NCBI GenBank assembly: GCA_965285975.1
Contig: CBDIWR010000361.1
Location: 1 to 39,660 of the forward strand
Origin: an uncultured bacterium
GTDB lineage: Bacteria; Chloroflexota; Chloroflexia; Thermomicrobiales; Thermomicrobiaceae
DNA length: 39,660 nucleotides
Direction of reading: 5' to 3'
The notes beneath the pieces are model-generated. The model made no database searches, was not told the origin of the DNA, and saw only the letters and a list, made by a program, of their open reading frames with translations. Positions 1-39,660 of the stretch are shown here, one piece after another (position 1 is the first letter of the stretch; the number at the start of each line of letters is the position of its first letter). The translations under genes were made by a program, and so were the position numbers.

Positions 1-1
1 C

Positions 2-139
2 TACGCCTCCATGCTCTGGTTCGCGGTGCTGGCCCTAGCTCTCTTGCGTGCCCAGGGTACCAAGGCCCCACGACAACTGGAGAAGCCGACGGTGACCCCG
101 CAGGGGGTGCAGAGGGACCGCGGTAAGTCGTCGGCCTGA
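2..139 (+). CDS. 3' end of a membrane protein entering from the left (possibly DUF998-like)
   Basis: Open frame YASMLWFAVLALALLRAQG...SSA* ending TGA 137-139, with a hydrophobic helix; family guess from memory only. Confidence 0.4.
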   Translation, partial: YASMLWFAVLALALLRAQGTKAPRQLEKPTVTPQGVQRDRGKSSA

Positions 140-425
140 ATTAGGCGCGGTGCTCAACGGGGCCGCACGAGTTGTCTAAGGAGAGCTGGGCCATCTGCCG
201 GTCCAACTCCCGTCTTGCAGACAAGGGGAATAGTCCGCAGAGCTCTGGGAACGGAGGAGATGTTCCCTTACCACCCATGTTCGTCGTCGAAGGGATTGGG
301 TTCCGGTTCGGGACGAGCGTGCCTGCCGTTTCGGCAGCCGAGGAGCGCAGCGTGCGTTGAAGAGCAGCAACGGGCTCGTACCCGTTCTCTCCCCTGCCCT
401 ATCACGGGATGCCTCCGCTTCGGTA

Positions 426-599
426 TCAAAACCAACGATGGAGCGGACGAGGCAAGGATTTCCAGAAAGGCTTATCTAGTCTCTCGATGTCTGCACGGAG
501 GGCTTCTCTCAGTTTGTTGGTTTGGTTGATGAATAGTTGTTCAGCTTCGTCTACTACTTGTTTCCGGTCAAGTCCCAAAACGATACCCTCCTGAAAATG
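426..599 (-). pseudogene. 3' remnant of a gene cut by the IS110 insertion
   Basis: Open frame HFQEGIVLGLDRKQVVDEAEQLFINQTNKLREALRADIERLDKPFWKSLPRPLHRWF* begins directly at the IS110 right junction and has no start of its own. Confidence 0.4.
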
Positions 600-618
600 C
601 GCTCTCTTGAAAATGAGC

Positions 619-1868
619 TCAGGCCGCCAAATCAGGGTTGGGTGCTACGGGCTGAAGACTGACGCGGTAACCCAGCCGTTCCAGTCGGCGTACCAAGCGT
701 TGCTCAACCGTTTGCCGTTCCAAGTGATCAAAGTAGGCCGCGCCGAGCTCATGGTAGGGCTGCTGTCTGGTAAGGATGTGGTAGATGATGACCAGGACGG
801 TATGTCCGAGCGCGACCAGGGCGCGTTTTTTGCCACGACGGGCGGCGATCCGCCGTACTGGGCAGCCAGATAGGTCTGCTTCGTCTTACTGGCGACATGG
901 GCGATCTGGATCAAGACCTGCCGAACCCATCGGTTGCCTTTGCGGGTCTTGCCGCTCAGCCGTTTACCGCCGCTCTCGGCGTTGCCGGGACAGATGCCCG
1001 CCCAGGAGGCCAGATGTTTGGCACTGGGGAATCGCTGGAGATCGGTGCCGAGTTCGGCGATGAGGATCTCCGCCGCCCGTCGGCTGATCCCCGGCACCGT
1101 ATCGAGCAAGGCGATCGCGGCCTCGTCTTGCTGGAGGCGCTGTGCGATCTCGGCGCTCACCCGCTCCATCGTCTCCTCCAGATAGTCGAGGTGGCTCAGG
1201 TGTTCGGCGATCAGGAAGGCATGATGGGCCGTAAATCGCCCTGCCACGGCCCGTGCCAACAGATCCCGCTTCACCCGCAGACGGCCCCGCGCCAGTTCCG
1301 CGAGCATGGTCGGATCGGTCTCGCCCGCAATCAGCGCCTTCAAGATGGCCCGGGCCGAGACGCCACGCACATCAGTCACCACCGAGGCCAGTTTCACATT
1401 GGCGTCTTGGAGCACCGCCTGCAGCCGATTGGTGAGCCGGGCTCGCTCCTCGACCAAATGGGTGCGGTAGCGGGTGAGATCACGCAGGTGCCGCTGCTCG
1501 GGCGAGGGAATGAAGCTCCCACGCAGCAGCCCGTGGCGCAGCAGGTCGGCGATCCACTCCGCGTCCTTGACATCGGTCTTGCGCCCCGGCACGGCTTTGC
1601 TGTGATAGGCATTCGCCACCAGGATGACGAACTGCCCCTCCAGGAGGTTGGAGACCGGACGCCAGTAGGCGCTGGTGCTCTCCATGGCGATGTGGGTGCA
1701 GCCCACTGTGGTCAGCCAGTCGAGCATGGCGAGCAGATCGTCGGTCATGGTGCTGAAGGTGCGGAGATCCTGGTGAACACCGCCGTCGGCACTGCTGGTG
1801 AGCAGACAGGCGACGACAAACTTCTTATGGATATCGAGCCCGCAGCAGCACGGATAGATGACTTGCAT
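619..1868 (-). pseudogene. IS110 transposase/recombinase with a 1-nt frameshift near 855
   Basis: Motifs [33 protein letters not shown]. After AAQY the family-like tail RIAARRGKKRALVALGHTVLVIIYHIL...RRLERLGYRVSLQPVAPNPDLAA* continues in another frame to TGA at 621-619. Confidence 0.85.
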
Positions 1869-2059
1869 CGGCTACCCCCTTTGCACGAGGTGACAATCTC
1901 GGCGTCGTCAGCCGGGTGTCCGCCTTTCTCAGCTACGCTCCTGCGTGCTACCCAACGATGGGGTGCGACAACGAGTGGTGCCTCGGGACACCCCGGTCCA
2001 ACTGTTGACCGGCTCGGAGCACGAGAATCCACCGACCTCTGCGCTGGCGACGTGCGGGC
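1869..2059 (-). ncRNA. Candidate IS110 bridge RNA-encoding non-coding end
   Basis: ~190 nt between the terminal repeat and the transposase ATG, preceded by TATACT (-10 box, 2065-2060); this position matches IS110-group bridge RNA loci; fold not computed. Confidence 0.55.
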
Positions 2060-2104
2060 AGTATAGTCATTTTCATCGAGAGTGGCGGGACACAGGCCCA
2101 GGGG

Positions 2105-2690
2105 TAACTGTTGGCGAATTCGCGGCACTCCCCTTGAGGGCTGACATGCGGAGATAGCAGTCCGGATGCAGATGAAGAGGGGGTGTGTGATGTCTTTGCA
2201 GCCTGAACCGGTTGGCCCGGTCCCCGAAGCAACCGCCCGCGTCGCTCAAGCCGCCTTCCCCAAAGGTAACACTTATATGCAGTTGCGTGATGTACTCGGG
2301 GTGATCTACGCCGATGCCAGCTTTGCGCCGTTGTTCGCCCGGTGTAGGCGACCGGCGGAATCCCCCTGGCGCTTGGCCCTCGTCACCATCATGCAGTTTG
2401 CCGAGGGGCTCTCAGATCGGCAGGCCGCCGAGGCCGTCCGAGCGCGGATTGATTGGAAGTATGCCCTCGGCTTGGAATTGACCGATCCCGGCTTCGACTT
2501 CTCGGTCCTCTGTGAGTTCCACGCCCGGCTCATCCAAGGCGCCGCTGAACAGCTGTTGCTCGACGCCCTTCTCACGGCCTGCAAGGAGCGCGGCTATCTC
2601 AAGGCACGCGGCCGTCAGCGCACCGACGCCACGCAGGTCCTCGGCGTGTTGCGCCTGCTCAGCCGCTTGGAGCAGGTCGCTGAGACCCTC
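2105..2690 (+). mobile_element. Truncated IS1182-family element (5' part only)
   Basis: ATG 2190: MSLQPEPVGPVPEATARVAQAAFPKGN...EGLSDRQAAEAVRARIDWKYALGLELTDPGFDFSVL...RQRTDAT. Similarity stops after LEQVAETL (~2690). ACTGTTGGCGAATT (2107-2120) is a plausible left terminal repeat. Confidence 0.8.
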
Positions 2691-3561
2691 CACCACAATG
2701 CCGCACAGGCGCGCCAGCGAGGCGCAAGGCCGCGAACGAACGGCACCGTTTTCAGGCTCCGACACCGGTTAGCGGTTCGAGATCGTGGTCGCGGGGAGTT
2801 CAGGAGCGGCAAGCCATGCCTCGTGGATTCCTCGAGATTGAGATGACGCGTTCCACCAGTTTGCGCCTGGATCTCCGCACGACGGCGGAGTCACAGCCGA
2901 CAACGAGGTTGGTTCCAATCGGGCCATGCCGCCGCGGCATTCCGCGCTAATCGTCATGCCGTGAGCCCGCTGGCAAATCTTTTCGTCGGCGCCGAGGCGG
3001 CACGCGTCTGCGTGTGCGCTCGTCCAGGGCCTCGAGGGCCAGCAGCACGATCCCTATCCCGCGGAGGAGTTCACCATGCCTGCCTCATCCCACATCTCCT
3101 TGGCGCGGCTGCCGGGCTCGGCTACGACTCAGGATTACGACCGAAAGGCGAGGCGCCGCGGCTTATGACGATCCGGAGTGGGTTCCGGCACGCCGAACGG
3201 CGTGGAGCCGGGCTTGACGTGCGCTTAGCCGACCTCCACTCGCCGGCCGACGCTGTTTCAGCTGCTCGCCACCGGCGTATCTGGACCCGATCGACCACCG
3301 GGCTCTCCCGGCAGCAGTCGCGGGACGAGAGCGACCGGGACCGGCGTGATGGACGTGTTCGCAATGCGAGCGACCACGCTCGGTCAGCGCCTCACCCGGC
3401 GTCCGGCTCACGCCTCCCGTGCACGAGCCGATTACTACCATCGGTTACGACCGTTCGGTTCATGCCGCGCACTGCTGCTGGCGCCTAGACTGGTGTCACG
3501 TGATAGCAGGGACGCTCGTCATGAGCGGAGCCCGGCAAGGGCCGAACAGGAGGGTTAGCCC

Positions 3562-3912
3562 ATGTCTACCGAAAACCAGCCCGCTGAAGATCAACCCGTC
3601 CTCGATACGCTGCTCCAGATGAGCGCCGAGACGTACAAGCGTTCCGGTCTCGACCCGAGGACCTTCATGATGGTGCGGATCGCCGCGCTGGCTGCCGTCG
3701 ACGCTCCACCGCTCTCCTACCTCGCCAATCTCAGCATCGCCAGCGACACCGGCCTGACCGTCGAGGACGTGCAGGGCACGCTCGTGGCGATCGCTCCCAT
3801 CGTGGGCGGGCCACGCGTAGTGTCGTCGGTCGGCAACATCGGGCGAGCACTGGGGATCTCGATCGTAATCGCCGAGAACAGCGAGCAGGAGGAACTCACC
3901 GACACGCACTAG
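3562..3912 (+). CDS. Carboxymuconolactone decarboxylase (CMD/AhpD)-like protein lacking CxxC
   Basis: SGLDPRTFMMVRIAALAAVDAPP...GLTVEDVQGTLVAIAPIVGGPRVVS; RBS GGAGGG upstream. Confidence 0.75.
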   Translation: MSTENQPAEDQPVLDTLLQMSAETYKRSGLDPRTFMMVRIAALAAVDAPPLSYLANLSIASDTGLTVEDVQGTLVAIAPIVGGPRVVSSVGNIGRALGISIVIAENSEQEELTDTH

Positions 3913-4142
3913 TGTGTCGCGCGAGCGTGGGGCATCTCGCGTTCGCTGATCCTGCCGGCTCCACCGGCGCGGCAACGGCGGCCGGACGGTGCTGAGGTTT
4001 TTGCGCCACTTTCGCGCCCGTTTCGTTTGCGCGGTCGGGCTATGCCCGGCCGTCGCCGTTCACCCACCGCGGGGATCCACCGGAGGAGCGCACGGCCAGT
4101 CGTTGGTCGGCGACACCGGTTCAGCTATGGTCGGAGGTCAGC

Positions 4143-4439
4143 ATGTGCTGCTTTGCGACGATCCTACTGTTCCTCGGTCCGCGCGCGGGCATCCTCTTCT
4201 GGTGGCTTTATGATCCGATCCGATGGGATCGGATGTTCAGCTCGTTCGTCTGGCCTGTCCTGGGGTTCATGTTTCTGCCCTGGACGACCCTCATGTACGT
4301 CGGGGTTGGGTTTGGCGGGATCCACGGTTTCGACTGGTTCTGGATGGGCTTGGCGCTGCTCGGCGACCTGGCGATGTACGCTGGCGGCGGGTATGGCAAC
4401 CGCGAACGGGGGCGCGAGTACGCCTCGCGCTACGGATGA
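4143..4439 (+). CDS. Small membrane protein of unknown function
   Basis: GGAGG RBS, about three hydrophobic segments, LGFMFLPWTTLMY motif, GC-rich third positions. Confidence 0.8.
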   Translation: MCCFATILLFLGPRAGILFWWLYDPIRWDRMFSSFVWPVLGFMFLPWTTLMYVGVGFGGIHGFDWFWMGLALLGDLAMYAGGGYGNRERGREYASRYG

Positions 4440-4643
4440 GTGGCACCCGACCCGTTGCGACGATGATGCATCAGGTGCCGGCCGCGACCTGGATTGGCGA
4501 CGCACTCGGCGGCACCCGCACGCGAACTCGCGACTTGTCCAACTCGGACTCTCGAGCCAACTTCTCTTCTGCGACGCGCGGCCCAGGGGCGGGTCTGGCT
4601 GCCCTGGGAGGATCTCGAGGGCACGAGTTAGGCGCTCGAAGCT

Positions 4644-4784
4644 AGTCTTACCGGCATGTCATTCGAGCGTGACGGAGGTGACATGGCGGCCACTGGCTTG
4701 TACGTCGGCTTGGAACCCTGGGGCAGCCACATCCTGCGGTTGCATCCCCGGACGGACCACGGTGAGTCCCGCCGGCGGAGCTGA
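4644..4784 (+). pseudogene. Possible 3' remnant of an alpha-amylase-family (GH13) gene
   Basis: Frame SLTGMSFERDGGDMAATGLYVGLEPWGSHILRL resembles, from memory, the C-terminus of a GH13-like family; no upstream body. Confidence 0.35.
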
Positions 4785-4953
4785 CGCGTCATGCTCCGTG
4801 CTTCGGATCGCGGATGGCCGATGGGTCGCCCGGAAGGTGGTGGGCCGCTGAACTACGACCCTGATCTACACCCCCCGGGGCGATTCGTGGCGCGCGCCAG
4901 CGGCTTAAAAGGAGTAGTAGTGGGACGATCGTGGCTGTGAAGGGAGATCACGA

Positions 4954-5490
4954 GTGGCCACACTGACCGCATTCAAGTTCTCAACACCAACCGGTGCCGA
5001 TGAGCTGCTGGCCAAGCTGCTACAGCTGCAGTCTCAGGGACTCATCACCGTCCAGGACGCAGCTATCGTCCGCTGGCCGGAAGGGGCGAAGAAGCCCAAG
5101 ACCCAGCAGCTCACCGACCTGACCGGCGCGGGTGCGCTGTCCGGTGCCTTCTGGGGCATGTTGTTCGGGTTGCTCTTCTTCGTACCGATCTTCGGGCTGG
5201 CGATCGGCGCCGCTTTTGGGGCGCTGGCGGGGCATTGGGCCGACGTCGGCATATCGGATGACTTCATCAACCAGGTCAAACATCAGGTGAAGCCGGGCAC
5301 CTCGGCGATCTTTCTGCTGACGAGCGGGGCGGTCATGGATCGCGTGCAGGAGGCCATGAGCGGGATGCGATTCGAGATCATATCGACCAACCTCACGGCC
5401 GAGCAGGAAGCGAAGATGCGCGAGGTGTTCGCCGAGGATACCCCGGCCGCAGCGCCAGCCGACAGCGAACAGCAGCAGATGAACCCCTAA
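4954..5490 (+). CDS. DUF1269-family membrane protein
   Basis: DAAIVRWPEGAKKPKTQQL...GALSGAFWGMLFGLLFFVP...DVGISDDFI...PGTSAIF; GTG start with GGGAG RBS. Confidence 0.85.
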   Translation: MATLTAFKFSTPTGADELLAKLLQLQSQGLITVQDAAIVRWPEGAKKPKTQQLTDLTGAGALSGAFWGMLFGLLFFVPIFGLAIGAAFGALAGHWADVGISDDFINQVKHQVKPGTSAIFLLTSGAVMDRVQEAMSGMRFEIISTNLTAEQEAKMREVFAEDTPAAAPADSEQQQMNP

Positions 5491-5552
5491 CGGCCGCCGC
5501 TGGCACCCCGCCCGCCGAGCAGACGAGTCCACGCTCGGTACCAACCAGTCCA

Positions 5553-5587
5553 ATCGTGCCGCCCTCTTCCCCGAACGGCGGCACGAT
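5553..5587. terminator. Hairpin between convergent genes
   Basis: ATCGTGCCGCC (5553-5563) / GGCGGCACGAT (5577-5587) perfect 11-bp inverted repeat; no U tract. Confidence 0.4.
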
Positions 5588-5740
5588 GTACAACGGAACG
5601 ATACCCCTCACTCCCCCGATCCGCACGGCCCACGCTCCACCCGAGACACTCGGGCACCCATCGACACGAGCGTCATCCGGCTAGGACGGCAGCGGCGGCA
5701 GGATATCGGCGATCTCCCGCGCTATCGCGCTGCGCTCAGC

Positions 5741-7285
5741 TCACTGGGGCCCGGATTGCTGCGTCGTGGCTGCCGGCTCTCTAATGAGCATGGCCGTTCC
5801 AAGTCCGATCAGGGTACAGGCCCCCATGACGATCACGGCCGCAGCGTAGACCCCATTCGGGTTGCCCGAAAACGCTGTCGATACCAGCACGGAGCCGACG
5901 AGCGCCGTTCCGAGCGAGGATCCCAGATTCGAGACACTGCGCGAGAGTCCGGAAATCTCTCCCTGGTCGGCCTCGGGCCAGCTCGACTGCACGACATTGA
6001 CCGAGGAGGTCAGCATCACGCCGATACCTACGCCCATCAGCAACAATCCCGGGATGAACGTCCAATTGGGGGAGGTGGCGTTCGCCAGCCATAAGAGCAG
6101 CGCGATCCCAATCGTCGTCATGAGAAACCCCGTCCGGATCAGCAGTACCTGCGAGAAGCGCCGAGCAAGCCTGCCGGCCACGGCGGAGGACGCCAGGATG
6201 CCGACCGTGGATGCCGTGAGGACGAGGCCCGTTTCGATCGCGTTGTACCCGCGCACCGTCTGCAGAAACACGGAGATCACGAAGAAGCTACCCTGCAAGG
6301 TCAGCCACTGGAGGGTCTGGGTCACGAGCCCCAGATTGGATGTGCGGTTGTGGAACAGGCGCGTGGAGAGCAGCGGCGGCTTTCCCGCTCGCTCCACGGA
6401 GCGGATGTGCCGGCCGAACCACACCAGGAAGATCGCGCCGATGCCCATCAGCGGCCAGACCGGCGAAATGCCCCCTTCGCTGATCAGCACGATATCGCCG
6501 AAGGTGACGTTCTGCGTCGCTGTCACCCATCCGTAGGTCCCCGACTGGAGGATCCCCAGCACCACGAAGACCAGACCGACCGCGGAGAGTATGGCTCCCT
6601 TGATGTCAAAGGCGGGTTTCGGCGTCGGCACGGCGCGGCCGGGATAACGCCAGGTGGCGAGGATGATGCCACCAACGACCAGCACCTGCACCATGAATGA
6701 GGCACGCCAGCTGATCGCACTCGTGATGATTCCGCCGATGAGCGGGCCGGCAGCGGCCCCCAGCCCGGCCGCGGCGCTGACAGTCGCGAATGCCTTGGCG
6801 CGGGATTCGACATCCTGAAAGATGACAGTCAGCAGGATGTAGATCGGAGGAATCATCAGGGCTGAGCCGATCCCACCCATGAACGAATAGCCGACGACTA
6901 GCGTCGCGAGCCGCTGCGACAGGAGCGCCAGGAGCGCGCCGAGACTGTAGATGACCAGGCCGAGCAGGAAGCATCGCTTGCGGCCCCAGAGATCGGTGAG
7001 CTTGCTGCCCGGGATCATCAGCGCCGCCATGGTCAGGGTGAAGAGGGTGATCGCGATCTGGACGCCGTGTGTCGTTGTTCCCAGGTCAGTGGCGATGCTA
7101 CTGATGGCCACATTCATGTTGGAGCCGGCATAGGTGGCGATGAACTGGGTCAGGGCCAGGGGGATGAGCAGACGCCCGGCTGAAGTGCCCGGTTCGTGCA
7201 ACGCGGATGACTCGGTGCCCTGTAGGGCCTGGGTCCGACCCTCCCTGGGAGCGGGTGAAGATGGGCTGGCAGGTGTCATACGCAC
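5741..7285 (-). CDS. MFS transporter (DHA2/EmrB-like, ~14 TM)
   Basis: MFS motif A-like GSKLTDLWGRKR, GPLIGG motif C, many hydrophobic helices; start uncertain (7285 or 7279). Confidence 0.9.
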   Translation of the reverse strand: MRMTPASPSSPAPREGRTQALQGTESSALHEPGTSAGRLLIPLALTQFIATYAGSNMNVAISSIATDLGTTTHGVQIAITLFTLTMAALMIPGSKLTDLWGRKRCFLLGLVIYSLGALLALLSQRLATLVVGYSFMGGIGSALMIPPIYILLTVIFQDVESRAKAFATVSAAAGLGAAAGPLIGGIITSAISWRASFMVQVLVVGGIILATWRYPGRAVPTPKPAFDIKGAILSAVGLVFVVLGILQSGTYGWVTATQNVTFGDIVLISEGGISPVWPLMGIGAIFLVWFGRHIRSVERAGKPPLLSTRLFHNRTSNLGLVTQTLQWLTLQGSFFVISVFLQTVRGYNAIETGLVLTASTVGILASSAVAGRLARRFSQVLLIRTGFLMTTIGIALLLWLANATSPNWTFIPGLLLMGVGIGVMLTSSVNVVQSSWPEADQGEISGLSRSVSNLGSSLGTALVGSVLVSTAFSGNPNGVYAAAVIVMGACTLIGLGTAMLIREPAATTQQSGPQ

Positions 7286-7887
7286 CCTCGTCTTCTCGAG
7301 CGGATCTAGCGGGAGCAGGACGCATCACATGAAGCGTAAGGTGGGAGGCTCCGTCCAGGAAGAACTACGGAGGTGTAGCTCGGGGTCGTAACCACCGCGA
7401 TGAGGGGATCCGCTGCCGGCCGTCCGGGTGCAGAAGCGATGAGATCACTCATCGGGCAAAGCCGGCTACACCGCCCAATTGCGACCTGATGGGTGACGAA
7501 TAACCTCGCATTTCCTGTCAGGATTAAGATGATGCACGATCATGACCTAACCGGTCAGATCATCGGCACAGCGTCCCACCGGAGGAACCGCACCTTGCAC
7601 GCCGCCGCTGTGCCTGGATCGATAATCACCAGTCGGGCCGCGGCGCTTAGGTCCGAACCCCACGGGCGACTGCTACCAGGAGGTTTGTGCGGTTGAAACA
7701 CGGGCAGAGGATGCGACCGCCTGCACTCTTCAGAAAGCTGGGCAGGTGCTTGCGCAGATCGGGCCGGTTCTGGATCACCGCATAGACGGGAACTCCGGTC
7801 GACGAACATCGGGATCAGGTCCGTCCGTGGTCGCACGGCGGACGTCGCAGATTCCGTCATCGGCCGGTGACAGGGACGGAGGCCTTC

Positions 7888-9810
7888 ATGACCACCATCG
7901 ACAAAGACTCGAACCACCCACGGACGTTGCGTGGCCCACTAGGTCACGGCCAGAGCGCAGCGGCTCCCTCGCCGTTCCCGCCAATCGCCGACTACGCGTT
8001 CCTGTCGAACTGCCATACCGGCGCCTTGGTCGCTCCGGATGGGGCGATCGACTGGCTGTGCGTTCCCAACTTTGAATCGCCGAGCGTATTCGGAAGCCTG
8101 CTCGACCGTCAGGCCGGTGCGTTCAGGTTCGCGCCGTACGGCATCAACCATCCCACCGCGCGGGTCTACGAACCGGGAACGAACGTCCTGGTGACGACCT
8201 GGAAGACGCCTGGCGGCTGGGTCGTCATTCGAGACGCGCTGACGATGGGGGTTCGCGACCACGAAGATGAGGTCACAACACACACACGGCCGCCGACGGA
8301 CTACGATGGCTGTCACCGACTCGTTCGCACTGCCCTCTGCATCGACGGACGTGTCGAGATCGATCTCGTGTGCGAGCCGGTCTTCGACTACGGCCGCGTG
8401 CCGGCCGAGTGGACGCTTGTCGGGAGCAACAGACACGTCGCCGACGCCAGCGGCGCGGGACAGACGATCCGTCTCCAAACCGATCTGGAACTCGGCGTCG
8501 AGGGTGGTCGCGTTCGCGGCAGGCACGCGCTCGGCGCGGGAGATCGTGCCTACTGCGTGCTCACGTGGTCCGAAGGGTTCGCCGCTCCCGCCGACGCCGA
8601 CCACGCGGAGTTCGAGATCAGCGAGACGATTCGCTTCTGGCGCGGCTGGCTGGGCGCAGCGCGCTTTCCCGATCACGAGTGGCTGGATCAACTCCAGCGC
8701 TCGGCCCTCGCGGTGAAGGGTCTCACCTACATGCCGACCGGGGCAACGGTAGCGGCGCTCACGACCTCCCTGCCGGAGACGCCAGGCGGCTCGCGCAACT
8801 GGGACTACCGCTTCACCTGGATGCGTGACAGCACGTTCACCCTCCAGGCTCTTCACTGGCTCGCCCTCGACTGGGAAGCTGACGAGTTCATGCAATTCGT
8901 CGCGGACGTCGAGCCGAATCCCGACGGCGGTCTGCAGATCATGTATGGGATCGACGGCCGCCGAGATCTATCGGAATCGACCGTGGACGAGCTCTCAGGA
9001 TACGCCGGTGCCAGACCCGTCCGAATCGGCAATGCCGCGTTCAATCAGCGGCAGAACGATGTCTACGGCGCCGTCCTCGACTCGATCCTACTGCACACGC
9101 GGAGGAGCGAGCGGCTGCCACGAAGACTCTGGCCACTGGTGCGTGCTCAGGCTGAATGTGCCAAACGGGTCTGGAAGGAGCCGGACCAGGGTATCTGGGA
9201 GGCACGAGGGAAGCCCCGTCACTACGTGTCCTCGAAGCTCATGTCCTGGGTGGCGTTGGATCGGGCGGCGACGCTGGCGGAGATCCGGGGCGACTCGGAA
9301 CTGGCCAGGACTTGGTCCTCTGACGCCCAAGAGATCCGCGAAGACATCCTCGCGCATGGCGTAAGCGACCGCGGAGTACTGCGCCAACACTACGAATCCG
9401 ATGTGCTCGACGCCTCGACACTCCTGACAGGCTCGTTCAAGTTCTTGTCGCCAGACGACGAACGATTGCGCAACACCGTCCTCGCGATTGCGGACGAACT
9501 CACGGAAGACGGCTTCGTCCTCCGCTACAAGACTGACGAGACTGATGACGGCCTCTCTGGAAAAGAGGGCTCCTTTCTCATTTGTTCGTTCTGGCTCGTA
9601 TCCGCACTCGCGATCATCGGTGATTTCCAGCGTGCCCGCGACCTGATGGAGCGGCTCCTTCGTATCGCGTCGCCGCTTGGGCTCTACGCGGAAGAGTTCG
9701 ATGTCGCAACCGGGCGGCACCTGGGGAACTTCCCGCAAGCGTTTTCCCATCTCGCGCTCATCGAGGCCGCCGGTCGGATCATCGTCGCCGAGCGGCTGTC
9801 GGAGGTGTGA
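7888..9810 (+). CDS. Glycoside hydrolase family 15 (trehalase/glucoamylase-like)
   Basis: PIADYAFLSNCHTGALV, TTSLPE..GG.RNWDYRFTWMRD, DQGIWEARG, GLYAEE, LGNFPQAFSHLALI; ATG 7888 follows GGAGG. Confidence 0.92.
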   Translation: MTTIDKDSNHPRTLRGPLGHGQSAAAPSPFPPIADYAFLSNCHTGALVAPDGAIDWLCVPNFESPSVFGSLLDRQAGAFRFAPYGINHPTARVYEPGTNVLVTTWKTPGGWVVIRDALTMGVRDHEDEVTTHTRPPTDYDGCHRLVRTALCIDGRVEIDLVCEPVFDYGRVPAEWTLVGSNRHVADASGAGQTIRLQTDLELGVEGGRVRGRHALGAGDRAYCVLTWSEGFAAPADADHAEFEISETIRFWRGWLGAARFPDHEWLDQLQRSALAVKGLTYMPTGATVAALTTSLPETPGGSRNWDYRFTWMRDSTFTLQALHWLALDWEADEFMQFVADVEPNPDGGLQIMYGIDGRRDLSESTVDELSGYAGARPVRIGNAAFNQRQNDVYGAVLDSILLHTRRSERLPRRLWPLVRAQAECAKRVWKEPDQGIWEARGKPRHYVSSKLMSWVALDRAATLAEIRGDSELARTWSSDAQEIREDILAHGVSDRGVLRQHYESDVLDASTLLTGSFKFLSPDDERLRNTVLAIADELTEDGFVLRYKTDETDDGLSGKEGSFLICSFWLVSALAIIGDFQRARDLMERLLRIASPLGLYAEEFDVATGRHLGNFPQAFSHLALIEAAGRIIVAERLSEV

Positions 9811-9975
9811 CGTCACCTGAGCGCGGCTGAGTCAGCGGATCACGACGTAGAACGATGGACGACTGAGCCGAAGCATGATCGCGGCGAAACCATCAAAAAG
9901 GTCGGTTCCAGGACGGAGCACTCGTTGTAGACGACACCCAAGGGTGTCGTCTACAATGGTGCGCCCACCCCTGTG

Positions 9976-10521
9976 TCAGCGACTCGGGTGAGCCATCTGG
10001 TCGATAGCCGCCGTGACCGCGAGGATCACGACGTCGTTCTGGCCGGGTGAGATCTCCACGCCGTAGGTGTCTCGGAGGCGAAACCACTTCTTGGAGACCT
10101 CGGCGACCTGGTCTCGGCCTTCTCCGATGCGGTATTCGTGGTCCAGGATGTTGCCTTGCACGGCGAGATCGGGCCCGTCAGCGATCCTGACAACCCAGCG
10201 GTCACGGAGTGGTGTGATCAATGCCTTCTTCACCATCGCGACGCGTTCACCGCCAGGGCCCTCTATCTCCATACTGTCTTTAATGCGCATCATCCGCTCT
10301 TGGATCTTGCAAAGCTCATGACCTTGAGGATCCTCGAACATGAGCGTCTGGCGGATCCGCAGTGCCTTGCCGTCCACCTTGAAGACGCGCTGGCCCTGCT
10401 CATTCTCGATCCAATAGTCGTCCCCGATTGATACCATGCGCTGGCGCATCATGTAGCGATGGCCATCACCGGCCTCCGCCTGGCCGGGCACTCCGGCACG
10501 TTCCTGTCGTCGTCGAAACAT
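9976..10521 (-). CDS. LURP-one/Tubby-C-like (scramblase family) protein
   Basis: MRQRMVSIGDDYWIENEQG...VDGKALR...GNILDHEY...VSKKWFRLRDTYGVEI; GGAGG RBS. Confidence 0.85.
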   Translation of the reverse strand: MFRRRQERAGVPGQAEAGDGHRYMMRQRMVSIGDDYWIENEQGQRVFKVDGKALRIRQTLMFEDPQGHELCKIQERMMRIKDSMEIEGPGGERVAMVKKALITPLRDRWVVRIADGPDLAVQGNILDHEYRIGEGRDQVAEVSKKWFRLRDTYGVEISPGQNDVVILAVTAAIDQMAHPSR

Positions 10522-10544
10522 GGCCTACCTCCGAGTAGTGGTTG

Positions 10545-10700
10545 TCATACGTCGGCCGACTCACCGTCGGCCGTGTCGTCGCTACCGTCCGTCGCCTCTG
10601 ACCAGTCGTCGAGTGCAAGGGCCATTTCCGCCGCGGCCGACACCGCACGTGGTCCGCCGACCTGCGGCGCGACCGCGACCAACCGGCCGATGGCGACATC
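10545..10700 (-). pseudogene. 3' remnant of a second CMD-like gene
   Basis: DVAIGRLVAVAPQVGGPRAVSAAAEMALAL...* aligns by eye with TLVAIAPIVGGPRVVSSVGNIGRAL of 3562-3912; in-frame TAG immediately upstream. Confidence 0.55.
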
Positions 10701-10810
10701 CTAGTCCGCCGTGCTTAGCTTGAGGAACCGCCGGCGGTGGTAGGCGCGGGTCGTACTTCCGTGCCGCGCTCCGCCGGGGGCTCGAAGAAGGGCCACAGGG
10801 CCGGAGGCCA

Positions 10811-11449
10811 CTACGCAACAGAGAGGTGCTCCCAGCGATCTTCGGGGAGGCGGGCTTCAGCCATCCCCCGCAGTTGCACGGCCAGACCGAGGCCGGCGAA
10901 CACCGCCCAGACAAGCAGCCACCACAACGATGCATTGATGATCGCCCAGGTCGCCCCGCGCGAGAGCTGTGCCAGATCGATGCGGTTCACCACCAGCAGT
11001 ACGCCAGCGACCATGGTCGTAGCCCCGGCGAACGCGGTGCTGACGATCACGATGTAGACCGGCACGGCAAGGATCACGGCGGCGACCACGGCAATCACGG
11101 CGAAGAGGGCTGCCACGATGAACACAATCAATCCGGCATTGATGCCAAAGGCAGCCATCAACCCGGACCCGATCGACGCGCCGACCGACCCTGCCGCGAT
11201 GATCACCCCCACATACCAGAAGAGGTACGAGAGGAGCGCGAACAGCAGACCGACCACGAACCCGACGATCACGGCGGTGACGGTGCTGAAGAACCCCCCG
11301 CCGAAGACGGCCTGGACGCCAGCCGCACCGACATAGACGCCGGTGAAGAACCCCACGATCGGCAGCGTAATGAAGAAGACGCGCAAGCCCGCAAAGCAGA
11401 TGAGTGCTCCCAGTCCCAGGAGCAGCACACCGGCGATAATGTCACCCAT
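10811..11449 (-). CDS. DUF4203-like multi-pass membrane protein
   Basis: Start MGDIIAG at 11449 with GGAAGGAG RBS; CFAGLRVFFITLPIVGFF, STAFAGA; about 7 TM segments. Confidence 0.8.
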   Translation of the reverse strand: MGDIIAGVLLLGLGALICFAGLRVFFITLPIVGFFTGVYVGAAGVQAVFGGGFFSTVTAVIVGFVVGLLFALLSYLFWYVGVIIAAGSVGASIGSGLMAAFGINAGLIVFIVAALFAVIAVVAAVILAVPVYIVIVSTAFAGATTMVAGVLLVVNRIDLAQLSRGATWAIINASLWWLLVWAVFAGLGLAVQLRGMAEARLPEDRWEHLSVA

Positions 11450-11600
11450 GCTCTGACGCTCCTTCCGATCAGACATCCCGCGTCCGCGACGGACGGGCCT
11501 ACGGGGAGGCGGGCCCGGGGGTGGTCCGGGCCCACGCCCTCGAGCGACGGCGCGGGCCCTATATCCCATCCTCGACCAGATCGTAGGCTGGCGACCTCGA

Positions 11601-11999
11601 TCAGGACGCCAATTCCCGACCGTGCATCGCCAGCGCCCAGATGACGACCACATCCAGCGCGATGATCAGTAGTGACCAGAACGGGTAGTACGGGATGAAC
11701 AAGAAGTTGAGGATGGCGCTGAGCACGGCGACGATGATGCCGACGATCACGGCCCAGAAGCTACCGCGTAGGAGGTAGATGCCTGCAGCCGCGACGATGA
11801 TGCCGAAGATGAGGTGGATCCAGCCCCACGTCGTGACATCGATGCTGTAGAGGTAGTTCTGCGTCACCACGTAGAACTTGTCATCGATGATCGCCGATAG
11901 GCCGTTGAGCGCGTGAAAGACGCCTATGATGATCAGCATCACGGCGGCGAAGACGGCGATCCCCATTGCCCACTTGGGGGCCTTTTCCGATGTGTGCAT
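11601..11999 (-). CDS. 4-TM membrane protein (DUF7144-like)
   Basis: FAAVMLIIIGVFHALNGL...DVTTWGWIHLIFG...NFLFIPYYPFWSLLIIALDVVVIWAL; ATG 11999 with GAGGAG RBS. Confidence 0.8.
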   Translation of the reverse strand: MHTSEKAPKWAMGIAVFAAVMLIIIGVFHALNGLSAIIDDKFYVVTQNYLYSIDVTTWGWIHLIFGIIVAAAGIYLLRGSFWAVIVGIIVAVLSAILNFLFIPYYPFWSLLIIALDVVVIWALAMHGRELAS

Positions 12000-12102
12000 T
12001 TGACAGCTCCTCTCGTGCCCTGGGCTTCCAGTCACTCACGTCGACGGGCATCCCTTGGGGTGTCACCCGCCGAAACGAGACGCGGCGTCACCCTATCCGC
12101 TC

Positions 12103-12333
12103 TCATCCGCTGCCCGGAGAACTGACCTCGGTGCCGGCGGTCGCCGCTCCGGTTTCACCGAGGGCGGTGTCGGCCACATCGCGGCCGGCGTTGAACTGGC
12201 CGGTGATGTCTTGCGTGATGCTCTCGGTGACGACCTCGACCCCATCTTGCTGCAACTCCTTGGGCGCAGTATCGGCCGCGCACTCACGTTGAAACACGGC
12301 CACGATGACCTGGATCGGGACATCGTTAGCCAT
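12103..12333 (-). pseudogene. Internally deleted DUF1269-like remnant
   Basis: MANDVPIQVIVAVFQRECAADTAPKELQQ joined to VEVVTESITQDI; looks like the N- and C-terminal parts of the family without the central TM hairpin. Confidence 0.4.
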
Positions 12334-12455
12334 GATGCCTCTTTTGCGGTTGGTTATCCGACCCCGAAGGCTTACCTGGGGTCTGTCTCTAGCCAAGTCT
12401 AGAGGAGCCCGGTGCAGCGGGAATCAACCGGGGGGTCGTAGTCCGCGGGTGTACC

Positions 12456-12875
12456 GCCCGCGACGGCGCCGTGCTCCCGATCCTGCACCTCAATGGTTAC
12501 AAGATCAGCGGTCCGACGGCGCTTGGTCGCGACAGCGACGACGACATCCGGGCCTTCTTGCAGGGCAACGGCTACGAGGTCTTTTTCGTTGAGGGCGACG
12601 AACCCTCGCTCGTGCACCAGTCGTTCTCGGCGACGCTCGACCACTGCTACGAGAGGATCTTGGAGATCCAACGAGCGGCCCGCGAGTACGGCGTCTTCGA
12701 GCGGCCGCGCTGGCCGGCTATCGTGCTGCGCACGCCGAAAGGCTGGACGGGACCGAAGGTCGTCGGTGGTCTTCCGGTAGAAGGCACCTTCCGCTCGCAC
12801 CAGGTACCGTTGGCCAGCGTGCGCGATAACCCGGAGCAACTCGCGCTTCTCGAAGCCTGGATGCGCAGCTACTAA
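12456..12875 (+). pseudogene. xfp: Internal fragment of phosphoketolase
   Basis: [21 protein letters not shown]...[19 protein letters not shown]...[12 protein letters not shown]...LEAWMRSY*; ~140 aa of an enzyme normally ~800 aa, truncated at both ends. Confidence 0.9.
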
Positions 12876-13163
12876 GCCGTGATCTGTAATTCACGCGTCG
12901 TCGTCTGAAATTGCCTTAGTCATCTGGTCGATTGAGCCGATTGGCTGGCCACCCAGTTCTTGTTCCACTTAGCCCATTCAAGAAGGTCTCCTCTTACACT
13001 CTGTCCGATGCAGTGCATCACTTTTTGGCTTGTGTTCCTGCAGGTAATCTGCGATAGTGGCCGAGAAACCCTAATAAGAGTTTCGAGTTGCTAAGCGTAC
13101 AGGAAGGCTTAGCTTCGGCGTTATCAGCTATATGGAAGTCCCAATATCGCAAGGTGAGAATCA

Positions 13164-13940
13164 ATGGGTCACTTGCGCCTCGGTCGGTTACCACGAACGA
13201 TGCATTGGCAAGGGGTTGTTGGGCTGCTCGATGACTCGCCTGACGACATTCCCGCCGTTGCCCGAGCTACGGTTACGGCGGCCGAAGCACGCATGCGCGA
13301 GTTGTCCCGAGATCCATCACTTACCTATTGCTTCTGGATACTCACCCGCGTCATGGTCGCGTCCCGGGAGTCGGACTTCCGCTCGGCCCTCCAAGGGCTC
13401 AGTATCAAGCCTGCATCTAGTGATTCGGCGCTGGCCTTCGTTACCGAGTTATCCGAGCAGGTACGGAATGAACTCACTGCCTATCCCCAATCTGGACCGT
13501 TTGGGGAGCTCGCATCGCTCGCATTGCGTCGGGCTCTGTCCGAAACAGCTGGTGTACACGGTCGATCACTCTTCGGCAGCTCCCTCGAAGACGTCCATCA
13601 TGCGTTTCGAAGCCACTCGTCCCCCGATCGTTTCGGCGATGTGGCGCGGCGATTCTTCGGTGACTTTCTCGCGCGAACGCTTCAATTCTTCGTTGACAAG
13701 GAACTGTCAAATCACGTTGGAAGTGGGGGTCAGCTTCGCGGTATTGAGGCAAGCCGGGAGTTTTCTGCGGCTCTGGATGTCTATACACGTCAGTCGGCCC
13801 GCATCGTCGAGGAGTTCGCATCAGGATGGTATGGCAAGCACAACTGGGAGTCCCAAGGAGCGATCAGCCGTGAGGAGGCGCAAGGCTTCGTCGCAGTCGC
13901 GCTGCGCAAACTCCGGATGGAACTGGTGCGGTCGACCTGA
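13164..13940 (+). CDS. Hypothetical helical protein, QatB-like partner of the QueC-family enzyme
   Basis: 258 aa, starts MGHLRLGRLP (Gly2); stop overlaps the next ATG (TGATG 13938-13942); size and position as for qatB; homology not demonstrated. Confidence 0.75.
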   Translation: MGHLRLGRLPRTMHWQGVVGLLDDSPDDIPAVARATVTAAEARMRELSRDPSLTYCFWILTRVMVASRESDFRSALQGLSIKPASSDSALAFVTELSEQVRNELTAYPQSGPFGELASLALRRALSETAGVHGRSLFGSSLEDVHHAFRSHSSPDRFGDVARRFFGDFLARTLQFFVDKELSNHVGSGGQLRGIEASREFSAALDVYTRQSARIVEEFASGWYGKHNWESQGAISREEAQGFVAVALRKLRMELVRST

Positions 13941-16000
13941 TGAGTGTTGTGCGTGCTCTGTTTCAATGCGACTCGGCAGAGATTCCGGTGGATCTTGCCG
14001 CCCAATCCTGGGATGTCCGTAAGCCAATTAATATGAATAACAGTACTAACGCATCGCTGAACCTCCACGCCCAAGGATTCGCCGCGAAGGTTTTGACTGC
14101 CGTCCGGAACCGGGCTGCCGACTTGATACGCATTGCCTCATATGCCTATGCTGCGGATCAGGAGGTCTCACGAGGAGGTGAGACTGATGTGTACGGTAGA
14201 AAGTGGCGGCGCCAACTCGTTCTCTGTGCTCCTGTGGCGGAACCAGACTTCTGGACAGATGCCTCGGTGATCTCAGGTCTTGAAGATGTCCTGCAGTTCC
14301 TGACAGGTGACACGTGGGAGTTTCATTTTAGCCGAACTCCACGCCGCCCTGTACAGATATCCTATCCTGTCGATGAACCGGAGCTTCTTGGCCGTCCCGA
14401 CGCGATAGTACTCTTTTCAGGTGGTGCTGACAGCTTATGCCTCGCAGTCGACTCAATTGGCATTCAGGGCCGTCGACCGCTACTGATCAGCCACACACCT
14501 GCACCCCATATTAGTGCTCGCCAGCGATCCTTGGCCGATCACCTGCGGTGCAGATTTCCGGAATGGTTCTTCCCTCACGTGAACTTCTCAATCCACCGCA
14601 TGAAGTCGGAAGCAGCCGATAACAGCCAACGCTCACGGGGTTTCCTATACGCCTGTCTCGGCGCAGTGGTGGCGAGTGAACTCAGCGTATCCGACGTGTT
14701 CCTCGGGGACAATGGTGTGATCAGTCTGAATCTTCCTATCAATGGGCAGTTCGTTGGCGCCCTAGCCAGCCGAGCGACACATCCGAAGTTCCAATACCTC
14801 TTCAACCGGTTCGTTGCCAACGTATTCAGCTGTCCGGTTAAAGTCACGAATCCGCTATGGGTAAGAACACGTCCGGAGACGCTAGAGGTTCTCAATTCGA
14901 CCAATTGCGGTGATCTCCTTCAGGAAACGACATCCTGCAGCCGTGCTCGTGGGCGCCCACAAAGTTCACCGCACTGTGGCTACTGTTCCCAGTGCGTCGA
15001 TCGCCGTTTCGGCTCGATCGCCGCTGGACTCGCAGAGCATGATCTCGGCGAACGATACGGCGTAGATATTTTTACTGATCCTTTGGATCAGGGCGAACAA
15101 CGCACCATTGCTGAGTCCTACGTTCGTTTTGCCCGCAATGTGCTCCAGACGTCGGAAGACGAGATGTTTGATGCATATCCTCAGCTGTTCGACGCATTGT
15201 GTCCCGGCGATCCATCGCAAGCCGAAACTGCTCAACAGCTCGTGAGCTTACTGAAACGTCACTCCGTCAGCGTTCATCAAACGCTGACGGGTATGATCCG
15301 GCGCCATAGCTCTGAACTGGCAGCGGGTACGGTTGCGGAGACGAGTTTGCTTCGGCTTGCAGTGGGAAGTGCGCCTAGAATCGTTTCTCCGTCTGATCAG
15401 GTTGGAAACTGCATCCGCCGGGCCGGCGATACCTGGTCTGCCACCTATACGGGTCGCACGATCCAGGTAAAACACGGCAAAGGTATCGCCTACATCGCCT
15501 ATTTGCTGACTCACCCCAATCAATCCATTAGGTCCATGGATCTTGTGGCGCTCGTTGACCCACCTGCTCAGAGTGATCTGAGTCGTAGGATGAGCGCAGA
15601 GCAAGCTAAAGCAGAGGATCTGACCACATCCGATATGAATGTCCAAGATGAGTTGTTCGATGACCAGACTCGACGCCAAATCAGGACTCGACTCGCTGAT
15701 CTTGAGCATGAACTTGTGAAGGCTAGATCTGCGCAGGATACAGATCGCGTCCAACGCCTTCAGAACGAAACCCTAGACCTCAAACAATATCTAAGATCAG
15801 GTACTGGCCTTGGTGGCCGTCCTCGGCCATTCACCAGCCCGGCTGAGAATGCCCGCCGCGCGGTCTCTAAGGCGATTCACCGAGCCATGGAGACTATTAG
15901 CACCTACCATCCACAACTTGGTCGTCACCTCGTAAGTAGCCTCAAACTCGGTGCCTCTTGTACCTACTCACCAGAATTACCAACCGATTGGAACAGCTAA
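13940..16000 (+). CDS. QatC-like QueC-family (PP-loop) protein with an extra C-terminal regulator-type domain
   Basis: YAADQ, LFSGGADS, SQRSRGFLY, DNGVISLNLP, SRATHP, NPL, TTSC...HCGYCSQCVDRR zinc site; ~200 extra residues after aa ~485. Confidence 0.88.
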   Translation: MSVVRALFQCDSAEIPVDLAAQSWDVRKPINMNNSTNASLNLHAQGFAAKVLTAVRNRAADLIRIASYAYAADQEVSRGGETDVYGRKWRRQLVLCAPVAEPDFWTDASVISGLEDVLQFLTGDTWEFHFSRTPRRPVQISYPVDEPELLGRPDAIVLFSGGADSLCLAVDSIGIQGRRPLLISHTPAPHISARQRSLADHLRCRFPEWFFPHVNFSIHRMKSEAADNSQRSRGFLYACLGAVVASELSVSDVFLGDNGVISLNLPINGQFVGALASRATHPKFQYLFNRFVANVFSCPVKVTNPLWVRTRPETLEVLNSTNCGDLLQETTSCSRARGRPQSSPHCGYCSQCVDRRFGSIAAGLAEHDLGERYGVDIFTDPLDQGEQRTIAESYVRFARNVLQTSEDEMFDAYPQLFDALCPGDPSQAETAQQLVSLLKRHSVSVHQTLTGMIRRHSSELAAGTVAETSLLRLAVGSAPRIVSPSDQVGNCIRRAGDTWSATYTGRTIQVKHGKGIAYIAYLLTHPNQSIRSMDLVALVDPPAQSDLSRRMSAEQAKAEDLTTSDMNVQDELFDDQTRRQIRTRLADLEHELVKARSAQDTDRVQRLQNETLDLKQYLRSGTGLGGRPRPFTSPAENARRAVSKAIHRAMETISTYHPQLGRHLVSSLKLGASCTYSPELPTDWNS

Positions 16001-16209
16001 GGTCGGGTTTCTCCCTATTCGCGCCATTGCATGGCGCGGACGCGCTACGCATGGTCCCATGTGCACCCTTCCGTGACGCGCCTAAAGAGTAGGGACATCA
16101 ACTCGGGTCGTACGCCTCCGTGTGAGAGCGACTGAACGGTGTCAGCCGTCACCGTTCGCGACCGCTCGTCGACGTCCCTCGACAATAGGTACGGGGATGA
16201 CGAGCACTC

Positions 16210-16431
16210 ATGACTCGACAAAGACCGACAAAGTCGCTCTTGGACCAAACGCTTGAGGTTTGGCAGTCGCGATCGTCACGGGTACTTACAGGTGAAGACG
16301 CACGTGAGATCGTCGAGAATGTCAGCGGCTTCTTTCAACTCCTCCTCAAGTGGGATGCCGAGGGAAGAGTATCGCCAACGGTAGATGGGGCTGACGATAG
16401 CGAGCCGACCAGTGAGAACCGGTGGGCTTGA
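16210..16431 (+). CDS. Small hypothetical protein (73 aa)
   Basis: LLDQTLEVWQSRSSRVLTGEDAREIVENVSGFFQLLLKW, helical pattern; TGATG coupling to the next gene. Confidence 0.7.
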   Translation: MTRQRPTKSLLDQTLEVWQSRSSRVLTGEDAREIVENVSGFFQLLLKWDAEGRVSPTVDGADDSEPTSENRWA

Positions 16432-17699
16432 TGAGTCTCTGTGATGACGTCGAGAGCGACGCATGGCGGATGGTGAATGACCGGTTGGCCATCAACGAGA
16501 GTGGCGATCATAGTGAAGCGTTGACTCTCACCCCACAGGTTCCGGGCCCAACCGTGATACAGCTGCATCTTCCCGGACTTGAGGATGTTCCCCTACCACG
16601 GCGTCGACGAATGAGCAGAGCGCGTCGACAGACGGAGCAGCTAAGCCTAGATCCACTCGTGGACACCTATCTTCTGCGTTTACGCAGTCGTGGAGCAGCA
16701 GTGAAGGGGTTGCAGGCGTATCGGTATCAACTTCGGGCCGTTGCACGGCTCGCTCAGAGCGCGGCTGGACACCCCGTCACTATGGGTGAGCTATTTTGCG
16801 ACCCATCTCTCCTTGGACGAGTACTGGTTGATGACATGGCACCAAACCATGGATCTCAGTTGTCGAAGTGGACGTTGGCCCAACGGCGCTCAGCTATCCG
16901 CAGCTTCGTGACACTCATGCGCCCTGAACTCTTCGACATTGCTAGCGCGGACCCTCACTTGCTGTTGAATCAAGCACTTCAAAGCGTCGCTGTGCGCATC
17001 GGCGCCGGTTACCGATTGACCGGTGGAACCCCTCGACAGCGCGGCGGCTATGCGCCACGCAGGGACGAGGTTCAGGCGGTTCTGAAGGCCGTCTCGACCG
17101 CAGAAGGGTTCCTAGGTCCGAGAAACCTTGCATTCTACGGAATTCTCGCGGCCACAGGTTCACGAGTTAACTCGCTGCGTGCGTTGGATAGCGGAAGTTG
17201 CGTTCAACTCCTAAACGGATGCATACGCCTGTTCTTGCATGAGAAAGGTAAACACGAACCACGCGAAGTCGAGCTGGGACGTGAATTATCGTCGGCGCTG
17301 CTCACCTATCGTGACATGTTCAATGAATGCGCGGCCCAGGCCGGCTGGAGGGTAAGGATCCAATTGGGCGAGTCCGGTCTTGTCTGGCGGCAACCGGGAG
17401 GTAAAGGATGGCGCTATCACGAAATTCTGAGAACACTGCGGGCGGGTTGTGCAACTGCCGAGGTGCTGGAGTTCTCTCCACATTCCCTCCGGAGAGCCTT
17501 TGCAAGCGATGCTGCTACTCTGCTTCCCCGCCACACGGTGGCACAGGCTGGAGGCTGGAAGGGACTCGAACGCTTGGATGACCATTACATTCAGCCTCGT
17601 GAAGGAACAATCTGGTCGAAGCTCGGGTGTATTGCGGCCCAGCGAACGACGCCTGAGATCGTGAAGGTAAAGACTGATGCACCAAGTGTCCCTGTTTGA
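16431..17699 (+). CDS. Tyrosine recombinase (catalytic residues present)
   Basis: TGSR, EKGK, PHSLRR, GGW, DDHY give R-K-H-R-W-Y; ATG 16431 overlaps the previous stop. Confidence 0.85.
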   Translation: MSLCDDVESDAWRMVNDRLAINESGDHSEALTLTPQVPGPTVIQLHLPGLEDVPLPRRRRMSRARRQTEQLSLDPLVDTYLLRLRSRGAAVKGLQAYRYQLRAVARLAQSAAGHPVTMGELFCDPSLLGRVLVDDMAPNHGSQLSKWTLAQRRSAIRSFVTLMRPELFDIASADPHLLLNQALQSVAVRIGAGYRLTGGTPRQRGGYAPRRDEVQAVLKAVSTAEGFLGPRNLAFYGILAATGSRVNSLRALDSGSCVQLLNGCIRLFLHEKGKHEPREVELGRELSSALLTYRDMFNECAAQAGWRVRIQLGESGLVWRQPGGKGWRYHEILRTLRAGCATAEVLEFSPHSLRRAFASDAATLLPRHTVAQAGGWKGLERLDDHYIQPREGTIWSKLGCIAAQRTTPEIVKVKTDAPSVPV

Positions 17700-18720
17700 T
17701 CACTTTGATCGGCAACCGAAAAACCGCGCTTTTGATTCGGAGTCAGAGCGTTTACTCAAGATTTTTGCTGAGAAGAGGAGCGCAGACGGCGCACATCCCC
17801 GTTCGGTCAAGCGCGAGGTGAGTCAACTCCGATCCCTCGCTGGTGAACTTCAGGTCGAGTCTGATCTGATTTCGCTTACTGTCCTGTTCCGCGATCTGAG
17901 ATTGCTTGCTCAGGCGCTGTGCGAGCCTCGTTCGTCAATTGCGCGTTCGACGGGTCGTGTCCGCTATGTAGCCGCGCGGCGTTTCATGGAATTTGTGGCA
18001 CCACTCCTCGGAAGGGATGCCCGTAGGGATCTGCTCACGCTGGATAGCTACCTTCCGGCGGGGCGTCGGACGGCTTGGCACTCGACAGGTATTGTCGTTG
18101 CCGGTGCCCCAAGCCGCCGAAGTCGACGGGCGGTCAGCCTGGACTGGTCGCACCTCATCCAACTCGTCGATACTGCATCAACGGCAGAAACATCAGTCCA
18201 AACTATTCGCAATGTCGCACTGGTGGCGCTTCATTGCTTCAGCGGACTCCGTCCGGAGGAAATAGTCCTACTCCAGTGGAAGGACATTGCGACCGATTAT
18301 TCGCCCTTCGATGATCGTCATCACTTCAAGGTGAGAGTGAAACGTGCCGGTCGGGATCTATGGCTACCGCTTGTGTCCCCGGCCGTGAAAGCAATTACCT
18401 CGTTGGCAACCTCGTTCGCATGGCGGTCCGATCCACGGTCAGGGCCACTCTTTGAAAGCCGGAATGGAGTTGGAAGACCGTTGGGGTATCGCGCAGTCCG
18501 GATGATCCTGAAGGAGGTCTGCCGAAGGGCAGGGTTACCGGCCGTTGAGGCGATCGATTTACGTGCCGCGTTTGCGTATGGACTCCGAATGCGCGGGCTT
18601 TCCGACCACGAAGTCGCCGCTGTCCTCGGATTGGCCCAGGTTCGTAGCCTGGACCGCCTACTGCGGCGACACATGGCATTGGATGCGCAGCGCAAAGTGC
18701 GCGAGATCCTTGACCTGTGA
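17677..18720 (+). CDS. Tyrosine recombinase-like protein, apparently catalytically inactive
   Basis: SGLRPEE..LQWKDI box I intact; box II reads IDLR (no His), LGL (no His/Trp), SLDRLL (no Tyr); 23-nt overlap with the previous gene. Confidence 0.82.
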   Translation: MHQVSLFDHFDRQPKNRAFDSESERLLKIFAEKRSADGAHPRSVKREVSQLRSLAGELQVESDLISLTVLFRDLRLLAQALCEPRSSIARSTGRVRYVAARRFMEFVAPLLGRDARRDLLTLDSYLPAGRRTAWHSTGIVVAGAPSRRSRRAVSLDWSHLIQLVDTASTAETSVQTIRNVALVALHCFSGLRPEEIVLLQWKDIATDYSPFDDRHHFKVRVKRAGRDLWLPLVSPAVKAITSLATSFAWRSDPRSGPLFESRNGVGRPLGYRAVRMILKEVCRRAGLPAVEAIDLRAAFAYGLRMRGLSDHEVAAVLGLAQVRSLDRLLRRHMALDAQRKVREILDL

Positions 18721-18733
18721 GCTAACGTTATTC

Positions 18734-18759
18734 GGAGTTCGAACCCCACTGAGCCACCA
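18734..18759 (+). other. tRNA 3'-end-like remnant / possible att site
   Basis: GGAGTTCGAACCCCACTGAGCCACCA has a T-loop GTTCGAA and ends in CCA; no upstream D or anticodon arm. Confidence 0.45.
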
Positions 18760-18765
18760 TAGGTG

Positions 18766-18786
18766 TATAATGTTTTATAATGTTTT
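18766..18786 (+). promoter_or_regulatory. Tandem TATAATGTTT repeats: -10 boxes or operator upstream of the xis-like gene
   Basis: TATAATGTTT at 18766-18775 and 18776-18785, an AT-rich patch just upstream of ATG 18820. Confidence 0.6.
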
Positions 18787-18819
18787 CTATAGAAGTTGGT
18801 GGCCAGAGGTGGAGTAACG

Positions 18820-19080
18820 ATGATGAGTGACGTACATACGTATCTGCAGATACGGGATGCCGCGCGCTATTTGGGTGTGTCGACCGCGACACTACGAAAC
18901 TGGGATCGAGCCGGAAAGATACAGGCCTATCGTCATCCGGTTAACAACTACCGATTGTTCAGCTGTGACGATCTCAGGTCAATCTTGCGTCAGATTGAGC
19001 AGTCGCAGTCGAAGGCTGTTCCGGCTGGCGCTCCTTCGGGACAAGAGCACCAGACGCGTGATGAGGAGATCCGTCAATGA
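18820..19080 (+). CDS. MerR-type HTH / excisionase-like protein
   Basis: YLQIRDAARYLGVSTATLRNWDRAGKI.AYRHPVNNYRLF; GGAG RBS; ATGA overlap with the recombinase. Confidence 0.88.
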   Translation: MMSDVHTYLQIRDAARYLGVSTATLRNWDRAGKIQAYRHPVNNYRLFSCDDLRSILRQIEQSQSKAVPAGAPSGQEHQTRDEEIRQ

Positions 19081-20639
19081 GGACACGGCGAGGTAGCGGT
19101 GCACGACTTGGCTCGACTGAGCGGCGCCTAGCCGTAATCTACGCGCGTGTGTCCTCTAAAGAGCAGGAGCGAGAAGGTTTCTCTGTCCCGGCTCAGCTCC
19201 GCCTTCTCCAGGAATACGCCCGGGAACAGGGGTTCATCGTTCTTGAGGAGTTCGTCGATGTCGAAACTGCGAAACAAAGCGGTCGAACTGGCTTCGGTCA
19301 GATGGTGCGCTTTCTTAAGCGTCGATCCAACTCGTGCGGTGTGATTCTGGTCGAGAAAACTGACCGACTTTACCGAAACCTCAAAGACTGGGTCACGATC
19401 GATGAGTTGAACGTGGAAATCCACTTCGCCAAAGAGGGTGCCGTGCTGTCGGATGACTCCCGTTCATCTGAGAAGTTTATGCACGGCATCAAGGTCTTAA
19501 TGGCGAAGAACTACATCGACAACCTGTCAGAGGAAGTCCGTAAGGGCATGACTGAGAAGGCTGAAGAAGGAATCTGGCCGAGTCGCGCTCCTCTAGGCTA
19601 TCAAAATGTGGAGCGGGTTGATGGAAAGCGGGTCATCGCTCTTGACCCTGATGTGGCCCCGCTGGTTCGTCAGATCTTTGAGTGGTATGGCACGGGACGA
19701 TATTCTCTGACCGATCTTACCAAGCTAGCATCTGATGCGGGGCTTCGCTTTCGGAGGGGCGCAGAGGTGCCCAAGTCGACTGTCCACAAGATGCTTCGCA
19801 GTCCGATCTATCAGGGTGACGTTGTTTGGGGTAACCGAACCTATCCAGGGATTCACGAGCCGATCGTGTCGAGAGATTTGTGGGCCAGAGTCCAGGATAT
19901 TCTGGAGGGTCGCGCCGGGAGACATCCACGGTCACGCCGGGAGTTCGCTTTTGCCGGTCTCTTGACTTGCGGTCATTGTGGCTGTGCGTTGACTGCGGAG
20001 ATCAAGAAGGGTCGATACACCTACTATCGGTGCACCGGCTACCGCGGAAAGTGCGGAGAGCCGTATGTCAGAGAAGAAGTGCTCGAGGAGCAGTTCAGTG
20101 AGATCCTTGGTGACCTGCAGCTGGATGCTGATCTGCTTGACTGGCTGACTATGGCGCTCAAAGAAAGCTTTACGGATACGCAGCGCTTTCATGCTGAATC
20201 TATTTCTCGGCTGCGAGAGGAGCACGATCGTTTGCAGCGGCGGCTGGATGCAATGTACGTGGATAAGCTCGACAGTCGTGTCGATGAGGGAACCTATGAG
20301 CGGTTATCACGTGCTTGGCGAGCGGAGCAGGACCGGGTACTGCAGGCTATAGCGCAACACCAGGACGCGAACCAGATCTATCTCGATGACGGCGTGCGCC
20401 TCCTTAGGCTTGCGAACCGATGCCAGGAGCTGTTCGCCCAACAACCCGTCATGGAGAAGCGAAAGCTGCTCAATTTTGTACTTTCGAACTCCTCCTGGAA
20501 ACATGGTACGTTGACACCGGTCTTCCGAAAACCCTTTGATTTGCTTGTCCAGACAAAGAAAATGGCTACTCGCCCGGAGCAACAAAAAACCGCCGGAAGC
20601 CTCTCCGGCGGCAAGTATGATATTTGGCTCCCCGAGTAG
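19077..20639 (+). CDS. Large serine recombinase (integrase)
   Basis: AVIYARVSS catalytic Ser, DRLYR, APLGY, HEPIVS, CGHCG...YYRC zinc ribbon, coiled coil; ends WLPE* inside the tRNA. Confidence 0.95.
   Translation: MRTRRGSGARLGSTERRLAVIYARVSSKEQEREGFSVPAQLRLLQEYAREQGFIVLEEFVDVETAKQSGRTGFGQMVRFLKRRSNSCGVILVEKTDRLYRNLKDWVTIDELNVEIHFAKEGAVLSDDSRSSEKFMHGIKVLMAKNYIDNLSEEVRKGMTEKAEEGIWPSRAPLGYQNVERVDGKRVIALDPDVAPLVRQIFEWYGTGRYSLTDLTKLASDAGLRFRRGAEVPKSTVHKMLRSPIYQGDVVWGNRTYPGIHEPIVSRDLWARVQDILEGRAGRHPRSRREFAFAGLLTCGHCGCALTAEIKKGRYTYYRCTGYRGKCGEPYVREEVLEEQFSEILGDLQLDADLLDWLTMALKESFTDTQRFHAESISRLREEHDRLQRRLDAMYVDKLDSRVDEGTYERLSRAWRAEQDRVLQAIAQHQDANQIYLDDGVRLLRLANRCQELFAQQPVMEKRKLLNFVLSNSSWKHGTLTPVFRKPFDLLVQTKKMATRPEQQKTAGSLSGGKYDIWLPE
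20581..20611 (-). terminator. Intrinsic terminator for tRNA-Asn, encoded inside the recombinase CDS
   Basis: Minus strand CCGCCGGA-GAGGCT-TCCGGCGG-TTTTTTGTT, 13 nt after the CCA end. Confidence 0.8.
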
Positions 20640-20699
20640 GACTCGAACCTACAACCTTGCGGTTAACAGCCGCCTGCTCTACCATTGAGCTATCGGGGA
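20625..20699 (-). tRNA. tRNA-Asn (GTT)
   Basis: TCCCCGATAGCTCAATGGTAGAGCAGGCGGCT-GTT-AACCGCAAGGTTGTAGGTTCGAGTCCTACTCGGGGAGCCA forms a full cloverleaf with encoded CCA. Confidence 0.97.
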
Positions 20700-20882
20700 A
20701 TACGTAGCTCTTGACCGTCGTAGAGCTTAGCATGCTCTGGCCGTCCTTTGCAAGTCAGAATCCAATCTTTTTACACTGCCCTGCCTGCCACTGAGTTCGT
20801 GCACGAACGCACGAACTCCCGCGACGTGGTAGAATCCGATGCCTGACAGCGATGATCGGCGTGAGCGACGGGCCGCCGCGCG

Positions 20883-21917
20883 GTGGGTCGGTTCATTAAT
20901 TGGCGGAGAGGGCGCGTGGAACAGGCTGCGCTTCCAGGAGGATGGAGTTCGCTCCTCAACGCCGACAACTACGTCATCGGCATCGACATCGGTGGCCGCG
21001 GGCAGCGCGTGGTCGTTGCCAATGCCGCTGGGCAGTTGCTGGGTGACGCGCACGCGATCGATCGTGCGCTCCCGGGCGCTGGGGTGCTCGAGACTATCAA
21101 CGCGTTGGTCGAGCAGGCGTGTCAATCGGCCGATATCTCGCTGGAGCGGATCGTCCGGATCGGCGTCGCCTTTGGCGGGCCGGTTGATCCCAAACGGGGC
21201 CTGACGCTGTTATCGCACCGCGTCACCGGCTTTGAGAACTTTCCGCTAGTCAACCTGATCGAAGATCACATCGGGATTCCAACGGTGCTCGACAATGATG
21301 CTCGTGCCGCCGCGCTCGGTGAGGCGATGTACGGCGCCGCGCGCGGATCAAGCGATGTCGTCTATGTCCATCTTGGGACCGGTGTTGGTGGCGGCATCCT
21401 GGTTGACGGCCGGTTGCTCCACGGGACGAGCAACACGACCGGGGAGATCGGCCACATGGTCGTCTCGGTCAACGGGCCAATCTGCTCTTGCGGGAAGCCG
21501 GGGCATCTGGAAGCCTACGCCGCCGCGCCATCAATCCTGGCGCGCTTCCGGGAGCGCCTGCGGGCGGCTTCGTCGGAGGAGATTGAAGGCTGGTGCGACC
21601 CAAACGCGATCTCGGTCCGCATGATTTTCGAGCGGGCGCGGCGCGGTGGGGTCGCCGGCGAGGTAGTCAATGAAACGGTCCAGGTGCTTGGGTTGGCGAT
21701 CGCGAACCTGATCACGGTACTTAATCCCGAGGCGGTAATCGTTGGCGGATCGGTGGCGGAGGTTGGCCCGATGTTGATGAATCCGCTCGCCGCCCGAGTC
21801 CGACAGTATGCGTATCCGGCTTCGGTACGCCGGGTGCGGATCTCAGCGGCGCAGTTCCGTGGGGATGTGACCATACTCGGGGCAGTCGCGCTTGCCGTTG
21901 CCAGCCTGGGTAATTGA
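20883..21917 (+). CDS. ROK-family sugar kinase (glucokinase-like)
   Basis: IGIDIGG, DNDARAAALGE, LGTGVGGG, GEIGHM, CSCGKPGHLE; start uncertain (20883 or 20916). Confidence 0.9.
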   Translation: MGRFINWRRGRVEQAALPGGWSSLLNADNYVIGIDIGGRGQRVVVANAAGQLLGDAHAIDRALPGAGVLETINALVEQACQSADISLERIVRIGVAFGGPVDPKRGLTLLSHRVTGFENFPLVNLIEDHIGIPTVLDNDARAAALGEAMYGAARGSSDVVYVHLGTGVGGGILVDGRLLHGTSNTTGEIGHMVVSVNGPICSCGKPGHLEAYAAAPSILARFRERLRAASSEEIEGWCDPNAISVRMIFERARRGGVAGEVVNETVQVLGLAIANLITVLNPEAVIVGGSVAEVGPMLMNPLAARVRQYAYPASVRRVRISAAQFRGDVTILGAVALAVASLGN

Positions 21918-22000
21918 GCAGGAGAAACGGTGCTTTAACCTTGAGTTGCCGGCTAGACCGGCGACATGTACACTTCTTAATTGGGCGCTTTCTGAAAAGG

Positions 22001-22141
22001 ATGAAAACCGTGCGAGCTGTTCGCCTGAGCGATGCGCATCTTACCTATCTCTTGACACTGCTACGGAACTCGCCCCGCCCCATGTCAACAGATGAACTTG
22101 TTGAGGCGTTGTATGAGCGTGAGAAGCGCTCTAGCTCATAA
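22001..22141 (+). CDS. Small hypothetical protein (46 aa)
   Basis: MKTVRAVRLSDAHLTYLLTLLRNSPRPMSTDELVEAL; AAAAGG upstream; fills the gap in a co-oriented gene run. Confidence 0.55.
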   Translation: MKTVRAVRLSDAHLTYLLTLLRNSPRPMSTDELVEALYEREKRSSS

Positions 22142-22182
22142 CGCTGTCCATCAATCACAGTATTTAGGAGATAACGACGCGC

Positions 22183-23859
22183 ATGCAGACCACAGAGGTG
22201 AGGCCGGATCTTCAGTTTAATGGCTCCCCGGAGGACCAAGAGGTCGCCGCTGAGGCATTTCAGGTTGTCTCCGCGCTTGGTCGCTTTTATGCGCGGACGG
22301 CACCGATTCGTGCCTCGCTGGAATCGCTGGCGGGTTATTTCGCCTCCCGTCATAAAGAGCGGCCGGCCGACGAATGGGGCGCGGAACTTGACCGCGTGCT
22401 CTCGGCTAACCCCTCAGTATTTCTTCGGGAGGAGACGGACTCCGGCGTGGTTTTTGTGACCACACGGGAAGGAACGTCACCGGTCCCGGCGAGTCCGGCC
22501 GACCAGACGCACAGCCTTCCCAGCCGGTTTACCGAGCCGCTGCCAATGCCGGAGCCACCCCCAGTCGCCAGGCGACGGGCTGAGGTCATCGCGCCCACTC
22601 CCGAACCATCTCCGGTTTCCATTCCGGAGATTGAGCCGGAGCTGTTGACCGAGCAGCCCGTGGAGGTGGTACCAGAGCCAGTCGAAGTCGCTCCGGTAGA
22701 GCCGGAGCGGGCTGTTGCCGAGACGGTGACAGATTTCTCAGAGGTCGAGCCGGCGGCGATCGGAGATGCGCTTGCCGCGCAGTTACGGTTCGACCCAACG
22801 GTCGCGAACTTCGGCGATCTCTGGATGGTCGAGGATAAGGTTCCCCGGCTGAGCCGTGGTGAACTGCGCCGGATTCGCGAGTATCTGCTTGAGCGTGGCG
22901 AGCCATTGGCGGATGATCTTCTGGTGCAGGATGTTATGGGTGTCCGGCAGTCTTCGGATAGCTATGATCTGACGCGCTTTGCCCTGAACTACCGGCTTTC
23001 CCGTGAACATCGTGAATTTGAGTATGTTGGGACGCCTGATCGTCGTCTCTGGTCGACGAACGGCTTGCCGGTTATCGGGACAACAAAGCGCAAGGCCAGT
23101 GAGATCGGTACCGACTACCGATACTTGCTCGATGACCAGCCTGAGGAGCTCAATCGCAGCGAGCCGGTTGTCGACCATGTCCTGACGTTATACGAGTACC
23201 AGTTCGGCGTTCTGCCGCTGAGTCCGGAGTTCGCGGCATTGTTCCCAGCGCCGATGTTGCCCGATCAGCGCGCCGCGGTGCTTGTCATGGAATCGCCCCA
23301 GACCTATGAGACGTTCTTCGTCGAGTTGCGTTATCCGACCAGCAACCGTGGTGGCTACGTGGCTGGGTTCGAAGGTTTCTTTGCCGAGAACGTCGTGCCA
23401 GGCGCATTGATCACGCTGGAACGGACCGAGAAAAACGGCAAGTACCTGCTGGAATACCTACCGATCTCCGGGCAAGAGCGGAAGTTGCTCCATCTTGACG
23501 AAAAGAAGGGGCGGTACGTGTTCCGGCCGACGATGTTCTACTGCGCGACCCAGGACAACATGCTCTTGTCCGAGAACCGGTTTCCACGGCTCGCGAACGA
23601 AAAACCACTCGATGATCGCACCCGCCGCCGCCCGGAGCAGGTGCTCATCTGGGCATTTGAGCGCATTGGAGAGCGAGAGGGCTCCGGCGAAGTGCCGCGC
23701 TATATGGCTATCCTGGACGACTTGTTCGCCGTGGTCAATGTCGAGCGGCCGATGAGCGCGGAGGCCCTGCGCAAAATCATGCTGTCGCCGGAGCATCCGG
23801 AATTCAGCCAGGATGCAGAACTCGAAGATGTTTTTTACTACCAGCCAGCCAGCGAATAA
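22183..23859 (+). CDS. Hypothetical protein with a Pro/Glu-rich linker
   Basis: 558-aa ORF, AGGAG RBS, typical codon bias; no family recognised. Confidence 0.85.
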   Translation: MQTTEVRPDLQFNGSPEDQEVAAEAFQVVSALGRFYARTAPIRASLESLAGYFASRHKERPADEWGAELDRVLSANPSVFLREETDSGVVFVTTREGTSPVPASPADQTHSLPSRFTEPLPMPEPPPVARRRAEVIAPTPEPSPVSIPEIEPELLTEQPVEVVPEPVEVAPVEPERAVAETVTDFSEVEPAAIGDALAAQLRFDPTVANFGDLWMVEDKVPRLSRGELRRIREYLLERGEPLADDLLVQDVMGVRQSSDSYDLTRFALNYRLSREHREFEYVGTPDRRLWSTNGLPVIGTTKRKASEIGTDYRYLLDDQPEELNRSEPVVDHVLTLYEYQFGVLPLSPEFAALFPAPMLPDQRAAVLVMESPQTYETFFVELRYPTSNRGGYVAGFEGFFAENVVPGALITLERTEKNGKYLLEYLPISGQERKLLHLDEKKGRYVFRPTMFYCATQDNMLLSENRFPRLANEKPLDDRTRRRPEQVLIWAFERIGEREGSGEVPRYMAILDDLFAVVNVERPMSAEALRKIMLSPEHPEFSQDAELEDVFYYQPASE

Positions 23860-24784
23860 GCCCGAGGCCGAACGGTTGACCGCGCTCCTCCAGGACTTCG
23901 CCAACGGCCAGCGGGCGACGTCGGATGTGGTTCAACTCTCCGATCTCGGCCGTGGCGTGATTCCCGTTTTGCGTTCGGCTTGGCCATCGTTACCTCTTGA
24001 TGCTCGACGTTATCTCGTCCGCCAGATGGCGGATCTCGCTGAGTCGAACCTTGCCTTACACTTTGGCCGGGTGTTCCACGTTGCCCTGACGGACACTGAT
24101 CCCGAGGTCCGAGCGCTGGCCGTCTCCAGTCTTTGGGAGGATGAGAGCGCGGGTTTTCTGAACCAGCTGCTTCAGATTGCCGAGACGGAACGGGAGCCGG
24201 TTGTCCGGGAGGTGATCGCGGTGGCCCTGGGGCGGTTCGCATATCTAGCGGTCACTGCTGCGTTGGATGAGGAGACCGGGCGGCGGATCCGGCATATGCT
24301 CTTGTCGCTTCTTCGTCCGGGTGAGCCGGTGGCGGTTCGTCGCCGGGCGCTGGAGTCACTGGCCTACTTTCCCGATGATACCCGCGTCGATCAGTGGATC
24401 GCGGAGTCCTACGCCTCCCCGATCCACGACCTGCGGGTGAGCTCGGTATTCGCGATGGGCCGCAATCTGAACCGCCGCTGGCTGCCGGATGTCCTGGCCG
24501 AGTTGGAAAGTGATGATCCGGAGTTTCGTTTCGAGGCGGCCAGGGCCAGCGGTGAATTTGGTGACTCCAGTGCGGTCGATCCCCTGCTCACGTTGATCGA
24601 TGATGAGGACCGGGAGGTGCAATTTGCCGCGATCGGCGCGCTCGGTCAGATTGGTGGTCAACGGTGTGTGAACGTGCTCCAGCGACTGGCCGAATCTGAC
24701 GATATGGTCGTCAGGGAGGCAGCGGACGAAGCCCTAATCCATGCACTCGACGAGCCAGATCCTATGGATCTGTTGGGTCTCTAA
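23813..24784 (+). CDS. HEAT/PBS-lyase repeat protein
   Basis: Repeated D.DPEVR..A..AL units (DTDPEVRALAVSSL, SDDPEFRFEAARA, DEDREVQFAAIGALG); true start may be ~23876. Confidence 0.85.
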   Translation: MQNSKMFFTTSQPANKPEAERLTALLQDFANGQRATSDVVQLSDLGRGVIPVLRSAWPSLPLDARRYLVRQMADLAESNLALHFGRVFHVALTDTDPEVRALAVSSLWEDESAGFLNQLLQIAETEREPVVREVIAVALGRFAYLAVTAALDEETGRRIRHMLLSLLRPGEPVAVRRRALESLAYFPDDTRVDQWIAESYASPIHDLRVSSVFAMGRNLNRRWLPDVLAELESDDPEFRFEAARASGEFGDSSAVDPLLTLIDDEDREVQFAAIGALGQIGGQRCVNVLQRLAESDDMVVREAADEALIHALDEPDPMDLLGL

Positions 24785-24786
24785 CG

Positions 24787-25845
24787 GTGGGCCAGGGAAT
24801 CGCTTTGCCGTCGGCGCGGGTAGTCGCCCAGGTGGTGACGGAAGCCGGACTCTGGGACCAGTCGATTGAGTCGTTGCGTGGTTCCCTCCTCCAGAGCTGG
24901 CGCTGGGGCGAACTCAAATCCCGCCACGGCTGGTCGCCGGTTCGTCTGCTCTTGACCGCCGAAGATCAACCACTCCTCGCCGCGCAGGTCCTTTTCCGGC
25001 GATTCGGGCCGTTGAGTGTAGCCTATGTTCCCCGCGGCCCAGCCTGTACCGATCTCAACTCAGTGGTGACCGCGATGCTCACCACGGCGCTTGATCAGGT
25101 CTGTAAACGGCGGAACGCGGCAATCGTCTTCGTCGAGCCGGATCATGATTCTTCACACCTGCCCACTAATGGCACGCTTGGCTGGTCGCCCAGTCAGGCG
25201 ATGTTTCAGCCCAAGCGGACGATCAAGGTCCGGGTGGACTGTCCGGATGACTTGCTCCTCCAACAGATGAAACCGAAGACGCGGTACAACGTTCGCCTTG
25301 CAGAGCGGCGTGGCGTGACCGTCCGCATGGGCATGCTCGCGGACCTTCCTGACGTCTATCGCTTGTTGCGGGAGACCGCCGAACGGAACGCGTTTGGGAT
25401 CCATAGCTTGGAGTATTACCAGGACGTTCTCAAGACCTTCGGTCCCGACGTAGCGTTGTTCGTTGCCGAGCTGGATGGCGATCTCGCGGCTGCGGTGGTG
25501 GCGATCCGCCAGCAACGAGAGGCCGTTTACATGTACGGCGCATCGGCCGCGCAGCACCAGCGGCATATGCCGGCCTACCTGGTCCAGTTCGAAGCGATGC
25601 GCTGGGCGCGCGAATCGGGCTGTGATTGGTACGACTTGTGGGGCATTCCCGACTCTGACCTGCCCCCGGCTGATGCGGAGGATGCCGATGGCAAAAGTCT
25701 CAATGTGCGGAGTGGACTCTGGGGCACTTACCGGTTCAAGCAGGGGTTTGGCGGCGAGGTAGTGAACTACCCGGGCGTCTTTGAGCGCGTCTATCTCCGA
25801 CCGGCGGTCGAACTCTGGCGCCGTTTCCGGCCGGGACTAGGATGA
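24787..25845 (+). CDS. FemAB/FemX-family peptidoglycan bridge aminoacyltransferase
   Basis: LLQSWRWGELK, YVPRGP, MKPKTRYNVRLA, YMYGAS, YDLWGI, RFKQGFGG. Confidence 0.9.
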   Translation: MGQGIALPSARVVAQVVTEAGLWDQSIESLRGSLLQSWRWGELKSRHGWSPVRLLLTAEDQPLLAAQVLFRRFGPLSVAYVPRGPACTDLNSVVTAMLTTALDQVCKRRNAAIVFVEPDHDSSHLPTNGTLGWSPSQAMFQPKRTIKVRVDCPDDLLLQQMKPKTRYNVRLAERRGVTVRMGMLADLPDVYRLLRETAERNAFGIHSLEYYQDVLKTFGPDVALFVAELDGDLAAAVVAIRQQREAVYMYGASAAQHQRHMPAYLVQFEAMRWARESGCDWYDLWGIPDSDLPPADAEDADGKSLNVRSGLWGTYRFKQGFGGEVVNYPGVFERVYLRPAVELWRRFRPGLG

Positions 25846-27389
25846 ACGCGATCAGGCTTGCCGATCTTCTCAGGGGAATTCCCACTACTCGCCTCGCCGG
25901 AGATGCTTTGGTACCGATCGCGGATCTCTGTTACGATTCGCGGCTGGCCGGGCCGGGGAGTCTCTTCGTCGCGCTGCGGGGGAGCTATACCGACGGACAT
26001 CGTTATCTCGGCGAGGCGCGGGCACGTGGTGCGCTAGCCGCGCTGGTCGAGTCCTGGGAGCCGGAAGTTGCCAACTTTCCGGCCGTTGCTCAGGTACCAA
26101 GTACCCGAGTCGCGCTGGCGCCGTTGGCCGCTCGTTTTTTTGGCTATCCTGGTGAGTCGCTCAACATCATCGGTGTGACCGGCACGGATGGCAAGACCAC
26201 GACGGCGTACCTGATCGAGGCGATGCTCCGGTCATCCGGCTACCGGACCGGCATGCTGGGTACGGTCGCGATCCGAGTGGGTGAACAGGTCGTTGAGCAC
26301 GACAGCCGGCAGACCACTCCGGAATCGCTGGAGGTTCAGCGGCTGCTGGCGGATATGCGCACGGCTCGAGTGGATTGGGCGGTCTTGGAGGCTACCTCGC
26401 ACGGGCTGGCGCTGCCTCGCCTGGATAGTTGCCCATTCGATATTGGTGTCGTTACCAACATTACTCAGGAACACCTGGAATTTCATGGCACTGTCCAGAA
26501 GTACCGACAGGCGAAGGCGCGGTTACTCCAACGGGTGGGCGCCCGTGGTGATCGGCCGGGGCCAAGTGGTGTCGTCCTGAACGCTGATGATGAGGGCGCG
26601 CGCTCGATCGCGTCAGCGGCGGGATCGGCGTCGGTTGTCTGGTTCAGCAGCCAGAGCTCGCGGGCGGACATCGTTGCGACCAATATCGAACCCAGCACCG
26701 ACGGTACGCGCTTTCGGTTGGACACTCCTTCTGGATCAGCCGATGTCCAGTTATCGTTGATCGGCCAGTTCAACGTCGACAACGCGCTGGCCGCGGCTGG
26801 TGCGGGTCATTTGATTGGGCTCTCCGCTGGAGAGATTGCCGAGGGGCTCGGTTCGCTGACGGGCGTACCGGGACGGCTGCGGCGCGTGGTGCTCGGTCAG
26901 CCGTTCGAGGTGATTGTCGATTACGCCCACACGCCGGAGTCGTTGGAAAAGATCCTCCGACTGGTTCGCGGGCTGGTCCGCGGTCGTGTGATCGCTGTGT
27001 TTGGCAGTGCCGGCGAACGGGATCGCGTGAAGCGGCCACTCCAGGGCAGTGTCAGTGCCCGGTGTGCCGACATCTCGATTTTTACGTCGGAAGATCCGCG
27101 TTGTGAGGATCCCGGGGCGATCATTGCCGAGATCGCGGCTGGCGCGGAGTCGGCCGGTGCGGTTGAGGGGCGTGACTATCTCTGCGTTGAAGACCGCCGG
27201 ACCGCTATCCGGGCCGCGATCGAACGAGCCGGTCCGGGGGATGCGGTGGTCCTGGCTGGTAAAGGCCACGAGCAGTGTATGATCTACGGCGTTGAGCGTC
27301 GGCCATGGGATGAGGCAGGGGAAGCGATGGCTGCTCTGCAAGGGTTAGGGTACGGGTTATCCGTCGAGGGTGAAGGTGGAGTTCCATGA
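25842..27389 (+). CDS. murE: UDP-MurNAc-tripeptide synthetase MurE
   Basis: DSR, GVTGTDGKTTT, TTPES, EATSHG, VDYAHTP, GERDRVKRP, EDPR, AGKGHE. Confidence 0.95.
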   Translation: MNAIRLADLLRGIPTTRLAGDALVPIADLCYDSRLAGPGSLFVALRGSYTDGHRYLGEARARGALAALVESWEPEVANFPAVAQVPSTRVALAPLAARFFGYPGESLNIIGVTGTDGKTTTAYLIEAMLRSSGYRTGMLGTVAIRVGEQVVEHDSRQTTPESLEVQRLLADMRTARVDWAVLEATSHGLALPRLDSCPFDIGVVTNITQEHLEFHGTVQKYRQAKARLLQRVGARGDRPGPSGVVLNADDEGARSIASAAGSASVVWFSSQSSRADIVATNIEPSTDGTRFRLDTPSGSADVQLSLIGQFNVDNALAAAGAGHLIGLSAGEIAEGLGSLTGVPGRLRRVVLGQPFEVIVDYAHTPESLEKILRLVRGLVRGRVIAVFGSAGERDRVKRPLQGSVSARCADISIFTSEDPRCEDPGAIIAEIAAGAESAGAVEGRDYLCVEDRRTAIRAAIERAGPGDAVVLAGKGHEQCMIYGVERRPWDEAGEAMAALQGLGYGLSVEGEGGVP

Positions 27390-28396
27390 CGCGTCGCCGG
27401 GGATGGCGAGATCGGTGTTGGCGGGCATGTCTCATCCTTAGCATCCTCGCGGTCGTCCTCACTGCCTGTGGCGCTCCGGATTCCGCTCCTGAAACCGAAA
27501 ATCTGATCTCGACTGGTGCCAAGCCGGCGGGCAAACTCCTGTTTGCCCAAAATGGTGACATTTCGGTCTGGGATGGTTCAGTCAAACGCATTACCCAGGT
27601 TGGCGATGCTTCTGCGCCCCGCTGGTCGGGTGACGGCAGCCGCTTCGTGTTCGTTCGAACAGGGTATTCGACTTCCGATATTTATGTTGCCAACGCCGAC
27701 GGCGGTGATATGCAGCAGCTAACGAGCGATGAGCCGTTGCTCACGCCGGGAACGGAAGATTATGCCAAAGCCTCGGTCTGGGCGCTCGATCCAGCCTGGT
27801 CGCGCAGCGGCGAGTCGATTGTTTTCGCAAGCGACCGGGGTACCGCGAAGAACTACCTCTGGATCATCCATGGGATCGGAAACGACGCGACACAGGTCAA
27901 GGCTTCGACGGTCAACGGCGAGAACGTCGAACACCCGGATTTCTCTCCGGATGGCAGTCAGGTCGTCTTCGATCAGCGGACCGGAGCGAACGAGTCCTTT
28001 ACCGAACGGTGGACGCAGATCTGGAAAACGGATGTCGGGACCAACGAATTGACCCCGCTCGTTCAGGGGGATAAGGCAAGCTACTATCCGGCCTTCTCAC
28101 CCGATGGATCCTGGGTAGCCTTCGTCCAGCGAAATGGGAAGGCGAACGATCTCTGGGTCGTTCCCTCTGGTGGTGGAGAGCCAACCCAACTCACCACGAC
28201 GGGAGTCGTCACCGCTCCGGCCTGGTCGCCGGATGGGAAGCACATCGCCTTCTTCCAAGTGGACGGCCAATCGTTCAAGACCTCGTACGTCGAATTCAGC
28301 GTCGGCTCCGATGGCGCACCGAAGGCGAGCAAGCCGCAGGATCTCTTCAGCGCCGACGGCGCGGACGCGCCATCCGGGCTCTCCTGGGCGCCGTAG
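27386..28396 (+). CDS. TolB-like beta-propeller (PD40) lipoprotein
   Basis: Signal peptide with LTAC lipobox; repeated P.WS/FSPDG motifs. Confidence 0.85.
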   Translation: MTRRRGWRDRCWRACLILSILAVVLTACGAPDSAPETENLISTGAKPAGKLLFAQNGDISVWDGSVKRITQVGDASAPRWSGDGSRFVFVRTGYSTSDIYVANADGGDMQQLTSDEPLLTPGTEDYAKASVWALDPAWSRSGESIVFASDRGTAKNYLWIIHGIGNDATQVKASTVNGENVEHPDFSPDGSQVVFDQRTGANESFTERWTQIWKTDVGTNELTPLVQGDKASYYPAFSPDGSWVAFVQRNGKANDLWVVPSGGGEPTQLTTTGVVTAPAWSPDGKHIAFFQVDGQSFKTSYVEFSVGSDGAPKASKPQDLFSADGADAPSGLSWAP

Positions 28397-28414
28397 AGGG
28401 CCCCTACCCAAACG

Positions 28415-28468
28415 GCCCTCGCCCTTAACCCCTCTCCCAATTCTGGGAGAGGGGTTAAGGGCGAGGGC
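28415..28468. repeat. Perfect 25-bp inverted repeat (REP-like hairpin)
   Basis: GCCCTCGCCCTTAACCCCTCTCCCA-ATTC-TGGGAGAGGGGTTAAGGGCGAGGGC between convergent stops. Confidence 0.9.
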
Positions 28469-28478
28469 TGCTTCGTCG

Positions 28479-30572
28479 CTATCGTTCCGCCGGCTCAGGT
28501 AGTTGGACCTTGATATGGAGCTCTTGGAGTTGCTCCTCATCGATGGTTGAGGGGGCAGCCAGCATCAGATCCTGTGCTCCCTGGTTCTTCGGGAATGCGA
28601 TCACATCCCGGATGGTGTCCTCTCCGGCTAGCAGCATCAGTGTCCGGTCGATCCCCGGCGCGATCCCGCCGTGCGGCGGCGCACCGAACTCAAGTGCCCG
28701 CAGGAGGTGGCCAAAGCGCTCCTCGACATCATCAACACGGTAGCCCATGATCTCGAAGACTTTGGTCTGGACATCACGCTGGTGGATACGGATACTCCCA
28801 CTACCGAGCTCGACCCCGTCCAACACGATGTCGTAGGCCTTGGCACGAACGCGGCCGGGATCGATATCGAGCAACGCCAGGTCTTCATCCATCACCGCAG
28901 TGAATGGGTGATGGGCGGCATCCCAGCGCGAGCGCTCGGCTTGCCACTCGAAGAGTGGCGGTTCGACGACCCAACAGAAGGCGTGGACGCCCTGATTGAT
29001 CAGGTCGAGTTCTCGTCCGAGATGATCGCGTAGCCGACCCATGACCGGCGCTGCAGTTCCCACCTGGTCGGCGACCAGAAGCAACAGATCGCCCGGCTTC
29101 CCGCCTAGCCGCTCCGCCATTGCCGCGACTTCCTCCTGAGAGAGGAACTTGGCGATCGGCGACCGGGGGACTAGCGCGCCAGACTCGTCCGTTTCCAGCC
29201 CGATCCAGACCAGACCCTTGGCGCCGAATGATTTGACATAATTCGTGAGCCGGTCGGCATGGCTCCGGCCAATATCCGCCAGACCCGGGACCGCGATGCC
29301 GCGTACGACGCCGCCATCCGCGACGGTACCGGCAAAGACGGCGAAGCGGCTTTCAGCCACGATATCACTGACATCACCGATCTCCAGTCCGAACCGGAGA
29401 TCCGGCTTGTCAGAGCCGTAGCGGAGCATCGCTTCGGAGTAGAGGAGCCGCGGGAACGGCTTCTGGAGGATCGGCTTGTCCGAGAGGGATTCGAACATCT
29501 CGGTAAAAAATCCCTCGGTGAGCGTCATCACGTCATCCATCTCGACGAATGACATCTCAAGATCGAGTTGAGTGAACTCCGGCTGGCGGTCGGCCCGCTG
29601 GTCTTCGTCCCGGAAGCAGCGGGCGATCTGGTAATAGCGGTCCATCCCGGCGACCATCAGCAACTGCTTGAGGATCTGCGGTGACTGGGGCAGTGCGTAG
29701 AACTCGCCAGGGTAGATCCGGCTGGGCACTACGTAGTCACGGGCGCCCTCCGGCGTGCTCTTGACCAGGACCGGTGTCTCGATCTCAAGAAAGTCGCGCT
29801 CGTTGAGGTAGTTCCGAAGAAACGTCATCATCCTATGCCGCAGGATCAGGTTGTTCTGCATCCGTGGACGGCGTAGATCCAGATAACGGAATTCGAGACG
29901 TAACGACTCGTCAATCGCCACCTCTTCGTTGATGTAGAAGGGGGGCGTCCGCGATGTGTTGAGCACAATGATCTGGTCGGCATCGACCTCGATCTCGCCG
30001 GTGGCCATCGCGGGGTTTTCGGTCCCCGCCGGGCGCTTTACGACCGTGCCGGTAACTGAGACGACGAACTCGTTCCGGACCATCCTTGCGGCGTCGAACG
30101 CGTCGGCGGACAACTCCGGGTTGGCCACCACCTGGGTAATGCCGTAGCGATCGCGAACGTCGAGAAAAATGAGCCGACCATGCTCCCGGCGCCGGTTGAC
30201 CCAACCCTTGAGGGTCACGGTCTCGCCGGTGTCGTCGAGCCGGAGTTCTCCGCATGAGGCATAGCCGCGCCGCCCGGCACGTTCCAGGAGCGTGGCCTCA
30301 CCTGACACCTTCCCGTTTGGATCAACACCATCATCCGGCGTGGCGAGCAGGATGACATCCACGCCCAGCCCGCTGGCGATTCGCGACAGGACGGTGAAGG
30401 AAGGGACGCTTTGCCCGCCCTCAAGCCGCGATAGGTAGGAGACGGAGATCCCGGTGCGATTGGCCAAGCCGGCCCGCGAGATCCCCTGCTCCTCACGGAG
30501 CCGCCGGATCTTGGGGCCAATGTGCTGTCGCACCGCTTTGCGCGGCTCTGGAGCGGCAGATTGCCTGCTCAT
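28479..30572 (-). CDS. aspS: Aspartate-tRNA ligase with an N-terminal XRE HTH fusion
   Basis: [51 protein letters not shown]; first ~75 aa are an HTH_3/XRE pattern in the same open frame. Confidence 0.95.
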
Positions 30573-32017
30573 CGAACTGGATCTCCCTTCGTCGTCTCAC
30601 CGGCCCGGCGGCCAGCGGAGTCATGCGCGGTTCCGGTTGATTGGCTTGTGGCGAGCGAACGGCTCGCCGACCGTTCAAATCGTTGGGTCGCCGCCCGTAG
30701 TGCTCCTTCAGCGTCGATGCCGGATCTGGCCGCCGCCGCGGCAAGCGCGAAGAGTGCTTCCGCGAATTCCGGTTCGCTTGCTGGTGCCGGCCTGTCTGGC
30801 GCGCCATCTATTGTATGAACATTTGAGAGGTCGATACCGGCACGGGCGGCACGACGGATCAGCATCTGTGCCCGAGCCAGCGCGGGAAGGTCTGCCGGGA
30901 TCTTCCCGAGAGGATTCTCCTCGTCCGGATCTCCCCGTTCCCGTCGCTCCCGGCTTTTGATCTGATCCCAATTCTCCAAGACCACGCCTGCCGTCTCCGC
31001 GATAGCGTCCCCGAACACATGCGGGTGCCGGCGGATGAGCTTTGCGGTCAAGGTATCATAGATATCTTCCAGCGTGAACTGCCCGGCCTCCTCGGCCATC
31101 TGCGCGTGCAGGTAGACCTGAAGCAGGACATCTCCGAGTTCTTCTCGCATGTCATCCGGATTGCCCCGGTCGAGCGAGTCGACGGCCTCATAGGCCTCTT
31201 CGATCAAATGCCGCTTGATGCTCTGGTGCGTCTGCTCCCGGTCCCAGGGGCAGCCTCCCGGCGCACGAAGTCTGGCTACGATCTGATGCAACGCCGCGGG
31301 ATCCCGGCAGCTCTGAAGTGGATCCAGCGCTGGAAGCACGAGCATCACCACCCCGTCCGCCAGAGCCTGGTCGATCCGCGCCAATGGCACGCGGTTGAAC
31401 GGGGATTCCGCGGCGCTGGCCACTGGGATGATCTCGACCTCGGTTTCCTCCGGGTAGAGGCGTGACAGTGCCTTCCGGACCGCCGACATGACCACGGGCG
31501 AGTGGATCTGGGTCACGAGGGCAGGCCGCAGCGGGGAAAGTGGAGTGGCGCCGCCCGAGAACGGCCTCCGATCGGTCGATGCAGCCAGGTCGAGGGCGTC
31601 GAGGATCTGTAGTTGGGCGCCAGCGCCGGCTGTCAGCGTGGGCAGGAGCATATCCAGAACGTTCAGCGTCGGCACGATGTGGACCGGTACGCCGGCTTCG
31701 TCCGCCCTTTTGAGGAGGGTAGCCACGGTGGAATCACCGAACAGCGGATGCCCCGGTACGGCATAGACCAGTGGGTCCCGCTCCGATTCGGCGACCAGGA
31801 AATCGGCGATCTCAGTGGCTAGACTGCCAAAATCACCAGCCCTATCAAACCAGTCATCGAACGAGAATACCTGGCCGGGCCTCGGCAATGCCGCGACGGC
31901 CGGATGGTTCCGGGTGCGCAGGTAGGTGCGGCCGGCTGCCAATAACGTATACGCCTCAACCGAGTAATGTTTAGGGTCCCTGGTACTCAGTCCGACGATG
32001 TTAATCTCGCGCGTCAC
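30569..32017 (-). CDS. mazG: YabN-type MazG nucleoside triphosphate pyrophosphohydrolase (methylase-like N-domain plus MazG)
   Basis: [52 protein letters not shown]. Confidence 0.92.
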
Positions 32018-33852
32018 GAACTCTCACTCCGTTTCGTCCCGGCCTTCGGTTCGCTACCGATACTAAGCACGGCCATGAATGCTTCTTGTGGGATTTCGAC
32101 GCTCCCCACCATCTTCATCCGGGCCTTGCCCTCCTTTTGCTTCTCTAGCAGCTTGCGCTTCCGGGTAATATCACCGCCGTAGCATTTGGCAAGTACATTC
32201 TTTCGCATCGCCCGGATCGTCTCCCGTGCGATAATGCGGCTGCCGATCGATGCCTGGATCGGCACATCGAACATCTGACGGGGGATCAGGGTGCGCAACT
32301 GCTGGATCAACTCCCGCCCGCGATGGAACGCGTTATCCCGGTGGGTGATCATCGAGAGCGCGTCAACCGGATGGCCGTTGACCAGGATATCCAGCTTCAC
32401 CAGGTCAGCCGCGTGTCGTCCGGTGACCTGATAGTCGAGGCTGGCGTAGCCCTGGGTCCGCGACTTGAGTTGGTCGTAGAAATCGACGATCAGTTCCCCA
32501 AGCGGGACGCCGAACTTGAAGAGGACCCGGTCCTCGTCGAGATATTGCATCTCGCTGAACTCCCCACGGCGGTTCGCCAGGAGATCCATGACCGTGCCGA
32601 TATAGCGGGAGGGGGCAATAATCGATGTCTCGGCCCACGGCTCGTGGATCTCTTCGATCTCGCCAGCCGGTGGCATTTCCGACGGGTTGTCGACCAGGAT
32701 CACCGTGCCGCCCTGCTTCACGACTTCGTATTCGACGCTGGGTGCGGTTGCCAGGAGGTCGAGCTTGTACTCACGTTCGAGCCGCTCCTGGATGATCTCC
32801 ATATGCAGGAGTCCAAGAAATCCGCAGCGGAACCCAAAGCCGAGCGCGTCGGAAGACTCCGGTTCAAAGACAAGTGAGGCATCATTCAATTGGAGTCGCT
32901 CCAGTGCGTCCCGAAGTTCGGGATATTCCTCACCCTCGACCGGGTAGAGCCCGGCGAAGACCATCGGCTTGACCGGCCGGTAACCGGGGAGTGGCTGGTG
33001 TGCCGGTTGAGCGGTCAGAGTGACGGTATCGCCGACCTGGCAATCGCGCACGACCTTGAGCCCGGTGGCGATGTACCCCACCTCACCGGCGGCGAGTTCC
33101 GGTACCGGCACCATCGATGGGCGGAACATGCCGAGGTCGAGGATATCGGTCTTTTTGCCGGTTGCCATCATCAGGATCTCGTCGTCGGCTCGCAGGATGC
33201 CGTCTATGACTTTCACATAGGCGATGACCCCCTTATAGGGGTCATAGTGAGAGTCAAAGATCAAGGCCCGGAGGGGAGCCTGACGATCGCCGGCCGGGGG
33301 TGGTACCTTCTGGACGATCGCTTCGAGGATATCCTCAATGCCAATGCCGGCCTTCGCCGAGGCATAGATGATCTCGTTTTCGAGCAGCCCGATGAACTGT
33401 CCTACATCGCGGCCGACCTTCTCCGGCTGCGCGCCGGGGAGATCGATCTTGTTGATGACGGCGATGATCGCCAGATCGGCGTCGATGGCGAGGTAGACGT
33501 TCGCCATAGTCTGCGCCTCGATCCCCTGCGCGGCATCCACAACCAGCAGCGCGCCCTCACACGCGGCAAGGCTCCGGCTGACCTCGTAGGAGAAATCGAC
33601 GTGGCCGGGGGTATCAATCAGGTTCAGGACGTAGTCGTTCCCGTCCCGCGACCGGTAGTCCATCCGAACCGCGCGAGCCTTGATCGTGATGCCCTTCTCC
33701 CGCTCGAGGTCCATCGAGTCGAGGATCTGGTTCATCATGTCGCGCTCACTGACTGTCTTGGTGTGTTCAAGGAGCCGATCGGCTAGGGTGGATTTCCCAT
33801 GATCGATATGCGCGATGATGCTGAAGTTTCGAATACGTTGTTGGTCTGTCAT
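32014..33852 (-). CDS. lepA: Elongation factor 4
   Basis: [53 protein letters not shown]. Confidence 0.98.
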
Positions 33853-33927
33853 GCTGTGTTTGCCGTGGCCCCTATCTCGATGTTGATCGATCTATGAGTA
33901 TACCGCAGTTCGTTTGCCCTTCCCACA

Positions 33928-35544
33928 TCAGCGCCGGAAGGCCGGGAGCCGGGAGCTCACACGCGAGAGTACTTGCTGGAGTTCGGGCGCCCGGAGGTAG
34001 TAGGCCGCTGTGAGATAGGCTGCCCCGGTAGCGGCGAGTGTGAGCGCGAAGGCCGCCAGAGCAGTGAATGATCGGCCGTGGCTCGGATCGGTGACCTGCG
34101 CGAGTGGTCCGGCGAACCACAACGCGACAACCCCCATGATTGACGAGGCCAGCGCGGTCCGGGTAACCGAGCTTAACAGCGTCCAACCAAGTCCGCCGAT
34201 CCGGCGATAAAGCACCGCCAACAGGATCAGCATCTCAATCGTCGTGGTGATCGAGATACTCAATGCCAGGCCGCCATGGCCGAGCCGGGGAGCGAGCAGC
34301 CAGCTCAAGGCGATATTGGCCACGATCGTGACGATCGCTGCCACGACTGGCGTCGTCGTGTCGTGCATCGCATAGAACGCTCGGGTCACCGCCTCGACGA
34401 CCGCGAACGCCGCGAGGCCGAGCGCGAAGTAGGCGAGGGCCACAGCGACGAGCCGGGTGGACTCGGCCGAGAACGACCCGAACTGGAACAAGACCTGGAT
34501 GATACTCACCCGGAACGCGAACAAGCCGACCGCGGCCGGGAGCGTCAGGAACAGCAGGGAGCCGAGCGCCCGACCGAGCGTGTGCTTGAGCTGACCCAGT
34601 TCGCGGAGTTCGAACTGGCGTGCCATGGTCGGAAAGATGACCGTCGAGAGGCTGAGTGCCAGCACGCCGTGGGGCAACATGAAGAGCTGATAGGCGTAGT
34701 TCATCGAGGAGACCCGGCTCTCGCCAAGTCGGGAGGCGAAGTTGGTCATCACGATGAAGTTCACCTGGAAGGCTGCCTGCCCGATCAAGCGCGGTGCCAT
34801 CAGCCGGGCGACCTCCCGGAGTCCTTCGGTCCGCCGGGAAAGTGAGGGGCGGAAGCGGACGCCACGCCGGATCAGCCCGGCGAATTGCAGCCCGGCGTGC
34901 CCCAACGCGCCGGCGATCACACCGACCGCAAGCCCGTACACACCCAAATGTGAAGCCAGTGCGACCGCGCCGAAGATGATACCGAGGTTGTACAAAATCG
35001 GCGCGATCGCCGGAAGAGTGAAAAGATCCTGCGCTTCGAGCATCCCCTTGGCGGCCGCCCCGAGGCCGAGAAAGAGCGGCGAGAGGAGAAGCAGCCGGGT
35101 GAGATTGGTTGCCAGTTCCTGCTGCGGCGGCTCCAACCCCGGCGCGACAATCCAGCGCATGAGGGGTCCGGCAAGTAGGAGGACCAGAACCGTGGTCGCC
35201 GCCAGCGCGACCAGCGTGTAGGTCAGCACTGCACTGGCGAGCTGCCAGGCCCGGTCATCCTCTCCCCGGCTGAGGAAACCCCCGAACACCGGGATGAAGG
35301 CCGCGCCGAAGGCGCCGCTCATGACGACCAGAAAGAGCAAGTCCGGGATGCGGAAGGCGGCGACGTAGGCATCGTAGCTGGGGGAGGTGCCGAACTGCCG
35401 GGCGATCAGGATTTCGCGCAGCATGCCAAGCAACCGGCTCGCGACGAAGGCAGCCGCGACGATGGTCGCGTTTGCCGCGACGGAGCGGCCAAGGGTGACC
35501 TTCGCGACAGAGGGACGCCGTGGGCGTCTAGGTACGGTAGTCAT
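33928..35544 (-). CDS. murJ: Lipid II flippase MurJ (MviN)
   Basis: SRLLGMLRE, DAYVAAFRIPD, AFIPVF, YAYQLFMLP.G, RAFYAMHDT.TP. Confidence 0.95.
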   Translation of the reverse strand: MTTVPRRPRRPSVAKVTLGRSVAANATIVAAAFVASRLLGMLREILIARQFGTSPSYDAYVAAFRIPDLLFLVVMSGAFGAAFIPVFGGFLSRGEDDRAWQLASAVLTYTLVALAATTVLVLLLAGPLMRWIVAPGLEPPQQELATNLTRLLLLSPLFLGLGAAAKGMLEAQDLFTLPAIAPILYNLGIIFGAVALASHLGVYGLAVGVIAGALGHAGLQFAGLIRRGVRFRPSLSRRTEGLREVARLMAPRLIGQAAFQVNFIVMTNFASRLGESRVSSMNYAYQLFMLPHGVLALSLSTVIFPTMARQFELRELGQLKHTLGRALGSLLFLTLPAAVGLFAFRVSIIQVLFQFGSFSAESTRLVAVALAYFALGLAAFAVVEAVTRAFYAMHDTTTPVVAAIVTIVANIALSWLLAPRLGHGGLALSISITTTIEMLILLAVLYRRIGGLGWTLLSSVTRTALASSIMGVVALWFAGPLAQVTDPSHGRSFTALAAFALTLAATGAAYLTAAYYLRAPELQQVLSRVSSRLPAFRR

Positions 35545-35694
35545 CGGGCGAATTGTACGTGAACTTTAGGCTGTCGTACTCAGCCGCTGCTGCTGGAAGA
35601 TCGGCGACCTATTTGCGCCAGCCGGAAGCCGTTCCCCGTGCCGCGATCACGCCGACGCGGAAACGGACCTTCGCGCGAACGGCGTTGCTGCTGG

Positions 35695-36144
35695 TTACTG
35701 CTTGGTCGGCTGTGTTTCTTCGGTGCCGAGTTGTTCCAGCAAGCTCATGAGATCCGGATACCCCCAACGCTCTACGACCTTGCCGAACGCGATGCGAACC
35801 TCATCGGTCCCGGTCATCGTGATGTGCTTGCCGGTAGGCGGGATATCCCGAAAGATTCCTTCCTGGGTTCCTTCCACGGTCCAGCGGACGGTGACCCGAT
35901 CTCCCTGGGCGATCATGTCGTCGATCTCGAAATGGCTGTCGGGAAAGGCCGAAAACCAGGCGATCATCTGCTGCTTGACGCCAGCAATTCCGGGTGGCAT
36001 CCAGGGCGGGGCCGTATGGTCGATAACATTGGGCGCTATGAAGCGATCAGCGTTATCCCAATTCCGGGCATTGATCACGTCATCGAAGATGCGGCGGACG
36101 ATAGTCTTGAGTTCGTCACGGTGTTCCTGCTCATCGACCGACAT
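35695..36144 (-). CDS. SnoaL-like ester cyclase family protein
   Basis: AFPD.HFEIDDMIAQGDRV.VRW...GT..G.F.DIPPTGK...GKVVERW; GGAG RBS. Confidence 0.88.
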   Translation of the reverse strand: MSVDEQEHRDELKTIVRRIFDDVINARNWDNADRFIAPNVIDHTAPPWMPPGIAGVKQQMIAWFSAFPDSHFEIDDMIAQGDRVTVRWTVEGTQEGIFRDIPPTGKHITMTGTDEVRIAFGKVVERWGYPDLMSLLEQLGTEETQPTKQ

Positions 36145-36345
36145 TTAGATGACTCCTTCCGCTTCACTTTTTCTGGGCCGGCTGGTGAGATTGCCGGTAC
36201 GCGTCACCGTGGCGCGCGTTGATCGAGGAGCAGGACCGGCGCCACGGTTGGCGGATTGCGAGGGGTTTCCCGATCTGCTAGACTTCCAAGGAATCCGGCG
36301 GCGATGCCGGATATTTCATGGTGATGAGCTGGAGGGATCTCACAC

Positions 36346-36615
36346 TTGCCGAACACGAAGTCCGCGGAAAAGCGTGTCCGCGTCGCCGAGCGCCGGAGGC
36401 AGCGCAACCGCCTGTTCATTTCCTCGGCGCGAACCCACGTCCGGAGAGCAGAAAAACTCATTACCCAGGGTGACGCTGAGGCCGCCGCGACTGCGGTGGG
36501 GAACGCGATCAGTACGCTGGACCGGGCGGCGGTCAAGGGAATCATTCACAAGAACAACGCCGCGCGTCGCAAGTCCCGGTTGATGGCTAAGTTCAACCGC
36601 TTGGTTCACGCCTAA
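36346..36615 (+). CDS. rpsT: 30S ribosomal protein S20
   Basis: MPNTKSAEKRVR...LDRAAVKGIIHKNNAARRKSRL; TTG start, GGAGG RBS. Confidence 0.97.
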   Translation: MPNTKSAEKRVRVAERRRQRNRLFISSARTHVRRAEKLITQGDAEAAATAVGNAISTLDRAAVKGIIHKNNAARRKSRLMAKFNRLVHA

Positions 36616-36681
36616 GCGTACAGCTGTTTCACCACACATGTGATTCTCGTCTGGCTGGTAGGGTTCGTAGAGTCCTGCCGG

Positions 36682-37701
36682 TCAGTCTCGTGTTGCCAGT
36701 TGCACTACGACACCGGCTAGGGCATCCTGAGCATCGATGTGTCCCTGCTTCGCCGCGAAATCGGTGTCGCGGAGCGCGGTAAGCGCCCAACGTACCCGTT
36801 CCAGCGAGAAGTGCCGGATACTCCGTGTCGCCTGCTGAAGCCGGGCTTCGGATAATCCGGTTTCCCCGGCCACCGCTCGGATGTCCGGTGGACCACCCTG
36901 GATGAGCAGTGCCGCGAAAGTCTCGAACTGGCCAACGAGCTGTCCGATGATCATCTCCGCTGGTGTTCCGGATATGAGCTCGCGTTCGATCTCCTGGACT
37001 GACAAGGCTGGATTCCCGGCGGCAATGGCATTCGTAAGCCCCCAGATATTGACGGCTTCCGCGCCAGGGACCAGTTCCGAGATCTGCCTGGCTGTTATTG
37101 GATTTGCGGTCCCGGCTGCGACGGCGAGCTTCGTGATCTCGGTATCAAGCCGGTACAGGTCCGGCGGCACGTCGTCGCTCCGTGGCCGGGCGGACCAACT
37201 TCCGGGAAACAGCGCTTCCAGCAGCCGTTCGGCGGAACCAGGCTCGAACTCCGCATCGTAGAGCCGGGCGCGGTTCATTGTCCAGGTCACCAGTTCTCGC
37301 CCACGCGGCACATCCAGCCGCTCGACGCGAACTTCCTGAGTGACGGTTTTCAATGCTCGTTCTTCGACGGGGCCGACCGCTTCCTCGATGACGATGAGCA
37401 TCGTTGTTGGGGGAACGTCATTCATCACGCTGATGACTTGATCGAGCGATGATCCGTCCGCGTTCTTCGCTGTACGCCGCTTCCGGCGGGTACCTCGCGC
37501 GGTGATGAGATCGCGGGCGATGACGACGCGAGTCGTGCCGAAGAACCCGATCGCGCAGCAGGCGGCACGGAGATCGCCGAGACGACCGGCCGCCTGGTCG
37601 ATAGTGGTCGTGTTGACGCCGGTTGGATCGCTCTGACTGCGGAGGAGCCGGGCTCGTTCCTGGATCTCAAGGGTGTTCGCGCCATGGAGAACCTGGATCA
37701 C
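36682..37701 (-). CDS. holA: DNA polymerase III delta subunit
   Basis: N-terminal VLHG, FFGTTRVVI, DLYRLDTEITKL, IWGLTNAI, D..AKQG; adjacent to rpsT as in many monoderm genomes. Confidence 0.85.
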   Translation of the reverse strand: MIQVLHGANTLEIQERARLLRSQSDPTGVNTTTIDQAAGRLGDLRAACCAIGFFGTTRVVIARDLITARGTRRKRRTAKNADGSSLDQVISVMNDVPPTTMLIVIEEAVGPVEERALKTVTQEVRVERLDVPRGRELVTWTMNRARLYDAEFEPGSAERLLEALFPGSWSARPRSDDVPPDLYRLDTEITKLAVAAGTANPITARQISELVPGAEAVNIWGLTNAIAAGNPALSVQEIERELISGTPAEMIIGQLVGQFETFAALLIQGGPPDIRAVAGETGLSEARLQQATRSIRHFSLERVRWALTALRDTDFAAKQGHIDAQDALAGVVVQLATRD

Positions 37702-38227
37702 CTGAACACCGACCGTTCGCGGAAATTACGCAGACAGGGCAAAACCCCACCATCGCGGTATGCAACTCGGCTTTGAACCTGCAGAAGCAGGTGGGTGCCA
37801 CAACCCCGAACCCCACGGGGTTCGCTTAGTAGCTCCCGTTAGTTAGCTCATGTTGGCTCAAAACGTTGTCATGCACTACTCACGCTGTGGGGTTTACCCG
37901 TCACCGATGGTACCACAGATCGGGAGCGAGCTTCAAATTCAGGCGGAGATGCGGCTCTGCACCTCGTTCCCGCCCCAAGGTGGGGTCCGCACGCGACGCC
38001 AACCAAGAAGTTTTGAACTTTCCGGTCTCCCGCAATTCCCCCATAGCCACGTCGTTCATCGAACCGCTCACGTCACGTTACTGACGTCCGGCTTATTGAG
38101 CGTTTCGACCGAGGCACGTTTGGTGCTTGAGAGAAGTGGGCTACCCGCAGTGCTTCGGCCGCACAGATGTGGGGAAAAACCCTGGTTGGACCGGGGATGG
38201 AGCAGCGGTAGGGATTAGGGGTGAGGA

Positions 38228-38782
38228 ATGAGTCTCAGCATATTCTTGTCGATCCTGTTTCCAGAAAACTGGTCGGAACTCTTCATCCCGAGTGTGTCTA
38301 TCCTCGAATTAGTGGTTCGTGGCTCGATCGTCTATCTTTCCCTTTACTTTGGTCTCCGGTTCGTTCTCAAGCGAGAGGCTGCCGCGATCGAGATCTCGGA
38401 TCTGCTCGTGATCGTCCTGATTGCCGATGCGGTTTCGAATGGAATGTCGGGGAGCTACAGCTCCATAACTGATGCCCTGATCCTGGCAGGGACGCTCATC
38501 GGCTGGAACTGGTTCCTTGACTATCTCGCATTCCGCTTCCCGACGATCCGGTGGATCATCCGGCCGAAGCCGCTCCTATTGATCGAAAACGGACGGTTGA
38601 TCGAGCAGAACGCGCGCCGCGAGCTCCTCACACATGATGAGATCATGGCACAACTAAGACAGCAGGGAGTCGAGCGTATTGAGGACGTTGATGAGGCCTA
38701 CATGGAGAGCAGTGGGATCATCACGGTGATCCCTCGGAAACGGTCCGGCGAAAGCAAGAAGGAACGGCAATCACCGGTTTAG
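38228..38782 (+). CDS. DUF421 (YetF-like) membrane protein
   Basis: DLLVIVLIADAVSN, P.LLIENG, LRQQGV..IEDV..AYMESSG.ITVI. Confidence 0.88.
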   Translation: MSLSIFLSILFPENWSELFIPSVSILELVVRGSIVYLSLYFGLRFVLKREAAAIEISDLLVIVLIADAVSNGMSGSYSSITDALILAGTLIGWNWFLDYLAFRFPTIRWIIRPKPLLLIENGRLIEQNARRELLTHDEIMAQLRQQGVERIEDVDEAYMESSGIITVIPRKRSGESKKERQSPV

Positions 38783-38883
38783 AGGGTGACCGTGGGAGCG
38801 ACACGGCGACCAGCTATCACGTTCTGGACTTTCGTGGACGATCAGCGCCCAGCGTGATCCTTTGCTGGAAGGCGTGCCGCTGC

Positions 38884-39141
38884 TCAGTCCGGAGTAGTGG
38901 GCTCGTTGCTGGATGACCGGTTCACATCTTGACGAAACTTTTGCCAGAGCCGTTCCTCGGCTTCCTTCTCCGCAATGGTGCGGGCATGCTGCGCCTCGTC
39001 AACCCGCTCTTTGATGAGGCGTTGCAGTTGCGGGCCGGACTGAGGAGCGAGGAGGGCGGCCGCAGCCGCACCGGCCGCTGCGCCGAGCAGTCCTCCGCCG
39101 GCAAAGTTCGCCAATCTCAACAGGACATTCTTCACGGTCAT
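38884..39141 (-). CDS. YtxH-like protein
   Basis: GGLLGAAAGAAAAALLAPQSGPQLQ followed by a charged helix; 4-nt overlap with the upstream gene. Confidence 0.8.
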   Translation of the reverse strand: MTVKNVLLRLANFAGGGLLGAAAGAAAAALLAPQSGPQLQRLIKERVDEAQHARTIAEKEAEERLWQKFRQDVNRSSSNEPTTPD

Positions 39142-39644
39142 CTCCTCGAAAAGACGTACCTCAGAATCGCGCCGATGATGGCAAAGGCAACTCCGAGCGC
39201 GGCGCCGAACGCGGCGGCGGTCGGAAGGGTGAAGGTCGTCTGGACATTACCCTCAGCCTTGCCGATTAGGATCAGTGCGCGCGAGTCTTCCATCTGTGCC
39301 TTCTGCGCGGTGATCAGGATCGTTTGGCTACGGACCATGCGTACGCTTCCGGCTGAGACCAGCCCGGCGGTGCCGTTTTCCAACACAACCCGCTCGCCCT
39401 TCATCGTCAGCGTCCCGCTCTGGTCCATTCGAATGCTCCGGGCGTCGATGGACCGGGCGCCGGATTGTTCGAGCTTCACGCGCTCAGCGTTGATCTTCTC
39501 GGCACCGCTGCGCTGCAGAACGACCAGTTCCCCTTCGACCCGATCCGCCTCTTCGCCGGATAGCTCGGTCGCGCGGACCACTCGGGGCTCATCGGAATCA
39601 GCCTCGTCGGCCTTCCCGTTGACGGTTGACTCCTCGTCGGCCAT
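39138..39644 (-). CDS. Hypothetical protein with ~15-aa repeats and a C-terminal TM anchor
   Basis: GGAAGGA RBS; repeats VVLQRSGAEKINAER / VKLEQSGARSIDARS / IRMDQSGTLTMKGER; hydrophobic C-terminus. Confidence 0.8.
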   Translation of the reverse strand: MADEESTVNGKADEADSDEPRVVRATELSGEEADRVEGELVVLQRSGAEKINAERVKLEQSGARSIDARSIRMDQSGTLTMKGERVVLENGTAGLVSAGSVRMVRSQTILITAQKAQMEDSRALILIGKAEGNVQTTFTLPTAAAFGAALGVAFAIIGAILRYVFSRR

Positions 39645-39660
39645 GGGATTCCTTCCCTAC

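Follow-up and report, generated by a model that had tools for sequence, protein, structure and literature searches.

What does a QatB/QatC-like gene pair do when it is carried alone on a mobile element, and where does its output lie? The pair is encoded in a stretch of 39,660 nucleotides (the window). The original prediction, made from the sequence alone, described it as a minimal two-gene protein-deazaguanylation module with a different output, carried as cargo of an integrative element. The pair is organised as follows:

13151..13157, + strand: ribosome-binding site of gene 1 (AAGGTGA in the sequence, 6 nt before 13164)
13164..13940, + strand: gene 1, 258 aa, all-helical partner with a predicted QatB fold, N-terminus MGHLRLGRLP and predicted acceptor Gly2
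13940..16000, + strand: gene 2, 686 aa
13940..15364, + strand: gene 2 residues 1-475, QatC-like PP-loop ATP pyrophosphatase, extended at both its N- and its C-terminus, with four zinc cysteines (C333, C346, C349 and C352)
15404..16000, + strand: gene 2 residues 489-686, "type-1" tail, predicted to be a winged helix of OmpR/PhoB type into which a helical hairpin is inserted (about 571-631)

A TGATG at 13938-13942 joins the two genes and confirms that they form a coupled unit. Because an in-frame TGA (13155-13157, within the ribosome-binding site) lies three codons upstream of the gene 1 ATG, together with the AAGGTGA motif, Met1-Gly2 is the true start, and the M-G-H beginning is retained. All the QatC-type motifs attributed to gene 2 are present: SGGADS (residues 160-165), QRSR (230-233), NGVISLN (258-264), SRATHP (277-282) and CGYCSQC (346-352). 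Regarding its family, gene 2 matches the QatC model of PADLOC with E 3.6e-59 and that of NCBIfam with 205.1 bits, under the 280-bit cut-off of this equivalog model, and in Foldseek its core matches QatC 9y01_B with E 3.7e-20. Canonical QueC has about 220 aa and queD/queE neighbours; gene 2 fits neither, and its 14 bits against TIGR00364 (cut-off 150) agree with the claim that it is not the short housekeeping enzyme. Residues S160, S165, R231 and R233 and the four cysteines are invariant in all 105 aligned enzymes.

Gene 1 is not a new type of partner; on its AlphaFold2 model (pLDDT 87) it is a QatB homologue of shared fold with a much shorter N-terminal tail. The model aligns with QatB 9y01_A over 210 of 215 residues (Z 13.3, rmsd 4.0, 9% identity), the next match having Z 5.5. 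Foldseek gives prob 0.97 and TM 0.51/0.59, yet E 0.45, and HHalign gives E 3.6e-4 with prob 37%. The QatB match came from the Foldseek list and a second structural comparison; QatB is not among the rows of a VIA-align search against 48,161 representatives (best Z 5.4). Gene 1 has no match in Pfam, NCBIfam or PHROG and nothing meaningful in PADLOC, and an ESM Atlas search returned unnamed clusters only. Its MGH start lies only about 12 residues ahead of helix 1 (model residue 7 aligns to QatB residue 64), whereas QatB carries MGTS on a flexible tail of 30-90 residues. The invariance of Gly2, which the original prediction had named as a check, holds in 115 of 115 start-covering matches, in 66 of 66 loci found via gene 2 and in 143 of 143 sequences of a further set. 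The QatB-QatC structures (PDB 9y01/9y02, 9zee and 9vlk) have both folds and the gene order in common with the window pair, and gene 2 shares with QatC the SGGxDS loop, RxR, the NGxxSLN loop, HP, the zinc cysteines and perhaps the small hydroxyl pocket residues, with an essential-type Gly2 in the partner. The sequences are nevertheless distant, since identity by structural alignment is about 23% for gene 2.

The pair appears to define a large clade in which qatA and qatD are not detected. The gene 1 profile matches 1,795 clusters at 50% identity, and the two genes are coupled in 76 of 80 GTDB loci and in 66 of 68 metagenome loci found via gene 2. A four-sequence QatA (KAP NTPase) profile, used without a positive control, matched 0/80 GTDB and 0/80 metagenome loci, and no more than 8 of 51 host genomes contain PF07693 at all, G000 not being among them. 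QatD (TatD) was found in none of the 160 loci by a profile that recovers the host housekeeping TatD at E 9.6e-24. Canonical qat loci (L081-L083 and L085), duplicates (L089 and L096) and fragments (L093 and L097) were left out before these counts, which favour a stand-alone pair, as proposed, over a degraded qat locus. Within the window, a Pfam scan of the 34 ORFs likewise agrees with the statement that no KAP ATPase, TatD, cyclase, TGT, QueD or QueE lies nearby. A DNA-modification (Dpd) or queuosine role was considered and rejected, as no TGT/DpdA, QueD or QueE neighbours were seen. The clade spans many phyla; in the phylum of the host, 7 of 401 sampled genomes carry it, and Hoeflea sp. Naph1 and Magnetospirillum sp. 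SS-4 are carriers in culture, both of environmental origin. It branches apart from the QatC sequences in a quick core tree with only 4 of these as outgroup. Literature searches found no description of this family.

QatABCD has qatA and qatD; the window pair has instead a fused, exchangeable domain, which in the clade is of DNA-binding or nuclease type. QatC itself does not bind DNA (PMC13376578). Both the winged-helix C-terminus of gene 2 and the repeat array 3' of the gene had escaped the original prediction. The type-1 tail has no Pfam match, and its assignment as a winged helix is predicted from VIA-align, where BaeR, GlnR, CssR, VicR, CpxR, ArlR, AdeR, VanR, KdpE, CadC and ToxR match with moderate scores (Z 7.7-8.9) over 83-94 residues at rmsd 2.8-3.4. 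No receiver domain is found at the N-terminus of gene 2, which is QatC-like instead. In profile searches against PDB sequences the type-1 tail gave helical-hairpin noise only and type 3 had no match, while the matches of type 5, to the OmpR family, were weak (E 0.025-1.4). An identical tail family stands at the C-terminus of AAA_16/TPR ATPase proteins (PF13191 in 22 of 28 tail matches). Other tails of the clade match HTH_17, Trans_reg_C, sigma region 4 or DpnII-MboI. Mapped on the core tree, the tails require 18 changes, where 12 would be the minimum (type 1 alone, 6); judged from these sequences, the tail has been swapped repeatedly. Nuclease tails make up 12 of the 70 scored GTDB tails, 11 have a PF18742 match, and these forms have restriction-modification, HEPN and Schlafen genes in their neighbourhoods. 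All 5 viral matches of the type-5 tail are either part of a core fusion or cut off at that point, and a search of 301 genomes, run without a positive control, found no stand-alone type-3 tails. The tail alignments A4 and A5 are too variable for pattern scans.

The sequence following gene 2 contains the repeats:

16021..16083, + strand: three degenerate 17-bp palindromes (at 16021, 16042 and 16063, exact 21-bp spacing, the last then GCCT), an array to which the tail is predicted to bind

In type-1 loci the array motif is GC[GT]AC-N7-GT[AC]GC with a spacing of about 21 bp, and 26 sites occur in 19 loci against 5.2 in shuffled sequence. A held-out test recovered the array in 22 of 44 type-1 loci and in 0 of 27 others; the remaining 22 type-1 loci score below 10, some having variant half-sites, and in others the array probably sits elsewhere. 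The single sites of the window are weak (7.1, 1.3 and 0.7 bits). Among 5.99 million positions in the genome, the window array comes first (15.7 vs 13.1) under a three-site matrix whose training left the window out and which was chosen after three copies had been seen; a two-site matrix ranks it 113. Of 19 type-1 loci, only 4 pass a generic periodicity test, and the window does not. Type-5 loci have another motif, GTCAC[AG], present in 18 of 22 (44 sites vs 2.9 shuffled). The tail types thus seem to have their own DNA repeats, whose half-sites differ among sub-clades yet remain palindromic; linked DNA and protein also co-vary through descent. An array scan using DNA only gave 76 viral hits, which collapse to a few prophage families. 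The array precedes excisionase, replication or recombinase genes in 58 of 71 scan hits and lies directly 3' of the pair in 16 of 72; the tail is encoded elsewhere in 28 of 50 other records and is fused to a QatC-like core in all 20 fetched. The array therefore stays with the early operon even where the pair lies kilobases off. One record, L204, combines the same array with a tail that is attached to an unrelated N-terminal domain. CGCCT-N7-TRARGG, which comes next after the array, may be either a -10 box or a hairpin-forming sequence (mean stem 5.0 vs 3.7 shuffled). Scans for sigma-70 promoters and terminators stayed at chance level.

Behind the array lies an operon of element genes:

16210..16431, + strand: small ORF, 73 aa, heading the operon; L054 has a relative behind the pair
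16431..17699, + strand: tyrosine recombinase-like gene 1 (Pfam PF00589, PHROG integrase)
17677..18720, + strand: tyrosine recombinase-like gene 2 (Pfam and PHROG scans), apparently lacking the HxxR histidine and C-terminal tyrosine
18820..19080, + strand: MerR/HTH_17 protein (Pfam), likely excisionase or directionality factor (phrog_66 excisionase, E 1.4e-9)
19077..20639, + strand: large serine recombinase, with its stop codon inside the tRNA gene
20625..20699, - strand: tRNA-Asn(GTT), integration target, whose last 9 nt (20625-20633) recur at C324:1119-1127

The proposal that the pair is cargo of an integrative element is borne out by this insertion at the 3' end of tRNA-Asn, with the other junction on contig C324; no att repeat was found within the window, and the empty site is seen in the same-genus genome G351. 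Integration at a Q-tRNA gene is taken as coincidence. Among relatives, 39 of 54 winged-helix loci have element core genes in the same orientation behind the pair (15 have none behind), as against 0 of 10 nuclease loci; in these counts the markers were taken from the same neighbourhoods and kin are not independent. The core genes behind winged-helix forms belong to operons for excision and replication in prophages and integrative elements, and phage structural genes often come after the array-headed excisionase, primase and recombinase operons. A separate LexA-like or XRE repressor is often found beside gene 1, and defence genes cluster next to the pair in many loci.

We consider it fairly probable that the pair is a Qat-derived Gly2-modification module without QatA/QatD, likely a sensor-regulator wired to element induction. 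By analogy with QatBC, Met1 would be removed and a gene 1-gene 2 complex would form; gene 2 would then ligate a carboxylate to Gly2 of gene 1 in an ATP-dependent reaction. The modification state of Gly2 would control the fused winged helix, catalysis being coupled to the tail, which would bind the array ahead of the excision and recombination genes, and the trigger may be derived from phage or stress. Of the deazaguanylation module first proposed, the stand-alone QatB/QatC-like pair with its invariant Gly2 stands, but deazaguanylation itself is not established, given the S277/A279 pocket and hosts without pathway genes. The "different output" can be identified as the fused winged helix and the cognate array before element genes, and points to element regulation more than to direct killing. 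The OmpR/ToxR class consists mostly of activators; for this reason, and because a LexA-like or XRE repressor is so often at hand, activation is mildly favoured over repression. Plain defence would be the role of the nuclease-tailed relatives, in which a fused PD-(D/E)XK nuclease would stand in for QatD. QatB needs a tail of 30-90 residues where gene 1 has about 12, which counts against the sensor-regulator model, and fusion alone is no proof that catalysis gates the tail.

The arrangement resembles OmpR/PhoB/ToxR regulators and AAA_16/TPR ATPases in having a winged helix and, before an operon, repeats about two helical turns apart. In these regulators the input is a receiver, a membrane sensor or an ATPase, whereas here it would be a ligase and its substrate, and the sites are tandem palindromes. 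The kinase-kinase-phosphatase module KKP is likewise reported to be a protein-modification module of prophages that joins lysogeny control and anti-phage defence (PMC11341870); its proteins are unrelated and phosphorylate a host silencer, whereas the window pair has a DNA-binding domain fused to the enzyme and an array of its own.

Another explanation, which we regard as unlikely, is that two independent jobs are combined: QatBC would defend alone and the tail would be the ordinary regulator of the element, fused in frame when the cassette landed upstream, and catalysis would exert no control over DNA binding. QatBC alone does protect against some phages (PMC13279940), defence genes cluster beside the pair, and both L204 and the AAA_16 proteins have the tail without QatC. 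However, unrelated DNA-binding tails have been gained many times, and records in which the pair lies away from the array still have the fusion; this recurrence and persistence make fusion by accident improbable. Less likely again, the element or the tail could itself be the effector of defence, the tail, upon infection, turning on recombinase or toxic genes, or jamming the DNA, so that the cell aborts with no escape benefit. This is consistent with the defence neighbourhoods of the nuclease-tailed sister forms and with the tie between prophage control and abortive defence reported for KKP (PMC11341870), but the controlled operons encode excisionase, primase and recombinase, not toxins; the mechanism overlaps the sensor-regulator model and only the outcome differs.

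It is very improbable that the pair is a minimal deazaguanylation module that uses host CDG exactly like Cap9. Cap9-CdnD of type IV CBASS also combines a QueC-family enzyme with a partner starting Met-Gly, an NDG-modified QatB peptide has been detected by LC-MS/MS (PMC13639016), and the host encodes a canonical QueC (contig C314) and a QueD-like gene. The window pair, however, has no CD-NTase, Cap10/TGT or effector, and its enzyme has QatC-type extensions. The Tyr/Asp pair that reads deazaguanine in QueC and Cap9 (residue roles: PMC13279940) is replaced, the first position being S in 72 and T in 33 of the 105 enzymes and the second S in 48, T in 39, G in 9 and A in 8 (QatC itself has an invariant Thr/Thr pair). 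QatC activity was not reconstituted in vitro in three Qat studies, of which two tested CDG directly and found QatC inactive with it (PMC13376578, PMC13639016). Canonical QueC is present in only 23 of 51 host genomes and a PTPS-family gene in 39 of 51, many of these genomes being incomplete, but the complete G045 and the chromosome-level G005 have neither. Deazaguanine is thus doubtful as donor, and such a module would leave the tail unexplained; deazaguanylation would be compatible with the sensor-regulator model if the phage supplies the base. Least probable of all, and largely refuted, is a functionless remnant of qatABCD, for despite the degenerate window array and the frameshifts in several relatives, both frames are intact, an intact close relative is 84% and 77% identical, the catalytic residues are invariant, and qatA/qatD are absent across a clade of this size.

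Returning to the sensor-regulator model, we tentatively extend it to an undescribed, widespread class of switches, in which a QatBC core, repeatedly fused to the transcription factor of the respective element, would sense incoming phage and turn on excision and replication; a phage-made metabolite might be ligated to Gly2, and an anti-phage sensor would have been turned into an induction circuit. Current models miss or mislabel the clade. The 2026 structural papers leave open what triggers QatBC, which small molecule it uses and what its output is; with a DNA-binding domain fused to it in nature and a predicted target array for that domain, these questions become a reporter assay. If true, the model would add a route of prophage and island induction besides SOS and anti-repressors, with the core of an immune enzyme re-used as a modular signalling input.

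The gene pair is composed of two open reading frames (ORFs), followed by a short repeat array:

13164-13940, gene 1, ORF of 258 aa, QatB-like partner
13940-16000, gene 2, ORF of 686 aa, QatC-like enzyme with a C-terminal tail
16021, first degenerate array copy (start)
16042, second degenerate array copy (start)
16063, third degenerate array copy (start)

The ORFs overlap in TGATG, as the original prediction of coupled genes had described, and every motif listed there for gene 2 was located. The Met1-Gly2 start of gene 1, also proposed there, is fixed by an in-frame stop codon that lies three codons 5' of it, together with a ribosome-binding site. Gene 2 matches the QatC models (PADLOC, E 3.6e-59; NCBIfam, 205 bits, below the cut-off of 280 bits) and two solved QatC chains (E 8e-35 and 1e-32). 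Gene 1 has no match in Pfam, NCBIfam or PHROGs, and its one PADLOC row, to BrxA, is weak (E 0.031). The closest named relatives belong to Chloroflexota/Thermomicrobia. Immediately 5' of gene 1 lies an internal phosphoketolase fragment (12471-12875; XFP_N positions 193-326), at which GC falls from about 63% to 55%; no second copy of this gene was found in the assembly.

The pair had been described as a stand-alone cassette, and none of KAP ATPase, TatD, cyclase, TGT, QueD or QueE was found among the 34 window ORFs scanned. Profiles built from four reference qat operons, that for QatA without a positive control and that for QatD picking up the host's housekeeping TatD, detected neither protein in 80 GTDB loci (5 kb or more of flank on each side in 45) or 80 metagenome loci, which argues against a degraded Qat locus. 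Pfam KAP occurs anywhere in just 8 of 51 host genomes. The neighbourhood survey of homologues bore out the pairing: the enzyme is immediately 3' of gene 1 in 76 of 80 GTDB loci, and gene 1 precedes it in 66 of the 68 metagenome loci whose flanks are long enough. The family forms a clade apart from four QatC sequences in a quick tree (support 100).

Judged by its AlphaFold2 model (pLDDT 87), gene 1 is a QatB homologue. Foldseek gave nothing at E 0.001, and QatB 9y01_A stands out in its list (prob 0.97, TM 0.51/0.59). VIA-align, applied to that list, scored QatB at Z 13.3 (rmsd 4.0, 210 residues, 9% identity), with Z 5.5 for the best unrelated chain; QatB was absent from the list of a wide VIA search with the model. 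With HHalign, the comparison to four QatB sequences reached E 3.6e-4. Residue 7 of the model aligns to QatB residue 64, and the long flexible N-terminal tail is therefore absent from gene 1. According to PMC13639016 this tail binds QatD in E. coli, so the short N-terminus would fit the missing QatD. The predicted invariance of Gly2 held in 115/115 gene 1 matches spanning the start (5 of 120 without the region), 66/66 loci reached through gene 2 and 143/143 representatives (7 of 150 not covered). The gene 1 profile matched 1,795 clusters at 50% identity (610 of them at E 1e-30), with distant, uninspected matches included.

Residues 489-686 of gene 2 resemble eleven OmpR/PhoB/ToxR-type DNA-binding domains (Z 7.7-8.9, structure comparison), with a helical hairpin inserted in the predicted winged helix. 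OmpR/ToxR-type proteins are mostly activators. Outside the family, homologues of this tail are C-terminal in AAA_16/TPR proteins (22 of 28 matches). The 70 GTDB tails comprise 19 of the window type (type 1), 12 nuclease-type (11 matching PF18742), 9 short winged-helix-like, 11 alphaproteobacterial OmpR-like and some smaller classes, among them ones matching HTH_17 and Trans_reg_C. The core tree requires 18 tail changes (minimum 12), six for type 1 and four for the nuclease. In the sister form a PD-(D/E)XK nuclease (PF18742, DpnII-MboI-like) is fused at the place of qatD (loci L002, L008, L012, L020, L023, L024, L027, L029, L030, L033, L035, L077 and L084), element core genes are not 3', and restriction-modification clusters at times surround it (L008, L033). 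This form is a candidate two-gene defence system; it occupies deep tree branches and may be ancestral. Two loci have a small helical tail with no family assigned (L059:12181-12627 and L070:3255-3692); in L059 a SMODS cyclase and S_4TM effector (CBASS) lie two genes downstream on the opposite strand. Acidobacterial loci L031, L037, L040, L042 and L044 have tails of 390-430 residues ending in different HTH-like domains, and L042 has 10-11 bp direct repeats 3' of gene 2.

Neighbours were annotated with Pfam on 255 cluster representatives of 381. An element core gene (for excisionase, primase, replication or recombinase, running in the same direction and within 3.5 kb 3') follows 39 of 54 winged-helix loci versus 0 of 10 nuclease loci, with a p of 2e-5 that is overstated because the loci are kin and the markers were taken from them. 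On IMG/VR contigs the pair heads early operons, and LexA-like or XRE repressor genes frequently adjoin gene 1. One redundant prophage family (L193-type IMG/VR records) encodes the enzyme, gene 1 and a LexA-like repressor on one strand; the opposite strand then has DUF2924, a serine recombinase, the array and an excisionase.

In the window the pair is followed by an ORF of 73 aa, a pair of tyrosine-recombinase-like genes, a MerR-like excisionase gene and a serine recombinase gene that terminates within tRNA-Asn. A same-genus genome has the empty integration site, whose flank maps to contig C324 of the host assembly, where the last 9 nt of the tRNA are repeated. By this junction the island exceeds 21 kb and takes in the window's left part, in agreement with the predicted integrative-element cargo. 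The tyrosine-recombinase-like genes (16431-18720), with the serine recombinase, also follow the module in L021, L022 and L072, so that four Chloroflexota elements of differing tail types have the trio; the second gene appears to lack the catalytic His and Tyr. The cargo also includes GH15 and MFS genes and transposase-like remnants at 645-2846 (a 407-aa minus-strand ORF and a DUF772 fragment). A further GH15-like fragment lies at C324:1-1120. An aspartyl-tRNA synthetase frame (28479-30572, minus strand) has an N-terminal XRE-type HTH (Pfam HTH_3/HTH_31, residues 18-76), possibly a fusion or a lost stop codon.

Type-1 loci contain palindromes GC[GT]AC-N7-GT[AC]GC, spaced 20-22 bp, with GCCT after the last; 26 sites occur in 19 loci versus 5.2 when shuffled, the consensus having been chosen from the same 19 loci. 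Other tail types have no comparable enrichment of these palindromes. Among held-out metagenome loci (near-duplicates included), 22 of 44 type-1 and 0 of 27 others score at least 10. Thermomicrobial sub-clades use half-sites GTGAA, GTAAG or GGGAA, palindromic still; GTCAC[AG] occurs in 18 of 22 loci with type-5 tails, and 11-bp direct repeats are found in several type-3 loci, where a periodicity test, negative on the window, picked up 5 of 9. A matrix trained without the window and run over 5.99 million positions puts the window's array first when three sites are modelled, a choice made post hoc, and 113th when two are. A second conserved element, CGCCT, about 7 nt and TRARGG, lies 3' of the array (16080-16100, and in type-1 loci); it can frequently pair back as a hairpin and may be a promoter -10 box or an RNA stem. 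A DNA-only scan found arrays in 76 viral stretches, redundant records of few prophage families. Of the 71 with sufficiently long flanks, 58 lie ahead of early genes; the pair comes directly before the array in 16 of 72. Among the remaining 60 records, 50 were searched and 28 encode the tail elsewhere, in frame with a QatC-like core in 20/20 records examined for this. The array therefore belongs to the early operon rather than to gene 2's 3' end.

The folds, conservation, context and arrays point, with somewhat better than even probability in our judgement, to a Gly2-modification switch acting through the winged helix on the array. A QatBC-like complex would be made in the dormant state; on a trigger, the enzyme would activate a small carboxylate by adenylation and join it to Gly2 of gene 1. 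The modified state would then switch the winged helix at its array and so turn on the genes for excision and recombination. Here we infer complex formation, chemistry, DNA binding, coupling, trigger and sign of the switch. The pair resembles QatBC at the enzyme level and winged-helix element regulators at the output, and differs from QatABCD in qatA, qatD, MGTS and model cut-off. The accessible part of PMC13329287, beyond which neighbourhood tables may lie, places only about 34% of QatC-cluster genes near qatA/qatD and describes no fusion of QatC to a DNA-binding domain. The literature searched, including few subscription papers, gave no description of a stand-alone tailed QatBC-like pair.

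QatBC by itself defends, and G2D abolishes the defence (PMC13279940). Defence and regulation as independent jobs in one chain seem unlikely, and abortive defence acting through the element somewhat less likely again. Plain CDG conjugation is very improbable. QueC and Cap9 have Tyr/Asp at pocket positions where gene 2 has S277/A279 (QatC T278/T280 by alignment; S/T and S/T/G/A in the family). The Qat papers report no activity of QatC with CDG and no DNA binding (PMC13376578), an NDG peptide without intact-mass shift (PMC13639016), and a QatBC reaction that could not be reconstituted (PMC13279940). Of 51 host genomes, many incomplete, 23 have canonical QueC and 39 a PTPS-family gene; the complete genome G045 and genome G005 have neither. 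Pocket, published results and such hosts together make deazaguanine a doubtful donor. That the pair is a remnant is scarcely credible: S160, S165, R231, R233 and four cysteines are invariant across 105 aligned enzymes.

The type-1 tail of the proposed Gly2 switch also occurs behind an N-terminal domain that is unrelated, rich in cysteine and unmatched in PHROGs, in a locus whose type-1 array precedes a serine recombinase (L204:1158-2558, plus strand). This points to a larger family of element regulators whose sensors can be exchanged.

Follow-up and report, generated by a model that had tools for sequence, protein, structure and literature searches.

The closest described relatives of the module analysed here belong to qatABCD (PDB 9y01, 9vlk, 9zee). 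The available part of PMC13279940 reports that QatBC alone suffices for defence, with Gly2 and the active site both required, and describes type IV CBASS, in which a QueC-family enzyme (Cap9) acts on the N-terminal glycine of its partner (CdnD) as a switch. Within the accessible sections of three 2026 papers (PMC13279940, PMC13376578, PMC13639016), the first substrate of QatC, its trigger and the way in which QatB modification stops phage are left open, and QatC activity could not be reconstituted. On the output side, the sites of SARP-type regulators are heptamer repeats separated by spacers of 4-15 nt and overlapping the -35 region (PMC10972967).

Here we describe a two-gene module on contig CBDIWR010000361.1 of assembly GCA_965285975.1, which is 39,660 nt long and is referred to here as the window (Table 1). 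Like qatABCD, the module has the QatC fold and catalytic motifs, an overlapping gene pair, and an upstream all-helical partner with Gly2 whose N-terminus is predicted to lie in the active site. Unlike qatABCD, it is without qatA (KAP NTPase) or qatD (TatD), forms a separate clade, falls below the NCBIfam cut-off, and has a fused swappable output, a DNA array and an integrase neighbourhood; its partner starts with MGHxRLGxLP rather than MGTS and is without the long disordered tail of QatB. The module also resembles Cap9-CdnD in pairing a QueC-family enzyme with a partner whose N-terminal glycine would serve as the switch, but it contains no CD-NTase, has an R-x-x-HP loop instead of the Tyr-x-Asp CDG motif, and its output is a fused predicted DNA-binding domain, not a second messenger. 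With OmpR/PhoB and SARP (AfsR) regulators it shares a predicted fold and repeats at whole helical turns before an operon, whereas its tail has an insert of ~90 residues with a coiled-coil hairpin, its repeats are palindromic and not purely direct, its input is an enzyme-substrate pair and not a receiver or NB-ARC, and Pfam Trans_reg_C does not match it. BirA-type ligase-regulators are adenylate-forming, protein-modifying enzymes fused to a winged helix, and their reaction state can set DNA binding; their fold and substrate are unrelated to those of the module, and the likeness is an analogy only. Like the module, the CI/Cro, Stl/Str and AlpA switches lie between integrase and early replication or excision genes, whereas the regulator described here is without a peptidase domain and its predicted input is an enzyme with its protein substrate. 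The module most likely works as a QatBC-like system at its input and an OmpR/SARP-like one at its output; it is neither a qatABCD system nor a sequence-detectable OmpR member. We found no account of it in the open-access literature; the tables of PMC13329287, of which a part was available, may list these proteins within its QatC cluster.

Table 1. Predicted features of the module and its surrounding island in the window
Feature	Position	Strand	Remarks
QatB-like partner gene	13164..13940	+	258 aa, N-terminus Met-Gly-His; predicted acceptor protein of the QatC-like enzyme
QatC-like PP-loop enzyme core, aa 1-478	13940..15373	+	SGGxDS, RxRxF, NG, R-x-x-HP, Zn-cysteine and D-x4-R...WxR motifs
C-terminal tail, aa 485-686	15392..16000	+	predicted OmpR/PhoB-type winged helix
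Helical hairpin, aa 575-621, inserted between tail helix 2 and the predicted recognition helix	15662..15802	+	model secondary structure
Predicted recognition helix of the tail, aa 634-656	15839-15907	+	model secondary structure
Predicted operator array	16021..16094	+	three 17-bp units with a 21-bp period, then the family terminal box
Conserved small ORF of 73 aa that opens the predicted target operon	16210..16431	+	homologues at the equivalent position in L030, L039, L111
Tyrosine recombinase-like gene	16422..17699	+	Pfam Phage_integrase E 1.3e-08
Second tyrosine recombinase-like gene	17677..18720	+	Pfam Phage_integrase E 6.8e-12; by eye, other residues seem to stand in place of the catalytic His and Tyr
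MerR/HTH_17 protein, likely excisionase (directionality factor)	18820..19080	+	role inferred from family and position
Large serine recombinase, 3' end overlapping tRNA	19077..20639	+	Pfam Resolvase, Recombinase, Zn ribbon
tRNA-Asn, its 3' end being the right border of the island	20625..20699	-	the match to a genome of the same genus and to soil contigs from close relatives ends at 20625

Identity of the enzyme core

The enzyme gene (13940-16000, forward strand) is one uninterrupted frame of 686 aa, which the original prediction described as a QueC enzyme fused to a putative DNA-binding domain. We found that residues 1-478 match PADLOC QatC (E 3.6e-59) and that the top Foldseek match of the core is the QatB-QatC structure 9y01_B (E 8.9e-21, target TM 0.78). 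The family profile retrieved the QatC chains 9vlk (E 1e-57) and 9zee (E 2e-54) from the PDB, and the NCBIfam QatC equivalog NF041925 scored 205 bits, below its cut-off of 280. QatC motifs (SGGxDS, D-x4-R...WxR, RxRxF, HP and Zn-cysteine) were taken from the available part of PMC13329287. When four family members were aligned with eight QatC proteins from plasmids, the catalytic set proved invariant (D61, D73, R78, W89, R91, SGGxDS, R231/R233, N258/G259, R278, H281/P282 and four Zn cysteines), and every catalytic motif is retained in 206-216 of 218 long family members. At the position of T278/T280 in Pseudomonas aeruginosa QatC, the substrate loop reads S-R-A-T-H-P in the window and T-R-T-T-H-P in 122 of the 218 long members, with variants elsewhere.

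Canonical QueC was rejected on length (686 aa against about 220) and on its Pfam QueC score (20.6 bits, cut-off 22), and the QueC motifs YxQxHxxE, VPxRN and YPDC were not seen in the 686-aa protein. The QueC identity therefore gives way to a QatC-like one; a separate canonical queC lies on another contig of the host genome. Cap9 of type IV CBASS was likewise rejected, since a protein of about 185 aa with a YxD motif would be expected and both length and motif differ, and no CD-NTase was found among the flanking genes of the window or the annotated neighbour families. The base conjugation that had been proposed for the enzyme is not established because QatC is reported, in the accessible text of PMC13376578, not to use CDG.

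Tail classes across the family

A homologue search gave 208 proteins, of which 120 were listed. Among the matches listed, 116 had tails of at least 30 aa, and these clustered into T1 (the tail of the window, 62), T2 (90 aa, 23), T3 (19), T4 (165 aa, 10) and two singletons. For the loci, we combined the best 80 of at least 587 GTDB relatives, the best 80 of 435 metagenome relatives and the best 80 of 149 IMG/VR relatives with the window. The resulting 241 loci comprise T1 (141), T3 (30), T5 (26), T2 (13), T4 (8), T6 (5), T7 (2), PNP (1) and truncated, split or other forms (15). T3 is a DpnII-MboI-like REase by Pfam, and the PD...ExK motif is present in 27 of 28 REase tails; the winged-helix assignments of T2, T4, T5 and T7 and the nuclease assignment of T6 were made by eye only. 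With the tail of the window present in 62 of 116 clustered tails and 141 of 241 loci, the fusion is not specific to this assembly, and a chimera or recent read-through, the artefact feared in the original prediction, was rejected since the fusion recurs across homologues and loci. Among named GTDB loci, the hosts of T1 include Chloroflexota, Beta- and Gammaproteobacteria, desulfobacteria, Planctomycetota and Myxococcales. One environmental carrier of the module available in culture is Caldimonas manganoxidans (L050).

In a FastTree phylogeny of 102 cores and six canonical QatC proteins, the family forms one clade (support 0.93). T1 falls in two separate parts of this tree and T3 in several, which suggests repeated tail swaps; this pattern comes from FastTree only.

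Several loci merit separate mention. QatBC-like pairs fused to PNP_UDP_1 (L025:9863-12073), a second nuclease-like tail recognised by eye (L075, L148, L149, L153, L156) and REase_DpnII-MboI-tailed T3 loci such as L002 are candidate new defence systems. A split form occurs at L118:3255-6412, where the core ends at 522 aa and the next gene, of 524 aa, ends in the tail and is followed by the array. The enzyme gene is spread over at least two ORF hits in 9 of 241 loci (L011, L023, L029, L030, L059, L080, L111, L117, L146), reflecting decay or assembly error. On a Methylocystis plasmid (L260:2426-6158), a different QueC-like gene is flanked by a hypothetical gene and an XRE regulator and lies next to AbiE genes.

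The partner protein

The fusion of enzyme and tail stands as originally predicted, while the QatB-like gene and the interchangeable outputs had been missed. We found a homologue of the partner in 226 of 241 loci, and several of the 15 loci without one are cut by contig ends. This 260-aa gene almost always precedes the enzyme gene, and Gly2 is invariant in all 206 complete partner N-termini. A search with the partner profile yielded 1,765 clusters at 50% identity, 1,273 of them at E<=1e-10 (fragments included). No NCBIfam, PADLOC or PDB QatB match was found for the partner; hhalign against eight canonical QatB proteins gave a weak colinear match (probability 16.5%, E 0.0015, 164 columns).

The predicted complex of partner and enzyme reached an ipSAE of 0.89 compared to 0.00 for the best control. 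Of 157 solved pairs, 116 attain the mark used for this score, as do 2 of 215 mismatched pairs; since the QatBC structure has already been solved, resemblance to it may explain why the complex passes. Model runs agree in at least 73% of contacts, and the pLDDT of the partner is at least 84. In the modelled complex, partner residues 2-11 contact the active-site motifs and the tail is in no confident contact. The partner is thus predicted to bind the enzyme as QatB does.

Fold of the tail and its other carriers

All tail motifs quoted in the original prediction are present. The AlphaFold2 model of the tail (pLDDT 89.6) consists of three strands, two helices, a long insert with a helical hairpin, a 23-residue helix, a short helix and a beta-wing. 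In a structural search of 48,161 chains, OmpR/PhoB-type DNA-binding domains filled each of the first 12 places (Z 8.8 to 7.4), led by BaeR (Z 8.8, rmsd 3.1, 93 aligned); Z near 8 in this search is moderately above chance only, and unrelated coiled coils reach 7.4. These matches and the model point to an HTH-like fold, and the originally predicted winged-helix-type unit with a coiled-coil insertion agrees with the model. The hairpin may correspond to the loop by which OmpR-type activators touch RNA polymerase. Foldseek of the tail against the PDB and viral models returned nothing at E<=0.001, and the matches weaker than this threshold agree weakly (AfsR at E 0.064, then GlnR, OmpR and CosR). 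Pfam Trans_reg_C was absent for the tail of the window and among the 25 of 60 families listed for 58 tails, a PDB sequence search with the tail profile gave coiled-coil noise, and an ESM Atlas search gave unnamed clusters only.

The tail domain is not confined to QatC. It occurs without a QatC core in 44 of 86 longer proteins analysed and is C-terminal in 42; these carriers include AAA_16/TPR (STAND/TPR) proteins of Actinobacteria, receiver-cyclase proteins and an Anaeromyxobacteraceae hydrolase. The likeness to AAA+/TPR regulators of Actinobacteria and myxobacteria, which had been suggested in the original prediction, is thereby borne out, and since many protein types share the domain, it is an output domain serving many inputs. 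Viral contigs add a further architecture, in which the tail is joined to an unnamed cysteine-containing N-terminal domain of ~230 aa and followed by the array (L289:8082-9434, L326 and L291:5209-6558; also P0162, P0165 and P0171), and in the viral L282 a tail without QatC adjoins an integrase. Proteins of the L289, L326, L291 and L282 type would be a second input to the same proposed switch.

A palindromic array downstream of T1 genes

Straight after the stop codon, T1 genes are followed by tandem 17-bp palindromes (5-bp arms, 7-bp centre) with a period of 21-22 bp and a conserved end box. In the window, the units lie at 16021-37 (with perfectly palindromic 5-bp arms), 16042-58 and 16063-79, followed by the terminal box at 16080-94. 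Using a score devised after the sequences had been viewed, with a cut of 17 of 20, we found that 43 of 62 de-duplicated T1 loci reach 17 and 19 fall below, compared to 0 of 21 T3 loci, 0 of 4 T6 loci and 1 of 38 T2, T4, T5 and T7 loci. As controls, the cut is attained in 1 of 113 stretches lying upstream of the partner gene and in 0.3% of shuffles, and the genome background is ~2% per 130 nt. The array of the window scores 17 and is borderline, since nine places in the window reach this value. The terminal box is present in 38 of 62 T1 loci compared to 3 of 63 other-tail loci and 4% of shuffles. Arm sequences vary by lineage yet stay complementary (73 of 86 against 37 expected, a ratio inflated by selection on the score). 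Covariation between recognition helix and half-site is visible by eye and confounded by kinship. A sigma-70 scan at the array found no promoter, and the terminal box is not a canonical -10; it can form a hairpin, with a T-run in some loci.

We rejected the array beside QatC as coding sequence, given that an in-frame start is found in 0 of 43 arrays, which would encode 33 different peptides. Inner positions contain A-C as well as G-U mismatches and thus show no RNA-specific bias. In 43 of 44 loci from rearranged betaproteobacterial prophages, or 14 of 15 once duplicates are removed, the array lies 5.9-6.4 kb from the gene, on the opposite strand and before the early operon; this counts as one event because these prophages form one clade. 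An RNA element of the module's own 3' end is disfavoured, since the array stays with the early operon in these prophages.

The T5 tail goes with a different repeat. Among T5 loci, 11 of 18 have at least two TGTCAC-type repeats, compared to 3 of 62 T1 loci, and in 15 of 18 the repeat lies 17-21 nt before a -10-like sequence, ahead of related early genes. At the sequence level, the swap of tail between T1 and T5 is accompanied by a swap of site. T2 loci have a weak repeat only (3 of 12), and a repeat search in T4 loci found none (0 of 6). The array also follows the tail domain where QatC is absent, in L263 and L265 (two of three such loci) and in the viral L282, L289 and L326. Control of the adjacent recombinase operon, as originally proposed, is probable because the family-wide array falls within 16001-16209, one of three intergenic regions put forward for DNA binding.

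We also searched in reverse, from the site. This gave 80 viral contigs, 44 of them known from the earlier searches, and each of these 44 carries QatC with a T1 tail. Of the other 36, four have the tail on a different N-terminal domain and 32 show no tail. Many of these 32 are too short, and several long ones are Mu-like phages. Site-bearing contigs without a tail mean that the site alone does not imply the regulator. A near-identical 41-bp copy of the predicted operator is present in Mu-like and other phages (L341, L337, L285 (portal), L314, L298 (transposase), L320, L313 and L315/L329), with no regulator found in their fetched DNA. Of six genes checked, five contain the copy in frame, where it encodes a low-complexity linker, and one (L313) has it on the opposite strand; in L315/L329 it is intergenic. 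The Mu-like copies sit in portal, transposase and repressor-like genes. These copies may be decoys, piracy or a mobile repeat.

Genomic setting

In the window, the pair opens a low-GC island of ~7.7 kb (GC 0.54-0.58 compared to 0.60-0.67 in most flanking bins). The array is followed by the 73-aa ORF, the two tyrosine recombinase-like genes, the excisionase-like HTH gene and the serine recombinase gene. No attachment-site repeats were found at the left end of the island, and reads from four soil runs barely cover it. The partner gene is patchy, being present in 4 of 60 relatives. At the left edge of the island (12471-12875) lies an internal phosphoketolase fragment (XFP_N positions 193-326), and a second phosphoketolase copy was not found elsewhere in the 90%-complete assembly. 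Paired tyrosine recombinase-like genes before a large serine recombinase recur (window 16422-18720, L010, L017, L030), the second gene being apparently inactive. Elsewhere in the window, an aspartyl-tRNA synthetase-like ORF (28479-30572, reverse strand) has an N-terminal XRE/HTH_3 domain (Pfam E 1e-13 to 1e-14).

Across loci, the pair is flanked by a serine or tyrosine integrase on one side and by genes for replication, recombination or excision on the other. Of 57 winged-helix-type loci, 48 have an integrase close by, compared to 0 of 7 enzyme-tailed loci; when viral contigs are excluded, one lies within 3 kb in 30 of 38 compared to 0 of 8. The integrase models derive from these same loci and could overlook divergent integrases in the vicinity of nuclease tails, and kin are not independent. 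In the Comamonas prophage L054, the direction of the array leads to terminase, portal, head and tail genes, and a GpA-type terminase is linked to the module in one of five genomes checked. Three QatA and three QatD queries against the ORFs of the 241 loci found one distant NTPase on the opposite strand (L055) and no QatD, and the only TatD match of the host lies on another contig.

Discussion

The leading explanation, which we hold at about even odds, is that the two-gene module is a signal-gated transcription activator of the adjacent excision or replication operon of a prophage or island. That the tail binds the array and controls the operon appears likely. In the proposed mechanism, the enzyme would adenylate a small molecule and join it to Gly2 of the partner, as proposed for QatBC. 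Partner and enzyme would form a 1:1 complex with the partner N-terminus in the active site and the tail free, and modification would alter the oligomeric state or free the tail. The tails would in turn occupy the 17-bp palindromes, which are spaced by two helical turns, and bring in RNA polymerase. In the window, the target would be the recombinase/excision operon of the island; in full prophages, it would be the early replication operon, so that the module would be a lysis switch. The weakest step is the trigger, which would most likely be the infection-linked signal sensed by canonical QatBC; that this signal is phage infection we suggest tentatively.

We lean somewhat towards activation over repression, even though tandem 17-bp palindromes and a location between integrase and early genes would suit a repressor just as well. 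With the same parts and site, the complex might instead be a repressor that keeps the early or excision operon silent and is switched off by the enzyme reaction; we regard this as rather unlikely. The pair occupies the usual position of a repressor, and its tandem 17-bp palindromes resemble lambda operators. A check of 29 chosen ORFs in the control region of the Comamonas prophage revealed a short LexA-type HTH only and no CI-type peptidase repressor. The OmpR/SARP-type fold of the tail argues for an activator, however, as does the T5 repeat, which lies where a -35 element would be, in a PhoB-like activator layout; moreover, the short LexA-type HTH found upstream in 35 loci could itself be the repressor.

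A module that is anti-phage cargo at an integrase hotspot, like qatABCD, with a tail that senses phage DNA or regulates the module and an incidental link to the operon, is in keeping with the patchy distribution, with the REase or PNP tails of sister loci, near type I R-M genes in 3 of 8 nuclease- or PNP-tailed cases, and with the ability of QatBC alone to defend (PMC13279940). The array, however, is found downstream and not upstream of the module and stays with the early operon after rearrangement, and for the winged-helix-tailed loci we judge such a role improbable; it probably does hold for the nuclease- and PNP-tailed variants. It is very improbable that the array instead serves replication, recombination or partition, forms an RNA structure or is a small mobile repeat, whether tail-bound or not. 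Iterons would also match a period of 21-22 bp, a hairpin forms in the terminal box, and near-identical in-frame copies occur in genes of Mu-like phages with no regulator nearby, but the array also follows chromosomal non-QatC regulators with the tail domain, directly before the downstream gene, and both its non-coding character beside QatC and its inner mismatches, which are not RNA-like, speak against these functions. A wider reading, in which QatBC serves as a general-purpose sensor of infection that also drives the nucleases of defence islands, and in which unrelated Mu-like phages carry operator decoys, is speculative and, taken as a whole, doubtful.

Natural fusions to nucleases, PNP and predicted DNA-binding domains point to QatBC as a sensor whose output can be exchanged, and the winged-helix-tailed version would offer a plain reporter readout for finding the trigger. 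The tandem 17-bp palindrome array tied to T1 genes is new here. Should the module truly be the lysis switch of its lambdoid-type carriers, prophages would have another, new means of deciding to leave the host.

Follow-up and report, generated by a model that had tools for sequence, protein, structure and literature searches.

What a full-length tyrosine recombinase without its catalytic residues does directly behind a catalytically complete relative is the question raised by this locus. The window, the whole 39,660-nt stretch of DNA analysed, carries the two genes, here called A and B (Table 1), and the earlier note had read them as a duplicated pair in which B, devoid of the catalytic His and Tyr, serves as a pseudo-enzyme subunit of an obligate heteromer. 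Both ORFs proved to be intact and to overlap (by 23 nt), all four motifs quoted for their common origin are present, and the losses of the IDLR/LGL/DRLL type in B are confirmed; the one-armed site upstream of A, the serine-recombinase/tRNA island around the pair and the clamp-like motif of B are new beyond that note.

Table 1. Features of the window around the recombinase pair
Feature	Position	Strand	Remarks
XFP (phosphoketolase) internal gene fragment	12456-12872	+	cut at the TAC codon at the start of the site; junction partner here
One-armed site	12870-12910	+	TAC followed by TAAGCCGTGATCTG (12873-12886) and, further on, by a degenerate second CGTGATCTGC repeat (about 12899-12910)
Passenger gene, presumably QatB-like	13164-13940	+	258 aa; precedes the QatC-like gene
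QatC/QueC-like passenger with fused C-terminal domain (about residues 480-686)	13940-16000	+	PADLOC QatC, E 3.6e-59
Small conserved ORF	16210-16431	+	73 aa; overlaps the start of A
A, tyrosine recombinase	16431-17699 (alternative start 16422)	+	core-binding (predicted) and catalytic domains, R-K-H-R-W-Y; intact ORF
B, full-length A paralogue without catalytic His, Trp/His and Tyr	17677-18720	+	intact ORF, 347 aa
Tandem TATAATGTTT	18766-18785	+	likely promoter/operator for the HTH and serine recombinase genes rather than a right end
MerR/excisionase-type HTH protein	18820-19080	+	Pfam MerR and HTH_17
Large serine recombinase	19077-20639	+	Pfam Resolvase, Recombinase, Zn_ribbon_recom; 3' end overlaps the tRNA 3' end
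tRNA-Asn(GTT)	20625-20699	-	ARAGORN; right island border, then core chromosome (ROK gene)

The catalytic residues of A, numbered from 16422, are R248, K275, H354, R357, W379 and Y389 (codon 17586–17588), and they are retained in 120, 120, 119, 120, 119 and 120, respectively, of 120 aligned homologues (the best 120 of 186 matches, query included); the conserved part of the protein begins with QLxLPG (16560). Both A and B score over the cut-off of Pfam Phage_integrase (35.2 and 45.9 bits, respectively), and both are predicted to have a Cre/Xer-like fold with a helical N-terminal (core-binding) domain, about 320–360 columns aligning to Cre/Xer; by its R-K-H-R-H/W-Y catalytic domain and this fold, A belongs to the tyrosine recombinase superfamily. 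Xer family profiles give the pair about 27–37 bits, with cut-offs near 330, and A is present in 6/192 genomes of the order.

In B, the register of the catalytic positions was set by alignment to XerA and to A, and residues were counted over the best 120 of 149 matches, query included. Box I R192 is retained in 117/120 homologues and R296 in 120/120, and the Lys position (223) is Arg in all 120, a change that adds to the losses listed in the earlier note; the HxxR His position is I293 (His in 0/120), the His/Trp position L319 (H or W in 0/120), and the nucleophile position L328/L329, with Tyr within 320–340 in 0/120 and anywhere within 320–347 in two, both at the very end. The HxxR His, the His/Trp and the Tyr nucleophile of an active tyrosine recombinase are accordingly all missing. 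The single conserved Tyr of B, Y271 (116/120), aligns not with the nucleophile Y389 of A but with Y332, which A retains alongside it. Among wider relatives of B (n = 69), the box I Arg is found in 35/69 and a Tyr occupies the His/Trp position in 14/69, and given these changes the wider family may not be uniform in its chemistry. An active site shared in the manner of Flp, formed by the B pocket and the A tyrosine, was considered because close B homologues keep three arginines, and is weakened by the loss of the box I Arg in 34/69 wider relatives; His332 of B, whose support as a substitute nucleophile is its conservation alone (119/120 close, 49/69 wide), was likewise set aside. No Cys-rich N-terminus occurs in the 120 rows of the B alignment. 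In databases, the whole dead B family carries an integrase annotation.

Plain BLASTP fails to relate A to B (best E 1.4); hhalign aligns their families over 313 columns at 20% identity (probability 99.06%, E 1.7e-18), with LFCDPSLLGRVL/LFRDLRLLAQAL and GYRLTGGTP/TGIVVAGAP in register, and the proposed duplication is thereby supported as a full-length paralogy. A adjoins B in 29/31 evaluable loci, the A and B distances correlate (rho 0.71, over pairs that are not independent), and, of 136 pairs taken from 17 loci, the ten with the smallest distances give dN/dS values of 0.28–0.53 (B) and 0.27–0.42 (A), so that both genes are under purifying selection. The view of B as a recently decayed duplicate has nothing in its favour except the missing residues; the loss is family-wide in the 120 close and 69 wider homologues, no close homologue keeps His and Tyr (0/120 with His293), and this view, refuted by the family census, is left with practically no probability. 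In view of the family-wide loss, adjacency, co-divergence and purifying selection, B is an old pseudo-enzyme, and the pair of a live A and a dead B forms a conserved genetic unit. These data uphold the pseudo-enzyme part of the earlier proposal, through the conserved, selected dead B and its coupling to A; the heteromer itself keeps the graded probability given below. Intact B stands beside a broken A in three loci (L002, L008 and G676), which fits decay but would equally suit a function of B that does not need A; where A reads through into B, in G676, the copy is frameshifted. No fused A-B form of 628–2000 aa was found, which is weak evidence, and 72,556 plasmids yielded no tblastn match, whether for A (E 1e-3) or for B (E 1e-5). 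Viral contigs held no B, no site and one weak A match, and three distant B clades likewise had no match there; in a phylum-wide search of 401 genomes, the own genome was the sole match. A single-protein contig scan returned one locus, from Pandoraea, whose 29-residue match is at chance level and was discarded.

Two further parts of B are conserved. B usually opens with QLxLF, and its N-terminus in the window carries QVSLF, resembling the sliding-clamp motif; such clamp-like motifs occur in 70/97 full-length B proteins vs 5/944 control ORFs. At the other end, a long conserved helix is predicted at 322–346, and the last 62 codons have a pN of 0.23 vs a gene-wide median of 0.36.

Upstream of A, in 13/20 loci examined, lies a site with the consensus TAC|TAA(G/C)CCGTGATCTG plus a direct repeat. 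Across 18 aligned sites the repeat is direct, an inverted arm and a conserved left half both being absent, and the arm is preceded by TAC in 15, AAC in two and GCC in one, often within short NAC runs; such runs may alternatively grow through polymerase slippage. The site-to-A distance is often 2–3.7 kb, and in 5 loci the site stands 65–77 nt before the conserved start of A; two loci with A and B (L083 and G676) have no site within 4 and 19 kb, respectively. In the window, GC drops from about 0.63 to 0.57 at the site, whose exact copy is unique in its 2.99 Mb assembly. An exact 16-mer of the site occurs in 8/192 genomes of the order (reversed control 0), i.e., in 6/7 genomes with A or B vs 2/185 others, and it is through this co-occurrence among kin that A and B are linked with the site, which is likely where the pair binds and cleaves.

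The DNA upstream of the site varies between copies, and in many of them it consists of a gene broken off at a TAC codon. Here the XFP fragment covers positions 189–326 of 364 of Pfam XFP_N and shares 53% identity with an XFP that is complete in another genome of the genus, and no second copy of the XFP stretch is found in the own assembly. In five loci, Pfam domains are broken mid-model at the junction (XFP_N, HTH_28, rve_3, DDE_3 and SBP_bac_1), and the six copies with the QatB-like gene have six different upstream partners, while L006, L034 and L037 retain the element's own upstream DNA. The sequence shared at junctions is ~3 nt, the uncut target being known, through homologues alone, for two junctions. 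Because the site is fused to a different, often cut gene in nearly every copy, the pair is likely a one-strand DNA-joining machine, and the one-armed site together with the ~3 nt shared at junctions lends indirect support to single-strand exchange.

The G519 site lies within an island of ~37 kb whose borders are tRNA-Glu and a probable attL core, and the remainder of the cut IS gene is absent from 272–388 kb (116 kb searched). Neither a missing gene half nor a right end was found in the window, in G519 or in the ~15 kb behind the recombinase in G727, and, most loci being short contigs, a distant right end is excluded only for these three. In 34 loci, no right-end motif behind B is shared over shuffles, except HTH promoter/HTH coding words, and no consistent inverted copy was found behind B. 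Among low-coverage contigs from four sequencing runs of other samples, none spans the site or the pair; an assembly seeded with the site alone gave three contigs, two of them with additional unrelated upstream DNA. Six DNA sequencing runs contain a small share of this DNA each, and no RNA run is listed.

The first passenger gene, which from its position before the QatC-like gene we take to be QatB-like, has no Pfam, PADLOC or NCBIfam match, and homologues of its product come after the site in L007, L027, G519, G653 and G679. The product of the QatC-like gene scores 205 bits with NCBIfam QatC, under the cut-off of 280; its C-terminal domain precedes A in many loci with differing N-terminal partners, and C-terminal-only matches come from L004, L006, L015, L016, L031 and L034. 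The 73-aa ORF, without a Pfam or NCBIfam match, has homologues before A in L012, L027 and G519. Besides A and B conservation ends, and HTH-serine recombinase, Rep-like or unrelated genes then come, with a large serine recombinase downstream of B in 16/27 loci and a Rep-like gene in 4/27. Close relatives of the serine recombinase, which is likely the integrase of the island, occur in 4/192 genomes of the order, and 3/3 evaluable ones have B directly upstream. The HTH protein (TIGR01764 24.7 bits, below the cut-off of 28.8) is possibly a directionality factor. A dif-like identity of the tandem repeat before it was dropped, the repeat being common only to loci with this HTH type. The tRNA-ROK linkage is retained in 4/5 relatives, without this island beside the tRNA; no second copy of the tRNA-Asn 3' end is found in the assembly and no long repeats mark island ends in the window, the left border lying probably beyond the contig.

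The best explanation, with a probability of about 45%, is that an A-B heteromer joins single strands from the one-armed site, replication completing the reaction, and thereby remodels mobile islands in Chloroflexota. A would be the enzyme for the site, cutting a single strand at the TAC beside it and joining it to DNA that shares little beyond the triplet; B would be a DNA-binding, non-cutting subunit that holds the uncut side and docks on A via its conserved C-terminal helix. One strand pair would be exchanged, using about 3 nt of identity, and replication, with which the QLxLF-like motif would connect the complex, would resolve the junction; the cargo lying before the site would thus be repeatedly replaced or trimmed, on islands that the neighbouring serine recombinase integrates at tRNAs or that replicate with Rep/ParA. 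One-strand exchange is known from integron attI × attC recombination and from XerC/XerD. Essential dead partners have precedent, as described for GinC (PMC5385486) and Tfp (PMC10214605). More doubtful is the specific form in which a clamp-tethered, half-catalytic pair joins one fixed arm to almost any DNA at TAC and so captures or exchanges cargo; if true, an integron- or ISCR-like function would have arisen by duplication and inactivation, without cassette sites, a second end or an HUH enzyme. Against one-strand exchange as the purpose of the pair, the junctions could be rare irreversible by-products of another main function (transfer or resolution), and the deletion of cargo has no obvious benefit.

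The same one-strand chemistry would serve another purpose if A were a MOB_M-like relaxase of the tyrosine-recombinase type, B the non-catalytic helper that it requires (as MpsA requires MpsB), and if the site served as oriT; the junctions would then be transfers begun or ended at a look-alike nick site. This possibility, which we consider rather unlikely, accounts for the module on elements that already have an integrase or a Rep-like gene, and for a one-armed site, a right end being unnecessary; parallels are described in SGI1, with the YR-like MpsA and its non-catalytic partner MpsB near oriT (PMC6414798), in MobK, with its oriT just upstream of its gene (PMC8152469), and in a survey that places 96% of MOB_M genes near an integrase (10.64898/2026.01.13.699239). 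Nevertheless, TcpM is unmatched by the A profile (hhalign probability 0.9%, single TcpM sequence), MobK, TcpM and MpsA are described as lacking the core-binding domain predicted in A and B, the site is often kilobases away from A, and a scan of island genes revealed none for coupling or secretion. With less probability still, the pair could integrate or transpose an ordinary element with two ends, of the SE/GInt/Tn554/Tn916 type, with the site as its left end and a right end that is both distant and poorly conserved, or that was lost from copies which subsequently became fixed in serine-recombinase islands. An operon directly after a conserved end, targets of low specificity, stand-alone and Rep/ParA loci without another integrase nearby, and the GInt 3' end, described as poorly conserved after long cargo (PMC5385486), would agree with such an element; however, the searches in the window, in G519 and behind the G727 recombinase recovered neither right end nor target remainder, both G519 island borders fit the serine recombinase, and A and B are intact in most serine-recombinase loci.

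It is improbable that the pair is an Xer-like multimer resolvase for an excised circle or plasmid, with one non-catalytic subunit, the host finishing the reaction and the junctions arising as mistakes. The host does finish the reaction of XerCD at cer, islands and plasmid-like replicons both need resolution, and Xer/Cre give the best family and fold matches, but the site has no inverted arm or conserved left half, the Xer scores lie far under their cut-offs, and a different partner is found at nearly every copy. Marginally lower is the likelihood that B is a DNA-binding regulator outside the synapse (an operon repressor or A inhibitor, for which MrpR of phage SPbeta is a precedent) and that A recombines alone; the promoter-like place of the site in the 5 loci where it lies close before A, and the persistence of B where A is broken, would suit a regulator, whereas A by itself would be expected, as a homotetramer, to exchange both strands at symmetric sites, and the clamp-like motif, like the conserved C-terminal helix, points to B as a member of the DNA-bound complex.

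The one-strand limit of tyrosine recombinases is usually studied via engineered mutants or four-gene systems. The present pair offers a naturally occurring case with two proteins, a defined candidate site of 40 bp and a predicted target rule of 3 nt, and is therefore directly testable in vitro and in laboratory E. coli. Cargo capture or swapping, if true, would explain mosaic islands in soil Chloroflexota and provide a low-specificity one-strand DNA-joining tool; a relaxase would represent a MOB class to which current profiles would give the name 'integrase'.

Among known systems, SE elements, with an intA-tfp-intB-srap operon (Idola et al. 2023, PMC10214605), and GInts, with a ginABCD operon (Bardaji et al. 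2017, PMC5385486), resemble this locus, as described, in a tyrosine-recombinase operon directly after a conserved end that includes a fold-only member without catalytic residues, and strand-biased, replication-resolved recombination has been proposed for SEs (PMC10214605). They are described with four genes (two active integrases, Tfp/GinC and Srap/GinD) and with attL and attR flanking a split target, whereas the present locus has two genes, neither a large second active integrase nor Srap/GinD is seen, no second end was found (window, G519 and G727), the TAC junctions are of low specificity, and the pair is carried inside serine-recombinase islands; B, with 347 aa, is paralogous to its partner over the full length, whereas Tfp matches were filtered at 550 aa or above, and the host belongs to Chloroflexota, SEs being reported only from Gammaproteobacteria (PMC10214605). 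MOB_M relaxases (SGI1 MpsA/MpsB, PMC6414798; pIGRK MobK, PMC8152469; pCW3 TcpM; survey 10.64898/2026.01.13.699239) share, in these accounts, a YR-fold enzyme acting on one strand, a cis site upstream, a non-catalytic partner (MpsB) and a nearby integrase; A differs in its predicted core-binding domain and in having no detectable similarity to TcpM, MobK, MpsA and TcpM being described as mutually dissimilar, and B is a full-length dead paralogue whereas MpsB is given as a 98-aa domain. Tsy and Tn6022 TnsF (Faure et al. 2023, PMC10293859), the latter with an inactive YR domain described as a DNA-binding factor, also combine a YR gene with a YR-derived partner and a small HTH protein, but both catalytic activities are reported as essential in Tsy (PMC10293859), whereas B is dead, and here there is neither the zinc-finger TnsF architecture nor a fixed target like comM, the junction partners being diverse. 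RIT trios and Tn554 TnpA/TnpB are likewise adjacent, overlapping tyrosine-recombinase genes on mobile elements (PMC3414803, PMC8138268); their proteins are described as retaining a possible catalytic motif, and RITs as bearing terminal inverted repeats (Van Houdt et al. 2012; Smyshlyaev et al. 2021), in contrast to two genes, one of them dead, and a single arm in place of three recombinases. Integron attI × attC recombination is similar in a crossover with about three shared nucleotides (PMC2811028), and differs from the present locus in that attC cassettes or an array are absent here and the heteromer would include a dead subunit. Finally, XerC/XerD are universal and chromosomal and act at an inverted-arm dif, whereas A, with sub-cut-off Xer scores and a direct-repeat site, is confined to those 6 of the 192 genomes and marks a conserved live/dead pair.

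Gene A, the tyrosine recombinase (YR) gene with the full catalytic set, and the overlapping gene B, which lacks the catalytic His, Trp/His, and Tyr, both match Pfam Phage_integrase, and each has an AlphaFold2 model that matches Xer/Cre structures. BLASTP detected no similarity between A and B; profiles of the two families can be aligned across 313 columns with 99% probability, with the motif pairs that had suggested a duplication to the earlier note standing in register. The two genes are old paralogues. In A, R248, K275, H354, R357, W379, and Y389 are each present in 119–120 of the best 120 of 186 homologues. In the best 120 of 149 matches of B, box I R192 is kept in 117 and R296 in 120, the Lys position is Arg in 120, the Tyr position is Leu, and there is no His at 293 and no His/Trp at 319, in agreement with the claimed loss of catalytic residues. 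The register of B was confirmed against archaeal XerA as far as the LG of box II. By alignment, the sole conserved tyrosine of B, Tyr 271, pairs with Y332 of A and not with its nucleophile. The C-terminus of B is predicted as a single long helix (322–346); at this place A has two helices, that of the Tyr and a terminal one.

When 1.84 billion representatives were searched by profile, 106 proteins came up with E no higher than 1e-30; the wider alignment of B comprised 78 listed or reference sequences of at least 290 aa, reduced to 69 by dropping nine with broken C-termini. His occurs at 293 in 5/69, Tyr at 328 in 1/69 and at 329 in 0/69, box I Arg is retained in 35, and Tyr occupies the His/Trp position in 14. 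Three distant relatives (P0328, P0345, P0348) are extended at the C-terminus and reach about 540 aa. Over the 17 loci in which both genes are present, A has a median pS/pN of 0.67/0.32 and B one of 0.69/0.36, with synonymous sites close to saturation, and the ten closest pairs give dN/dS of 0.27–0.42 (A) and 0.28–0.53 (B), the latter answering affirmatively the earlier question of whether the Tyr loss is conserved under purifying selection. The dead catalytic end of B (pN 0.23) is more conserved than its remainder, and distances in A are correlated with those in B (rho 0.71, the pairs not being independent). Judged from its sequences, B is an old pseudo-enzyme under selection. Q[LIVMPAE]x[LIM]F lies within the first 25 residues of 70/97 full-length close and 18/55 wider B proteins, and of 5/944 long ORFs of the own genome as control; QLxLPG opens the conserved part of A. 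According to PMC3971601, the sliding clamp consensus is Q-L-S-L-F/L and is in use by many transposases, and the B motif appears clamp-like.

The loci came from a metagenome scan (40) and from genome searches, five near-duplicates being dropped. In 29 of the 31 loci that contain the 5′ end of B and no less than 150 nt before it, A lies directly upstream of B; the exceptions are L002, with a truncated A, and L014, whose flank is 229 nt long. B is open where A is truncated, stopped, or frameshifted in L002, L008/L009/L023, L020, and G676 (L081/L082). Among the 27 loci that extend 600 nt or more beyond B, some of them close kin, B is followed by a large serine recombinase in 16 (four different types), by a convergent Rep-like gene in 4, with ParA beyond it in both loci checked, and by unrelated genes in 7. 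The tRNA in which the serine recombinase ends is tRNA-Asn (window, G679), tRNA-Glu (G519, G653), or tRNA-Asp (L026); the recombinases of the window, L047:5380-7034, and L049:10691-12324 are 60–77% identical and have different tRNAs (Asn, Glu) at their ends. In L003, a CRISPR-like repeat array (GGTTCACCCCCACGTGCGTGGGGAAGAC) starts shortly downstream of B, from 2060 onwards. Named homologues are few and come from Chloroflexota MAGs. Within the order, A was found in 6/192 genomes; in a sample of the phylum, B was found in 1/401.

Features of the window, with the module and its passengers
Feature	Position	Strand	Remarks
Accessory mosaic	1–12870		mostly missing from same-genus genome; includes DUF772 transposase fragment, DUF1269, MFS, GH15, LOR, TM7S3, DUF7144
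IS110	645–1868
DUF1269-like short remnant	about 12103–12325		judged by eye
XFP fragment before site	left junction about 12450		cut at both ends; TAC at left junction too
Module	12873–20640		low GC; site, QatB-like gene, QatC-like fusion, small ORF, A, B, HTH, serine recombinase, tRNA-Asn
QatC-like gene and one upstream partner	13164–16000		other Qat genes absent nearby
C-terminal domain, ~200 aa	15380–16000		no family match
A	16422/16431–17699	+	ORF overlapping B
B	17677–18720	+	ORF overlapping A
Serine recombinase with the tRNA at its end	19077–20699
tRNA-Asn arm	20648–20662	antisense	CCTACAACC, resembling inferred targets

The gene after the site in the window is one that we take to be QatB-like. 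In G519 (L046:15439-18421), the QatC-like gene and its partner are frameshifted, with A, B, and the recombinase intact. The ~200-aa domain precedes A in many loci (window, L004, L006, L015, L016, L031, L034), fused to N-terminal parts that differ among loci and are QatC-like in the window; a short conserved TGTCGCGCCT-like motif after its stop codon might be an operator.

Upstream of A, a conserved site recurs, TAA(G/C)CCGTGATCTGC with a second CGTGATCTGC about 21 nt further on. It is present in 13 of 20 loci examined, 65–77 nt from the conserved start of A in five and 1.9–3.7 kb in eight; of the other seven, three have flanks too short, two have remnants, and two are without it (L083 and G676, A of the latter being frameshifted). 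The window copy at 12873 is the only exact one in its assembly. The exact 16-mer occurs in 8/192 genomes of the order (reversed control, 0), and six of these are among the seven carrying A or B, although a Fisher test overstates this co-occurrence, as kin are not independent and B was searched in part of the 192. The remaining two are G679, where a QatB-like gene and a window-type recombinase lie on contigs other than that of the site, and G541. The triplet before the fixed arm is TAC in 15/18 sites, AAC in 2, and GCC in 1, and it is often repeated, up to five times in a row. The two patterns by which genome sites were found favor this outcome, since one required AC. Further upstream, the 18 aligned sites show no conservation. 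G727 (L080:4214 and 5556) has two copies that point the same way at a distance of 1342 nt, the inner one having lost TAA, flanking a 373-codon ORF on the opposite strand with no Pfam match. An orphan half site with the first repeat only (L085, G671:C704:708-2365) is fused with a DDE_3 gene that is cut there; an unrelated tyrosine integrase beside tRNA-Glu ends 100 nt away. The CCTACAACC resemblance of tRNA-Asn is probably chance, since tRNA-Glu targets do not show such sequence.

In many cases the site is preceded by a gene that is cut at the codon directly before the arm: XFP_N in the window, an HTH_28 transposase-like frame in L005, rve_3 in G519, DDE_3 in G671, and, on the opposite strand, SBP_bac_1 in G727. 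L008, L016, and G679 have open frames that end at this point too, with no family domain cut. The G519 junction reads CAC TAC TAC TAC TAA CCC, against CAC AAC AAC ACC in the partner's homologue, and six site copies with a QatB-like gene have six different upstream partners. The clearest case for a test is G519, where synteny with five congeners picks up again at about 317.5 kb. The tRNA-Glu is situated near 355 kb, and its 3′ end is matched near 317.85 kb by GGGGTACC, a probable attL core, which places the site (347.4 kb) inside a serine-recombinase island of ~37 kb. The core common to the island ends looks only 8–9 nt long, at the tRNA 3′ end, and ~1 kb inside the border lies a decayed inverted partial copy of the enoyl-CoA hydratase-like core gene that flanks the island (L115:6860-7200). 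The remainder of the cut gene was not found within 272–388 kb of G519, nor the missing SBP portion behind the recombinase in G727. The junctions are one-sided, and L006, L034, and L037, which keep the element's own upstream region, may represent the unrecombined form.

Established YR chemistry limits a half-dead tetramer to exchange of one strand pair, which requires identity only beside the cut. In integron recombination, three nucleotides of identity are reported (PMC2811028). Such an exchange fits the single specific arm, the common TAC, the lost partner halves, and the clamp-like motif, and we favor, at a probability of roughly 0.45, that an A-B complex would, on one strand only, join the arm to DNA carrying a TAC, replication then yielding the junction and the cargo being replaced or trimmed. 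The main rival, in which A would be a MOB_M-like relaxase and B an MpsB-like helper at an oriT, invokes the same chemistry for transfer and accounts for the persistence of the module beside integrases and Rep genes, but A has a core-binding domain by prediction and lacks detectable likeness to TcpM; it is the less likely of the two. No motif is common to the DNA behind B in 34 loci, and membership of the pair in a two-ended element seems improbable; a Xer-like resolvase is very doubtful, and a purely regulatory B marginally more so.

YR-fold partners without catalysis are already known in Tfp, GinC, TnsF, and MpsB. By the membership tests applied, the pair falls outside SE/GInt, RIT, Tsy, and Xer, and departs from MOB_M in one of them. 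No description of the family, its site, or its hosts was found in the literature covered, mostly the main texts of non-subscription papers; members might be present among the YR classification datasets of PMC8138268. The A-B module is a well-supported, real, and distinct addition to multi-recombinase mobile modules, its proposed one-ended mechanism is possibly new, and the pair may work like SE/GInt or like MOB_M.
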